Shown piece by piece: positions 1-64,000 of a stretch of DNA of 64,000 nucleotides. The position numbers were made by a program, and so were the translations under genes. Source of the DNA: Mobula hypostoma (lineage: Eukaryota); NCBI RefSeq assembly GCF_963921235.1, contig NC_086097.1:131194001-131258000 (forward strand). Direction: 5' to 3'. Under the pieces are notes generated by a model. It saw only the letters and a program-made list of their open reading frames with translations, was not told the origin of the DNA and searched no databases. Every line of letters begins with the position of its first letter. Positions within the stretch are counted from its first letter, which is position 1.

Positions 1-1214
1 AGACCTACAACAATTTTCAAGAGAACCTTCAGAAACAAAATAAAGTTACTCCACTCGACTTGATTTTGTTTCACTTCCAGGTCTGCATTTTGTTCCTTCT
101 GTCATGCAACACAACAAAATTTTGACTCACAAAGGACGGGATGGTATTATCATCTTGCTCTAGGAAAAAACATCTAATCAATCAGAATAATCCATTGGTA
201 CATAACCAAAGATGTGCTCTGTTCCATGAGATGAGAACATGTTGGTAACGGCTATCACTAATGCATCTCTGATCTCATAGCCGACAGTGACAACAGGAAG
301 AACAGGCACATCCATAACAGCGGTTGCCACTGGTGACCTAGCAGTATCTCAGAGCAGGGAGCTACCGCCAACACTTGAAGTGGACCAATGCATGTGATGT
401 GGATTTTCACAGTACTTTAGTCAGGCTCTACAGCAACCATTCTGGATGTGCATTTACAATTTGATGCCACCAAACGAAGATGAGGGTTCCAGTTGAAGAA
501 AGTTCTGAATTAGGAAGTCTAATGGAATTTAAACAAGACTCCCTTCTCTAACTTGAAGTAAATAGTGGAATCTAGATAAGGAGAGTATAGGTGGATGGAG
601 AGGGTAAAGTTTCTTCATGAGCTCTTCTCTTATTCGTTAAAAGCTCCACAAACTGTGCAAAATATAAGCGACTCTAAAAGCATGGGGCAGAAAACTTGTG
701 CTCCAGTGTACAAATGCCCCTGTCTACGGTCACTATAAAATATGGAGCAAAGCCAGATTCATACTGACATGTGAATTGAAAGAATGCCTAATACCTTAGC
801 ATCGGTTTCATAAGGAAACAATGGGTAAAGGACGATAAAAGTAGAGCCTGCCAGATCCATAGTAACTTACCCATGAGCTGCCACATGTGAAAGTTATTTT
901 GTCAGAGGAGAAAATAACAATAAAAGATTTCATGTTGATACCTACTTTAGGGGACAAATAAAATGTTCAATTTCTAACCAATTCAACAATATAGGACTCT
1001 GTTAATTTCAGTTTCCTTCCTTTAACACACCTATTAACACATTTGCATAAATTCCTGTCTATGCCATTTTAATGTGGACTCCAAGCCATTGAGAATCATT
1101 GAACTGTATTAAAAGTGCTCAGAGATTTTTTTTTAAAGAAAATGCTAAATAAAAGGCTGGAATAAATCTGCAAGGGTTCTTGTGTTTAAATAAAAAAATA
1201 ACGTGGTGTACTGT

Positions 1215-2730
1215 ACATTTTAAATGATTTGAAATTTATTGGCACCAGGCACATACTTAGTCCTCAGACTGCATGCCTTTATTAGTGTGTTGAGTTGGGC
1301 TACTAATTAGTATGTACCAATTAATCAACTAAACATTAACAATTAAATGGAAGTAAGAGGCACTGCAGTTAGTTTGGGAGAGGAGGGGTGGGAAACAGTT
1401 TTTTCATGAGGTCTGTTAAAGCATTGTTTCAGTACAGAAATGTTAAAATTAAATGAAGAAAATAATGTTTCTTGTGCTGAGATGCTCTATTTCAAAAACA
1501 GACAAAAAAATCCCACCTCTACGATTTCAAGAACAAATAAGGCATGTTTGCTCAAAAATACTGTAAATCTGGTGTATATGTCTACTTGTGAGTACTCTTC
1601 AAAGAGTGTATGTGTAAAAGTGACTTGTACACTGGTGCAAATTATACACTGGATTTTATGATAATTGAAGTTGGAAGTGAATGTATCTAGAGCAAGTCAC
1701 ATGCTAAAGTTTTAAAATGTCATTTAATGGAGATTTCACTTCCTCACACAAAATTTTATCCTCTTTTATCTGAAATACATCTCTGACTTAAAAGGGCTAG
1801 ATAGCAGCTTCAAAAACATTTAAATTTCTCATTCCCAAACCCCCACTCCCCAAAATGCAGTTATAATAGCAATTGCTTGCATTGGAAAAAAAAATAAAAA
1901 TGACACATCTGCAACCTTATATTCTTCCTAAAGATGAGAAGAGAGACTTCCAGACTTTACTGGAGTATCTGGGTTCAATTTAAATTAATGTGGCTGTTAC
2001 AAAGCTGTCAGTAACAGACTCTATTTTTTCTGTCTGAGAAACATGTAGTTGTTTGTATATACTTTGCATATATTTATGCAAATGACAAATAAATTTACTG
2101 TGGGACTGAATATTATTTCTGACCCGCATATTCTTGACATCATAAATAGTACAGATGAGCACACTTTTCATAGAACACATCTGGGGACACAAAAATCACT
2201 TTTGTTTTAAAACAGAGCAGGATATCTTCAAAGAAAAAAAATATATTTTCAAGTTTCTACTTCATGTGAACACAATTAGCACACTTGTCCATCCATACTC
2301 CAGTCAGCTTATGCTTTCCAGGCCCTTTATCGATTCACTATGAGTACCGTTGACAAGGAACTAAGTTAGAGCCCTGGCCCAACCAAGTTTCCAATCCACA
2401 GTTTGTCCATTCATTGTAACCAAGGGCCTATTAATTTTCTGAATGTACAATTTTTCTAAAAATTTTGAAGTACTTTTCTGTAAAATTTACTATTGAAACA
2501 AGTAGTACCATGCAAATCTTGCAAGACAACTCAAACCATAACCAGAATTTGAAACTTTTGTGATTCTGGCTATAGTAAAGGAGCAAGAAAAACACAACAA
2601 CTGAGTATTTGGAGTTGAAGTCATTTCTTAACAACTATTGAAGGTATGCTCCAAAAACTGTACACAATATAGTACAAGATTCCAAAGGTAAAATGGTCCA
2701 TTTGTTACTTGCGTTTGAGAGTGCCATGTT
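1215..2730 (-). other. SALL3: Probable SALL3 3'UTR (~1.5 kb)
   Basis: AT-rich, TE-free sequence running from the stop codon to two minus-strand AATAAA hexamers, followed by a U-rich tract. The end position is inferred. Confidence 0.6.
1235..1283 (-). terminator. Tandem polyadenylation signals (AATAAA at 1278-1283 and 1235-1240)
   Basis: The plus strand has tttatt twice. Downstream on the minus strand is a U-rich element (gttattttttt) near 1190-1205. Confidence 0.6.
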
Positions 2731-3162
2731 TTAGTTAATGCCAATTTCTTTGCCATCTTCAATAAATCTAGCAAATGGGCGACTTGCACCTCCTTCTGTG
2801 CTTTGTTTCTCCAGACTAGCAACAGGTGGGCTGCTCCCCGTACGAACCCTGTCCATTCCGCTGGCCACACTAGTTAAAGCTGGGATACCGCTGGCACCCA
2901 GGCTAACAGGGAGCTGAGGGATGCCTCCATTCTGTATAACAGAAATCTCGTTATTTTTCATGGCTAGACCATTTGTGATGGCAGCAGCGTATTGGTTCCA
3001 GAATGTTGCGTCAACATTCATTGCCCGAGCTGCCAAGTCCTTTTGAAACATCTCTGAGAACTTCACAGCATCACCGCCTAGCAACGCCATTGGATTCTCT
3101 ACTGACAAACGACGTCCTCGTCTTGCTGGAGAGTTATTCCACATATGGGTTCCCATGTGAAC
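2731..3162 (-). CDS. SALL3: SALL3 coding exon 3 ([10 protein letters not shown]...GKEIGIN*)
   Basis: The acceptor ttctcgttag|GTT CAC ATG is phase 0 and completes the last finger GNLK|VHMGTH. ORF 2731..3156 has the conserved SALL C-terminus ([38 protein letters not shown]). Confidence 0.97.
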
Positions 3163-3756
3163 CTAACGAGAAACATAAAATAGTAACAAAAAGAAAATGT
3201 GCTATTAAATAGAATACACTTGTCAAACAGGATACACTTTTGATATGCAGTCACCCCATTATTATGTCCATCTGCACAGATTCTTTTAACATTTCGTTGA
3301 ACAGGAGTAGTTGATAATATTGATAGGCAGCAAATGCAATTCTGAAATAGAACCATATGTTGCAGGAAATGCAGAACAGGGCTGAGAAAAAGGGACAGGT
3401 TTATAATTTGGATGCGATCTTTACCAAAACCGTAATTATAACTTCTCTATCACAGACAAATCAACCTGTTCAACATTTCTTGCAGCTTGCCTGATCATTT
3501 CAGATTCGGGGTTTTCATTACCTTTTGCTTTGGTTGTAATGCCTCACATTATTTCTGCTGATCATAATAATTACAATTGCATCAAGCTGAACATTTAAAA
3601 TACAATTAAAGTTCACTCCACTTAGCCGAAAGTTTATACTTCAAGGCCTGAATACAAAATTCCATCAAGCAAAATTTTCACTCTGCTTTGCAACTTATGC
3701 TGTTTCAATGTCAATTATTGATCAAGTTCAGAAGAACTTGAATTCATGTGAATTCA

Positions 3757-4075
3757 GAACATATAACAGCACAGCACAGAGGAACAGGTCCTTTGGCCCA
3801 TGAAGTGCTCAACTAATTAAACAATTAAATGTCCAGCTAAACTACTAACTTCTGCCTTTACAATATCCTTTTCCTTCTATTCTCTGCATATCTATGTGCC
3901 TCTCTAACAGACTCTAAATGCCTCCATCATATTTACCTCCACAATCATCCTTGCTGTGCATTCTAGGCACCCTTTACTCTCTGTGTAAAAAAACTTGTCC
4001 CACACATCTCCTTTGAATTTAACCACTCTCATTTTGAAGGCATGTCCTCCAGTATTAGAAAGCCTTGAAAAGAAT
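3757..4075 (-). mobile_element. CR1-clade LINE 3' fragment
   Basis: ORF 3904..4092 (SNTGGHAFKMRVVKFKGDVWDKFF) resembles the CR1 ORF2 C-terminus, and a CR1-type 3' tail follows. Confidence 0.75.
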
Positions 4076-4084
4076 TCTAAAGTG

Positions 4085-4600
4085 CTGTGCATGTGTGGGG
4101 TGAGGTAATCAAAAATAATGATTCAGAGAAAAGAACGTACCAGGAAAAGTAACCAAAAGGCCTTTTCTGTGGCTGCACCAAGTTTATCTGGAGTATGAGA
4201 GATTGCAGCCCCTGTTTGAGTACTTGAAGGGTCTGCCCCTTAAGTTTTGGTTGCACTTCACCCCCACTCCTCTGAAATATGGTCACACGGGGTGGGGAAT
4301 TGAGTCGCTCAAGGGATCTAATGGTGAGATTACTCCTGGACTTGGCCAAGATGGTTCAGACAGTGAACATTCGAGGGCTCTGCCTGAACCAACTGTCTCT
4401 CCCTCTTCTGGGGTTATGTCCATGCCTGGGTATCCTTAGAGAGCGAGCATGCAGTCACTATGGGTAGAGTGGGGGATTTCTGGGAATGGTGAGGCACCTA
4501 AGGAATTAAGTGTTTTATAGATATTTTAATTTGAAATTGTTAACAGTCCTGATGTTTGTATTTTGTGAGTGAATAAACTTTTGTAGTTTTGTAAAAAAAA
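4085..4600 (+). mobile_element. Tx1/L1-clade LINE 3' fragment
   Basis: Frameshifted peptides LQPLFEYLKGLPLKFWLHFTPT and DLMVRLLLDLAK resemble the Tx1 ORF2 C-terminus. They are followed by AATAAA and an A-tail at about 4593-4600. Confidence 0.65.
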
Positions 4601-5899
4601 GAGAATTAAAATAATTATTTCAATCCTTTCACAGCTTTGTTCTATGTAATTCTGACTCATTCATTGGTGTGCTGTCTGTTGACCGATGTGGAGCCAAATG
4701 CCATCAATACAGATGGACAGAACATTATCTCTCACCAGGAAAAAGGGTATTATTACAGATTTTCAATTGCCACTCGAACAGAAATCTCACATAGCCACCT
4801 GCCTGCCTTTTACAGAAACTGCTTAGTTCATGTTTCCAAGTGGAAGCAAAAAACATTTTTTCTTTTAAAAAAAGCCCATAGTTAGCTTTCATAATGATGG
4901 CCAATTGCCAAACCAGTCTTAATCCCAGACTGTAAGCTATAAATCTATTCTAGCATGGAGGTGAGGAGGAACAGAATGATTAGTAGTAGATGCTTGTACA
5001 ATCCAGGAGGCTGGAGTGTGGGGTTGGAACAAAACTCAGTTGCCGGAACAATCTGGAAGGTAACATTAAATTATGTCAGCCCTACAATTTGCATCAAGTA
5101 GACAAAAAGCACCACGAGCAGTACACTATGTTTCTTTCTATACAACCAACTTTGCATTGACAACTGGAAAATCTCATTATTGCTTTCAAATACTTCTATG
5201 GCTTTGCTGCTCTGTGCCTCATTGACAACCTCCACTCTACAAGCCTCTGAACCATTCCATTCAATCAGTTTTGGACGTTTGCTGGCCATGCTTTATCACT
5301 GGCTACAAATTGTGAACTTGAAGTGAGAAGCCCCAACCGGCCCAGCACTGCTTCAGAATCAAGAGGAATTTTATCGAATCATAGAATTATTATGGAGCTG
5401 AAGGAGTTTGTTGAGTTCGCTGGGTCTGTACAACTCTGTCTCAAACAATCAGATCAGTTATTTTCTCCCAAGCCTGCAAATGATTTCCTCTTGAATCAGT
5501 TCCTGTTTCAACATATCCCTCAAAGGCACTGAAAATGTGGATTTTGACCATTCTTTGTGTATAATAATTTCTGGGGATTATGTGATAAAATACTATGTTG
5601 AGATGGCTAGTGGGGCTATAAGTTTTCCATCCCCTACCACCTCAACCTCCCCTTGTGAGAGCTCATTGTCCTTCTTTAAAATGACACATCAACACATTTC
5701 TGGTCACCATACTCTCTCCTTTCATGGCTCATTGGGTTTGCTAACAGTAAAATCTGTCCGTTAAAAATTGGTGTAAAGAGGTCGGTGAGACTTAAAACAA
5801 TTATTTTAATCCTCCTAAGATTGTTCAATGTTACTGTAGCTCATTCCAATGGTGTCACCACACCAATATGAAAGTAGAGCCAAATGCCAGAAGATATAG

Positions 5900-6135
5900 A
5901 TGAATGGAACACAGGCACAAAAAAGTAAAGGACTATTATGGCAGTGCTAGTGGAGGTAAATACGTTAGAAGTGTTTAAGAGCCTCTTAGATAGGCACATG
6001 AATGTGCAGATAATTCAGGGATAAGGACAATGTGTGGGGAGAAGTGATTAGTATAGTTAGGCATTTAATTACTAGTTCAACTATTTTGGCACAAAAACTG
6101 AGCCAAAGGGTCTGTTTTGTGCTTCACTGCTGTAT
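5900..6135 (+). mobile_element. CR1-clade LINE 3' end remnant
   Basis: Contains gtgtttaagagcctcttagataggcacatgaatgtgcag...gagccaaagggtctgttttgtgct, the same tail as other CR1 copies in the window. Confidence 0.65.
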
Positions 6136-7054
6136 GTATCATTGCTGAGTGGATACCCGTTATAGAACATGCTTGATTTACATTTCCAAAAGGAAGTGAA
6201 ACATTCCTATCAGCCACGTCGGAATGTCACTACACAAATGTAGGCTGACGTGCACATCATGCGGTGACCTAATTTTGTATACATATGTGTCTTCCTGTCC
6301 AGCTTCTTCTCAAATTAGATGCTATGTTTTTACCCGGTACTTTCTCATGACGACGTTCAATCATATTAAGTAGAATTAAATTATTCTCGAGCTGCACTTT
6401 AACAGTTTGCGATGTTAAGGCCACAAAGTCTGCTTATGATTAAACAAACAAGACCAATGTGCCCTCAAGATGTTACTCCCATATGACTGAGGAGAGCTGC
6501 AATTTTGAATGCACTTTTTTAACTTTACTTTACAATCTGGGTGTTTTGCCTATTTAGGCAGGTACAGTGTGTCTTCTGAACTGTGTTGTCTGTTGAACTG
6601 CCATGCCAATTTAATAAATTCAGAACAGAGATAACAGAAGAAAAAAAAAGTCTGATTAAACACTCATTTCCTTCCAACCAGATTAAATAACTAATAACTT
6701 TTTATGACATCACCTCTCTTCTATGGATCAATCACTGCATCTTTGTACTAAAATGCTTTAAAATATATACTGTTATTAAATCACTGTTTAGATTTTGCTT
6801 AGTTCATTATTCATAGGGTTGGCTACAGAATTCCTGATGTGTTGAATTTGGCCTTAAAATTCAAATAGTCCCATCCCTCTCAGTTTATTGGAAACTAATT
6901 TCTACTCAAAGCAGGGTAACTGTTGGGATTTTCAACACACAGGTCCTTAGGCACCGATCTTCTTTCAAAGGAGGTTTGCTAGTTTTGGTTTGGTTGCCAA
7001 GAGCGAATGCAGAGTGGAAATGTCTTTCAGCATTATTGTACAATGTTAAACATA

Positions 7055-8665
7055 CAGTGCTTTGAAAAAGTATTCCACACAAATCCTTTGATCAAGTAAG
7101 TGTGTAGTACAACCAAGGATTTTGCTCAATTTAACTGAGAATTTTTACTTGTGAATCACATGCTCTGTTATTGACAGCAGAGCCCAAAAACAGGGAAAAC
7201 TGTAAAGCATAAAAAACTAAAAATTCTAAACTGAAATGTCAGCAGTTCAAAAGTATTTACCCCCCCCCCCCCGCCCCTTTGCTCAGTACTTAGTTGAACC
7301 ATCTCTCACAGCAGTCTTTTTGGATAAGTCTCTATTAGCTTTTCACACATGGTGGAGCAAGATTTGCCCATTCCTCCTTGCAAAACTGCACAAGCTGTGC
7401 CAGAGTAGTTGGGGTGTGGCAGTGGACAGCAGGCTTGAGGCCTTGTCAAAGATGTTCGATCAGGTTAAGGTCAGGACTCTGACTGGGCCACTCAAGAACA
7501 TCTTTGTTTGAAGCCATTCCACGGTTGTTCTGGCTGTGTGCTTCGGGTCATTGTCTTGCTGAAAGATGAGTTTCCTCCCCAGTTTAAGCTTTCTGGCTGA
7601 GGCTAGCAGGTTTTTATCCAGGACCTCTCTGTATTCACCAGCATTCATCTTCCCATCAACCCTGACCAGATTTCCAGTTCCTGCTACTGAAAAGCATCCC
7701 CACGGCCAGGATGCTATTTCCACCACACTTTACAGTAGAGATGGTGTTACCTGGTGGATACGCAGCATCAGATTTACACCACATGTACTGCTTACTGTTG
7801 AGACCAAAAAGTTCCACTTTAGTCTCATCCAAGCACAAGACCTTCTTCCACATCTTTATAACATCTTCTAAGTGAAGCTTTGCAAAGTCTTTACAGACAA
7901 GGACATGTTTTTTTAAAGCCAGCACTTCTTCTTTGCCACTCTTCTATAAATGTGCAAGGCCTTAGATTGTGGAGACATAAATTTCATCTCCAGTTGTAGC
8001 CATTGACATCTAAAGCTCTCTCAGAGTGACTGTGGACGTCATAGTAGCCTCTCTTTCAAGTGCCATTCTTCTCCAGTGACTAAGTTTAGGGATGTGGCCT
8101 GTCCTAGGCATTGTGGCTGTGGTTTCACATTTTTTCCACTTTTTTTACAATGGACTGCACTGAGCTCTGAAGCATGTTCAGTGCCTTTGAGCTGGTTTTG
8201 TATCCTTCCCCAGATCTATGTTTCTTTGTTATGATTTCCCTGACTTGTCTTGAATGGTCTTTTGTCTTCACTTTGGTTTGATCTGCTGAAAACCTTCCAT
8301 ACTGTTGGACCTTACAGAGAGATGGGGTATTTACAGTATTCTTATGAATTCATTGAAAATAAATGATCTGCCAACTTTCTACATCAACAAATTGAGTGAG
8401 TCGGTATGGTAATATATTGCTACTGAGGAAAGTTAGCATTGTAATTGCAAAGGGTATGAATATTTTTTCAGCCACACAATTTTGGTTTTTAATTTTTTTT
8501 AGCAAATTGTTGACAGGTTTTGGAATTTTCTTTTGATTTGAGATGATACACAATGTTCTGTAGATTAGGTCAAAAAAATCCCACTTCAATATATTTTAAA
8601 TTTAGAAAATAAGACAGTAAAATGTGAAAATAATTGTGTGGGCCAAATACTTTTACAAGGCAGTG
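7055..8665 (-). mobile_element. Near-full-length degenerate Tc1/mariner DNA transposon with IR/DR-type ends
   Basis: Ends read TA|cagtgctttgaaaaagtatt and aatacttttacaaggcagtg|TA. Inner repeats lie at about 7240-7260 and 8447-8473, and transposase remnants lie between. Confidence 0.92.
7283..8271 (-). pseudogene. Tc1 transposase pseudogene (frameshifts and stops)
   Basis: Motifs [46 protein letters not shown] and the terminal GSTKY* are spread over several frames. Confidence 0.9.
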
Positions 8666-9511
8666 TACAGTGACGCTGAAAATAGAGGTAAGGAGAGTGA
8701 GACACTCACCAAATTAATTGGCACAGTCTGAATCCAGAGGCTTTGTCGAGAACATGTTTCAAAGCATATCTGTTACCATATTTACATTCAGAAAAAGATG
8801 CATTCTTATCATGGCTTATTCTAGTCATCACAGATGTTTTGGAGAGCTAAAACTGACTTACTCAGTGTCTCATAACTTTGGAGGGAACTGGGTTTGTTCA
8901 TGCAAATGAATATGGAATAAACGTCTGGCGGAGCCATGTTGGCAGACATCCTGAGAAAGCTTCTGCCAATTAATTATTTTGACTGATGTTGGATTGGTAA
9001 ACAAGGCAGATGAAGGAGACATTTTGTGCCATGTGAGTTCCCACAAACTGTAGTGAGATGCGGTAAACCTGCTCTGACAGCCAAATTAAGAGGAATGCTA
9101 TCAAGGTTAGTCATAGTCATAGTAGTCATAGTCATACTTTATTGATCCCGGGGGAAATTGGTTACTGAAGGGACTAATCACTCTTGAAGTATTGCTCTAA
9201 GATTCTTAATATCTATTTTAACCGGGACAAGTCTTCAGTTTTAAAATTGCCCAATATGCAAAAACTATAAACAGTAAGAACTGATGGATCAGCTTTGACC
9301 AGTTGCAGAAATGTAGAATCAGTATCTCTTGTTCAGAAATGTATTCGTAGCATTATTTGTATCACATCGTAGCTGTAGGACACTGGTCTGCACTTCTGAA
9401 ATTCAGTTCAGTTGAAATAATTGGAAATGAATTTCAAATACAGAGCACAGCATGGTTATCACTAGAGTGTTAAGGAAGAATTTCTGAAGAAATAATATTT
9501 AAGTTTCAACA

Positions 9512-9856
9512 AGCACCCAGGGCATGCTCTTTTCTCACTGTTACCATCAGGTAGGAGGTTTCAGAAGCCTGAAGGCACACACTCAGCGATTCAGGAACAG
9601 CTTCTTCCCTTCTGCCATCCGATTCCTAAATGGACATTGACTCTTTGGACACCACCTCACTTTTTTTTAATATATAGTATTTCTGTTTTTGCACATGTTT
9701 TAATCTATTCAATATACATAATTTATTTACTTGTTTATTTATTATTATTTTTTTTTCTCTGCTAGATTATGTATTGCATTGAACTGCTGCTGCTAAGTTA
9801 ACAAATTTCACATCACATGCCGGTGACAATAAACCCGATTCTGGTTCTGATTCTGA
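9512..9856 (+). mobile_element. Rex1/Babar LINE 3' fragment
   Basis: Encodes an HPGHALFSLLPSGRR-type C-terminus and ends in an ataaacc(gattct)n tail. Confidence 0.8.
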
Positions 9857-10716
9857 CAAGGTAATCACAAGTACAAATACATATAAAGAACAAACAACAT
9901 TGGTCAAAGTACCTTTGCATTGAACCAGTCTGTGCAAAGCATTTTAACCTTTATATGTGTGTTAGATCAAACTTTTTAACTGTGTTCTCAGTGTGCATCA
10001 ACTGTAAAGTGTGAAGCAACAATTGTAACTTAAGCTTTAAGCTCACATAAGTGCCATGGATATCGGCAAATTTGGTTCTGTAAGTTAAATAGCAGTATCA
10101 GAATCTATGGAGCCAATGGTTATTCTTTTCAAAGGAGCACAACATATCAACAAAAAATTGCTTTGGATTATCGTGTGATGGAAGAGGAATCTTTCTTCAG
10201 GAAAACTGAAGCTCAGAGTGCAGGAGAAGAAACAAGAGTGGAATGAGGGAGGCCAACTCTGGGACTTCCATATGCCATTCCTATTCAGTGCTGATGGGGT
10301 GGATGTCAAATTATGGGAGGACTCGCTACAATCTACTATAATTAGTTGGACTGACAGCACTAAATCTCCAGGTTTTCCAATGAAACGTAGTAATCTATTA
10401 CAATTTATTATTTTGATTTATTTACACTCACTTATGACTTACATTAGCAGAAGGAGAGCTTAAATTATAGACAGTTATCTGTGAGGATATAGAATCGCAG
10501 ATATAAAATGTATTTGGTTGTCTGTGGTAAGTGTTTGTGGGAGTACCAGCAACCCTTATCTACCTGGTGTTGGCCCATTTACGTCACTCCCACTTTAACG
10601 CTAATGTCAATCAAGTGAATGGAAGTAAAGCAAAATAAACAAAATGCATCATAGGTTATTTTGTCACTTTCATCACCAAACCCGAAAATTGAATACCACC
10701 TGTCTAATTAATTATA

Positions 10717-10870
10717 GGATCAGAAAATATTGGAATCACTCAACAGGTCAGGCAGCATCTGTGGAAACAGAAACAAATTAATATTTCAAGTTGAAGACAC
10801 TTCATCAAACAGAGTCCTGCTGCCTGACCTGCTGAGTTTTTCTGTTTTCATTTCAGATCTGCAGTTTTTA
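10717..10870. mobile_element. Penelope-like terminal-repeat remnant in inverted arrangement
   Basis: ctcaacaggtcaggcagca (10739-10757) and tgctgcctgacctgctgag (10818-10836) are near-perfect reverse complements. It belongs to the same family as the copies at 36.3, 40.4 and 49.7 kb. Confidence 0.65.
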
Positions 10871-13711
10871 AAAAAAATTTCAGTAACTGCAGGATAAGTC
10901 AAATGAAGGGAGACCTCTTACCACTTGATTACTATGCCTAACCTATCTAATTATGATTACCAAGAAGGGACAAACATAGGAACCGTTGGGGTGCAGGGTA
11001 TAAAGACATGTATATTGGCTATGGAACCTAAGTGTTATTCCTTCATTTCAATGATATTGCTGAACACTTTGACAATATACAGTCTTTCCTAACAGTTAAT
11101 AATTTCAGGCACAGTGAAATATAAGCCATGAGCTCCATCTTTAGAGAAAGTGCTCTTTCATGAGCTTTGTCCCATTTTTCACATTCCTTATATTCACATA
11201 AATAAGGGACTCCATCAAGTCCAGAAATGGTAAAGAAAACTACTTGAATGAAATTATTTCCCATCTATCTTTAATATTGTGCAGTTAAAATTATGAGCCT
11301 CTATTTAAGTTTCTTATTAAGAATTTGAATTTTTTTTCTATTTTAATAATATGACTGAAAATCAGATTATGAGAAAGCTACTATTATATGTAATGATTGA
11401 GGGCCAATTACTGATGAGAAAACTTAATTCACTGATCAAGTTGATTAACAGCAACTTTTATCCTGGCTCAAGAAATTACGCAATCTTAATGTTTTTGCAA
11501 ATATTAACAATGTGAACGGAAGAGGCTTCATGCTTAGTTGAGGATTCTATGTCTAAACATCCCAACAGTATGCTAACATGAGATCAGGAACTGATGCGGT
11601 TTCCCTATGCTCATCCATCTTAGAGACAATGCAGCAGCACAGCGTTAACAAACAAGCTATGCTCTGCAATTCTTGCAATTCTAATCTTATTAGTCCAGAG
11701 CATCCCAATAAAAAGGTGCACAGTTCCAAGTGTATCAATCATAATGGGAGCTCCCCTTTCTTTCTCAAGGCTCTTTGGTTTCAACTGGACTAACAACAGA
11801 CGGGAAATGGAAATGTGTCGTCAGTCACTTCTATTTGACGTTGTACTCCATTTCTGAAATATGGCTCTAAACATTTCAATGGAGTCATCAATCATTTAGT
11901 ATAAGCATAAAATTCTAACCCTTGTCATCTTTGCATCATGAAATAGTAGCTGAGATGGGCAGATGGTTGCCCTCCTTTATTCCCACCCGTCATTGGCCAG
12001 CATCTAAACTCCCTTTAGTAATTATGTAAGTTGGAGTGGGGAGCTACGCAATACATAATGTATCTTTAACATTACACCCTGGCAGTCTGGTTCAAAAGCA
12101 AACTTTAACATTTGCAAGTAAACCACATATGCAAATTTGTTGCAAGCTAGATCTGCATAGCTTTAACTGTCACAGATGAATGTTCAAGAATTAACACCAG
12201 CTGGTTTATACCTACAATCCCTCCAAATGAAACCGGTCTAAAGCAAAGAATTGTCACGAGGCAGGATGCTGAAACATCACAGTTTAAAGTACTGTATTTT
12301 GATTACATCTGAGGAGAAAAGGAATGTTCTTTGAGTACACCCCATCGGCATTCATTTACAACGCACAGATTTATTTCTAATTTAATAAAATAGACACCAG
12401 TTTAAAAAGACAATGATGTAAAATTGGTTGCTGCTTGGCTGTGTTCAAGGAGCTATATCACAGAAATAGCCTATCGTACTCTGCTTCCAAAATTCAGTTC
12501 ACTTCATTGCAATGAACTACAGAGCAGGAGTACAACTTGCTGAAGCTGCTTTAGCACAACCAACTGACAATGAATTCCCAAACGTGTGTGTTTTATTGTA
12601 AAAGTGACAATCAATGCAGCATTTTGAATTTGATTTGCACTATTATTCATCTTAGAAGATAATGTGGACTGACCTGTTGAATATTTCCCCCATTTTCTGT
12701 TTTTAATGCAGATTTCTAGCATCTGCCATTTTAAAAATGTCATTGCCAGTATTACCACTACATGGCAATTTTCAGACAGTGGTTAGAATTTCAAGAATTC
12801 TTTACGGTAACTGGACACAGATAGGCACAGATAGTCTTAATGGAAGGACATTTTGTTTCTTTCGTATTAAATGCCAGCCTTCAATTATATATTTAGTTGT
12901 TTTAGTTAATTAAAAGTTCATATGACTATATTTTAAGAACGTATGCAACTTGAAATCCTGAATTTCTGGAAGAGCATTTGTTATATTAGGAATCCTCAAA
13001 TTAAAGAAATGAACTGCAGTATAACAGTTTCCTTTTTTTTAAGTGACAAAACAAGCCTTTCTTGGATATCTTTATCTTTGTTGGGAGAATATACCACTTT
13101 TGTAAAGCTTGGTTTAAGCTAAAACTCCTCCAATCATTTTGCTGCATTCTAAAAACAAGAGACTTTTATAACTATGTTGAAAGCAAAGTATATTAAGGGG
13201 GATAATCCATTCCATTTGTTGATTTTACAGTGAGATATTTCCTACAAGGAAATTCTGTTCACATAAATGTCAGTGACAAATCCACTGACAAAGGCAGATG
13301 GTATGATGTGTGGATTAAATAAGTGAAGTTTGAAAAATTGAAAGGGTTTTCAATAGTCAATGCCCAAACTTGTTTTTTGCAATACTTAGAAACTTTTGCA
13401 ATTCAACTGTAAATAAAATTATGAAAATATATTGTTTTACCTATTTAAATCTTTCTCTCCAGTACCAAATGTTCTTTAGCACATTTCTCTCCAGTACCAA
13501 ATGTTTAGTATTATTCAATAAAATAATGATCATATTTTGTTAGTTTTTTAAATTATTTGATAATGATCTGGGAATCTGTTCCCTATTAAGATCAGTTAGG
13601 GCAGTGTGTGTGTTAGTGCGTGAGTGTGTGAAAATATCGTGTGTGTTTACATCTCTGTATAAGTTTATGTGTGCCTAAGACTAAAACCTCAAAGTGAAGT
13701 CAAATGATATA

Positions 13712-14503
13712 CAGTGGATTCTGCTTAATTGGGACAGCCACTTATTTGGGAAAACTTTTAAAGAACAAAAACTAATCGAGAGAATTGCCAGGATCTCCTT
13801 CATTTATTTGGGGCACTATGCTACTTAATTGGAATAGGAGACTTGCCGAACAGTTTCTAACTAGTGTCAGTCATGCACACTTGTGTGGCTGTTAGATGGT
13901 ACACTGCGCTAAGAGCTAACAGTTTTTAAATAGTGTCAGTTGTGTGTGTTTGTGTTCAAAAAGCAGTGATTTTTGTCACTGATAGTTGACCAGAAATTAT
14001 CAGTAAGACAATTCAGAACCGTTTTGCTCACTCCGGTTTGAAGCACTCAGGCTTGGAGATGCCAGAAACAGCCAGGAGTGAAAATGGAACAATTTCACTA
14101 TTTCAACAAGTTAGGGACTATGAAGAATTTGAAGGTATCGACAATCCTTCAAATTGAATGTTAAAATGAATATGAATATTTGGAGCTTGCAATTGCTATG
14201 CCATCGTATGAAGGGAGTCCATTATTTGCACTTGGTGTCTGTGCTGATTCTTTGCATTGTGTACACTGGATGAATTCCTCCACTGTTAACTATTAGGAAC
14301 TAACATGCAATTTTGTAGTTCTTCAGTAGTTTTGTAGTGTTCTACCTTGTTCTGTATTTCACTTAACGTTCGTAAATACATTATTTGTTACTCAGTTAAA
14401 TGGCAGCATTACTTTTTTATACCTTTTTAACTATTTCAGCGAATAGGGGCAGCTGTCTAATTGGGCCAAAATGTACTGTGTCCCAATGAACCAGAATCCA
14501 CTG
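13712..14503. mobile_element. Non-autonomous pogo/Tigger-like (Tc1-mariner superfamily) DNA transposon, ~790 bp
   Basis: TIRs are cagtggattctgcttaattgggaca and tgtcccaatgaaccagaatccactg, with TA on the left (CA on the right). It has subterminal ttaattggg-like repeats. Confidence 0.8.
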
Positions 14504-14660
14504 CATTTGATTAGGTCCCATTTTTCAGACATTAAAGCTCAAGTCTTTACATTTGCTGTGCCAACATTGTGTTTGAGATTTACATTTGCAGGTTCATGGT
14601 TAAAAGAGAAGCCGCCGATATATGTTCTTATCACTAATTTATACATCAAAATGATCTTAC

Positions 14661-17600
14661 CTTAAGATTCCCTTTTGTTGTAAAGGCTCTGCCACAGATT
14701 GTGCAGCCAAAAGGCTTTTCGCCAGTGTGAGTGCGCTCATGGATCTGAAGAGCACTTGCAGAAGAAAAGGTCTTCCCACACGACGGACAGTTATGCTGCT
14801 TGGGAGTCCGACGAGGTGGCGGTGCCAGAATGGGTGTCATACCTGGACTCATAGCTGTCTGTGGTGCAGATGGAGCCTGTATACCAACTGGAACCTGCGT
14901 GCCTTCACCTAGGGAGATCGGCTTGCTGTGACCATTGACTTCCATTTTGACCACGGTTGGTGCAGTGCTGGTGACCAGGCTAGGAGTACTTTGGGTGGGA
15001 CCTAGAGTGGAGTTGGGTTCAAATAACTGAGAAGGAAGTTCTTTCATCTTGTGAGTCAGTAAGTGCTGTTTTAAATTACCCATAGTGGAGCAACCACGAT
15101 TGCAGATTGTGCAAAGGAATGGACGCTCTTTAGTATGGCTGCGGTAGTGAATTTCCAACGCACTTTTACAAGCAAAAGGTTTCCCACAGATACTACAAAC
15201 AGTACTTTTCAACTTACCACATTCTTGGTTGGGGAACAGCATACTAAAAGCCTCTTCTTTGATGATCGGCCGGGTCAGGTTGTTGGCTGTCAGATCAAGT
15301 GCTCCTCCATTCTCCCGATGAGTTGATGGACTGTCCACTTTTTCTAATTTCACCGGAGTCTCATGCGGCTCCTCGTGGTTGCCAAAGCCTGGTGACTTTG
15401 ATCTTTGACTCCCAGCGTTACTGGGCGCGGGTGACAATGCCTGCATCGAGGAAGAGCATTCCGACAGCGCAGGGCTACCAGCACTTTGACTTTCCAGATC
15501 ACCCACAGCAGAGGAAGAGTCATTCGTTAAGCGATCGCTTTCCATGGATCCGTTTTCAACAGATTTCACAATCTGCGATCGCTGCTGGGTGCCTAGAGCA
15601 CAATCTATCATCTTCATCTGATTCTCTAGTGCGGCGATGTTGGATATCACTGAAGGTGGTGAGTTGGGCGAGGAGCCGGAAGAGCACAACAACTGTTTTG
15701 AAGACTCCGTTGAGGCAATGTTTAATTCCGCCTCCTCGTCCACTGAATTTTCATCCATCAGTTCATCGTCCGGGTAGTTGCTCATTAGTTCTGCATTCAT
15801 TTCATCACAGGTTAAGTCTCTGTCCAGGCTGTCAGATAAGCTTTCTGGCAATGGAGTGTTGGGGATCTGGCCACCCATGTGCATGCGAATATGCTGCTGT
15901 AAAACCACGGCATTTGTGAATTTCTTCTGGCAAATGGGGCAAGAGTGCTGTACTCGAAGGGGGGGCTTTGCACGGTGAACGCCAAAGTGTGTCTTTAAGT
16001 TCCCCTTGGTGGTAAAAGCCCGCCCACAGATCTTGCATTTAAATGGCCTCTCACCCGTGTGCGTGCGGTAGTGCATCTTCAGAGCACTCTGACAACTGAG
16101 AACACGGTGACAGATAACGCACTGGTTGGGGTCTGTCATCTTTTTGTCAATGTTCTCCACCAACTGCTGCAGCTTTGAGGTCTCAGATGTTTGCATAGAA
16201 TCCAACAAACCACCAAAGGGAAACTTTGCCTTGAACTGATCGGATATGATGGGGAGCAGAGGGCTGGGGAGGGTCGTGGGAATGCTGTTCACTCCACTCT
16301 CTGTGCATGTAGTGAATGTGGTGGAGCACACAGCTGATGAAACCGACTGTCCAGACGCACAGCCTTCTACCGCCTTGAAACCAGAGGCAGGTACATTCAC
16401 ACCTTGGACCATTGAAACAATACTACCACCAGTGATTGACTGCGGAGACTCTGCGGTTATCGGAATGCTGGAATCGTTCTTGTTCATATTTGGTGACAAG
16501 GAAGCACATTCGCTCGATGGAGGTGATGGTCTTTGGGGTGACCTGCTTAATGGAGTCACCGTTGGGGATTCACTAGTAATGTTTGACAGAGTTGGAGGCA
16601 ACTGTAATCCAACTGATGTTGGTATGGTTGACAGCACAGGCTTGGTGTCCAACCAGGTCGTCACTGGTTTTTCAGGTGGCAAGGACATTCCATATGGGAT
16701 ACCAGTGCTAGTAGGTACATTATCTAGGTATTCAGGAACTGGATATGGATTCATCTGGATGTGAGGGTATTTTTCTTTGTGCCTCTGGAAGTGTACTTTG
16801 AGATTGCCTTTGGTGGAAAACCGATTTCCGCAAATATTACACTTGAATGGTCTCTCTCCAGTGTGAGACCGCAGGTGAATCTGCAACGCACTGTCACTTC
16901 CGAAGACCTTCGCACAAAACCTACACTTATGCTTGAAAAATGGATCTTCTGAACTTGTTTTAGGGTCAAACACAGAGACGTTGGGTGGTTTCCCTTTGCG
17001 ATGTTTCATAAGGGCAGCCAGTGGATCCAGAGCATTGGTTGTGGCAGCGATGCTGACCAGGGGGTTTGGAAAGATCACACCACTTGAGGAATTCTGAGGT
17101 AGCAGCGAGTTAGGCATGCTGGAAGCTGCACTGAGGAGACTACCATGTGCAAGTGATGAAGTCGAATACTGCAACTGAGAGGAAGTGTTATTTGTGCTTG
17201 AACTGGAACTTGGAGTCAGGGAGGATGTAATTCCACTTGTGGTTGGAGGCAAAGTGGATTCTAGTCTTGGTGACACACTACTGGGTAGAACAGGAGTGCT
17301 AGCCCCAGAGGCTGGCTGAGCGATCTGCTGGGAGCCGTCAAAAGCCGAAGTGTGGGCGCTGGGTGCCTGCACTGTGCTGGAAGCTGAGATAACGCCTGAC
17401 AGGGGGTTGGAAGGATGCTCGCTGAAGGAAGCATGCTGGCTAGCGGCAGATACGGGAGTACCTTGGGAGGGTGCAGAAGGGTTTGGTGGGTGCAGTGGCT
17501 GTGGATTCATCATCGCCACCTGGTTGCGAATTTGTTCGATGAGTTGCAGCTGGTGCAGCTGTTGCTGCTGCAGAGCCACCAACTGCTCTAGGATCATAGG

Positions 17601-18145
17601 AATAGCCATGGTGGGTATGGTATGACTTGAAGTGGGGCTGTTAGATCTGGTGTCCTGGGAAAACTGTGCTACTGCCACCTTTGTGCTCTGCAAGGTCTCT
17701 AAAGTTACATTAGTGTTTGGCATGTTATAACTGGTCATGGAAGATGATTCTGAGATCTGAGGTAGCAAAGTAGCAGTGCTGGAGGACCCTTGATTCTGGA
17801 ACCCTTTGTCGATGGATGCATCCACCTCCATCGGCTCGTCTTGCTCGGCAATCTTTACCTCAGAGCAGTCGTTCCCCTCTAGCGGGCCATTGTCCTCACC
17901 AGCTTCACTCTCTGCCTGATCACTTGGGCTACTGGCAGGGGAAGCCTCGGGGAATTCTTCTGAGTGTGCTGCCTCCTCGTCGTTGACGATTAGGACTAGC
18001 GGGTTCTTTGTGCAATTCTTCTGGTGCTCCATGAAGTCAGGCCACTTGAAGAACTCTGCACAGCATTTCTCACAGATGTGTGTTTCCTCACTTCCACTCC
18101 TACTTTCATTCCCACTATCAGCATCGTCCGGTCCTTCCCCTGGGA
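14661..18145 (-). CDS. SALL3: SALL3 coding exon 2 (3485 nt): C2HC finger, Q-rich region, ZF clusters 1-3 and most of cluster 4
   Basis: Lies within ORF 14646..18221. The acceptor ttccttgtag|TC CCA GGG is phase 1, matching exon 1, and the donor is AAG|gtaagat. It encodes [22 protein letters not shown], the SAL boxes FSTKGNLK and FTTKGNLK, and the SALL3-type cluster 3 sequence CSTMGNLK. Confidence 0.97.
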
Positions 18146-19979
18146 CTACAAGGAAATGAAAGGGACACGTCAAGCAGTGACTTGCTGGACAACCCCTCCC
18201 TCCAATTTCAAGTTTTTGCACATAACTAAAATCAATATTTTTTTATTTTGTACAAATTACCTCACTTCAATACATCTCAGGTCCCTCTGTGTGTATTCTA
18301 TCACTCCTTCTGCCTAGCTAATCATTTTCTTTGCACAATCCATCAAATTATGAAGCCCTATCAATTGTGGATACTGCTGCTTAATGAAATTCCATAGGAG
18401 CTATTGATTTCCAATATTTTCATACAATTCACAGCTGCCTTGTCTGTTGGGTACAAATCAAGCCTTTGATGGACTCATTAGGATTCCCCTTTACCATCAG
18501 GTTTCCTCATTTCCAACAAAATTAGAGAAGTCTTTGTCAGTTCACTTGACATGACTAAACTAATCTGTAACCTTTCTGGCTCAAATCAGTAGCTGACAGG
18601 ACAAACTGGCCCTCTGTTACTCAAATGTGGTGTTGGACTGACCAGATTTATTATCTTTATACAGCATGAAGGCAGTATGGATTTAATGCTAGTCTATATA
18701 TTGTCTTAAATCAATGACCGTACCTTTAGTTGCTTCTGAAACCTGAAGTGCCGTGCACCCTTACACATTAATGAAGGTGTAGTATCTTTCAGAGCTCTGC
18801 CCAATTTAGCTAAATTAATTATTTCCTGTGCTGGCAGGGGGAAAAAGCAAAGTCTGTGCTATATCTATTAACAGTTGTTGATAGAGACCCAGACCATTAA
18901 AACTTTGAAAAACAGAAGGCCATATTATGAGTGGTGATTTCTTAACTGAACAAAACTGAAACTATCACTGTTATGATAGAGCCAGGATTTAGACTTTCTT
19001 TGGCAGCAAAATATTTTTATGATCCTCAATAAGCCCTTCATATATTAGTACACTACCTTCAGTCTTTTATGCTCCTGCATTACGAGGAAGTGACTTAAAA
19101 AAAGCTTAGTTAGTCAGCATATAAGGAAGTTTGGTACCTATAGTATTTATACAAAAGAACCCTTGGGCACTGACTCATCTTGTGCTCAAGAAATACCATG
19201 GTTTTCGTCTGTGTCAGGAAAATTACTAATTGGTAATTACTGTTGTATGTTTTCACTTTTCTGAACTGGACTTACTACTGCATGCCGAACAACAGCCAAC
19301 ATAATCAGAATTGGGTATACTATCCCTTAAATATGTCAAGAAATTTGTTGTTTTTGGGTAGCAGTACAGTGCAATGTATAAAAATACTGTTAAGATACAA
19401 TAAGGAATATATAAAAATATTTTAAAAAGTGCAAAAAAGAGCAAAGTAGTGAACTGGTTCATGGACTATTCAGAAAACATTTAAGAAACAGAATTTGAAT
19501 GGATAGCTGACCAATTAAGTAATTTATAAGCTAACTTAAAGTTTAGTTTTGGTTGCTAGCACAGCATAAGATGACATTAATGTCAAGTGGAGGCATCCAT
19601 CACTTTTCCCACTTTCTACCTTTCTAAATTATTGGTTGGCTATTCAGCTTGCTGGAAGTCAGAGGAAATATTGACTTGTCAGTGTTTTCTGCATTTTGTG
19701 TAAGACAAGGATTCTCTACAGTGGTGCAGTTGGTTAAGGCAGCGTGGTGTTGTGCCAGTGTGGTTATAGGGCCAGCTCACTGTGGCAGAGCACCCATTTG
19801 CAATTCTCTTTCAGCAATAAGCTGTTTGTAGGGTGTTGGGTAATGGCACCTGGTCATTACCCAACTTCATCTAACTACCCACGTGTATGGGAATTGGTCC
19901 CTGCAGCCAGATGTGGTCAATGCTATGGGAGGTGATCGCAACCTTATAACAGTATTGTCTGCACCCGATATTAGCTTGT

Positions 19980-20345
19980 GTCAGCTGTGGCTCAGTTCTT
20001 GTCACTATGTCGGAAGCCTCTGGGTTTAAGTCCAACATCAGTGACTAGAGCACATGGTTTTAGTACTGACAAAGAGTTCTTCCAACAGTTGAAACATTAA
20101 AGCAAGGCTCCATCTACTTTCACGTGGGTGTAAAAAATCCACAACACTGTTCCAAAGAAGAGCAGTGAAGTTATCTGTGGTGATTTGGTCAGTGTTTATC
20201 ACTCCCTCTATAGAGTACCTTCTCAGTAACACTGAGTGTGGCACACTTTTAGTGTGACCAATCTAGCTGCCACCATTTCCTCCACAGTATTGAATATCAA
20301 AATTACTTGATTGGGTGAAAAGTGCTCTGCCATGATCTGATATTT
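19980..20345 (+). mobile_element. DeuSINE (SacSINE1-like) old copy
   Basis: tRNA-like head (gctgtggctcagtt...gggtttaagtcc), a Deu-like core (acactgttccaaagaagagcag...ctagctgccaccatttcct) and an L2-like tail. Confidence 0.7.
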
Positions 20346-22298
20346 GCCTTGGAGGTGCTGCAGTGTAGATTCGCGAGACTGATTCAATGATAATTGCTTG
20401 CATCTGTAGCATGCACATCTTTTCAGCATTGCAAGAAATCACTTACTCTCATAGGGTCAAACTGCACATTCACAGGCCATTTTGCCCATTGAGTTTGTAC
20501 TGATTGTCAACCACCTATTTACTGTGCTAGTTTGTGTTTCTCACATTCCCATCAACTTCCCCCAGATGAAACCACTCACACTTGGGACAATTAACGGTGG
20601 TCAACTAACTTACCAAGCCTGGCATTGAAGGGATGTGCTACAAGCAATGCTGGCCCAAACTCTGGACTTGAGGAGAAGGATCAGTGAAACACATAAACCA
20701 GAAGTGCTTTTCCTCAAGATAGTGCAAGGTAGCCACTGAAATGGTCTGGCTGAAATGTCTAGATCCTGAGGACATAGTCTCAGGAAAAATCAATCCAAGA
20801 TGAGGAGAAAATTATTTAGTCAGTGGGTTAGGTGTTCATGAATTCTTCACCTGCTAGAGTAATTGTTGAATGTACACAAAGGCAAATTTTTGCTCACTAT
20901 AATTATCAGATAGTTCGAAAGTGAGATTGAGGAAATGGGATCTTACTGAATGCAAACAGTTCAGGTGGAATCTATGGCCCATTCCTGCTCCTGTTTCTTT
21001 AATTTCAAGGTACACTAATACCTCTGGCTCCTGAGGGGGTATATCAGTGTGAAGCATGTCAGAAGTGTTCTCGATGACTCTGGGTTGGGGAGAGGCGATA
21101 AAGGAAATCAGTCAGGGTTACTGTTACCAGCCAGCCAGTCTTGCTCTATTATCTGTGTGTGGGTATGGCGCTTTGTACACTGAACAAGTGATGACCCTCT
21201 ACATGCTGTTCTGATTTTAACTGCACTGAATCAAAGCTACGTGGCGTCCCTGCAGGGAAGCAATATCAGATTAATGGAACCGTTGTCACGTTGTCATGAC
21301 TCCACCTCTCAGCAGCCAGCAGTAAAGAGCATTAACTGAGGTCTGGAAACAGGCTGTGAGCTGGTCCTCCTGACAGGAAACTCATAAAACCCACTGGGGC
21401 TTTGACTATAATGGAGAGACTACAGAGGCAGCGTGTCCTTCATGGGGTGTGAATGGGTGATCAATATGTACAAAAATGAAAGATCTTTGCAAAGCTAATA
21501 ACTAACAGGGGTGTAGTTGGCACGTGGATGACACTGTGCTGATACTATATGCATTTCTATGAGCATATGTTTGTTCCTAAGGAGTCTTTCAGATTTAGCA
21601 CTTGCATTTTACTTACATCAGTCACAATAGCTACTATTTGAAATTAATTAACTGGGGTGTTCTGTGGTGCTATGTAAATTCATGCCTCTTTTTAAGAATG
21701 ATAGTACAAAGCTGCCCTCTATAGTTTTACCTTTTAGCATTTCTGATCCTAGCTGCTCTGAATTGAAGCCTTGTGATGTCCCTGTAGGGAATGGATATTT
21801 CAAGTCATTGCTTTTGATATCTAGCACATTGCAATTTTAAGAAAACATCTTTTGATTTCTGAGAGGCCACAGTACTTAATTCGATGTCACAAACACATTT
21901 AATTAAATATTGAACAAAAGACTGCTCATATTAAATGAATGTTACTTATTGATGTGTGAATTCATATTGTGCTTGGGCACAAATTTGTCACAAAAATAAC
22001 ACTGTGGTATTTGTTTGCCTTCTGTTGTTTAAACTAAATGCTCTGTGTTGGGTGTTGAACCCTGTTTCCGAAAAAACAGTTCCATTGAAGTATTTCAGAA
22101 TATGCTGCTAATTCATATCATTAGCATATGTAACAGAGGGCAAATTTCTACACTTGTAACCTTCATGCAAACATAATTGGAAATGAGATAGTATGAAGGT
22201 TAACAGCTTCTGATTTTTCTACAAAGATTATGAAGTATAGTACCAAGAATGGCATAGACAAAGTTTGGTGAGCAATATTCAACAAATAAATTAGGGAT

Positions 22299-22532
22299 TA
22301 ATAAACTCTTCTCAGGCTTCCAGCTGAGTACAGGTATCCATTTGAACTGGTGTTTCAATGACAACCTCTGCTATCTTCATCAGGGATGATGCCTGGACAT
22401 GTCTAGTCCGGTGGTATTTATACCCTGGTAGTCTGTCTCTTAAACGTCAGTTAAAATTGATACCTGTACCTGCTGAAAGCCCGAGAAGAGTTTATTTGTC
22501 ATATACGCCAGGAAAGCACTAGATCCTTTTTC
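22299..22532. mobile_element. Penelope-like element remnant with inverted terminal repeats and 11-bp flanking direct repeat
   Basis: 22300-22355 is the imperfect reverse complement of 22441-22497. aaattagggat occurs at 22288-22298 and 22533-22543. Confidence 0.75.
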
Positions 22533-22874
22533 AAATTAGGGATAGTGCAGCCACTGGGTGATCTAAAAAGAAATTAAGAAATGGACTAAGCACCTTTCAG
22601 ATGAAAGAGTAAATCAAGTTTGCTCCTGTCCTGACAAATAAAAAGCCCCTCACTTCATTCAAAGAAAAATTGTTGCTTTACTTGTACTTATCCATTACTT
22701 TAACACTTATGAGGCAGATTACCTGATCCTAATCTCACTGTTATTTTAGAGGAGTGTCCTGGGTCCAAAGGAGATGCTGCGCTTTCCTATATTACAATAG
22801 TTTGCAAATATACTGTAAAGAAGTTTAAGACTATTACAATAGTTTGCAAGTAGATTGTAAAACCTACTAAGAAT

Positions 22875-23135
22875 GGCATGGCGGAGCAAGTGGCAGAGAT
22901 GCTACCTCACTGCACCTCCAGAAACCTGGGTTCAGCTCTGTCCTCTGCTACATGTTCTTGCTGTGCCCCACTTTCCATTCACATACCAAAAAGGTGCAGG
23001 ATGATAGGTTAAATGGCCATTGCGTATTGTCCCTAGTGTAGCTGGGTGGTGGAGTTGTAGGGGGAATAGGGCAAATTAGTGGAGGAATGGAATTGTTCTG
23101 TCCGCTGGCAGAGATTCAATGGGTAGGATGGCTAG
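22875..23135 (+). mobile_element. tRNA-derived HE1/V-SINE-like element
   Basis: ggcatggcggagcaagtgg...cctgggttcagct head, then ggttaaatggccattgcgtattgtccctagtgta, then a CR1-like tail. Confidence 0.65.
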
Positions 23136-23859
23136 GTTGGTAAGGAAACATGAAAACTTTTTAGATGTGTTCTGGGATTGTGAAAGGCATAACAGAAATG
23201 TTAGCCTTTCTTTTTCCATAAAGCTTTACAGAGAACAATTTAAATAATTTGAGGAATTATAGGATAGTGTTTAGTAATAAGACTTAAATTAATTTGCAGA
23301 GAGACAACATAGAATTATTTTCAACCTGTTCTTCTTTAATAAGCTTTCAGTAAAAAAAATCTTACTGATTGATTTCAAATTCACCCTCATCCTCTTTTGA
23401 AAAAAAGGCATTTTGCTGCTTTATTTAATTTGTCAGGAAAGAGCTCCGTCTCCCTGTGAACAGTGACATATAAAATAATAGGAAATAGGAAGAGAGTTGC
23501 CATGCTGTAACCCAGCCTAAAAATTCAGATGAGGTCAAGTGGTTTTGAAACCCTTTTTGTAATCTTGAAATTTCATTACTACAAATCTTTCCTTTGTATA
23601 TAGAATTTACCACAGCTCAGAAAATAATAATTATAAAAACATATTGCTAAAACCTCCAGCAACACTGCATTTGGTTGTATCCATGTTGCAAAATAAGTGT
23701 CAGGCACAGAATTACAGGATTGTGTTGCGCCAAATGTTGTAACATCCAAACTGGTGAAATGTGCCAACGTAGGAAGAAGTGGCCTTTGCCTGGTATATAA
23801 AACCCTAATGCCGAAAACGTGGCCATTTGGCCCATCTGATCTGTGCCGATTCACTGAAA

Positions 23860-24345
23860 AGCAATGAGACTCTTCACATTTTTGTATAGACAGACAGTAG
23901 AAATATTCAGATTGGTCGCATTACAGCCTGGTATGCTGGTTCCAATGCACAGGATCGTAAAAAGGTAGAGTGTTTAGTCACCCAGCTACATTGTGGGTAC
24001 AACCCTCCCCACCATTGAAGCATCTTCAAGAGGTTGTGCCTCAAGAAGGTGAAATCCATCACTTAGGACACTCTACCCTCTTTTTAGGTCAGACCCTCTT
24101 CTTGTTACTACCATCAGGGAGGAGGTACAGGAGCCTGAGGATGTAACGATTCAGAAACAGTATCTTCCCTTTTGCCAATAGATTTCTGGAAGGTCCACAA
24201 ACCCATGAACACTACCCCGTTATTCCTCTGTTTCTATCTTATGTAATATATAGCAATTTCACATTTTTATATGTACTGCTGCTGCAAAACAACAAATCTT
24301 ACATCAACAAAGTCAGTGATAATGAATTTGATTGTTTCTGATCCC
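23860..24345 (+). mobile_element. Rex1/Babar LINE 3' fragment
   Basis: cattacagcctggtatg...ctaccatcagggaggaggtacaggagcctgagg...gctgctgcaaaacaacaaat tail. Confidence 0.75.
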
Positions 24346-24729
24346 CACTCTACAATGCAGAAAACAACTCTTCTGTCCACTGTGTCCTTTCCGATCATCA
24401 AGTACCCACCTATACCAATACCAGCAGCTGGCATGCCACCTTCTAAGTCTTGGCAATTCAAGTGCTTGCAGATATCTCCCAAATATTATGTGGGTACCTA
24501 CTTCCACTACCCCTTCAGGCAGTATATTTCAAATTCCAACCATCCTTCTTGGTGAAAAGAAAATCCTGAGATTCTTACCCCTGGCCTTAGCCTCTGTACT
24601 CTTCCTTTAGACACCTCTGCTACAGGCAAAAATTTCCTGCTGTTTGCCCTGTCCCAGAAATGTACCACATTTTATTTGTCGAAGTGCTTATCCAAATCCC
24701 TTTGAAAGTGAATATTGAATACTTTTAAT

Positions 24730-24985
24730 ATCCTGAGACACAGCCTTTAAAACTGAGATGAGAAGGAATTTCTTCAGCCAGAGGGTGGTGAATTTGTGGA
24801 AAATTTTGCCACGGGGACAGTAGAGGTCAAGTCCTGGGGTATATTTAAAGCAAAAATTATTAGGTTCTTGATTGGTAAAGGGATCAGGCAAGGAATCGGA
24901 TAGAAAAAAATCAACTATAATTTAACTTTGGGGCAGACTGAATGGGCTGAATGGCCAGATTCTACTCCTATATCTCATGGTTTTA
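24730..24985 (+). mobile_element. CR1-clade LINE 3' fragment
   Basis: gagatgagaaggaatttcttcagccagagggtggtgaatttgtggaa (RRNFFSQRVVNLW), followed by a gggctgaatggcc...tactccta tail. Confidence 0.8.
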
Positions 24986-26539
24986 TATTTCCACTAGCCT
25001 TTCAAACTGCATCAAGCTGATGTTCAAAAAAGCGCCCATCTCAATTTGTTTTGTCAATTGGCCTAAGCTGTCGTCTGGCTACAGATCCAACAGCCAATAG
25101 AAACGACTTAATTTTAAGCAGTCTATCAAAGTGCTTTGTAACTTAGGTGTTTCGGAAACAGGTTCAAGATGAGGCATGCCTGTTCTTAAGTCATAGTTCA
25201 ACAACATGGCTCTGCACTTCACCAAAGACATCACTGTATATTAGGTTCAAGCAGTAGTAACAAGACAGAGAAATAAAAGTTTTTAAACATTCTCTTTGAA
25301 GCTTTCTCAAGGCTATTAAATATGGTCAACAACCTAGCCTGCTGCGTTGGTGATCTCAGTGCACCACTCTCTGGACTTCTTCAGGAAAGCACAGGGGAGT
25401 GGGGAGGGGACCTGCCACTATCTCACTCCAATGGCAAAACAGACAACACCCCGGAAAATGGGTTGGAGGTTATGTTGGGTTCAAAGCAATGTGTGGAGCT
25501 CACCATCCTGCCAAAGAGGAAAATACAGACCTTTGTGTGTTTCAAATTCTCTGCTCTGTTATTTATTTTGAGTGGGTTAATGCCTCTGCTGAAATAACAG
25601 AGAGGAATTTTAGCTGAATGTGTCAAGTGTTTCAACTGTAGTGTCCTAGATTGCAACTTGGGGGCTTAGGTTTTTGCAAAGGTTATTAAACTACAACCAA
25701 AGGAATTTATGTAACCTATTATTCTAAATATATTGTCACAATTAATAATCAGTTTTACTATTGTAAACCCATGTCTATGAAGTACATAGAAACTGAAAAT
25801 TCAAGGCTCCTCTAAACTTCTATGTTACGTTAATTGGTGGACACAGAAATAAAATACTGAGTTTACAAAAATGTAAACATGCCAACAGCAGGGACCAGGC
25901 TAATTAAATACTGAAGGACAGGAAAACTTTGGTTGAAGATATCATTTAATGTAGACAAATGCAGAGGCCATGCAGCACTTGCTGGGATTGCTTACTTTAG
26001 CAATCAATTCCAATGCTTTAGAATGATTGGAAGTCTGGGCTTGCAGTCTGGTTTCTGGTGCCCTCTTGCACCAGAACCACAAAATATTTGCACCAAAAAA
26101 GACTTGGCATTAAGACCCAAAAACTAGTTGAATATAAATATTCTGAAGTAATAGACACAAATTTAGAAAAGCGGGTTGGAAAAGCAGTTTAGATTGTCCT
26201 GTTTTATGCATGGGCTGGCAAATACACAGGGGCTAACTGTATTTGTTAACTCAACAGAGAATTGGCTAAGTACCTGCTGAAAAAAGAATTGATACAGAGT
26301 TATGAGAATTATTTTGGATATGATAGTTCTGAGGCCCTAGGAGCAAACAAATCTTTCCTGGCCTGTACATTCTTGTGTTTCTATAATCACCCTATTGGGA
26401 ATTAATGCAATTACAAACTGCAAGGTCTGATATTCCATATTAATCAACTTAACTAAAACCTTTCAACCAAAGCTCAGAAATGTTAGGAAGCAGCAATAGT
26501 TTATTTACTTAAGGAAGTCTGATTTAAGAGGCAAAATTG

Positions 26540-26750
26540 AATGTTGGGAATGAACAGATTGTTTGATCAACTCACATGGGGAGAGAAAAAGTTCATACTT
26601 ATTAAGTGCACTCTGGCCTGAAGAGCTTTGTACCCAGTGAAGTACTTCTGAAATGTATTCATTGTTGTACTGTGGGGAAATGCAACCACCAATATGCACA
26701 CTGCAAGGTCTCATAACTAGAAACGAACTGAACAACCACTCAATGGGAAT
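26540..26750 (-). mobile_element. DeuSINE core/tail fragment
   Basis: The minus strand reads gaccttgcagtgtgcatattggtggttgcatttcccc...acaacaatgaatacatttcagaagtacttcactgg. Confidence 0.6.
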
Positions 26751-27834
26751 GAAATTTATTCTCAGTAACATGCATTGCACAATACCAATGGTGCACTTTA
26801 CCCAGCTTACAAAATTCAGCTTCTTGAATTTAATGTCTACTGCATATGACCAGGCTTAATATTATGACACCACAGTACAAGCCCATGATGTTGTGTCAAA
26901 CTAATTAAATGAATAACATCTAACTTTTCCCTTTTCCTCGCACATAGACCATATCCTCCCCCCCCCCCACCTTTCTCTGCTTATCTATTAATGATTTGGA
27001 ACATCTGAACGACTGGAATAAACTGGCCAGACCATCAACTTGTTCCTTCAAGTGGTGTAATGACATCTTCTACATCTATCACCTTGAAGGACAGAGACTC
27101 AACATTTCATTTGAGAGACATTGTTGTTGAACTAGCAGCACATTCCTCAACTGAGCCTTTAACCCATGCCTTTCTGATTCAATGTTACAATACTGTTGCT
27201 GAACTCCCTGTGTAAAAGTTCACCAGCTAAACAATCAAGTAGTGGTTTGTATCATTCGGAGTATGATAATCATTTTTGATTTTGTTTATCGTGTCAGCAG
27301 GAACGAACTCTGCACAGGACAGAGCCTATTTTATCATCAAGCATTCTTGAGGGGAAAAGCAGATCACAATTGCCTATTAAACACAGACCACAAAGCCAAT
27401 CCTGACAAAGTTTGCTTCCCATTCCCATGAAAACTGTCCTTGTGTGAAATTAGCAATTGCTATTGCATTACATCCCCTTCTAATATTCAGTGACAGTCAT
27501 CCGAAAACAGGAAGTCTCGTTGCAGAATTCACACAAATGAGTTAAGAAGTCCTTTTTTTTTGACAATCACCAATCTTTAAGCAAGCTTACCACCTGCAAG
27601 AAGGCTGTACAGGGGAATAAACAAAATAGCTCATCTATTGCACTTATAATAGTGATAATTTGCATTTTTGGAATGACTTTTAAAATTTCTTCAAGCCGCT
27701 AAGAAGGAAAATTTCTCCATATAGTTACATATTTTTTTGTATAGCTGTAACTAGGAGCCAAGGCTGCAAGTATACTGGATAACACTCTGGGAGACTAACA
27801 GAAGCAATATTTTAGTGCAATTTTAAAATGGAAC

Positions 27835-28240
27835 AACAATGGCTCAGACAGGAACACTGAGTCAGAAGAATGGGGGTTTCAACTGCAAATGCCAGATGCT
27901 TAAGTATGGAAATCAAGGCTCATAACTCAGTGCCATACTGGGGTGGTTCGGTTGTCTATTGACAGTATTGTCCCTTAAATAAAAGATTAAATTGGGGATT
28001 GACACACTGTCTTGGATGTAAAAGACTGCATTACACTATTTTGAAGAAGATCAATGGTAACATCATCACTCAATCAATGCCACTAAAGCAGATATTTGGT
28101 CATTGTCACATTTCAGTTTGTGAGAACTTGTGGAGTGTGAATTCCACTGCCCCATTTCCCATACTGAGTGCACTCCCAAAGTACTTTGATGGCAGTAAAA
28201 TATTTTGGAACATCATGAAAGGTGCTAAGAAAATGTACAA
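27835..28240 (+). mobile_element. DeuSINE (SacSINE1-like) near-full copy
   Basis: ctgagtcagaag head, the core acactattttgaagaaga...tggtcattgtcacatt, and the tail aaagtactttgatggcagtaaaat...tgaaaggtgcta. Confidence 0.75.
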
Positions 28241-28379
28241 CAAAAAACTTATGAGTTCTGAAACCATTAAGGTGACAATTGTGTAAATGGCTCAATGTTT
28301 ATTTGATACTTGATATTTCTTCATGAAGGAATCTATTGGGCCCATTAAGTCAATGACAGCTCAGCATTCTCATCAATTC

Positions 28380-28615
28380 CCTTTCCCTACCTATCTCACT
28401 ACAGCTGAATCCCATTAATGCCACCTCCTTATAAGAGAAATAATTTACAGTGGACGGTTCACCTACAAGAACATCTTTGGGATGCTGGGAGGAAGCTGGA
28501 TCACCAAGGAGGAAATACACGTGGACACAGGAAGGACATGCAAACTCCACATAACTAGCAATGGAGGTCAGGATTGGGCCCACGAGGCAGTGGAACTGCT
28601 TGCTCCACCACTCTA
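28380..28615 (-). mobile_element. HE1/V-SINE-like element
   Basis: The minus strand reads aatcctgacctccattgct...gtggagtttgcatgtccttcctgtg...cccaaagatgt. Confidence 0.65.
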
Positions 28616-29596
28616 CTGCCTATTTGTGTAGAATGCAATGCAGCACATCAAATAATATCATTGCCTTCCTCTATCATCCAAAGGGCAATACAACTAGCAA
28701 ATGAGGAAGCAATGTAAACCTGTAAAGAGTTCCTCCATGCAAGACGAACAGTACCATAGTGAATGGAGTGTCTAGGTATCAAAGAACCCTTTTAGGAGAT
28801 AAGGGTGAAAGACTGACACAACTTAAATTAGGACACAGTTCTGACATTACTGCAAAGTACCAACAATGGAATGGATACAGATGATAGAAAGCTAAAAACA
28901 GATAAACAGGAAGTTACTTTTGCAGAGAAGGATATTAAGAACATTGCATTATTGTCTCCAAAACTTGATCCACTTGGAATATTACCCATGGTTTACTGCA
29001 CTGTAGATTATTTCTGGATGAAATTGTGGGACAAGTGTCTCTTTGTGTGACTCCTGTGTCCAATGAGTTAGACACACACCAAATGATGTAATTGTTCATG
29101 GTTTGCAAGCTTCTGTCCTACCGTTATAAGATTATTGACTGGTCCTCTTCATTGATAAGATGAACTCTTGACCTCAGTCTACCTCAACATGGCACCTTGT
29201 TGTCTGCCTGCACTGCACTTTCTCCATAACTGCAACATTTCATTCTGCATTCTGTTTTTCCTTTTTCCTGGTATTTCCTCATGGTACTGATGTGATAAAG
29301 TGATCTGTATGGATGGCATGTAAAACAAAGTTTATCACAGTAGCTCGGTACATGTGACACTAATAAAGCAACACCTTCCAAAGTCCACAGAATGTTTAAA
29401 CTAATTGTATGTGTTATATCCAGTCATGAGCTGCTAAGATTCCTTAACAATGGTGCCTGTGTACCAGGTAACAGTCTATTACAGAAGGTGACACTAAGAT
29501 GATATGGGTTGGGAATCTCAAAAAGTGAGGCAAAGCCACCCCCAACCATGTAAAGCCCATGCTCAGATTGGCGGTACATTCTTCCTGGACTGAGGA

Positions 29597-30118
29597 TAGG
29601 GTTGCCAACTTTCTCACTCCCAATAAGGGACAAAAGTAGCAGTCAAATACGGGACACTTGTGTTTACCCCGAGAAAGACTACCATGACCATGAAGCCTTG
29701 CGCCGGCACCTGTGTGCACATACATGACGTGTACACACGTGTACGTGCTGATTTTTTTCTACAAATCGGTTTTGGCGATTCTGTTCAGTGAAACTACACT
29801 GTTCATACATTATTTCTGCTTTATATAGGCTGTGTATTTATCCTTTCATTCCTGCTTTTACTATATGTTAGTGTTACTTTAGGTTTTATGTGTTATTTGG
29901 TATGATTTGGTAGGTTATTTTTTGGGTCTGGGAACGCTCAAAAATTTTTCCCATATAAATTAATGGTAATTGCTTCTCCGCTTTACGCCATTTTGGCATG
30001 AAAGGTTTCATAGGAACGCTCTACCTTAGTGGGGGAAATATGGGACAAGGGCGGTCCCGTATAGGCCAAACCAATTTAGCCCAATATACGGGATGACCTG
30101 GCTAATACGGCAACCCTA
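29597..30118. mobile_element. Non-autonomous hAT DNA transposon (522 bp) with perfect 8-bp TSD
   Basis: TIRs are tagggttgcc and ggcaacccta. The TSD actgagga lies at 29589-29596 and 30119-30126, and there are subterminal aatacggga repeats. Confidence 0.92.
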
Positions 30119-30324
30119 ACTGAGGATGAATATTAGATTCCCAGGTTCAGGTTTTCTGAGGCTGTTTCCAGCTGTGCAGGAAGATTCCCAGCCAGGTCCT
30201 GGTGACTAGAGTGCTCCCTCTGTGGAGGTTAAGGCCTGTAGGACCTTCCCAAGCCACTACAGCAGATGCATGTTGTGCCCTAATGTGTTGCTTCCCACTG
30301 TGTCACAGACATTGAGTGATAGAA

Positions 30325-30625
30325 CCATACATCATGGAAACAGGCCTTATGGCCCATCTGATCTATGCTATCTATGACACCATCTAAGTTAGTTCCATTT
30401 GCCTATTTTTGGCATATATCCCCCTAAAACATTATCCATGTACCTGTCCAATTTTTTTTTTAAGTTGCTAATGTACCTGCCTCAAACACTTCTTCTGGCA
30501 GCTCATTCCGTATATGGACCACTCTCTGAGTAAATAGGTTGCCCCTCAGGTTCCTAATAAATCTTTCCTCTCTCGCCTTAAACCTATCTCTCTACCTTTT
30601 GATCTCCTAACCCTGAGAAAAAGAA
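30325..30625 (-). mobile_element. CR1-clade LINE 3' fragment
   Basis: ggaaacaggccttatggccc...tccatgtacctgtccaa...ctctggcagctcattcc...gcccctcagg, the same as other CR1 tails. Confidence 0.75.
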
Positions 30626-31239
30626 GTTTTCAGAAGTTGAGTCCATGCATAGAATCACAAAGAAATTAACCCATCTACTTTGGTCTCAGTGAGGTCAGGG
30701 CAGAATCTTGGCATTGGAATTCACCATCATTGGTGGAGAGAGCCACTGTCTGCATCCCTGTGCCAATAAAAAAAAGACCTTGTTAAAGCACTGGAAGGAT
30801 TTCCACTCCCTCAACGTGCTGGTGTACTAGAATCATGAGAAGGATTCCCTCACTGTGAATACAACATTTCTAAGAAAGAATCACCCGGACAGAGTCTGCA
30901 CTATTGGGCATTTTCAGCAGCTGTTTGGATGTTAGGGTTACCTTGCACTTCTTTTGCCCCTCAAACCAGTGCATGCTTCAACTGTAAGACTTCGGGTCAT
31001 AACAAGGCGAGCAACACATAGATCAGGAGAACAACATCAACTTCCTGAACATGGCATTTAGTTGCCTGTAACAGTCCAGGGGTATCTGACAGTGGACACC
31101 AAGCAGAAGTGGAGACCTGGTGATTGAATGCCACATACTGCAATTCCTGCAGTTACCGGCAAAAGCTGGTGCCAGAGGAAGAAGACTGAGGAGCCCTAAA
31201 ACCTAAAGGGCATAAGCAAAGCTGACAGTACCATTAAAG

Positions 31240-31610
31240 ACACCATGGTTGTTCCCTTTTCTCTTGTCTTTCTACTGGGAGAAGATATAGGAACCTGAAA
31301 GCCCAGAGGACCAGATATACCAACTGAAACAGACAAGACAGCTTCTTCCCCACCACCATCAGACTTCTGAACCAATCACCTCTTTCACATCCCCTTCCCC
31401 GTGGTGCCACCACATTCTCAAACCCTTCATTCTAGTTCTTCTGCCATGGTCACTTTAGCATTCGTTATGCATTATTTCACAGATAAATTTACGCCATTCT
31501 GTTGCTTTGCATTCATCGGTGTACTTACTGTTGTAATTATGATGTATACTGCTTACTCTGTGAGCCTCAGAGGAGCAAGGAATTTCATTCAGCTTTGGTG
31601 TATATGACAG
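31240..31610 (+). mobile_element. Rex1/Babar LINE 3' fragment
   Basis: gacagcttcttccccaccaccatcagacttctgaac...gcaaggaatttcatt...gtatatgaca tail. Confidence 0.6.
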
Positions 31611-32093
31611 CAGGAAAGAAAGAATGAGGGAAGTAGCTCCAAGAGACATGTCGCTGTTCAATATCCACGGCCCTCATGTCCCAACTGAGCCACGGATATA
31701 GGTGTCAGCTGCCCAGGAATGAAAGAAAGACAATTCTCAACGGCAGCCTAGTGTTAACCATATGACTTCACACTCTGATTTTTAATATCATCATACATAG
31801 TATGCTGATATTCAGTGGTTCAAATGGCGATGGGGAAACACAGTTAATACTCAGTTATCCCTCCTCTGAACTGATTCTGACAGAGGGATGAATGAATCTT
31901 TCATCTAATTACTGAAGTGGGGCCTGATACAATATTTTTGTACATCAGAATGAGGTTCAATATCACCGGCATATGTTGTGAAATTTGTTAACTTTGTGGT
32001 AGCAGGGCATTACAACACATGATAACATAGACAGCTGTTCTTGGATTTTTGAGTGTGCGCCTGCAGGCTTCTGTACCTCCTTCCTAATGTTAG

Positions 32094-32746
32094 TGTAATG
32101 CCCTGGTTCATATTTTCACTGTTATGCTGTCCGTTTTGGCAGCTCTGTAAGAGTAGTCTGTTCTGTTTTCATGCTTGTTTGGGTTACCATTGAGGATAAG
32201 AGTGAGGCGAAATGTGTGCCATCCAGTTAGGATGGTCGGGTTAAGGGAAGGTTTCTCTGGTGAGGGACACTAAGCTTGGGCTTGGAGCTTTTGTTCGAGA
32301 GGAGATGAAGAGAGAACGTGCTGGGGAGAACCAGTCGTAGCATACGATCCGGTGGGAGACCTGTTTGTTTGAGATGAATTGCGTGATGAAATGAGTGACG
32401 TCGGAAGGTGGTGTGTGCTTTCACGTTGACCAAGGGCCCAATGTGTAAGTGACAGAGAAGTTTAAGATGAGCTCCAACTTGTGCACTGTTCAATTAGAAT
32501 GGGCCTTTTTCTTTTTGTTATTTTTACTAACCCTTTAGTTAAGATTCATAAATATAATTCCTTTAATGGTATGCAGTGTGCCATCTGTTATTTCGTGGCA
32601 TTAATTTGTAACAGCGTAGCAAGTGACACAGCATCCACACAAACCGGGGTTTGGGGTGGGATCGAGTGTGCCTCATTCTCATGACTTTGTCGGGGCCGGA
32701 GGTTGTCTTCTTGGACTTATGTAGACAAGGAAACCAGGGTGTTTCA
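32094..32746. mobile_element. Solo LTR (653 bp) inserted in a Rex1 fragment
   Basis: TG...CA ends with short inverted termini (tgtaatgccctggtt / aaccagggtgtttca) and 4-bp flanks ttag/gtag. Rex1 sequence continues on both sides (31945-32093 and 32747-32870). Confidence 0.75.
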
Positions 32747-33589
32747 GTAGGGGCATGAGCAGGGTGATGGGGGTCCTTAATAATGGACCCCACCTTTATG
32801 AAACACCACTCTTTGAAGATGTCTTGGAGGCTAGTGCCCATGATGGAGCTAATATTACGACTCATAAAACTAGTGGAACCAAGCTCGATGAACTCAGATC
32901 TCTGCAGAAACATATAAGCTCCAGGAGGATTTCCATTCTGTGGCTATAACTGGTGGTGTAAAGAACATGGTGAAATATTGTGTGCAAACATAAAATTCCA
33001 TCGGCATTTCTCCAGTGTGCAGGGGTTGCATTTGATGTAAGGGCTCAATATAAAATCATTGCCCCTCTTGAAATGACATTATGTTATGTTACACATAGAA
33101 GCAAGAGCTAAACCAGGACCCTCCACAGTTCATGACCTTACCCAGGTCCCACAGCCTTGCCAGGTTGCACTCAGAGAAGGGTCGAGGTGAGAAATTGAAG
33201 AAGGGAAAGAAAAACTGAGAACAGGGAAAAAATTGTGATAAATTAAGCGAGAAACTGAGAAACGAAGACATTCCACATTTTTCTTAACCCCCAGAAAATT
33301 CCAATGCTTTATACTCCATGAAGTACAGGAGCTTCAATCTAGAGCAAATACTGTACATAGTTGATCAGTGAGGTCCAAAGGTTGTTGCCTGAGCTGTATC
33401 ACTCCTTTATTAGTATTGTGGAAAAAGCACTGTGCTGTCTACTAGACCACTGAAAAGCACTGAATAGCGTGGTTGACTGATATTCAGCTGGTCACAGAAG
33501 AATGCCTTGTACATCTAAACTGTTAAGTACCCTTTTAACCCCACATTGGCTATTAATCACTGCCAATCAACTGCCAGTCAATAGGCAAC

Positions 33590-33890
33590 ACACTGGCACA
33601 GCAAGTAGAACTGCTGCTTCACAATACCAGAGACACCATTCAATCCTCACCTTGGGTGCTATCTGTGCAGCGTTTACACATTCTCCCTGTAACTACAGGG
33701 ATTTCTTCTGGGTGACCTGGTTTCCTCCCTATCACAAAGACTCACAGGTTAATTGGTCATTCTAATTTGCCCCAAATGTGTAGAGGATAACTGGGAGAAT
33801 AAAACTGGGTATGGTAGAATTCAGTGGAAACTGAATGACTGAACACCAGTTTCTGCCATTGTCTGTTAAGGTCCTGCTTTCATGCTACAG
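33590..33890 (+). mobile_element. HE1/V-SINE-like element
   Basis: tRNA-like head gtagaactgctgcttcac...ttcaatcctcaccttgggtgctatctgtg, then ggttaattggtcattctaatttgccc. Confidence 0.65.
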
Positions 33891-34944
33891 TATATCAAGC
33901 TTCCACAGCACTGAAAATTAACTACTGCTGTTAAACATCAAATTTCATATAACCTAAGTCAGTAATAATAAATCTGTTTCAGGTTTTAACTGTGACTGAG
34001 ATTTTGTTTAATGTAGCCTCTCCACTTTTTTTTTAATCCCCTCTCCTTTGCCTTTTCATTCTCCCAATCAGAAACTGATTTTATGTTGAATGCAAGTGAC
34101 TAGAAATCATATCCCTCCACCCCCACACATACATTCAATCTGTTTGGTTATGAAGATACACAGTTGTTTTCCTTCTGTATTCAGGTTGTTTCCTGTTTTC
34201 CCTGCCCAATCTAGCAACATTTATATATTCTCCCCTTGTTAGTCAGAAAATTCAAAAACTAAGATGACAAGGGCATTCCTAAATAATGGTGTAAGCCTCC
34301 GTGCATCAACAAGGATCATTACTCTGAAGGGTTGTTAATATGTTTTATGGAGTATTGGTAAGATGTACAAGGTTAAACATATAACAACACCCCTGGGTCT
34401 TTGAAGTTTGCACAATTGTTTAGAAGTCTCAATTTACAATGATATTTCAACCTGCCATTCCTTGCCTAGTGGTGTGTGTTGGAGTGGTGGAGTGGAGTGG
34501 GGTGGGAGTGGACAGATTGGTTGGGAGTGGAAGGCAAGATCCTGCTTGTGGCGGAAGTGTGTAGGTGCCTTGTCATGCCTTTGTGTCAAGCTGAGCACTT
34601 AGCCTGTTCACAGCCAGACACAACAGTGGCCATGATAATGAATAACAACATTTATGGTTTTTATTCTGATCCCTACTCAATCACTGCATCTGCTCATGAA
34701 AGTGCAGGATCATGGCAGAGATAGGGAGAGAATTAGACAGATAGACAGACAAATAACCAATCCTCAGTTTTAGAGGGGTGAGCAGGCAATGACGCTCCCA
34801 TACTTGGATACCTGATTTCTTATTGGCAGGGATAGCCTCTGGAAACAAAATAGGACAATTTGGGACATGAAGAAAAAGGATTTGTGTTCCATCTCACTTC
34901 CCCACCCAACAGCACTGCAAAGTCATTTGTCCACTTGTCATCGA

Positions 34945-36480
34945 ATCACAGTCATAGAGCATTGCAACAGGCCCTTGGGTCCAACTGACACGACAAATGC
35001 CAGGCCATTTATCCAAGTTTGTCCCATAGCCCTCTAAACATCTCCAATACATGTACATATCTAGATGGCTTTCAAATGTTGCTAATGTGGCTGCTTCAAC
35101 CGAAGTTCCAAGTTCAAAGTAAATTTGTTGAAAATGTACAAATATATCACCATATAACTACTCTGAGACTTCTCTTGGTCATTTATAATAAATATCAAGA
35201 AAAACCGCATATGACAGAGAGGGACAATGTGCGAAAGACAACAAACTGTGCAAATACAAAAAATAAATAATAATAAATAAGCAATCAATATTGAGAATAC
35301 AAATTGTAGAGTACTTAAAAGTGAGTAGATAAGTTGTGAAATCAGTTCAGTGTTGGGGTAGGTGAAGATATACCCTCTGGTTCAAGAGCCTGATGGTTGA
35401 GGGGCAATAACTATTCATGAACCTGGTGTAGGACTTGAGGCTCCCGTACCTCCTTCTTGATGGCAGCAGTGAGAACAGCACATGGCCTGGATGGTGGGGG
35501 TCCTTGATAATGGATGCTGCTTTCCTGTGACAGCACTCCTTGTAAATATGCCCAATGGTGGGGAGAGATTTACCTGTGCTAGACTGAAAAATATCCACTA
35601 CTTTCTGTAGGTTTTTCCATTCAACGGCAATGCTGTTCCCATACCAGGCCATGATGCAACTAGTCAGTATACTCTCCTCCACGTACCTATTGAAGTTTGT
35701 TGAAAGTTTTAGATGACGCGCTGAATCTGTGCTATGCCTTCTTTGTAATGGTACGTACGTGCTGGATCCAGGAAAGAGTCTCTGAAATAACAATGCTGAG
35801 GAATTTAAAATTGCTGACCCTCTCCACCTCTGATCCCTCGATGAGTACTGGCTCATGGACCTCCACTTTCCACCTCCTGTAGTCAATAATCAGCTCTATT
35901 TCAGGCAACTTATTTTAAATACGTACCACCCTTAGCATGAAAAAGCTCCATCTGATTTCTTTTTCAAATCACTTTCCTCTGTATTTAAATCTATGTCTTC
36001 TTATTTCTAGCAAACCCTTCCTAGGAAAAAAGACCTTTCACCCTGTCTATGCCTCTAATGATCTTGTGTACCACTATCAGGTCACCTCTACGCTTCGGGG
36101 AGTAAATTCCTAGTCTATACAATCTCTCCTTGTAGCTCAGGTCCCCAAATCCTGGCGACATCCTTTGAAAATGAAAATCTTTTCCAATTCTTCCTTGTTT
36201 AATAACATCTTTCCTACAACAGGGTGACCAAAATTGTACTTAATACTCCAAGCACAAGAATATCTACAGATGCTGGAAATCCAGGCTACACAAACAAAAT
36301 GTTGGAGGAACTCAGCAGGCCAGGGAGCATCTATGGAAAAGAGTAAACAGTCGATATTTTGGGCCGGGACCCTTCATCAGGCCCGGAAAAAAAGATGAGA
36401 AGTCAGGATCCAAGTGCAGCCACACCAACATCTTATATAACCCCAACATTATGCTCCAACTCCTATACTCAATGCACTGA
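34945..36480 (-). mobile_element. CR1 LINE fragment interrupted by Rex1 (35100-35895) and a Penelope-like piece (~36254-36408)
   Basis: CR1 segments at about 34945-35095, 35900-36253 and 36409-36480 are collinear. tccaag is duplicated around the Penelope-like insert. Confidence 0.7.
35100..35895 (-). mobile_element. Rex1/Babar LINE 3' portion nested in a CR1
   Basis: ORF 35347..35886 contains ESILTSCIMAWYG and HHPGHVLFSLLPSRRRY, the Rex1/Babar ORF C-terminus. Confidence 0.85.
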
Positions 36481-37186
36481 CAGACATGGGTCTTGTCTTC
36501 CTGCTCGGGTTTCTCAAGGCTTGGGTCATCAGGACAGCAAGAGTTAAAACTGAAAAATAAATTTAATCACCTTTGCCAAAATGGGTCAATAGTCCCCAAA
36601 GTACACTGTAGTTTTTCCTTTGTTCTGCCAGAGCTAAACCCAGAACTTCATGTTTTTTAAAAAATGTAGTTTTGAGCAGGTTACTGATCGGGCCATCCCT
36701 ACTTGGCATTGTGATGGAGATAATGAACATTTTTCTTAAATTTCTGCTCTTCTGTGTGGTGCTGTACTCCTGCACCACTATTGAAGAAGGACTTTGATGG
36801 TGAAGGGATAGTGACATGTTTCCAAGCCAGGCTGGCGTGTGAGGAGCATGTGAGGAATGAGTGATCTCACACACCTTCTACCCTTATTATTCACAGTGGC
36901 AGAGACTGCAGGGGTGGGAGGTGCTGCTGGAGGAGTCTTTACAAGTAACTGCATTGCAGTTTGCAGATAGTACACAGGGCGGCCATTGTGTGCCAGTGGT
37001 GGAGTGAATGAATGAATGTTCAGGGTGATAGTTGGGGAGCGAAGATTATGATCTACTTTGGATGTTGTTGAGCTCTGAGGTTGACACTGGGAGGGAGACT
37101 TTAAAGATTTTACCCGTCCAGCTGATCTCTAACCCTACCTGTCTAAAACAGATTAAAACTCACCACTTGTGTGCATGAATGAGTGT

Positions 37187-37189
<3 letters not shown>

Positions 37190-37223
<34 letters not shown>
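37190..37223. repeat. (GA)n microsatellite
   Basis: Read directly from the sequence. Confidence 0.95.
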
Positions 37224-37227
<4 letters not shown>

Positions 37228-38450
37228 TAAGAACAGGCCTTCACTTTCATGTGGCTATCAGCATTTGTTAAACCATGGGCTGGAAGAAAACTGAGACGCA
37301 GAAGTCACTTACTACCAAACCTGTACCAAGGAAGATTTAAGACTAACGAGGAAGTAAACTCGGAATAAATATGTGCCAAAAACAAAACTACAAAATCAAA
37401 AAGAGCTTAGAATTAAGTTTCACTAGATAACAAAAAGGCCTTCCTAAAAAATCTCTTCACGCAGCCCTGAAATATCCACCATCTCTGCACTGTGGCATTT
37501 TACAGGAATCTTTTTGAGATAGAAATCTTTCAACTTCAAGTTTTCTTAATGAATACGGTATTTATTTCCCTGGCAGACATGAATATAACTCATTACTTTA
37601 CAAGAAAGCCCTCTTTATTAAATGTTCCTGCAGACCTACTTAATGCACAGTGTCTATTGCCTAATGCAGTGGTATGATCTGCAACACTAATGTAGCTTCC
37701 AAACTTGGCACTGCATACAGTTCTATGAGTGACAAAGGACATGTTCCCCTAGACATTAGGTCTTTCTTAAATTTACCTTGCCCATGCAACACCCTCATTC
37801 TCTCTATTGTCCACTCTGGGCTCCAGGAGTCCTCAATTGTCACACAGTAGACTGCCCAACCGGTGGGTACTCTTCTGTTCATTCAACGCAGACCCAATGA
37901 GTTTTCTTGTATCCTGCACCAGCCTTCTCAACCTCTTCTTCCAAGAGGCTCCTTCAAGTGGCATAGAATGTGCCACCTAGTGTTTTCAATCAGAACCTGT
38001 GATCACTATCAGAATTACTGTGAATGTGCATTCAAGTCGTTTATTGTCATATATATGTGCACATACGCACAAGTGCAATGGGAAACGTACAGCAGCATTC
38101 ACAAGAAAAACATTTTTCCCGCAAGACACAATTTGAACAAAGAAGTCTATTTTAGTGCAACGTGGTCAGTGTTCATTGTGTCGATAAACTAGTATTTACG
38201 GTGTTGTTATTGATTCAAGAACAAAAGTAGTGATATTTGTACCTGGTGGTGGTTACTACCAATAATCCTGATTTTCATATATCTAACAAGAGATAAAGCT
38301 ATATTTGCCCATTGCCTCCACTGCTGTATTTCACATGGAATCCACTGGTGTGACCCTGGCTTGCTCCTGGATTTGAGAATCCACTGTTGATTTTAAAGCT
38401 ATGGATTAGGAGACGGAAGAGAGACTAAGTAATATCTTAAAAGTGATTTT

Positions 38451-38767
38451 TTTTGGCGTGTGCCTGCATGCGCGAGTCTGTGCATGTGTGAGTGTGCATC
38501 TGTGCGTGTGCGTGTATGTGTCCGTGATGATGTCTTTTTCATGGCTTTTTACAAGGCGCAGAGCGAGAGAGAGAGACTGTGTGGAGCGCCATTCCTCACA
38601 CAGACATTTTCACAGTATTTTTTCCTTTATTTTACGAGGTCAAGTTACGATCTCGACATTCAACCCAGCACGAATAGAAAGCGTACTCGGGAGCGGACCT
38701 GATGGTTTCGAACCCAGGAACCTCCGCTTCCGGGTCCGGCGCTGATGTCATTGCGCCACTAGCCGCC
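38451..38767 (-). mobile_element. Young tRNA-derived SINE with 15-bp TSD
   Basis: The minus-strand head is ggcggctagtggcgcaatg (A box)...ggttcgaaacc (B box). The element is CpG-rich, and cttaaaagtgatttt occurs at 38436-38450 and 38768-38782. Confidence 0.88.
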
Positions 38768-39499
38768 CTTAAAAGTGATTTTAAATTTTGTTGTCTTTAA
38801 ATTGCTTCTAGTTATTTCTTTATAATTATTTTCACTGTTTTAAATTAACTATTTATTTATAAAATGCTAATTATTAAATAGTTATGAAAAGAAACTGAAT
38901 ACCAGAGACCTTTAAAAATAAATAGTCACTCATAGCCCTTGCAGCTGGTGGAGCTGGGGGTGAAAGTTCACCAGCAGGCAAAGCTATCAAAACAGAAGGC
39001 AAAATCAGGAGCGGTGTTTTCTTATCACCCCTTTGAATGCTGTGCCACTCTCTAGCCCACACTGCTGGTGTCCAGGAAGCTTCAGCAATGAGATTGACTG
39101 TCCACATCAAGATCAGGCCAGTACAAGTAGGCTGGGGAGCGCATGGGTCCATTCTAAATCAGGTTAGCAAGATCTGGCCCATCAAATGCGAGGAGTGTGA
39201 GCACTATGCAATCATCTGCAGTGTTTAATAGGATTTCAGCAGAAGTATTATGTGCTTCCCCCTCTAGAGGATCATAGAAACTTCTGCGAAGGTTTCAAGA
39301 TCCCCTTATATTTCCGAATGTGAATTTTCTTTTATTGTGACACCAGGCTCAGAGAAGAAGCCACATGGCGTCAGTATGGTACATATCATCAGAGAAAAAT
39401 TATAATGCAGAAAAAAGCCATCGCATCTGTGTTGGTTGTGAACGACTACCTCGCCTAATCCCATATTAGGTCTAGGTCCATAGTTCTTCGAGTAAACCT

Positions 39500-39825
39500 A
39501 ATGCATAGAACAGTGCAGCACAGGAACACAATATTGTGTCAAACTAATTAAGCTGATGGCTCCTTATCCCTTCTACTTGCACATGGTCCACGTCCATACA
39601 TGCTCTGCATACTCACGTGCCTACCTTACAGCCTCTTAAATGCCTCTATTGCCCTTGCCTCCACATTCCAGGTACCCACCACTCTGTGTAAAGCAAAAAT
39701 CTGCTCCATACTTCTCCTTTGAACTCTCCCCTTCCCCCTTAATTTAAATGCCTGCTCTTTAGTAATAAGTATTTTTGAACTCCGGGGAAAGATACCAGCT
39801 GTCTACTCTATCTATGCTTCCATTA
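39500..39825 (-). mobile_element. CR1-clade LINE 3' fragment
   Basis: Same tail as 3757-4075 (agaacagtgcagcacaggaac...cctcttaaatgcctc...ctcctttgaact). Confidence 0.7.
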
Positions 39826-40384
39826 TTATCACCCAATTTACATCCAAGTACTGTTTTAAAAATGAAAAGATCATGGTTTAGTCAAATCTAGACATCGTTA
39901 TTTGATGAGTTCTGAATCATTAAAGATCTGAAAATGACAGAGCATATCAAATAACAGGAATTGTGCTGTTTTAACTCACGTATTACAGCAGAAATTTGAG
40001 AACAGTTTAGGCAAAGTGCTGGACGAAAGGGGTTAAATTTTGCAGATGAGCGAAGCAGACAGGGTTGGAGCATAGGAATGGGTCATCAGTGAAGAGAGAG
40101 CTTATGCAGTGATGAGGAGGCTGCAGGCTTGGGGTGGAGAATTGCCAGCTAGCTTATGTTTCTTATACTCTCTTAAATCTTGAACCACAAGGTGTAAAAG
40201 AGCCTTGCAAGATAACCTGTTCTCACTTGGGCTTTATAGGGGGAAGAATCATTAAGGAGCAAAGACATGTTCAACATGAAAAAGGAACTTAAGGAGCTCC
40301 CTGGCTTTAGCAATGGAGGGAATGTGAGATCCTCACCTGAGGTAAGTGGAGATAATGAGGATCAGGATACCGACAAATAGGAAA

Positions 40385-40705
40385 AACACTAACACGAGGA
40401 GTTTGCAGGTGCTGGAAATCCAGAGTAACAGACACAAAATGTTGGAGGAACACAACAAGTCAGACAGCATCTATGGAAATGAATAGATAATCAATATTTC
40501 AGGCCCAGGCCCTTCTTCCGGACTGAGAAGATGCCGGAATAAAAGGTGCGGGGAGGGGAAGGAAGCTAGCTGGAAGGTGGCAGGTGAAACCGGGTGGGTG
40601 GGAAAGGTCATGGGCTGGAAAAGGAGAGGAGAGTGGATGATAGGAGAAAGGAAAGGAGAAGGGGTCCCAGGGGGAAGAAACAGGCAGGTGAGAAGAGGTA
40701 AAAGG
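40385..40705 (-). mobile_element. Penelope-like element terminal region
   Basis: Reverse complement of the 49500-49835 family (gctggaaatccagagtaac...acacaaaatgttggaggaac). Confidence 0.75.
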
Positions 40706-41169
40706 TCACTAAATTCAATGTTGTTAAAGTTAATGGGGTATAGAGATCAAAGGCATAAGCAAACCATAGAATACTGAACAATAAGCACAGCCCTTTGGCC
40801 CACAATGTCTGTGTATAATGGCAAATTAAACAAATCCTCTCTGCCTGCACGTGATCTTTTATCTCTTCATATTTCCAATATAAACGACGCTGAGGAACTA
40901 ACATAAATATTTATTGGTCCATTGTACACAGATGAAATGAAATGTTTTAAATCAGTATTGCAAAAAGCACTAGATGCCTTGTAAACAGAAGACTTTTGAC
41001 CTGAAGAACATCGACACTGGTAAATGAACATACTGGACAGAAGAGTAAGTGAAGAATGCCATCATATGAAGGAGGAACAAAAGTGGGTTAAAGATTAGCT
41101 CCTGGGAGTTCAGTCATCAGTTACAGCAGAGACAGTATCTCATGAGAGGAAGCTGATCAACCATGAACA

Positions 41170-41445
41170 CAAGTGCCATGATAGCATAGTTTGGGGCATT
41201 CTGTAGTTCCGACGCCACTCTATGAGGAGTCTCTGAATGTCCTTCCCTGTGTAATGCGTGGATCTTCTCTGGGTCCTCCAGTTTCTTCCCACAGTCCAAA
41301 GGATAGGTTAATTGGTCATTGTAAATTGTCCCGTGATTTAGGTTAGGGTTAATTGGGTTCGTTGGGGGGGGGTCGTGGCGTGAAGGGCTGAAGGGCCTAT
41401 TCCGTGCTGTATCGTTAAATAAACTAAAATAAAAATCAAATAAAT
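41170..41445 (+). mobile_element. tRNA-derived V-SINE-like element
   Basis: tcttcccacagtccaaagg...ggttaattggtcattgtaaattgtccc...gaagggcctattccgtgctgtat plus an A-rich tail; homologous to 48465-48780. Confidence 0.75.
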
Positions 41446-42014
41446 ACAAGAGCCAGATTCTGACAAAGGGTTTGGAATTGCAGTGCTAGAACCTTCAAGG
41501 TCTGCTTGAAACAGCGGTAAGCTCAACCCTGAAGTTGCCACTAAGAAGGATCTACATTGTTGAACTTGCATTTAATTGGACCTCAATATATTGTTGAAAG
41601 CTAACACTAGATTTCTATTCCCCTTCACCTTCTTCTTCTGCAGTCCCTTAAGAAGAAGGACAACTTGCTTATGCTTTGGGTTCTGTTCATTGTGAGGTGC
41701 TCGATGAAGTCCATATAGGAACTGCAGAGTCTGCCACAGATGTAGCATTGACAACCTGAAGGTGAGTAAGGCCACTTTTAAGAAGACTACAACTTTTCCT
41801 CTGTCCACCAGGTAATCTATTTAGTCTATTCTTTTTACAGAGCTTGGAATAATGTATCGTTTAATGTACTGATCAAAACGTTGGCATGAGATAAGGAACT
41901 ACAAGATACTGCACATACTGGAAGTTGAGAAATAAACAATCTGCTGGAAAACTCAATGGACAATTATTGGGAGGAATTATTGATTAATGTTTGAGGTAGA
42001 AAACCTTCACTTAT

Positions 42015-42405
42015 GTCTTGAGTTATAGGGAGAGGCTTGACAGGTTGGGATTATTTTCCCATGAGCATAGGAGGTTGAAGGGTATCCTATTAGAAGTATG
42101 TAAAATCATGAAGGGAGTAGATAAGGTGGATGATAATGGTCTTTTACCCAGGACAGGGGAGTCAAAAACTAAAAGGCATGGACTTAAGAGGGAAAAGATT
42201 TAAGGGGGTCCTGATGGACAACCTTTTCACACAGAGGGTGATGGAATGAGCTGCCAGTGGATGTGGTAGAGCCAGAGACATATGCTATGTTTAAAAGACA
42301 TTTGGATAGGTACATGGATAGGAAAGGTTTAAATAAATAGGACAATCTGGTCAACATGAACAAGTTGGGAAAGAGAACCTAGTTCCATGCTGTATAACTC
42401 TATGA
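42015..42405 (+). mobile_element. CR1-clade LINE 3' fragment
   Basis: ORF 42018..42203 (SYRERLDRLGLFSHEHRRLKG) followed by a tgctgtataactctatgac tail. Confidence 0.85.
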
Positions 42406-43364
42406 CAAGATAAGGTTAGTTTTGATGGAGTAAGCATCTTCACTATATTTTATTGGTGGTCAATTACTAACAGAGTTGGTGTGGTTATAACTACCCGTCA
42501 CAGTGGCTATGCTGGTGATCTTTACCAGGCTTTATCTAGAGAAGAGTTTGAGGAAATAGGTGCAGCTTCTGTTTTGGAATTGCTGGCAATTATATCCTGA
42601 TGACAAAGCAAAAAGATGGAGAGGAAGATACCAAAACTCTCCAAGAAGCAGCTTCAGCAAGGACCGATGAGTAGCCAACACCAAGGACCAGGGAGACGTA
42701 GAGCTGATATCCTACTCAAAAAACCAAGCTGTAGGATAGCAAAGTGCAACGACAGACCTGACAGTAAGGGATCAGTTATTTGGTTTTGAATTATACTTTA
42801 TATAATATTCAAAATATAATATAAAATATAATTCAAAGCCAAATTACATTATTGTGGCTGACTGATTTTATTAACTTATTTATGGTAACAGTTTGTTTCT
42901 TGTGTTGTGTGTGATATTTGTTTTGTGGGTGCACCATGGTCAGCAGGAATGTTGTCTCATTTGATAATGTACTGTCCGATGGCAATAAACTTATACATGG
43001 TCACTGGTACCAATGTCAATAACTGTATTCCATACAACTGGGCAAAAGTGGTGAAGAATCCTTAAAGACTATTGCCAGACTTTGAATTATGCAGCCAAGC
43101 ATGGTGCAGAGTGATTTGTACAGTATTCTTAGGTTTTCTGAAAGAAAGTAGTCTAAAAATTCAGAAATATTTTAAGGTGTAGAGCCATATTGAAAGATAA
43201 TTTCTATTTATATAATGCCCTTTTTGTGGAGATACCATCAACTTCAATGCACCTATTCTTCAAACGGGGAGAAGATCAGTGGCCTGTCTTCATTGACCTA
43301 AATCTCACATGTTACATAGAGATATATCCCAGATTATCTGTTGTAAATGAGGAACTGTTCAGGA

Positions 43365-44414
43365 TGCTATGTTTTGTAATTCCAAAACTAATCAAAAGAA
43401 AAACACGGGGGCCTGGGAAAACGTGCCTACTTTGTTTCACTTTAGTGAGGCACGCACAAAAGTGACATGGTGGCGTAGTGAGATGTGCCATTCGTGCACT
43501 TCTACATATAATTCATAATAAATTATTTAAACAAAGAATACTTAATCAAACAACATACTTAGAATATTTCTCAAATATTACTGAAATATTAAATAAACTA
43601 TACTCCTCTCTGCTTAGCTATAAACTTTAACTCAATATAGAATGCATCTCAACTCAAATATGTAATGCATTGCTCTCTAGTCATTATTTATATCCCATTA
43701 TCCTGAAAGGAAATATAAACACACGCACGCAGGCGCGCGTACTTACACACACACACACCGTGTACACAGTATATTATATAATACATATAATACTATGAAA
43801 ACGTCCACAGCATAGTAAATTTTAAATGTCCTATTCAGACCTAAAGATTTAATCACTGAAGAGGATTTCTTACTCTGTGGGATAACACCTTTTCTGACAA
43901 GGGAGGGTGGTGGTGGTGGTGGGGGGAGGGGGTGTCACTCTGCTTGCTCAGTTGAGGCTTGTGGCTGTGAAATAATTTTAGGTTTTGGGGTCTCCTCTGT
44001 TGCAGGAGTCGACTCTGGGACTGCAGGAAATTGCTTCTGACAGCTCTGGAGACCTTGCAATCGACTCTTGCTTTCCTCAACTGATCAATGCGCTATCTCC
44101 ACAGTGTAGGAGAGTGGTCCAGTTCTATCCTTAATCGTTCCAAATTGCCTATTTTTGATCACCCCTGTAGCCCCTGTCCAGGAGTGAAACATTCAACCTC
44201 CTTGTTTGAGGAGTCCTCAATTTGTCTCAGCTGTTTGTCCTGCATCCTCCTCAGACTAGGTTTGAGGAGATCCAAGCATGAACGTAATGGACGACCCAGG
44301 AACACTGAGTTACATATAACTCATAATGAACAATTTAAACAAGCAAAAAATGCTTAATCAAACAATATATTTACAATATTATTCATATGTTACTGAAATA
44401 GTCAATACACAACA
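43365..44414 (-). mobile_element. Internally deleted Gypsy-type LTR retrotransposon
   Basis: Direct repeats at about 43502-43600 and 44312-44414, TG/CA ends, and 5-bp flanks cagga/caggt. A PPT-like purine tract lies at about 43601-43617 on the minus strand. Integrase C-terminal remnants are FLGRPLRSCLDLLKPSL and RTGPLSY. Confidence 0.8.
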
Positions 44415-44964
44415 CAGGTTATTGAGAGAGCTCTACTTCCCTTCAAGATAATGGATTTGGAGATCCTATCTCCACTTGAGAGAGTAAATAGGGAACTCAG
44501 TTTAACATCCAGTTCGATACAGGGAATCTCTGGTAATGAAGCAACACTGCATTGAGGAGTCACATATCCATGATTCTGTATTGGGGGAAAGTTGCTGGAA
44601 GCTGGCCATTCTAGTCCAATTTGGGTAACTAATAGATTGCAGGGCTACTTTAGAGAGAAATGGGGTTTGCAAAAGCAAAACAATTGCTGGAAATGAGCAC
44701 TAAATCTGGCATTGTTTTCAGGAGCGACTGTATTGGATATGACGAGATTAAATGGTGCTTTCAAACACCTGAAAGGTTCTGCGGCTAATAGCACACTTGG
44801 GTCTCTGTCCTTCTCCACTCAATTGTCCCAACATTGTATCAGTGGCCGTAACAATCTGGCAAGTTCTAAACTTTAAAATTGTCTCCATAAACTCTCCTTC
44901 TCCCCTTCCTTCCATCAAACAGTTGTTGAAACTTATCTTGTTCACTGTAACTCAAGCAAAGTCG

Positions 44965-45605
44965 TAGAGCTTACACAGCCTAGAAACAGGTAATTTGGCC
45001 CAACTGGTCTGTGTTGACTAAGTTGCTGAACTGAGTTAGTCCCATTTGACTGTGCTTGGCTTACATCCAACAAACCTTTCCTATCAATGTACCTGTCCAA
45101 TCCCCTTTTGAGTGTAAACTGTGTCCACCTCTACCACTTCCTCTGGCAGCCCATCACATATATCCATTATCCTTTGTATAGATATCCCAGGAAAGAATAT
45201 CATTAAACTGGAGAGGCTTACATAGATGGTACTCAGTCTGAAGGCCTTGGGTTATAAGGAAAGGCTGGATAGCTGGAAGTTGAGGGGTGATATTAGCTTC
45301 AGTGAAAAAAGGTCCCCCCTTCAGGTCCTCTTTAAATCTTTCCCCTCTCACTTTAAATTTATGCCCTCCAGATTCGGACTCCCCAACCCCAGGGAAAAGA
45401 ATTTGGCTATTGTCATTTTATCAACCTTTCTAAGATCACCCCTCAGCTTCCTACACTCCAGAGAAGAAAGTCTCAGCCTATCCAGCCTCTCCTTATAATC
45501 CAAGGCCTTCAGCCCCAGTAACATTCTTGTAAATCTTTTTTGCAATGTTTCCAGTTTAATGATACCTTTTGCATCGCAGGGTGATGACAAATGTACGCAG
45601 TTCTC
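44965..45605 (-). mobile_element. CR1-clade LINE 3' fragment with an internal inverted segment
   Basis: ORF 45348..45590 (LETLQKRFTRMLLGLKALDYKERLDRLRLSSLECRKLRGDL). About 45187-45295 is an inverted copy of part of this region. Confidence 0.85.
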
Positions 45606-46944
45606 ATTGAAAGAGGCAGGAGGGGTCTCAGTGTTGAGGATTTTATGGCCATTAGGATTATCTCCTCATCAATGCGCACTGATTGCTGCTCTTCATGAGT
45701 CAGATAAGCATGACCTGGAGGATGCCTTAGAGCATCCCTGGAACATCTACAGCACCAAACTGGTATAACGTGAGGAGTCGCTAATGTCAGTGAGCTTTGG
45801 CTAGCACAGTCGCATAGTAGCTACTGCATTGCTTTACACCACCAGTCATCACTGCTCACGATTCAATTCCCGCTTCTGCCTATAAAAGAGATAGCAGGTT
45901 TTCCCCGTGACCGCGTGGGTTTCCTCCCACAGTCTAAAATACAGTTTGGGTTGGTGACTTGTGGGCATGTTTTGTTGGTGATGGAAGCGTAGCTACACTT
46001 GTGGGCTGCCCAGCACAATCGTTGCTGATTTGTTTTGATGCAAGTGACACATTTCACAATGTACTTGTGACAATAAAGCTAACCTTTAATCTTTACCTTT
46101 ATGAGTTCAGCATGCCTACTTGTTTGAATGGGGGATTAGCAGATGACTGCATTTCCTAGCGTACAGTACGGTTCAAACTACTGAGCTGGGAAAACATAAA
46201 TATGAATGGATCTCACTATAAGAGGCCAAATTAAAAGTATCAGTGCCCTGTGACTCTAGTGCGATGCCAGCTCTCCTTGTTAATTTTGCTGCAGATTTGG
46301 GGGTAGGTAGGGAAATGGAAAAAGTCCACCTCCTTTGCTGAGGCCTTCGACAAGATGACAAGATCACTGAGAGAGTTGTTTTCAGGACCAGAGACCCAGA
46401 AGCAGAGGGCTATTCTCATTCCTCCTGTCACTGCATTCATCCTCCAATGGTCCATCCTTCCAGCTTCCACTTGTATGGATATCACAACAAGCTCTAATCC
46501 AAATCTTGAAGGGAGATTAATATTTCCACAAGACAGAATGATTTGTAAAATGTTCATAATGTTTTAGCATTAATTTATCATTTTTCTGTAAACTGGAAGT
46601 TCATTTTATACTTATTTATGATGAAGTGATGGCATTGGGAAAAAAGATTGCTCTTTCAGCGATGACAGCAGACAACCAACATAAAGAATTAGTATTATAT
46701 TGAGCCTGGGCTACTTGATCGATAAAGGACTTTATATGCTTCAGCTATAGATAGATCAGAAGGACAATCACAGGACTCTATCCCAAGTTCTCAAACCAAT
46801 GGAAGCTAACACTTTCAGAGTTCAAAGTACATATCTGCCACTTCCAGTCATGATGGCACCTGCATACAGTGCTCCTTTGGTTGACATCTTCTGAATAGAT
46901 CAAGAAACCATATATTCCATTTTTTTATATGTCTTTTACATTTG

Positions 46945-47785
46945 ATTTTTGTCTTGGATGTAACTCTAGAAATGTTGGAGCCTGCGATTTGCTGTTTGGA
47001 GTTTGTTTGGGTGTTCCAGCGCTCTACAGTCTCCGGGTGGATTCTGGAAGGCAGAGGCAGTGTGTGCAATCATCATGACGGGCAGGTTGTGGGATGGAGT
47101 GGGAGCCGATGTTCGACTCCATTTCACCAATTAAAGTGATGGGGGAGATTGAAACATCCAGGCGAATGCGGATGCTTGGAGGTCATCTGCAGTCTCTGAG
47201 AGGATTGCGGGAGACAGAGGCGGCATGCGCAAACCTTGTGGCGGTAAGTCTAAGGGATGGGGTGCAAGCGAAAGCTTGACTCTATTTTGCCAATTAAAGT
47301 GACGAGGGAATGTGGAAGGTGAGCGCCAGCTACCTGTCTTTTGATCACTCTGCTACCAGAGAGGTGAGAACCTGCTGCTGTGCATGGAAAATGGTACCCA
47401 GGTTTTCTGCGTTTTGGATATGGACTTGGACTATAGACTTTTTCCAGCATTTTAATATTCTGTGTTTTTTGCCCGATCTTTCTCGTTTTTGTTTTGTGTG
47501 GGGAGGGGGAGTTGGGGGCCGATGTGCCTGTTCTGTTTTGTTCATTTTTTTTTATGTAGGAGGGATTAGGGGATTGATATGCCTGCTCCATTTTGTTCGT
47601 TCTTTTGTACAGGGAGGGGGGGATTTGGGGGTGGATATGCCTGTTCCATTTTGTTAATTCTTTTGTACTGGGAGGGGAGATTTGGGGGTTGATCATGCTG
47701 CCTTCCAGTTTTCGTTCTTGGTTTCATGGCTACCCAGAGAAGAATTTCAGAGTTGTGTACTTTGATAATAGATGAACCTTTGATA
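46945..47785 (+). mobile_element. Non-coding retroelement-like repeat with internal ~56-bp G-rich minisatellite
   Basis: About 3.5 copies of ggagggggatttgggggttgatatgcctgttccattttgtt lie at 47500-47700. It ends in a Rex1-like tail, ctttgataatagatgaacctttga. Confidence 0.55.
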
Positions 47786-47789
47786 TACT

Positions 47790-48150
47790 ACCTTAAAGTC
47801 ATTTTCTTGCAGGGATTTAGAGGACAATAAAGAAATGCAATAGAGTTTATGAAAAAATATAAATAATAACAAAAAATAATAAATGACCAATGTGCAAAAG
47901 AAGACAACCCTAAATAAAAAATAAATAAGTGAATAAATAATACTGAGAATATGAGTTGTACAGCCCTTGAAAATGAGTCTATAGGTTGCGGAGTCAGTTC
48001 AGCGTTGAGATGAGTGAAATTATGCACACTGGTTCAGGAACCTGATGGATGTTGGGGGATAACTGTTCCTGAACCTGGTGGTGAGGAACCTAAGGCTCCT
48101 GTACCTCTTGCTTGATGGTAATAGCAAGAAGAGAGTCTGGCCTGGATGGA
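47790..48150 (-). mobile_element. Rex1/Babar LINE 3' fragment
   Basis: HPGQTLFLLLPSSKRYRSLRFLTTRFRNSY within ORF 48020..48472; homologous to 35100-35500. Confidence 0.8.
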
Positions 48151-48464
48151 TACTTCCATTGGACAAAAATAGAAAGTGCTGAAAGTTTGCAATAGAAGGC
48201 GAGTTTGTGCATTTAAAACTCAGGTCATGATCTCTGATTGAAATTATGTTTATTTTAAATTTATAAATGGAAGAAGGGCTTTGTCTGATGGTTTTATCTG
48301 CTATGTTCGTCTGAGCCCTTGACTGGAAGTCAATTAGACCTGAGTTCTGGAATAGCTGATAGCTAGTTTTCTGAGGTGAAATAGCAGCTGTTTCATTCAC
48401 TGAGAGGTGCAGGGGAAACTGCTTCGAACTAAAGCATTCGGGTCCACAACAGATACTAAGAAAG

Positions 48465-48780
48465 GGCACCACGGTAGCACAATGGTCAGCGTGCTGTTAT
48501 TATAGTACGGGGCATTCCAGAGTTCAGAGGTCAATTCCAGCACCATTCTGTTAGGAGCCTCAGTCAGTCCTCCCTGTGGAATGCAAGGGTTTTCTCCAGA
48601 TCTTCCTGCTTCCTCCTACAGTCTAAAGACGTACCGGGTAGGTTAGCTGGTCATTATAAATTGTCCCACGATTATGTTCAGGTTAATTCGGTTTCTTGGG
48701 GGTTGCTGGGGTGGTGTGGCTCAACGAGCCAGAAGGGCCTACTCCGCATTGTATTGCTAAAAGTAAACAAATAAAATAAA
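48465..48780 (+). mobile_element. tRNA-derived V-SINE-like element
   Basis: gggcaccacggtagcacaatggtcagc head, gtcaattccagc, and a gaagggcctactccgcattgtat tail. Confidence 0.75.
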
Positions 48781-49269
48781 CACTTAGGCATTCACCAGAG
48801 AAATTCAGAGCTAGGCTTCTTACATGCAGCGAGATTCATCTTAAATGCAGCAAGGTTCACGGGCTGCGAAGCACATGCAACTCTAACACTTGAATTCACA
48901 TAGAGAAAGAACACTCTCAACATGAGAGGAGCCAGTCAGATAAAATCAGAGATTTGGCTCCAGCATTGTTGGAAGGAGGTTTTAAACAAGATTTTGAAAA
49001 TGGGCAGAGATGCAGCAAAATGAAAAGGTTTAGAGAAGTCTGAATTCCACTGTGTGTAGACCAGTGTTCAAGTGGCAAGAGCATAAAGCTCAAACAAGAT
49101 TTAAGATGGGGGGTTTGAAAATGAGGGCAAAGACCCTTAATTCAAAGAATCAAGTAATTAAGGACCACTGAAGGTTTACATTAAATTATATAATAATAGC
49201 ATCCTGCTGATGGACATAATGTGGGATTGAAACTCAAGTCAGGACTGATCAAGACTTCAGTGCTATTCA

Positions 49270-49835
49270 TCATAATGATCTACACTGGGGCTTGGGAACT
49301 GGGGACATGGAGAGCAAACAAAGCCAACCACGCATCTGTCCTGCCTGGGACCTTGCCTTCACTGCCATCTTGTTCCACCTGGCTTCCAGTGCCATTTTCA
49401 GTAACCTCCAACCCGATGGCATGAACATCCATTTCTCCTTTTGGTAAGTTGTCTTTTCTCTTTCTTTTCTTTCTTCTTCCCCATTCCCTTTTCTTCTACT
49501 CCCCAATATGGCCTCTTACATGCCTATCACCTCCCCCAATGCCCCTCATTTTTCTCTTTTTCCCATGGCCCACTCTCCTCTCTTATCAGATTCCTTCTTC
49601 TCCAACCCCTTACCTTCCCCACCCAACTGGCTTCACCTATCACCTAATAGCTAGTCCACCTCCCCCCTCCAACCTTTTTATTCTGGTGTTTTCCCCCTTC
49701 CTTTCCAGTCCTGAAGAATAGACTTGGCCTGAAACGTCAACTGTACTCTTTTCCATAGATGTTGCCTGGCCTGCTGAGTTCCTCCAGCATTGTGTGTGTT
49801 GCTCTGGATTTTCAGCATCTGCTGAATCTCTTATG
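49270..49835 (+). mobile_element. Penelope-like element 3' end (GIY-YIG C-terminal remnant + terminal repeat)
   Basis: ctccaacccgatggcatgaacatc encodes LQPDGMN, an LxPxGLN-type end. It is followed by a pyrimidine-rich UTR and a CTGAAGA...GAAACGTC motif. Confidence 0.75.
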
Positions 49836-52800
49836 TTATATTTCAGCTTTATATATAACACAAGGGGCATTTAAGAACATTGTCTCATTCTCAACTAGCA
49901 TTGGACCAAGCCTTAGCTAATGAATTAAGCAGAGCCAAGACTGTGTGCTGTGAACTCAGTATGGAGATTGGAAGGAGGCTTGTTGAACAGAAGAGAAGTA
50001 TTTAAATATCTTTACATTTATCTGAAGAAACTGAAAGAAATTGTTGTATAAATTAAAGAAAATGGAATTCAACTGAAACAGTTTCTGCCAAACCAAAAAC
50101 ATCCAAAAATGTACAAAACCCGTAGAACATTACTATTTTAGGATTGTTATTTCAAATATTGACATTAATGGAACTACTTTCCAAGCAGAAACAAACATAA
50201 AAAACCATAGCTGTGCAATTCAGATCCACCAATTTGGAGATTTCAATGTGGCAACTGTGTTCATGTCATAATATATCCTTTTATTTTAATATTCAAGAAG
50301 ATTCAGAATCACTATTATCTACACACTGAAGCCCATGTGTGAAGATAAACCACTCTGTCACCTTTCTTCGTGTGGGGGCAGGAGTGGGGTGTCAATGTAT
50401 GCAGAGCAATGGATGCAGAGCCAGTGAGACTGAAGCAAAGTGATACTGATGGTACGAGTAGAGTCTGCCAAGTGAGACAGACAACACAATCCATACAGTT
50501 ATTCCAAGGGTGTTCTAATCCTTCTTTATTGCAACAAAGATTAAGGAGCATGCTTTATTATAATAGGGAAAGGGGCCACATTTTAAAGATCAAAGAGAAA
50601 GCAGAAAAGGAAGACAGAATTTAAAAGAAAAGTGGTATCACTTATCACCAATACATAAATACAATTTATATGCTGTAAAATGACTTTAGAATTTCAAGAG
50701 ACCCAATTTCATGTATCCATTACAATGCTGCTGATGCATGAACAGCCTGGCATAAACTGTATCAGGCAGCCTAGCGCTGAGTGAAAGGGGCTAATGGCAT
50801 ATTAGCAACCCTTTCTAGAAAGCATCCTTTAAAAAAAAACTCTATCCACGGATCAAAATAATTTCTGTTATTACTGGTGGAGACAAAAACCTTCAGGACA
50901 AATAGATTGTTTTTTTTAATCTGTTACTGCTTCACACTGCCGCAAGTCACAGAAGCTAAATAGCAAGAATCCCCAAATCGCTGGTTTGGGTAATAGTGAA
51001 CAACATTACAAGCACAAAAAAAGGGAAAACAGATGGAATTTGAATTAACTATTCAGCTGGTCACAGACGTAAATTCCCAACTCTACCTCTATTTACTTTT
51101 AAGTAGTAGTTCAATTTTTGTCCTTAATTTGCAGTTGTTCTGTGTTTAACTACACAATGTTAATCTTACACATGTTCTGTTCACACTGTTCATATGGTAC
51201 TGCAAAATGTCATAAACAAAACTCTCAGTGCTGATTTGATAACAACAGTGCGCTAGAGTGATTCAAATCAAACCCTTGTAAACAGCCTAATTCAAATCCC
51301 TTGCTGACATCCACCCCTGGTACAATATAAGAGTAAACCTTGACATGAATGTGATACAGTCTGCAGTAGCTCCTGCCATGGTGCCATTTAAGTGGAGTAC
51401 CATTACTGAATTTATCTCTTGTCAATAGATCCGTACAAGATTCAATCAGCAATCTAAATACAAAATATGATTTCAAATAATATACCACCTGCTCATTTGG
51501 TACAGAACATTGAACCTTGAAATAAGCGCACAATATTAAAGGTTCTATATTGTGATCCACTCCAGGGTGCTTACGATAAAGTGATATCCCCCTACATCTC
51601 AAACGACATTGTTTTAAATCTATAGTCATTTTCCTGAATAGATAATTTGGTGTCAATTGCTATGTTTGATAATATTCCCAGAAATCACATTGGATCTTTC
51701 TTCCAATATGTTAAAAGTTCTGTTTAAATGGGAACTATTGTTGTTAACATCTACCAATAAAAGAATGACTATTTCAAGAAATACATAGAATTTGAGGCAA
51801 AATTTGTTAGTATTTTCATTATATTGTTGTGCCTCACCTTTATACCGACAATAAATTGTTTAAATTTATCTTCAGTTTCTCATATGTTCTATTTGGTAGA
51901 AAATAGAGTGATATTTTGATTTAAGCTTTTTGTTAAATTTGTTTTCTATAGAAAGGTCCTCTATAATGCATTGTTTTTATAAAGGAAAAAAAGCAATTAA
52001 TTTTTGGTAGTGCTATATTTTTACCTATAAAATAGTAATTTAGTTTGGTATTAATTTCAATATTATTATGTTATTTTTTTCTAATGAAAGAAGGCTGTAA
52101 ACTGTGCATTCTTAAAAAGACAGATAGGTCAGGATACAGTAAATTTTGCATTGGTAAGGCCAATTTGGGCAAAGTTTGGTGGAATTCCAAAGCAGCTGGC
52201 AACTGACTATAAACAACTATCGAAAGTAAAGTTTTTCCTAAAATGTAACGTATCTGAAATATGTCTTCAGATCTACATTTTCAAACAGTCTCCTGGTAGG
52301 AATATTTGTGTAAATTACGTATTGCACCTGTGAATTCCACAATAAAGTGCACAAGAATGGCAGACTGAGTTAGAAGACATGTTGCTTTAAAAAATTTACT
52401 GATACTCGTTAGGAGTATTAGTAATTTACTTGAATCTTGCAAATAATTAAGGTAACCAGTAAATACTGACAAATAACAAGCAAATTATTTAAATCACTGC
52501 TGAATCTGTTTTCAAACGATGACTTATCCTGTACTGTACCAGAACATTGAGTGTAAGTAGGTCCATTGACAGACTTAATTTGCAAGCTCTTCAAATCAAT
52601 CTGTGCATCTTGAATTTCCTGGCATAATAAAGATAGTTACCTATCATTGGTTACCGAAACCCATGAGCAATATTACAATGGGACTATTGAAATTCATCTT
52701 TGCATTGGCAGTTCTTAATGCAAAATTTCCACCTATACTTTAGAGTCAACAGATCATTTCTGGATATTTCTCCCAAGGAGTACTGTTCTAAAAAAAAGTT

Positions 52801-55800
52801 GCATATCAAAATAGACACTTTCTATTCCATAATGTGTGCTCTTGCAACAACTTTCCGTTGAAAATATCTTTTAGAGACTGGGTCTGGTCCGGTCAAGTGC
52901 TTACCTACAAAACACTTTTGATAAATCATAGCTTTTTCGCTCTGTTGTTCTGGGACATCACAGAAACCATTCTGGTCTTTGAATAATACTTTTGTAAGCA
53001 TACAACAGTTATACAGGAAAAGTTAAACACAAATACATCTTACTCCAAACTATTGCTTAAAGAGCCCCTATCTGGTTATACATACATTTGTGAAAAAGAA
53101 TCACAGAGGGCATTAGGGACTGTAATTCAATCTTTGTATTCTGAAACATTCATTAACCACTCAAGCCTCTCTTCTGTGATTTATGCATTCAGAACCTCCA
53201 AGTTAAATTATGGCCATTAGCTTCCTGGCTGGTACTTATTATTCCTTATTCTAACGGCTATCCAAAAATAGAGGGCTTTTCCACGAAAAACAACTTTTTT
53301 CTTAAACTTGCAGATGTTAACACAAAGTATCTGAAATGAACTAATTTTCTTTTTGCCAATCTTACCATTTCCTATAGTCCAAAAACATATCTAAACAATA
53401 GCCATTGTTTTCAAGAAGGCAAAACATAACACAAATACAGTATTCAACACAACTAATAACCATTATCATCCATCACTTTCATAACCTTCAATCCTCCATC
53501 GGCACAAGCCTGTTTGCATGCCTGGAAATTGCATTAATTTATTAAGCTACAAAGTTTGTTAAAATGGAAGTCAATACACATCACAAATCCTGACATAATT
53601 AAAGGTTTACGTTAAGGCTTATTTTCCAGAAGGTATATTTTTAATTATGCAGTCTAATAGCTAATTCAGTTAAAAGCATTCTAATCATAACTTCTATATA
53701 AAAAACTTTATGATTTGCTTTACACTGGATATACTGTTGGACATTTCTCGCTTTCTCATCCACGACAACATCTGCCAAAATTTCCTGGCGACAAAATAAA
53801 AATATGTTTGTTCCATCTTATTTACAGTCGTAAAGCACTAAAACTTCTGGCACTCCAATGCACAATCTGAAATGCAAAGCGCTCCTTTGCAATCCCTAGC
53901 CATGTTGTTCATATTTAAGGTACAGCTAAAGCTGATTATGTGTATTAGGTCAGTGTGGGCAAGGAAGTTGTTGGTGCCCAAAACACTTTGCATACTCAAA
54001 CTGCAATTTCAATACTGAATGATTATGCCAGTCTTAAATTAAAAGGCACATTTGCTGCAGAACTTTACTTTGGGTCACGTTTGCATTTAAATAAACGTGA
54101 ACAGAACAAAAATAAGATCATGCATGTAGGTAAAAGTAAACAATTTTTAAAGATTGCTTCAGATACTTACTAATCATAGTATCCTGAAGAAAGAAACTCA
54201 ATATTAACAGGCCAAGCATTTTTAAAATGCATAATTCAAGGTATTTTTAATATAAAAACCACACTGAACTTTTTCCAGAAGACTGGTGCCAATTGCAAAT
54301 AACTGTTCAACTTAAGTAGCAGAAGAAAAGGACTAATGTCTGTATTACGTGGAGTAGAAGTTCATCTGAATGTTCCCTTGTGGTATATTTTCACTGAAAA
54401 TTTGTGATGAAGCGATCTCTGCTAGTTGAATAAAATTAATTGTGTTTTTTAACTCTTTATGGTGCCTGGAATGCTGTGAAAAGAGGATGAATCACCACAG
54501 ACAGAGCTCATGCTGGGAGACAGGCAGAGATAAATAGGGATTTCCCACAGAGTTTAACAATACGGGAAAAATTCCAGAATGAATGGCAGATTCTCCCACC
54601 GTGGTCTTGCAATCAAAAAGACTGCCAGCAAGAGGCTGAACAGACGAGGGCACTCTCGCTATGCTAAACCATATCACTGACCTGGCACATTCATTATAAT
54701 CTATTCAGTGGCCCAAATCTCAGGATCTGTAACATGGAACCACCTGTGGTACAGCCTGCCATAGGGTTCTATTGGAACAGTTGCATTTTCTCAGTATTAG
54801 AGCATTGCATTGCTCGGACAAAACAATCAGCTCTTTGTACACAAAGCTCAAATGTGAATAGGGCTGAAACATTCCTGATATGATGCATTACTCTATCCTC
54901 TTTGAAAGAGTACCGAGATTTCAGAGAGTACAAGATTTCCTTGAAGAAACAAAAGGTTGATGCTCTTTCCAAAACTGCTGACGTGTAGATGAGAATTATT
55001 CTGCATAAAATACTGATTGCATGGGGCATGAGCTTTAAACGAGTATTATTGACACACCTACTGGGTGGTCTTAAAAGACTACCAAACGGTTGACTAATGA
55101 ACAGAGAACGGGAGATTAAATGAAAAAACCATTGAGCCTCCTCTCAATGTGCCATTGTCAGCAAGCTGGTAACAACACGTTGAATTTAGGAGGACAGCAC
55201 TGTAAAATTGAAGGTTGAAGCTGACACACATCAAATTAAAAACTTTCAGTGCTCCTTTTCTAAAAGTGGCCTGACGCTAATGTGCCAACAAATGGTTTTG
55301 CTTCTGTACTCAAGAAATCGTGAGCAGGTTGGCCTCCAATTGAATGAAGCTGACAAGAATCAGGTTATTACAAAGGCAATCTTCAGCTTTCAGCCATCAG
55401 CCGAGGATTGCTGCTTCCCTCAAGAAATGATCTCCAGTGGCCAACTGCCACAGAAGATTTGAGAGCTGCACTGTACATCGGTGCAATAGATCATATTAAA
55501 AAATAATTAAGAGTAATAGCATAATATTAAAAAAGCTAGGAAAATTAAAATTGGATCTGTACCTGCCTGCTCTGAGATGGTATCTGAAAGGTCCTCCTCA
55601 AATTCAACAATGTGACAATGTTCGTGCTGTTATGTAGATTCTCCCGTAATGACGTCATGAACCGAAAACTGATAAATCTGAGACAGACGCATACTCAACT
55701 TTTTTTTTCGGTGTTCCAAATAAGATGGTGGTCCCCATTTTACAGCTTTGATATGCAGCCATTTTCCTACTCTTTTTCTCCCATGTCAAGGACCGCAACA

Positions 55801-58800
55801 TTTGTCAGCAGGTGTGGCTTATGACACTGTTTGCATCCATGACATCACTTCCAGGTCATACAGTTTGTGCTCCATTGCCAGGAGGAAAGTTAATAAATAA
55901 AACAAGCAACAAAAAAAGGAAAGCATTTGATCCTGAAACTATAGACAGGCCTTCACAATGACACAAAAGTTTTCCTTAAGTGAACACACTTCAACATAAA
56001 AAAACGTGAAGACAAAACATGAAACAAAAGATAAAGTAGAAGATACTCCATCATCTGCATTTATTTGGAAAAGAAAAGAATAATAATTTTGATTTTGCTT
56101 ACAGCATGACAACATTTGTATATGGAAAGTTAAGAAACCAACCCCAGCAAAAGCATGCTCCTTACTTAAAGACTAGAAACACTTTTCTTTATCTGGATGG
56201 GCATGTGATAAGCCTCCACATGTAACAAACTCACAGCAATCCCTGTTTAACACTCAAATTCAGTGTGTTAACACTTAACAGAACAGTGGTAAACTGTGCC
56301 GCCAAGGTCAACTGCACAGATGTACTAATTGTATTATGAGCTTGACATCTAGTGGCCACCTAAGGCAGGGCAAACCAAGCAAAGGTTAAATCAGCAAGCT
56401 CTGTCAAAGCACTTCTAACTACCCACCCTCAGGGAGAACCCATCAGAAGCTTGTTGGCACACCATGCAATCCCACCTTTTCAGTGAAGCCAAACAAAGGA
56501 AACTAATGTATTACACTGGACGACAACACAGTTAATACAGAAAGGAAGCACAAAAGGTCAAAACAACTCCATAGTTTTTGTTAGCAGCCATGAATAAGCC
56601 CAGCAACAATTTATAACCATAATTATACCCAAACATTCCAGTCTCAGTCGAGAAATTGCACAACACAATTTTCCACAGCAGTAAAGCTCAGCACTAGTTA
56701 GACCATTCCCTAATATCAAGGTTAGAAATCCACATAAATTAGAACAACCATTTCCACCATAAATGACAACACCTTTATTTTGAAAATAATTTGCAGAATT
56801 TAGCCCCACTATTGGCAACATTTTCACAATGCTGTCAACCACATAAAACATAGCCTTCACAATAGTTGAATTACCAAATTCTGGTGAACTTATATTGCAA
56901 TCAGCTAGCGCATTTCTGATCAATGTACGAGAAAGGATGAAATTATCAAATCTACTCTGGTAACAGTAACCAAGAAAATGGATAAAACTAAATCCCAAGT
57001 GTTTGCATTTGCCAGTGGCACAAAGATGAAACTGTCACTTTAGACTTTCTGTCACTATGTATATGTGCTATATGAAATAAAACAGCAATGAAAAGGATCA
57101 CTGAAAATATCTTTTGCAAAAGGACTTTGGAAATATAAAATACATTAGGTGTGAAATTAATTTAGTTCTTTGATTAGCAACTGAAATAAACAAGTCACCT
57201 TTTAAACAATTTGCTTCAAGACCATTTTGTGAACAGCAGTCTAAGACTCTAGCTTTCTCGATCAAGTTAGGTTTCCTTAAGAGCTACTCCTCAACAAGTC
57301 AGAAGCTTGATTTGAATAAGTGTTTTGGAAGGGATTAAATACCAAACAGAAACTGTAATTTTTAATTCCGAGAGAAAACAGCATAATATTAGTACTCAAT
57401 TTCCTCGGCCTACAAATTGCACTTTTCCAACCCCTTAAAATCTATGGAATTGTCTTCAAAAGCCACAGACACATTTTATTTTTAATCAGAGCACAGAATG
57501 CATTTGCAAAGTATTTAATTTAATATTTTTTAAATGAAGACAGGAGATCACTGCAGCATTTAGTTACTTATTAGTGGTGGGAAAATGACACCACACTACA
57601 CTGTGTACGCCTATGCTAAAAAGTACAATGTACACAACTCAGTAATACTGTGCGTGCTGGCAATGTTCACTGACAAAGAATATACATATATATATCGGTA
57701 TGGAATATATATATTGGTATGGAATATATATATATAAAGCAGATAAAGATCCAAGCCGTTGATATTTATTGTTGTGCTGCTCTTACTACCTCAGATGCCT
57801 ATGTTCGTTAACTGCGACTGAAAGGTTTTCTTTAACTAGAAGTGCCTTTTAAATGAAGGTAAGACTTAATGAGAGAGAGCAGTTAATACTTTCTCTTCCG
57901 ACTTCTTTGGAGGGAGATCTCATCAGGTACTAACAAAATGAATGATCTGCAACCATCATTGTCTAATGTTGGCAACGTAATACTCTGGCGCAAATTTATT
58001 AAAGTGTTAAATAAAATAAATTGAGGGTCATCCTTTGCTGAAACAAATTATTATACCAACTATACCACCATCTGTCACAATTTAAAGCTAAATTATCTTT
58101 TCTGTTCCTTCTGTAATGACAACTTAAAATTCATGTTATATTTTCATTAATCAATCGTTAATGTGACATAAAAAAGCACAAGGCAATTCTATCTGTGCGT
58201 ACAAAATTTATTTATGGTTGTTGCAAACTCAACCTGCTATGAGCGAACAGTTTTAATTTAGCAGAGCAGCGAGTAGCAGAGGCAGGGATTCCATACTGTC
58301 CATTGATGCCTCTTACCAAGCATATCAGCTATTGTACTAAATAGATTACTATCATTACAAATGACAGGTCATAATACTTCCCACAGAGCTTTTTTTTCTA
58401 CAGTATTATCATTCAATTCTGCAAATATTAACACAGAACTGCACCCTGAGAGGAGTGTTTTGTCTTTATTAAAGATGGTTTTTGAAGCATAAACCTTTGA
58501 AGAGGCTCAGTCAAGCAATGCACCGGTTTGGAAATTCTAAGAGATTCAATGGCATGAGAAATCCTTATTTACATTATGCCTAGTCCTTTTCCAAGTATTT
58601 AAGTTACCCACTTGTCAATTAACTTTACGATTGAACTCTGCTATTTCAGGAGTTCAAAGAAGCACATTTCCTGTATTAATTCACTAAGTGGAATCAAATA
58701 AATCATCTTTAATTCTGCAATGCCTTTAGTCTAAATTAGTAAAGGTAATTCCATTCTATATTTCACCATACCATCTCTAATGTCAGAAATGAGAATTATT

Positions 58801-60644
58801 GCACCGTCAATGCTAAGGAATTCAACAGATGACACCACTGAAAAATAATGCATTCACCAAAGGGAGAAATTACAACCCAGAGACTCTTACCCAATTAAAC
58901 ATTAACATGTAAACTTGGTTGATAACAGTCTTCATAGCGGTGAGATTAAAAAAGTGGCCATTCATTCTCTCCCACTGAACTTCAATCTGTTCCTCTGTTG
59001 ACTGCCAGATTGATGAAGTGATGATCTGATTAAACCACCGCATTATATCGCAATCTCAATCTGAATGTGAGAAAACTAAACTTCAATTTTTTCCCCCAGC
59101 TACCAACTGCCTCGCACATAGCGCCCTGCTTAAAAACTCCTGAATAAATACGGACGTTCAACACAACGCTAAAGACTATTTTCCTACTAATGCTACTGCA
59201 AGTTATATTATCACTGCCCAAGATTTCTACTCCAGATATTTTCGTGCATACAAGTTTGAGGGTAAATATTTAACTATTACATAATTTTTTTGCACAATGC
59301 AGCAAAATATATATGGGTTGTTTCTGAAGGCCTTTCTCCCATTTAGTTTTTAATGCCCTGATATCGTTACATTGTTGAACGGATCGCTTGTGAGAGCCGA
59401 TTTGCAGCTATTCACACGTTACAATCATAATGGTAAAAATTCCACACTGGGGTGCAGTGTAGTTCTTTTGATTGTGAAGCTGTTCTTTTCTCTCCCCCCG
59501 CAGAAATAAACCCATTCATTCGGTCATGTAGTCATTGAGAACTTACACAAAACAAGCCGAAGTGTGAGAAACTCTACGTGATGAAGTAAACAAAAAAACA
59601 TTTCCATGACAAAAAAAAGATATTTTGCACTTAATCTACACTCGCTGTGGTTCAATTTGTTGGGTTTTATTTAAACCTAACCTGGAACCGACCAGATGAA
59701 GGCGGTGCGCATAATCTATAGTATCATACAGATTTAATCCCAGTCTTCCAATTTTCCAGTAATATCATTTCCACTAATATATCTGTAAAGTCACGTGAAC
59801 TTTTTTATTAGGAAAGCTGAATGTTTATTGTCCGTTTTTGTCTGAGTGACTTCACAGCTGAACTTTGAGATTGCAAGCGTTGATGCTTTAATTTGTCACA
59901 AAAATATACAATGAAGGGAAAGACAGGGCTACAGTAAAAATAAACCCAACACTGTACCGCCCAGAACAGTCAAAGGACCACTTTTCTAAACCAGATAAAA
60001 GATGATCCCTGTCTTACTTTCTCGCAATTATTTTATCTCTCGCGACTCTGAGAAAAAGAGAGCACAGTTTTCCCCCCAAAATAAATATCATCTAAATAGT
60101 AGCAATCGTTTTTGAGAAGGTAAACCCTGACTACGGTGCGCCTATCTTCTCATCAATTTAGCCCTGATATTAGGCGCTAGCACGTTTTGACAGTTTAACG
60201 CTGTCACTTTTTTTTGGTAAGGGGGACCTTACCTCTCTCGACTCCTTGCTGCTTGCATTTTTGAAACAGAATGTTGTTTTCCCCCAAAATTAAATGAAAT
60301 GGCCTAACCTGTCGCAGCGAGTCGAACAAAGATACCAGTCAGTAAACCGACGGTTACATTTAATACTAAGTAACAGACCAAAAAAAAGCCCAGACTTCAA
60401 TAAAACTATGTGTTAGAAGAATGAATGATTATACTCTCAAATTTGGAATATTTGTTTATTTTTAGTTTCACACTATCGCTGAATCTACAAGGTGGTGTGA
60501 CGGTTCTTGTGGGCGACACATTTCCAAGAATGAGTGTACTTCGCTTCGACATGGGCAAGCAATTTGAGGCTTTTCATGAAAGCGGCTTTTTAGGGGACAG
60601 GTCGTGAAAGTGGGAGATCAAACATGGCTGGACTTTTTGATCAG

Positions 60645-60662
60645 TCTCTCTCTCCCCCCCCC

Positions 60663-60701
<39 letters not shown>

Positions 60702-60735
60702 ACACACACACACACACGCACAGACAGACACACAG
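60645..60735. repeat. (CT)/(C)n followed by (CA)n microsatellite
   Basis: Read directly from the sequence. Confidence 0.95.
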
Positions 60736-61205
60736 CAGTTACAACAATTGACCACCCTTCAACCTGCACACCCCAAGGTCCTTGGAATGGAAAAAAAAAT
60801 CCCAACCACAAAGTTAACTGTATTTTTCCTAACAACCAAACTAAATCTCTCTCCACGAAGCTTAAAAGTTATGACAAGCCACAAACAAACCAGGATGTCC
60901 TTTAGTGATCACACTGGTTTATATCTAAAAGCTCATACTCTCACACTCTTTCTTACTCGTTCTCTCTCGTCTTATCAATTCAAAGTTACAAGGTCCGGTA
61001 TTAGGCGAATTAATAGCCCGGGGAGTAAAGGATTTAGCGACCAACACAGTGTTCGCTCACATCTGTTACTTAAAACACTTCAACTGAAAGGTTTCTAAGA
61101 AACATTCAGCTGGGAACGAGAGAGGGAGGGGAGGGGTGTTTGTGTTTGTAGTTCCGGGGACAGATCCCCGTCTGCATCTGCCTTTGGTGCCCGTATTCGG
61201 GAGGG

Positions 61206-61216
61206 GAGAGAGAGAG

Positions 61217-61306
<90 letters not shown>

Positions 61307-61351
61307 GGGGGGGGGGGGAGAGAGAGAGAAAGAGACAGAGAGAGAGAGAGA
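61206..61351. repeat. Long (GA)n microsatellite with G-run
   Basis: Read directly from the sequence. Confidence 0.95.
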
Positions 61352-61899
61352 GGTGAAGAGAGCCAGAGAAGTGGAAGTCACCCTCGCTCACCCTCCCTTT
61401 GCGTCCACAGTCCTCAGCCCAACACACCCCTCCAAAACATCTCCACTTTTTTTTGCAACAAGCAAACACGGTAAAACAGGGGAAATAAAAGTGAAAGGTA
61501 GCGCACTAATCCGGCTGTATCACTTTCTAAAACTAACCGAACAGTCGTGAAACTACTGGCCGCTTGTGCCGCTCACTCGCAAACAACCTAAAAAACGGCA
61601 GAGAAAGAAAAAAAACACTGCTGCATTTTCCCCCAATTCTTCGTCCGAAGTCCACATTAATGGAAGGAGGGGGTGCAAAGAGAGGTTGGACATCTGGGCA
61701 AACACTGCTCAGAGTTGCATGCTAACACTAAAATATGATGCAAGCATTTTTTAACCTCTTATACATATATTTTTTAAAAAATCTCCCTCTCCCGTCAACT
61801 TCAACCTTGTCCTTCTCGAGACAAGAATAATTCACTAGAAAATATATCAATGTACATATAAAAACCGGAGGAAACAAACGGAATCAAATAATAAGGATA

Positions 61900-63130
61900 T
61901 TGGGAAAGCATACTTACAATTTTGAGAAACTATTGGCACCGCTTCCTCGTCCGACTTGAGATGTTGGGGTTTAGCTTGCTTGCGGCGCGACATGGTGGCA
62001 GATACATCAGCGAGGCATATAAAAAAATTTCACAAATACCGACTTGCAAAATTACGGAAATTAGCCGGGTCGGAGCGGCGCAAGTGCGCATGTCAGTATA
62101 TAATTATGATTATCAATAATGCATTGCGATTAATCATCGCCGCATCTGACAGACGATTGGATCCTTTCCAGAGGGGGGAGACACTTTGAGATTATTCAAA
62201 TTAGAAGGAAGAGGAGAGAGAAAGGGGGGGGGGACTGGAGCTGGTAATCAATTAGCTGTGGCCCTCGCTACTTGCAAGGCACTCGCGAACGCTGCTTTCG
62301 GCTCTTCGAGAACAGCGAGCAGAAAGGCAACCCAATTGCAGCAAACGTTGGCATAGTTTGCAGAAATTCAGCAAAGGTCTCTTCAGAATGATTGTTTGCC
62401 TCTTTCTTGTTGTGCAAAGTCTTCCTCGCGACCAGAGATGCAGCCACACATACGCGCACACAACAGACACATACACACACATATACAGTATATCTCTGTG
62501 GCAATATATGTGCATAAGAATTATCTGTTTATGATTAAAAGTCACTAAGATTTTGGACTGGTTTAAAAAAACTTTTCTCTGTAGTGTATGTGTGTATGCT
62601 TTATATACTTGTATATATAGGTGTGTGAATGTGTGTTTGTGTGTGTGGCTGCATGTGTGTTCAGAGACAGAGGCAATGAAAGGGAGCGAGAGGCCACTCT
62701 TAAAGCGAGGAGGTGCGGAGTGTGTCACGTCTTCTAGTCGGTCTCCATACGCTCTGCTTACGAGGCGTCGCTGAAAGAAAGGTTGCGGGTCGAGTCCATG
62801 CCTTGATGTTGCCGGGTGTCACCGAACCAAACAAAATAAATAACGTCCACCATCAAATAAAATCAACCCCGCAATACCGATTACTATAGTGTCCGTGGCG
62901 AAGTTGTCCCCGGCTTCAGCGCAGCCCTTACGGTATCGTTTTGGCCCGCGGAGTTTGCAGGTTGTCGGTAGGAAGTGCCGGTGCTGGATGCAGTGAGAAA
63001 CCCTATGCGTGTCTCCCAAGCTGAGCCAACAAGTTGTTGCTTTTCCGCTTACAGCATCAGCGTGGCCAACACTGCGAAATGTCGCCACTAGGATGTACCA
63101 GATAGTTACTTAACCTAACTCTCAAACATC
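61900..63130 (-). promoter_or_regulatory. CpG-enriched SALL3 promoter / 5'UTR region
   Basis: CpG density is much higher than in the introns. There is a minus-strand CCAAT at 62156-62160, an AT-rich TATA-like tract at about 62097-62107, and TAAT/ATTA clusters. Confidence 0.7.
61918..61993 (-). CDS. SALL3: SALL3 coding exon 1 (MSRRKQAKPQHLKSDEEAVPIVSQN + 1 nt); carries the NuRD-recruiting N-terminal motif
   Basis: The minus strand reads gccaccATG TCG CGC CGC AAG CAA GCT AAA CCC CAA CAT CTC AAG TCG GAC GAG GAA. The exon is 76 nt and ends at a phase-1 donor T|gtaagta. MSRRKQAKPQHLKSDEE is the SALL3-type N-terminus. It is too short to appear in the ORF track. Confidence 0.96.
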
Positions 63131-63142
63131 AGCACCGGTCGC

Positions 63143-63143
63143 C

Positions 63144-63211
<68 letters not shown>
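63143..63211. repeat. (CT)n microsatellite
   Basis: Read directly from the sequence. Confidence 0.95.
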
Positions 63212-64000
63212 ACTCGCGCCACACACATACACGCTTTATTTCCCTTTCGCCCAAACCCTATCATATACTCACAGTAGTTTTTTTTTGAAAATTATCTTGT
63301 CCTTAGACCATTTTTTTAAACAAAAAACCCTCGTTTTTATTGAAGCAACTGCAGATCCCATCCCGCCGTTTTGGGGCGATAGGGCGAGTGGTTGCTGTTT
63401 GCACGCGCCTTTTGGTGTGGACTGAGTATTTTTTGCATGTATTGACCACAAATGCCATTAAAATCCTATTATAAAGATAAACACTTGTTGATCGTTGTAT
63501 CGCTGGCGAGCATGTCGCGCGGAATGCGTGATATTACCATGCAATAAAACTTGAGCGAACTACAACGAAAGATTGTCTGTCAGTCACCTGCCTCTTTAGT
63601 AATTATCACCCAAATATGCTAGATTGAAGGAGAGAGCGGTGGCTATATTTTTGATATTTTATTGCATTTAAAATGCCTTTAAAACGCGTGGGTTATGCAT
63701 TCAAATGCTTCGTTGGACGCAAATTTCAGCCTTTCAAGTGAACATGGAAGCTAAGCTAATGAATGTTTAACCGCTTTAATAAATGCATAACACACCTTTT
63801 CTTATTTTACATTTTTTTGACTTGATAATGCAAGTTCAGGGATGAAAATATGTTTACACCGCGGCGATCGAAGTGCACACGGTGATCATCCAAGTACGGC
63901 TACATACAAAGCCAACAACCTCTGCGCGCAGCAAGGCGGAATCATTTGAATATATGTTAAATAAATTTGACCCATTCGTTAACCTGAAACACGGATCATG

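What the first reader, a model, noticed from the sequence alone, without database searches (positions are those of the whole stretch)
15002..15217. In-frame 216-nt exitron inside SALL3 exon 2 that would excise zinc-finger cluster 3
Seen: within the open frame there is a consensus donor GAA TGT G|gtaagt (intron starts at 15217 on the minus strand). An acceptor ccaactccactctag|GT CCC ends the intron at 15002. Both sites are phase 1, and joining G+GT regenerates Gly. Exactly 72 aa are removed ([12 protein letters not shown]...FEPNSTLG), which is both cluster-3 fingers and little else. Known: SALL-family isoforms arise from splicing inside the large exon 2, and I recall but cannot verify here a mammalian SALL3 isoform lacking this cluster. 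Inference: this sequence serves as both protein code and intron, switching between 10- and 8-finger SALL3, and may date back to the jawed-vertebrate ancestor.
Basis: partly seen in the sequence, partly recalled or inferred. Interest (0 to 1): 0.75.

Follow-up and report, generated by a model that had tools for sequence, protein, structure and literature searches.

The report
Ancient SALL3 exitron, fixed in SALL4
A 216-base piece of this ray's SALL3 gene codes for two zinc fingers and is also annotated as an optional intron at the same spot from sharks to rodents, and the related gene SALL4 likely lost those fingers when the same piece became a permanent intron.

Summary
15217-15002 (minus strand) is a 216-nt, stop-free, phase-1 GT-AG segment encoding zinc-finger cluster 3 (ZFC3) of SALL3. 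Exons joined from the window reproduce three Mobula hypostoma RefSeq proteins letter for letter: 1347 aa (retained, 10 fingers), 1275 aa (spliced, 8 fingers) and 1027 aa. The exact 72-residue gap occurs in 127 of 321 fetched proteins, from rays, sharks and chimaera to rodents. So the isoform is already in databases; I obtained no reads.

Two points I did not find in ten literature searches. (1) SALL4 lacks ZFC3 at the same junction (6 of 6 proteins, chimaera to opossum); bird read-through gene calls and a human splice variant point to a phase-1 intron there, and some teleost SALL3 genes show the segment decaying. This suggests an exon-to-exitron-to-intron series. (2) The published 'loss' of this cluster in mouse and chick Sall3 likely reflects use of the spliced cDNA. 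The scan's earlier notes hold nothing on SALL genes.

The parts
15002..15217 (-). 216-nt exitron encoding 72 aa, including both ZFC3 fingers
   Evidence: GC 40.7% versus 50.2% upstream and 53.1% downstream
15212..15220 (-). 5' splice site GTG|GTAAGT inside the Cys-Gly-Lys-Leu codons; used both for the exitron and for the jump to exon 3
   Evidence: Gly-Lys in 184 of 184 retained-form SALL3 proteins
15001..15026 (-). 3' splice site (AG ends at 15002) inside the Thr-Leu-Gly codons, with a 25-nt AG-free stretch, 13 of 20 pyrimidines
   Evidence: [FS][TA]LG in 183 of 184
15055..15061 (-). candidate branch point TACTGAC, its A 55 nt from the 3' end with three AGs in between; unproven
   Evidence: consensus recalled
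15135..15197 (-). ZFC3 finger 1 (C2H2)
15051..15113 (-). ZFC3 finger 2 (C2H2), with a variant Sal box (CSTMGNLK)
14661..18145 (-). SALL3 large exon 2 (3485 nt) hosting the exitron; its donor starts at 14660
   Evidence: residues from 18140-14661 are 1160 of 1160 identical to P0121
2731..3162 (-). last coding exon (second ZFC4 finger and C-terminus); also the acceptor for the truncating 15218-to-3162 join
3134..3136 (-). TAA stop of the 6-finger isoform, in the shifted frame of the last exon
   Evidence: sequence and identity to P0122
61918..61993 (-). coding part of exon 1 (N-terminal MSRRKQ motif)
21731..21781 (-). 51-nt exon present in the three Mobula RefSeq forms rebuilt here

Best explanation
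The 216-nt segment is protein-coding sequence flanked by a GT donor and an AG acceptor that match annotated SALL3 isoforms, so it likely works as an exitron whose one donor gives three proteins, and SALL4 likely lost the same fingers when this exitron became a constitutive intron. Shown here: if the donor is ignored the protein has 10 fingers; joining it to the acceptor at 15002 removes ZFC3 in frame (8 fingers, the SALL4-like layout ZF1+ZFC1+ZFC2+ZFC4); joining it to exon 3 shifts the frame and ends the protein 8 residues later (6 fingers, no ZFC3 or ZFC4). All three match RefSeq models exactly. Inferred: the spliceosome makes all three in vivo. The 6-finger mRNA would escape nonsense-mediated decay because its stop lies in the last exon. 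That protein would keep the N-terminal repressor motif and Q-rich partner region but lack the AT-rich-DNA-binding ZFC4, so it could dampen full-length SALL proteins. Also inferred: the splice sites arose in the SALL3/SALL4 ancestor before sharks and bony fish split. Confidence is about 0.93 for the exitron, 0.8 for real use of the third join and 0.7 for the SALL4 link.
For:: three window-built translations are identical to M. hypostoma X1, X5 and X7; of P0001-P0321, 176 are retained, 127 have an exact 72-aa gap, 14 are truncated and 4 are fragments. The gap form is seen in 7 batoid species, 7 sharks, chimaera, bichir, gar, coelacanth, lungfish, Xenopus, reptiles, birds, marsupials and placentals. 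The truncated form is seen in rays, sharks, bichirs, lungfish, Xenopus, turtle, lizard and a marsupial, always ending in VE. Curated mouse NP_840064.2 (1248 aa) and chicken NP_989978.1 (1261 aa) have the spliced lengths; human NP_741996.2 is drawn with the cluster and Xenopus AAC42233.1 has it. Lys after the donor Gly is invariant in SALL3 (184 of 184) but present in only 4 of 13 SALL1-type rows. ZFC3 is 92-100% identical to the ray's in every non-placental group, against 58-88% for the 72 residues upstream. SALL4: the crane junction aligns Gly to Gly with spliced SALL3, score 90 versus a maximum of 41 in 2000 shuffles. 6 of 6 SALL4 proteins over 1147 aa lack ZFC3 at this point. Bird read-through gene calls stop one residue after this Gly, and another enters at the matching Gly and runs to the same Sal-box end. 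The human variant c.2462-1G>T implies a phase-1 intron in codon 821. SALL3+SALL4 clade at SH-aLRT 84.
Against: No junction or exonic reads were seen. Most isoforms are predicted XP models, which may partly be projected from homologues. No vertebrate orthologue DNA was obtained (one search returned only invertebrate-type loci), so synonymous constraint at GT/AG is untested. The acceptor is unremarkable and the branch point candidate distant. The first tree left SALL3/SALL4 unresolved; the second is a quick search with one weak fork. The SALL4 intron position is inferred from protein ends, not from DNA. In chimaera and a characin the SALL4 junction residue is Ser, not Gly. No truncated form appeared among the bird or placental rows listed. 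The function of ZFC3 is unknown, and no chain labelled as a SALL ZFC3 was among the 60 of 93 structure hits shown.
Confidence: 0.9

Rival explanations
1. The segment is in practice an ordinary intron that is almost always removed, and the 10-finger form is a rare retention product of little function.
For: Curated mouse and chicken proteins have the spliced length. Human SALL3 ZFC3 shows no missense depletion, VdVp 1.29 (PMC9838217). Placental ZFC3 has drifted to 85% identity, range 78-92. Teleost read-through models show stops or a shortened remnant.
Against: The 72 residues are 88-100% identical to the ray's from chimaera to marsupials, above both flanks. The Xenopus retained form is a curated NP entry (P0169). 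The rival may hold for placentals and teleosts but not for this ray.
Confidence: 0.12
2. The splice sites are by-products of conserved Gly-Lys and Leu-Gly residues, and the short isoforms are annotation artefacts projected from mouse and chicken cDNAs.
For: Chance at the single-sequence level is 2-10%. Bat SALL1 also has Gly-Lys and Leu-Gly at these places with no short form among 4 cluster members.
Against: The frameshifted 6-finger model uses the same donor in 9 or more lineages with species-specific tails, which projection of an in-frame protein would not give (pipeline behaviour recalled). Curated cDNA-based entries have the spliced length.
Confidence: 0.04
3. The exitron is real, but SALL4, one lamprey paralogue and teleost SALL3 lost ZFC3 by separate deletions or intron gains that merely fall at a natural domain border.
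For: ZFC3 is lost repeatedly in the family (PMC5892016) and is degenerate in coelacanth SALL2 and a hagfish paralogue. Tree support for SALL3+SALL4 is weak or absent. The lamprey junction aligns only weakly (score 39; 1 of 2000 shuffles as high).
Against: Both ends and the phase coincide in SALL4, and the flanks align through the junction with one-residue gaps only. The teleost read-through from Umbra still begins Gly-Lys.
Confidence: 0.27
4. The donor is the remnant of an older conventional intron in front of ZFC3 (the 'splicing memory' route of Marquez et al.), not a new site in coding sequence.
For: 3 of 10 invertebrate spalt-like loci with this finger start (L019, L022, L023) have a phase-1 GT-AG intron 6 codons before the first Cys; the SALL3 donor lies 7 codons before it.
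Against: The position is one codon off in a length-variable linker. 7 of 10 loci have no intron there, and no matching intron was seen at the 3' border.
Confidence: 0.2

Closest known systems
Exitrons of 3n length (EIx3; Marquez et al. 2015, PMC4484396; passages read, supplements not readable)
   Same: Stop-free, GT-AG, inside a long coding exon, lower GC than the host exon, borders matching a protein domain; that paper notes exitrons removing C2H2 fingers in KRAB-ZNF genes.
   Different: Conserved at one codon across jawed vertebrates; the donor is strong, not weak; it doubles as an alternative 5' splice site to the last exon; it seems fixed as an intron in a paralogue. SALL is not named in that paper's main text.
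Annotated SALL3 isoforms: M. hypostoma XP_062911812.1, XP_062911848.1, XP_062911863.1; mouse NP_840064.2; chicken NP_989978.1
   Same: The three Mobula proteins are identical to the window's products; the mouse and chicken entries have the spliced length.
   Different: They are database entries without an exitron label in what I saw. I recall, but could not check, that UniProt lists a human SALL3 isoform lacking 72 residues here and that early cloning papers mention the splice.
SALL4 (ZF1, ZFC1, ZFC2, ZFC4; lacks ZFC3; PMC9672407 and PMC8699250, passages read)
   Same: The 8-finger SALL3 has the same layout and an alignable junction.
   Different: In SALL4 the loss is constitutive and no ZFC3-bearing form was found (0 of 6 long proteins, 0 of 8 full-length bird cluster members printed).
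SALL4B and SALL4 ZFC4 mutants (PMC9838217, PMC7895904; passages read)
   Same: Splicing inside the big exon changes which finger clusters are present; ZFC4 is the main AT-rich DNA-binding cluster.
   Different: SALL4B keeps ZFC4 and drops ZFC1-2. The 6-finger SALL3 does the opposite.

Membership tests
Exitron (Marquez 2015) | Internal part of a protein-coding exon, flanked by coding sequence | tested here: met
Exitron (Marquez 2015) | No in-frame stop codon in the retained segment | tested here: met
   open frame 18242-14646
Exitron (Marquez 2015) | Canonical 5' and 3' splice sites | tested here: met
   GTAAGT and CTCTAG
Exitron (Marquez 2015) | Branch point | tested here: inconclusive
   candidate 55 nt upstream with three AGs between
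Exitron (Marquez 2015) | Both retained and spliced forms annotated | tested here: met
   RefSeq X1 and X5 rebuilt exactly; pairs in many species
Exitron (Marquez 2015) | Overlapping junction reads and exonic reads in RNA-seq | not tested
   no reads were laid; annotation is the only proxy
Exitron (Marquez 2015) | Lower GC than the host exon (typical feature) | tested here: met
   40.7% versus 50-53%; GC3 26 of 70, reached in 84 of 5000 synonymous shuffles, but 56 of 1088 same-size windows are as low
SALL3 orthologue | Groups with named SALL3 proteins | tested here: met
   SALL3 clade SH-aLRT 100; 100% identity to P0121
Intronized exon (SALL4 intron 2 as fixed exitron) | Same position in aligned proteins | tested here: met
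Intronized exon (SALL4 intron 2 as fixed exitron) | A real intron of the same phase at that position | tested here: inconclusive
   inferred from the ends of gene calls P0502-P0504 and P0498 and from c.2462-1G>T; DNA not seen
Intronized exon (SALL4 intron 2 as fixed exitron) | Ancestral state coding (outgroups keep ZFC3) | tested here: met
   SALL1, one lamprey paralogue, hemichordate and tick keep it
Intronized exon (SALL4 intron 2 as fixed exitron) | SALL3 and SALL4 share an ancestor that had the sites | tested here: inconclusive
   SH-aLRT 84; unresolved
Intronized exon (SALL4 intron 2 as fixed exitron) | Remnants of ZFC3 codons inside the SALL4 intron | not testable with these tools
   no vertebrate genomic DNA was available beyond the window

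The most novel reading that the evidence does not exclude
One splice-site pair that arose inside a coding exon before sharks and bony fish split shows a whole exon-to-intron path within one gene family. It is a plain exon in SALL1, a three-way exitron switch in SALL3 (10, 8 or 6 fingers), a constitutive intron in SALL4, and fixed again independently in teleost SALL3. SALL4's defining lack of ZFC3 would then be a frozen SALL3-type splice isoform, and SALL3 would make a conserved natural ZFC4-less antagonist. A lamprey paralogue cut at the same Gly may push the origin back to the first vertebrates.
Probability: 0.6. Interest if true: 0.7.

Novelty: new member of a known kind. Interest (0 to 1): 0.5.

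Why it matters
It would be a very old conserved exitron and a dated, testable case of an exitron acting as the intermediate in domain loss and intron gain, with paralogues at each stage. It offers a mechanism for why SALL4, a stem-cell and disease gene, has no ZFC3. It also suggests that a published domain map, which lists mouse and chick Sall3 as lacking this cluster, reflects the choice of isoform. For SALL3 work it says that cDNAs and variant interpretation depend on which of three forms is meant, including one with no ZFC4.

Tried and rejected
No whole genome is held for the window. Sequencing runs: no RNA holder listed; no reads were laid, so splicing levels remain open. The metagenome scan for vertebrate SALL DNA gave 73 loci at 82% identity or less; those read were invertebrate-type spalt or other finger genes, so the codon test could not be run. 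Rfam found nothing in 2000-20000. No long repeats lie in 2600-18300, so a mobile-element or hairpin origin was dropped. Four other phase-1 GT[AG]AG motifs in exon 2 (18091, 18073, 17899, 16054) were considered as further donors, but none of the large gaps started at them. The multiple alignment caught the wrong cluster through a pattern error and was redone, where the SALL2 row overran; only the pairwise part is used. The careful tree did not finish; both trees are quick searches. Literature: ten searches; SALL3+exitron 0 papers, Sall3+splice variant+double zinc finger 0, Sall3+alternatively spliced+exon 2+spalt 0. Two older papers were not held, the exitron paper's supplements could not be read, and sequences in the EvoDevo table are cut at 400 residues. 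The scan's own notes gave nothing on SALL genes.

Full report
Observation. The minus strand carries one open frame from 18242 to 14646. Inside it the donor GTG|GTAAGT begins at 15217 and the acceptor AG ends at 15002. The segment is 216 nt, phase 1 at both ends, and encodes 72 residues with two C2H2 fingers. The donor is the only perfect GTAAGT among 188 GT dinucleotides in the exon. Synonymous shuffles give donor and acceptor together in 118 of 5000 trials and a like donor anywhere in 485 of 5000, and the acceptor ranks 19th of 135. The segment is GC-poor (40.7% against 50-53%; GC3 26 of 70, reached in 84 of 5000 shuffles, though 56 of 1088 windows are as low). The sequence alone is suggestive, not decisive.

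Identity of the gene. The exon-2 protein is 1160 of 1160 identical to Mobula hypostoma SALL3 X1 and 1159 of 1160 to M. birostris, so the window comes from a devil ray or manta. Exon 1 (61993-61918), a 51-nt exon (21781-21731), exon 2 (18145-14661) and the last exon (from 3162) rebuild three RefSeq proteins letter for letter. X1 is 1347 aa with the segment retained. X5 is 1275 aa with the join 15218 to 15001. X7 is 1027 aa with the join 15218 to 3162. They have 10, 8 and 6 fingers. These are predicted models; I saw no reads.

Conservation. Among proteins P0001-P0321, 176 retain the segment, 127 lack exactly 72 residues at this Gly, 14 are truncated and 4 are fragments. The queries favoured retained forms or spliced forms, so these counts are not usage ratios. 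The spliced form occurs in 7 batoid species, 7 sharks, chimaera, bichirs, gar, coelacanth, lungfish, amphibians, reptiles, birds, marsupials and placentals. Chimaera and bichir also have retained models (P0474, P0477). Gly-Lys at the donor is present in 184 of 184 retained SALL3 proteins and [FS][TA]LG at the acceptor in 183 of 184; among 13 SALL1-type rows only the 4 bat proteins have Gly-Lys. The 72 residues are 88-100% identical to the ray's outside placentals, above both flanks, so they are kept as protein. In 18 placental rows the identity falls to 78% (65-89). This agrees with the report that human SALL3 ZFC3 shows no missense depletion (PMC9838217, passages).

A third outcome. In 13 of the 14 truncated proteins, and in two bichir proteins, the donor Gly is followed by the same 8-residue shifted-frame tail ending in VE; the fourteenth has an extra exon in between. 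In the window this is the join to 3162 with a stop at 3136-3134, in the last exon, so decay of the mRNA is not expected (established rule, recalled). The protein keeps the N-terminal repressor motif and Q-rich region but lacks ZFC4, which binds AT-rich DNA in SALL3 and SALL4 (PMC9672407, PMC7895904, passages). That it interferes with full-length SALL proteins is my inference. None appeared among the bird or placental rows listed.

The SALL4 link. SALL4 is known to lack ZFC3 (PMC9672407, PMC8699250, passages). The crane SALL4 linker aligns Gly to Gly with spliced SALL3 (score 90, shuffle maximum 41 of 2000). All 6 SALL4 proteins above 1147 aa (anole, opossum, axolotl, newt, chimaera and a characin protein assigned by the tree) lack ZFC3 at this point. 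The junction residue is Ser in chimaera and the characin. Two unnamed bird-type gene calls stop one residue after the Gly, and a third enters at the matching Gly and ends at the same Sal-box position as SALL3 exon 2. This is what a phase-1 intron would give, but I saw no DNA. A human SALL4 splice variant, c.2462-1G>T, places an acceptor in codon 821, phase 1 (PMC8141661, table row). SALL3 and SALL4 group at SH-aLRT 84 in one quick tree and are unresolved in another with a single SALL4 row. SALL1, one lamprey paralogue, a hemichordate and a tick keep ZFC3, so coding is the ancestral state. A second lamprey paralogue lacks it near the same Gly, with weak alignment support.

Teleost SALL3. All 11 teleost rows and the bowfin row printed lack ZFC3 (the query was biased to such forms). 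An Umbra model ends four residues after the Gly, still starting Gly-Lys. A cluster of four unnamed fish gene calls runs into a dinucleotide-type repeat and ends. A mormyrid model keeps a 33-residue remnant without intact fingers. These fit a second, independent fixation, but they are gene models.

Mechanism. Shown: sites, frame, three products, their conservation. Inferred: competition between no splicing, the nearby acceptor and the last-exon acceptor sets the finger count; the sites arose in coding sequence in the SALL3/SALL4 ancestor; splicing became constitutive in SALL4, and the freed sequence diverged into an ordinary intron. An alternative origin is a lost intron: 3 of 10 invertebrate spalt-like loci have a phase-1 intron 6 codons before ZFC3, one codon from the SALL3 donor.

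What is known. Exitrons, including finger-removing ones, are described in PMC4484396 (passages; SALL not in the main text; its supplementary lists were not readable and may include SALL3). PMC5892016 (section 12, passages and part of supplement 1) states that chick and mouse Sall3 lack this cluster. It used 1261- and 1248-aa entries, the spliced lengths in birds and rodents, while related galliform birds and murids have retained models. I did not hold a retained form for mouse or chicken itself, so this correction is inferred. I recall, unverified, a human SALL3 isoform with this deletion in UniProt and in early cloning papers. Ten searches of an open-access library found no paper calling it an exitron, describing the third join, or linking it to SALL4; most results were seen as listings only, and subscription journals are not covered.

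Verdict. A real, ancient exitron of a known kind whose spliced product is already annotated. The added value lies in the three-way donor and the likely exon-exitron-intron series across paralogues. Interest 0.5.

Noticed in passing
window 21731-21781 and from 31649 (minus strand): A 51-nt exon and an alternative start exon inside intron 1 match Mobula RefSeq X1 and X2 N-termini.
   Followed up: partly
window about 11550-11790 (minus strand): Weak similarity (54% and 40%) to an alternative last exon of Rhinoraja SALL3 X4; several chondrichthyan models end in different last exons after the first ZFC4 finger.
   Followed up: no
window 15051-15113: The second ZFC3 finger has CSTMGNLK where SALL1 has FSTKGNLK; the Cys in place of the core aromatic residue is shared by the retained SALL3 proteins read.
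   Followed up: no
window 18140-18146: Two acceptor AGs 6 nt apart at the start of exon 2; the upstream one fits the RefSeq proteins.
   Followed up: partly
L019:2170-2361, L022:2050-2139, L023:4565-4653: Invertebrate spalt-like genes with a phase-1 intron just before ZFC3 and another inside its second finger.
   Followed up: partly
P0509/P0396 (coelacanth SALL2) and P0355 (hagfish): Both keep a degenerate ZFC3, although SALL2 is described as lacking it in all vertebrates.
   Followed up: no
PMC5892016 supplement 1: The chicken csall2 and csall3 rows have the same length and the same first 400 residues, so they look like one gene listed twice.
   Followed up: no
window 13452-13505: Perfect 22-nt direct repeat with 32-nt spacing in intron 2.
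   Followed up: no
window 35347-35889 and 48020-48496 (minus strand): Two open frames with related sequence that resemble retroelement-derived repeats (resemblance recalled, not tested).
   Followed up: no
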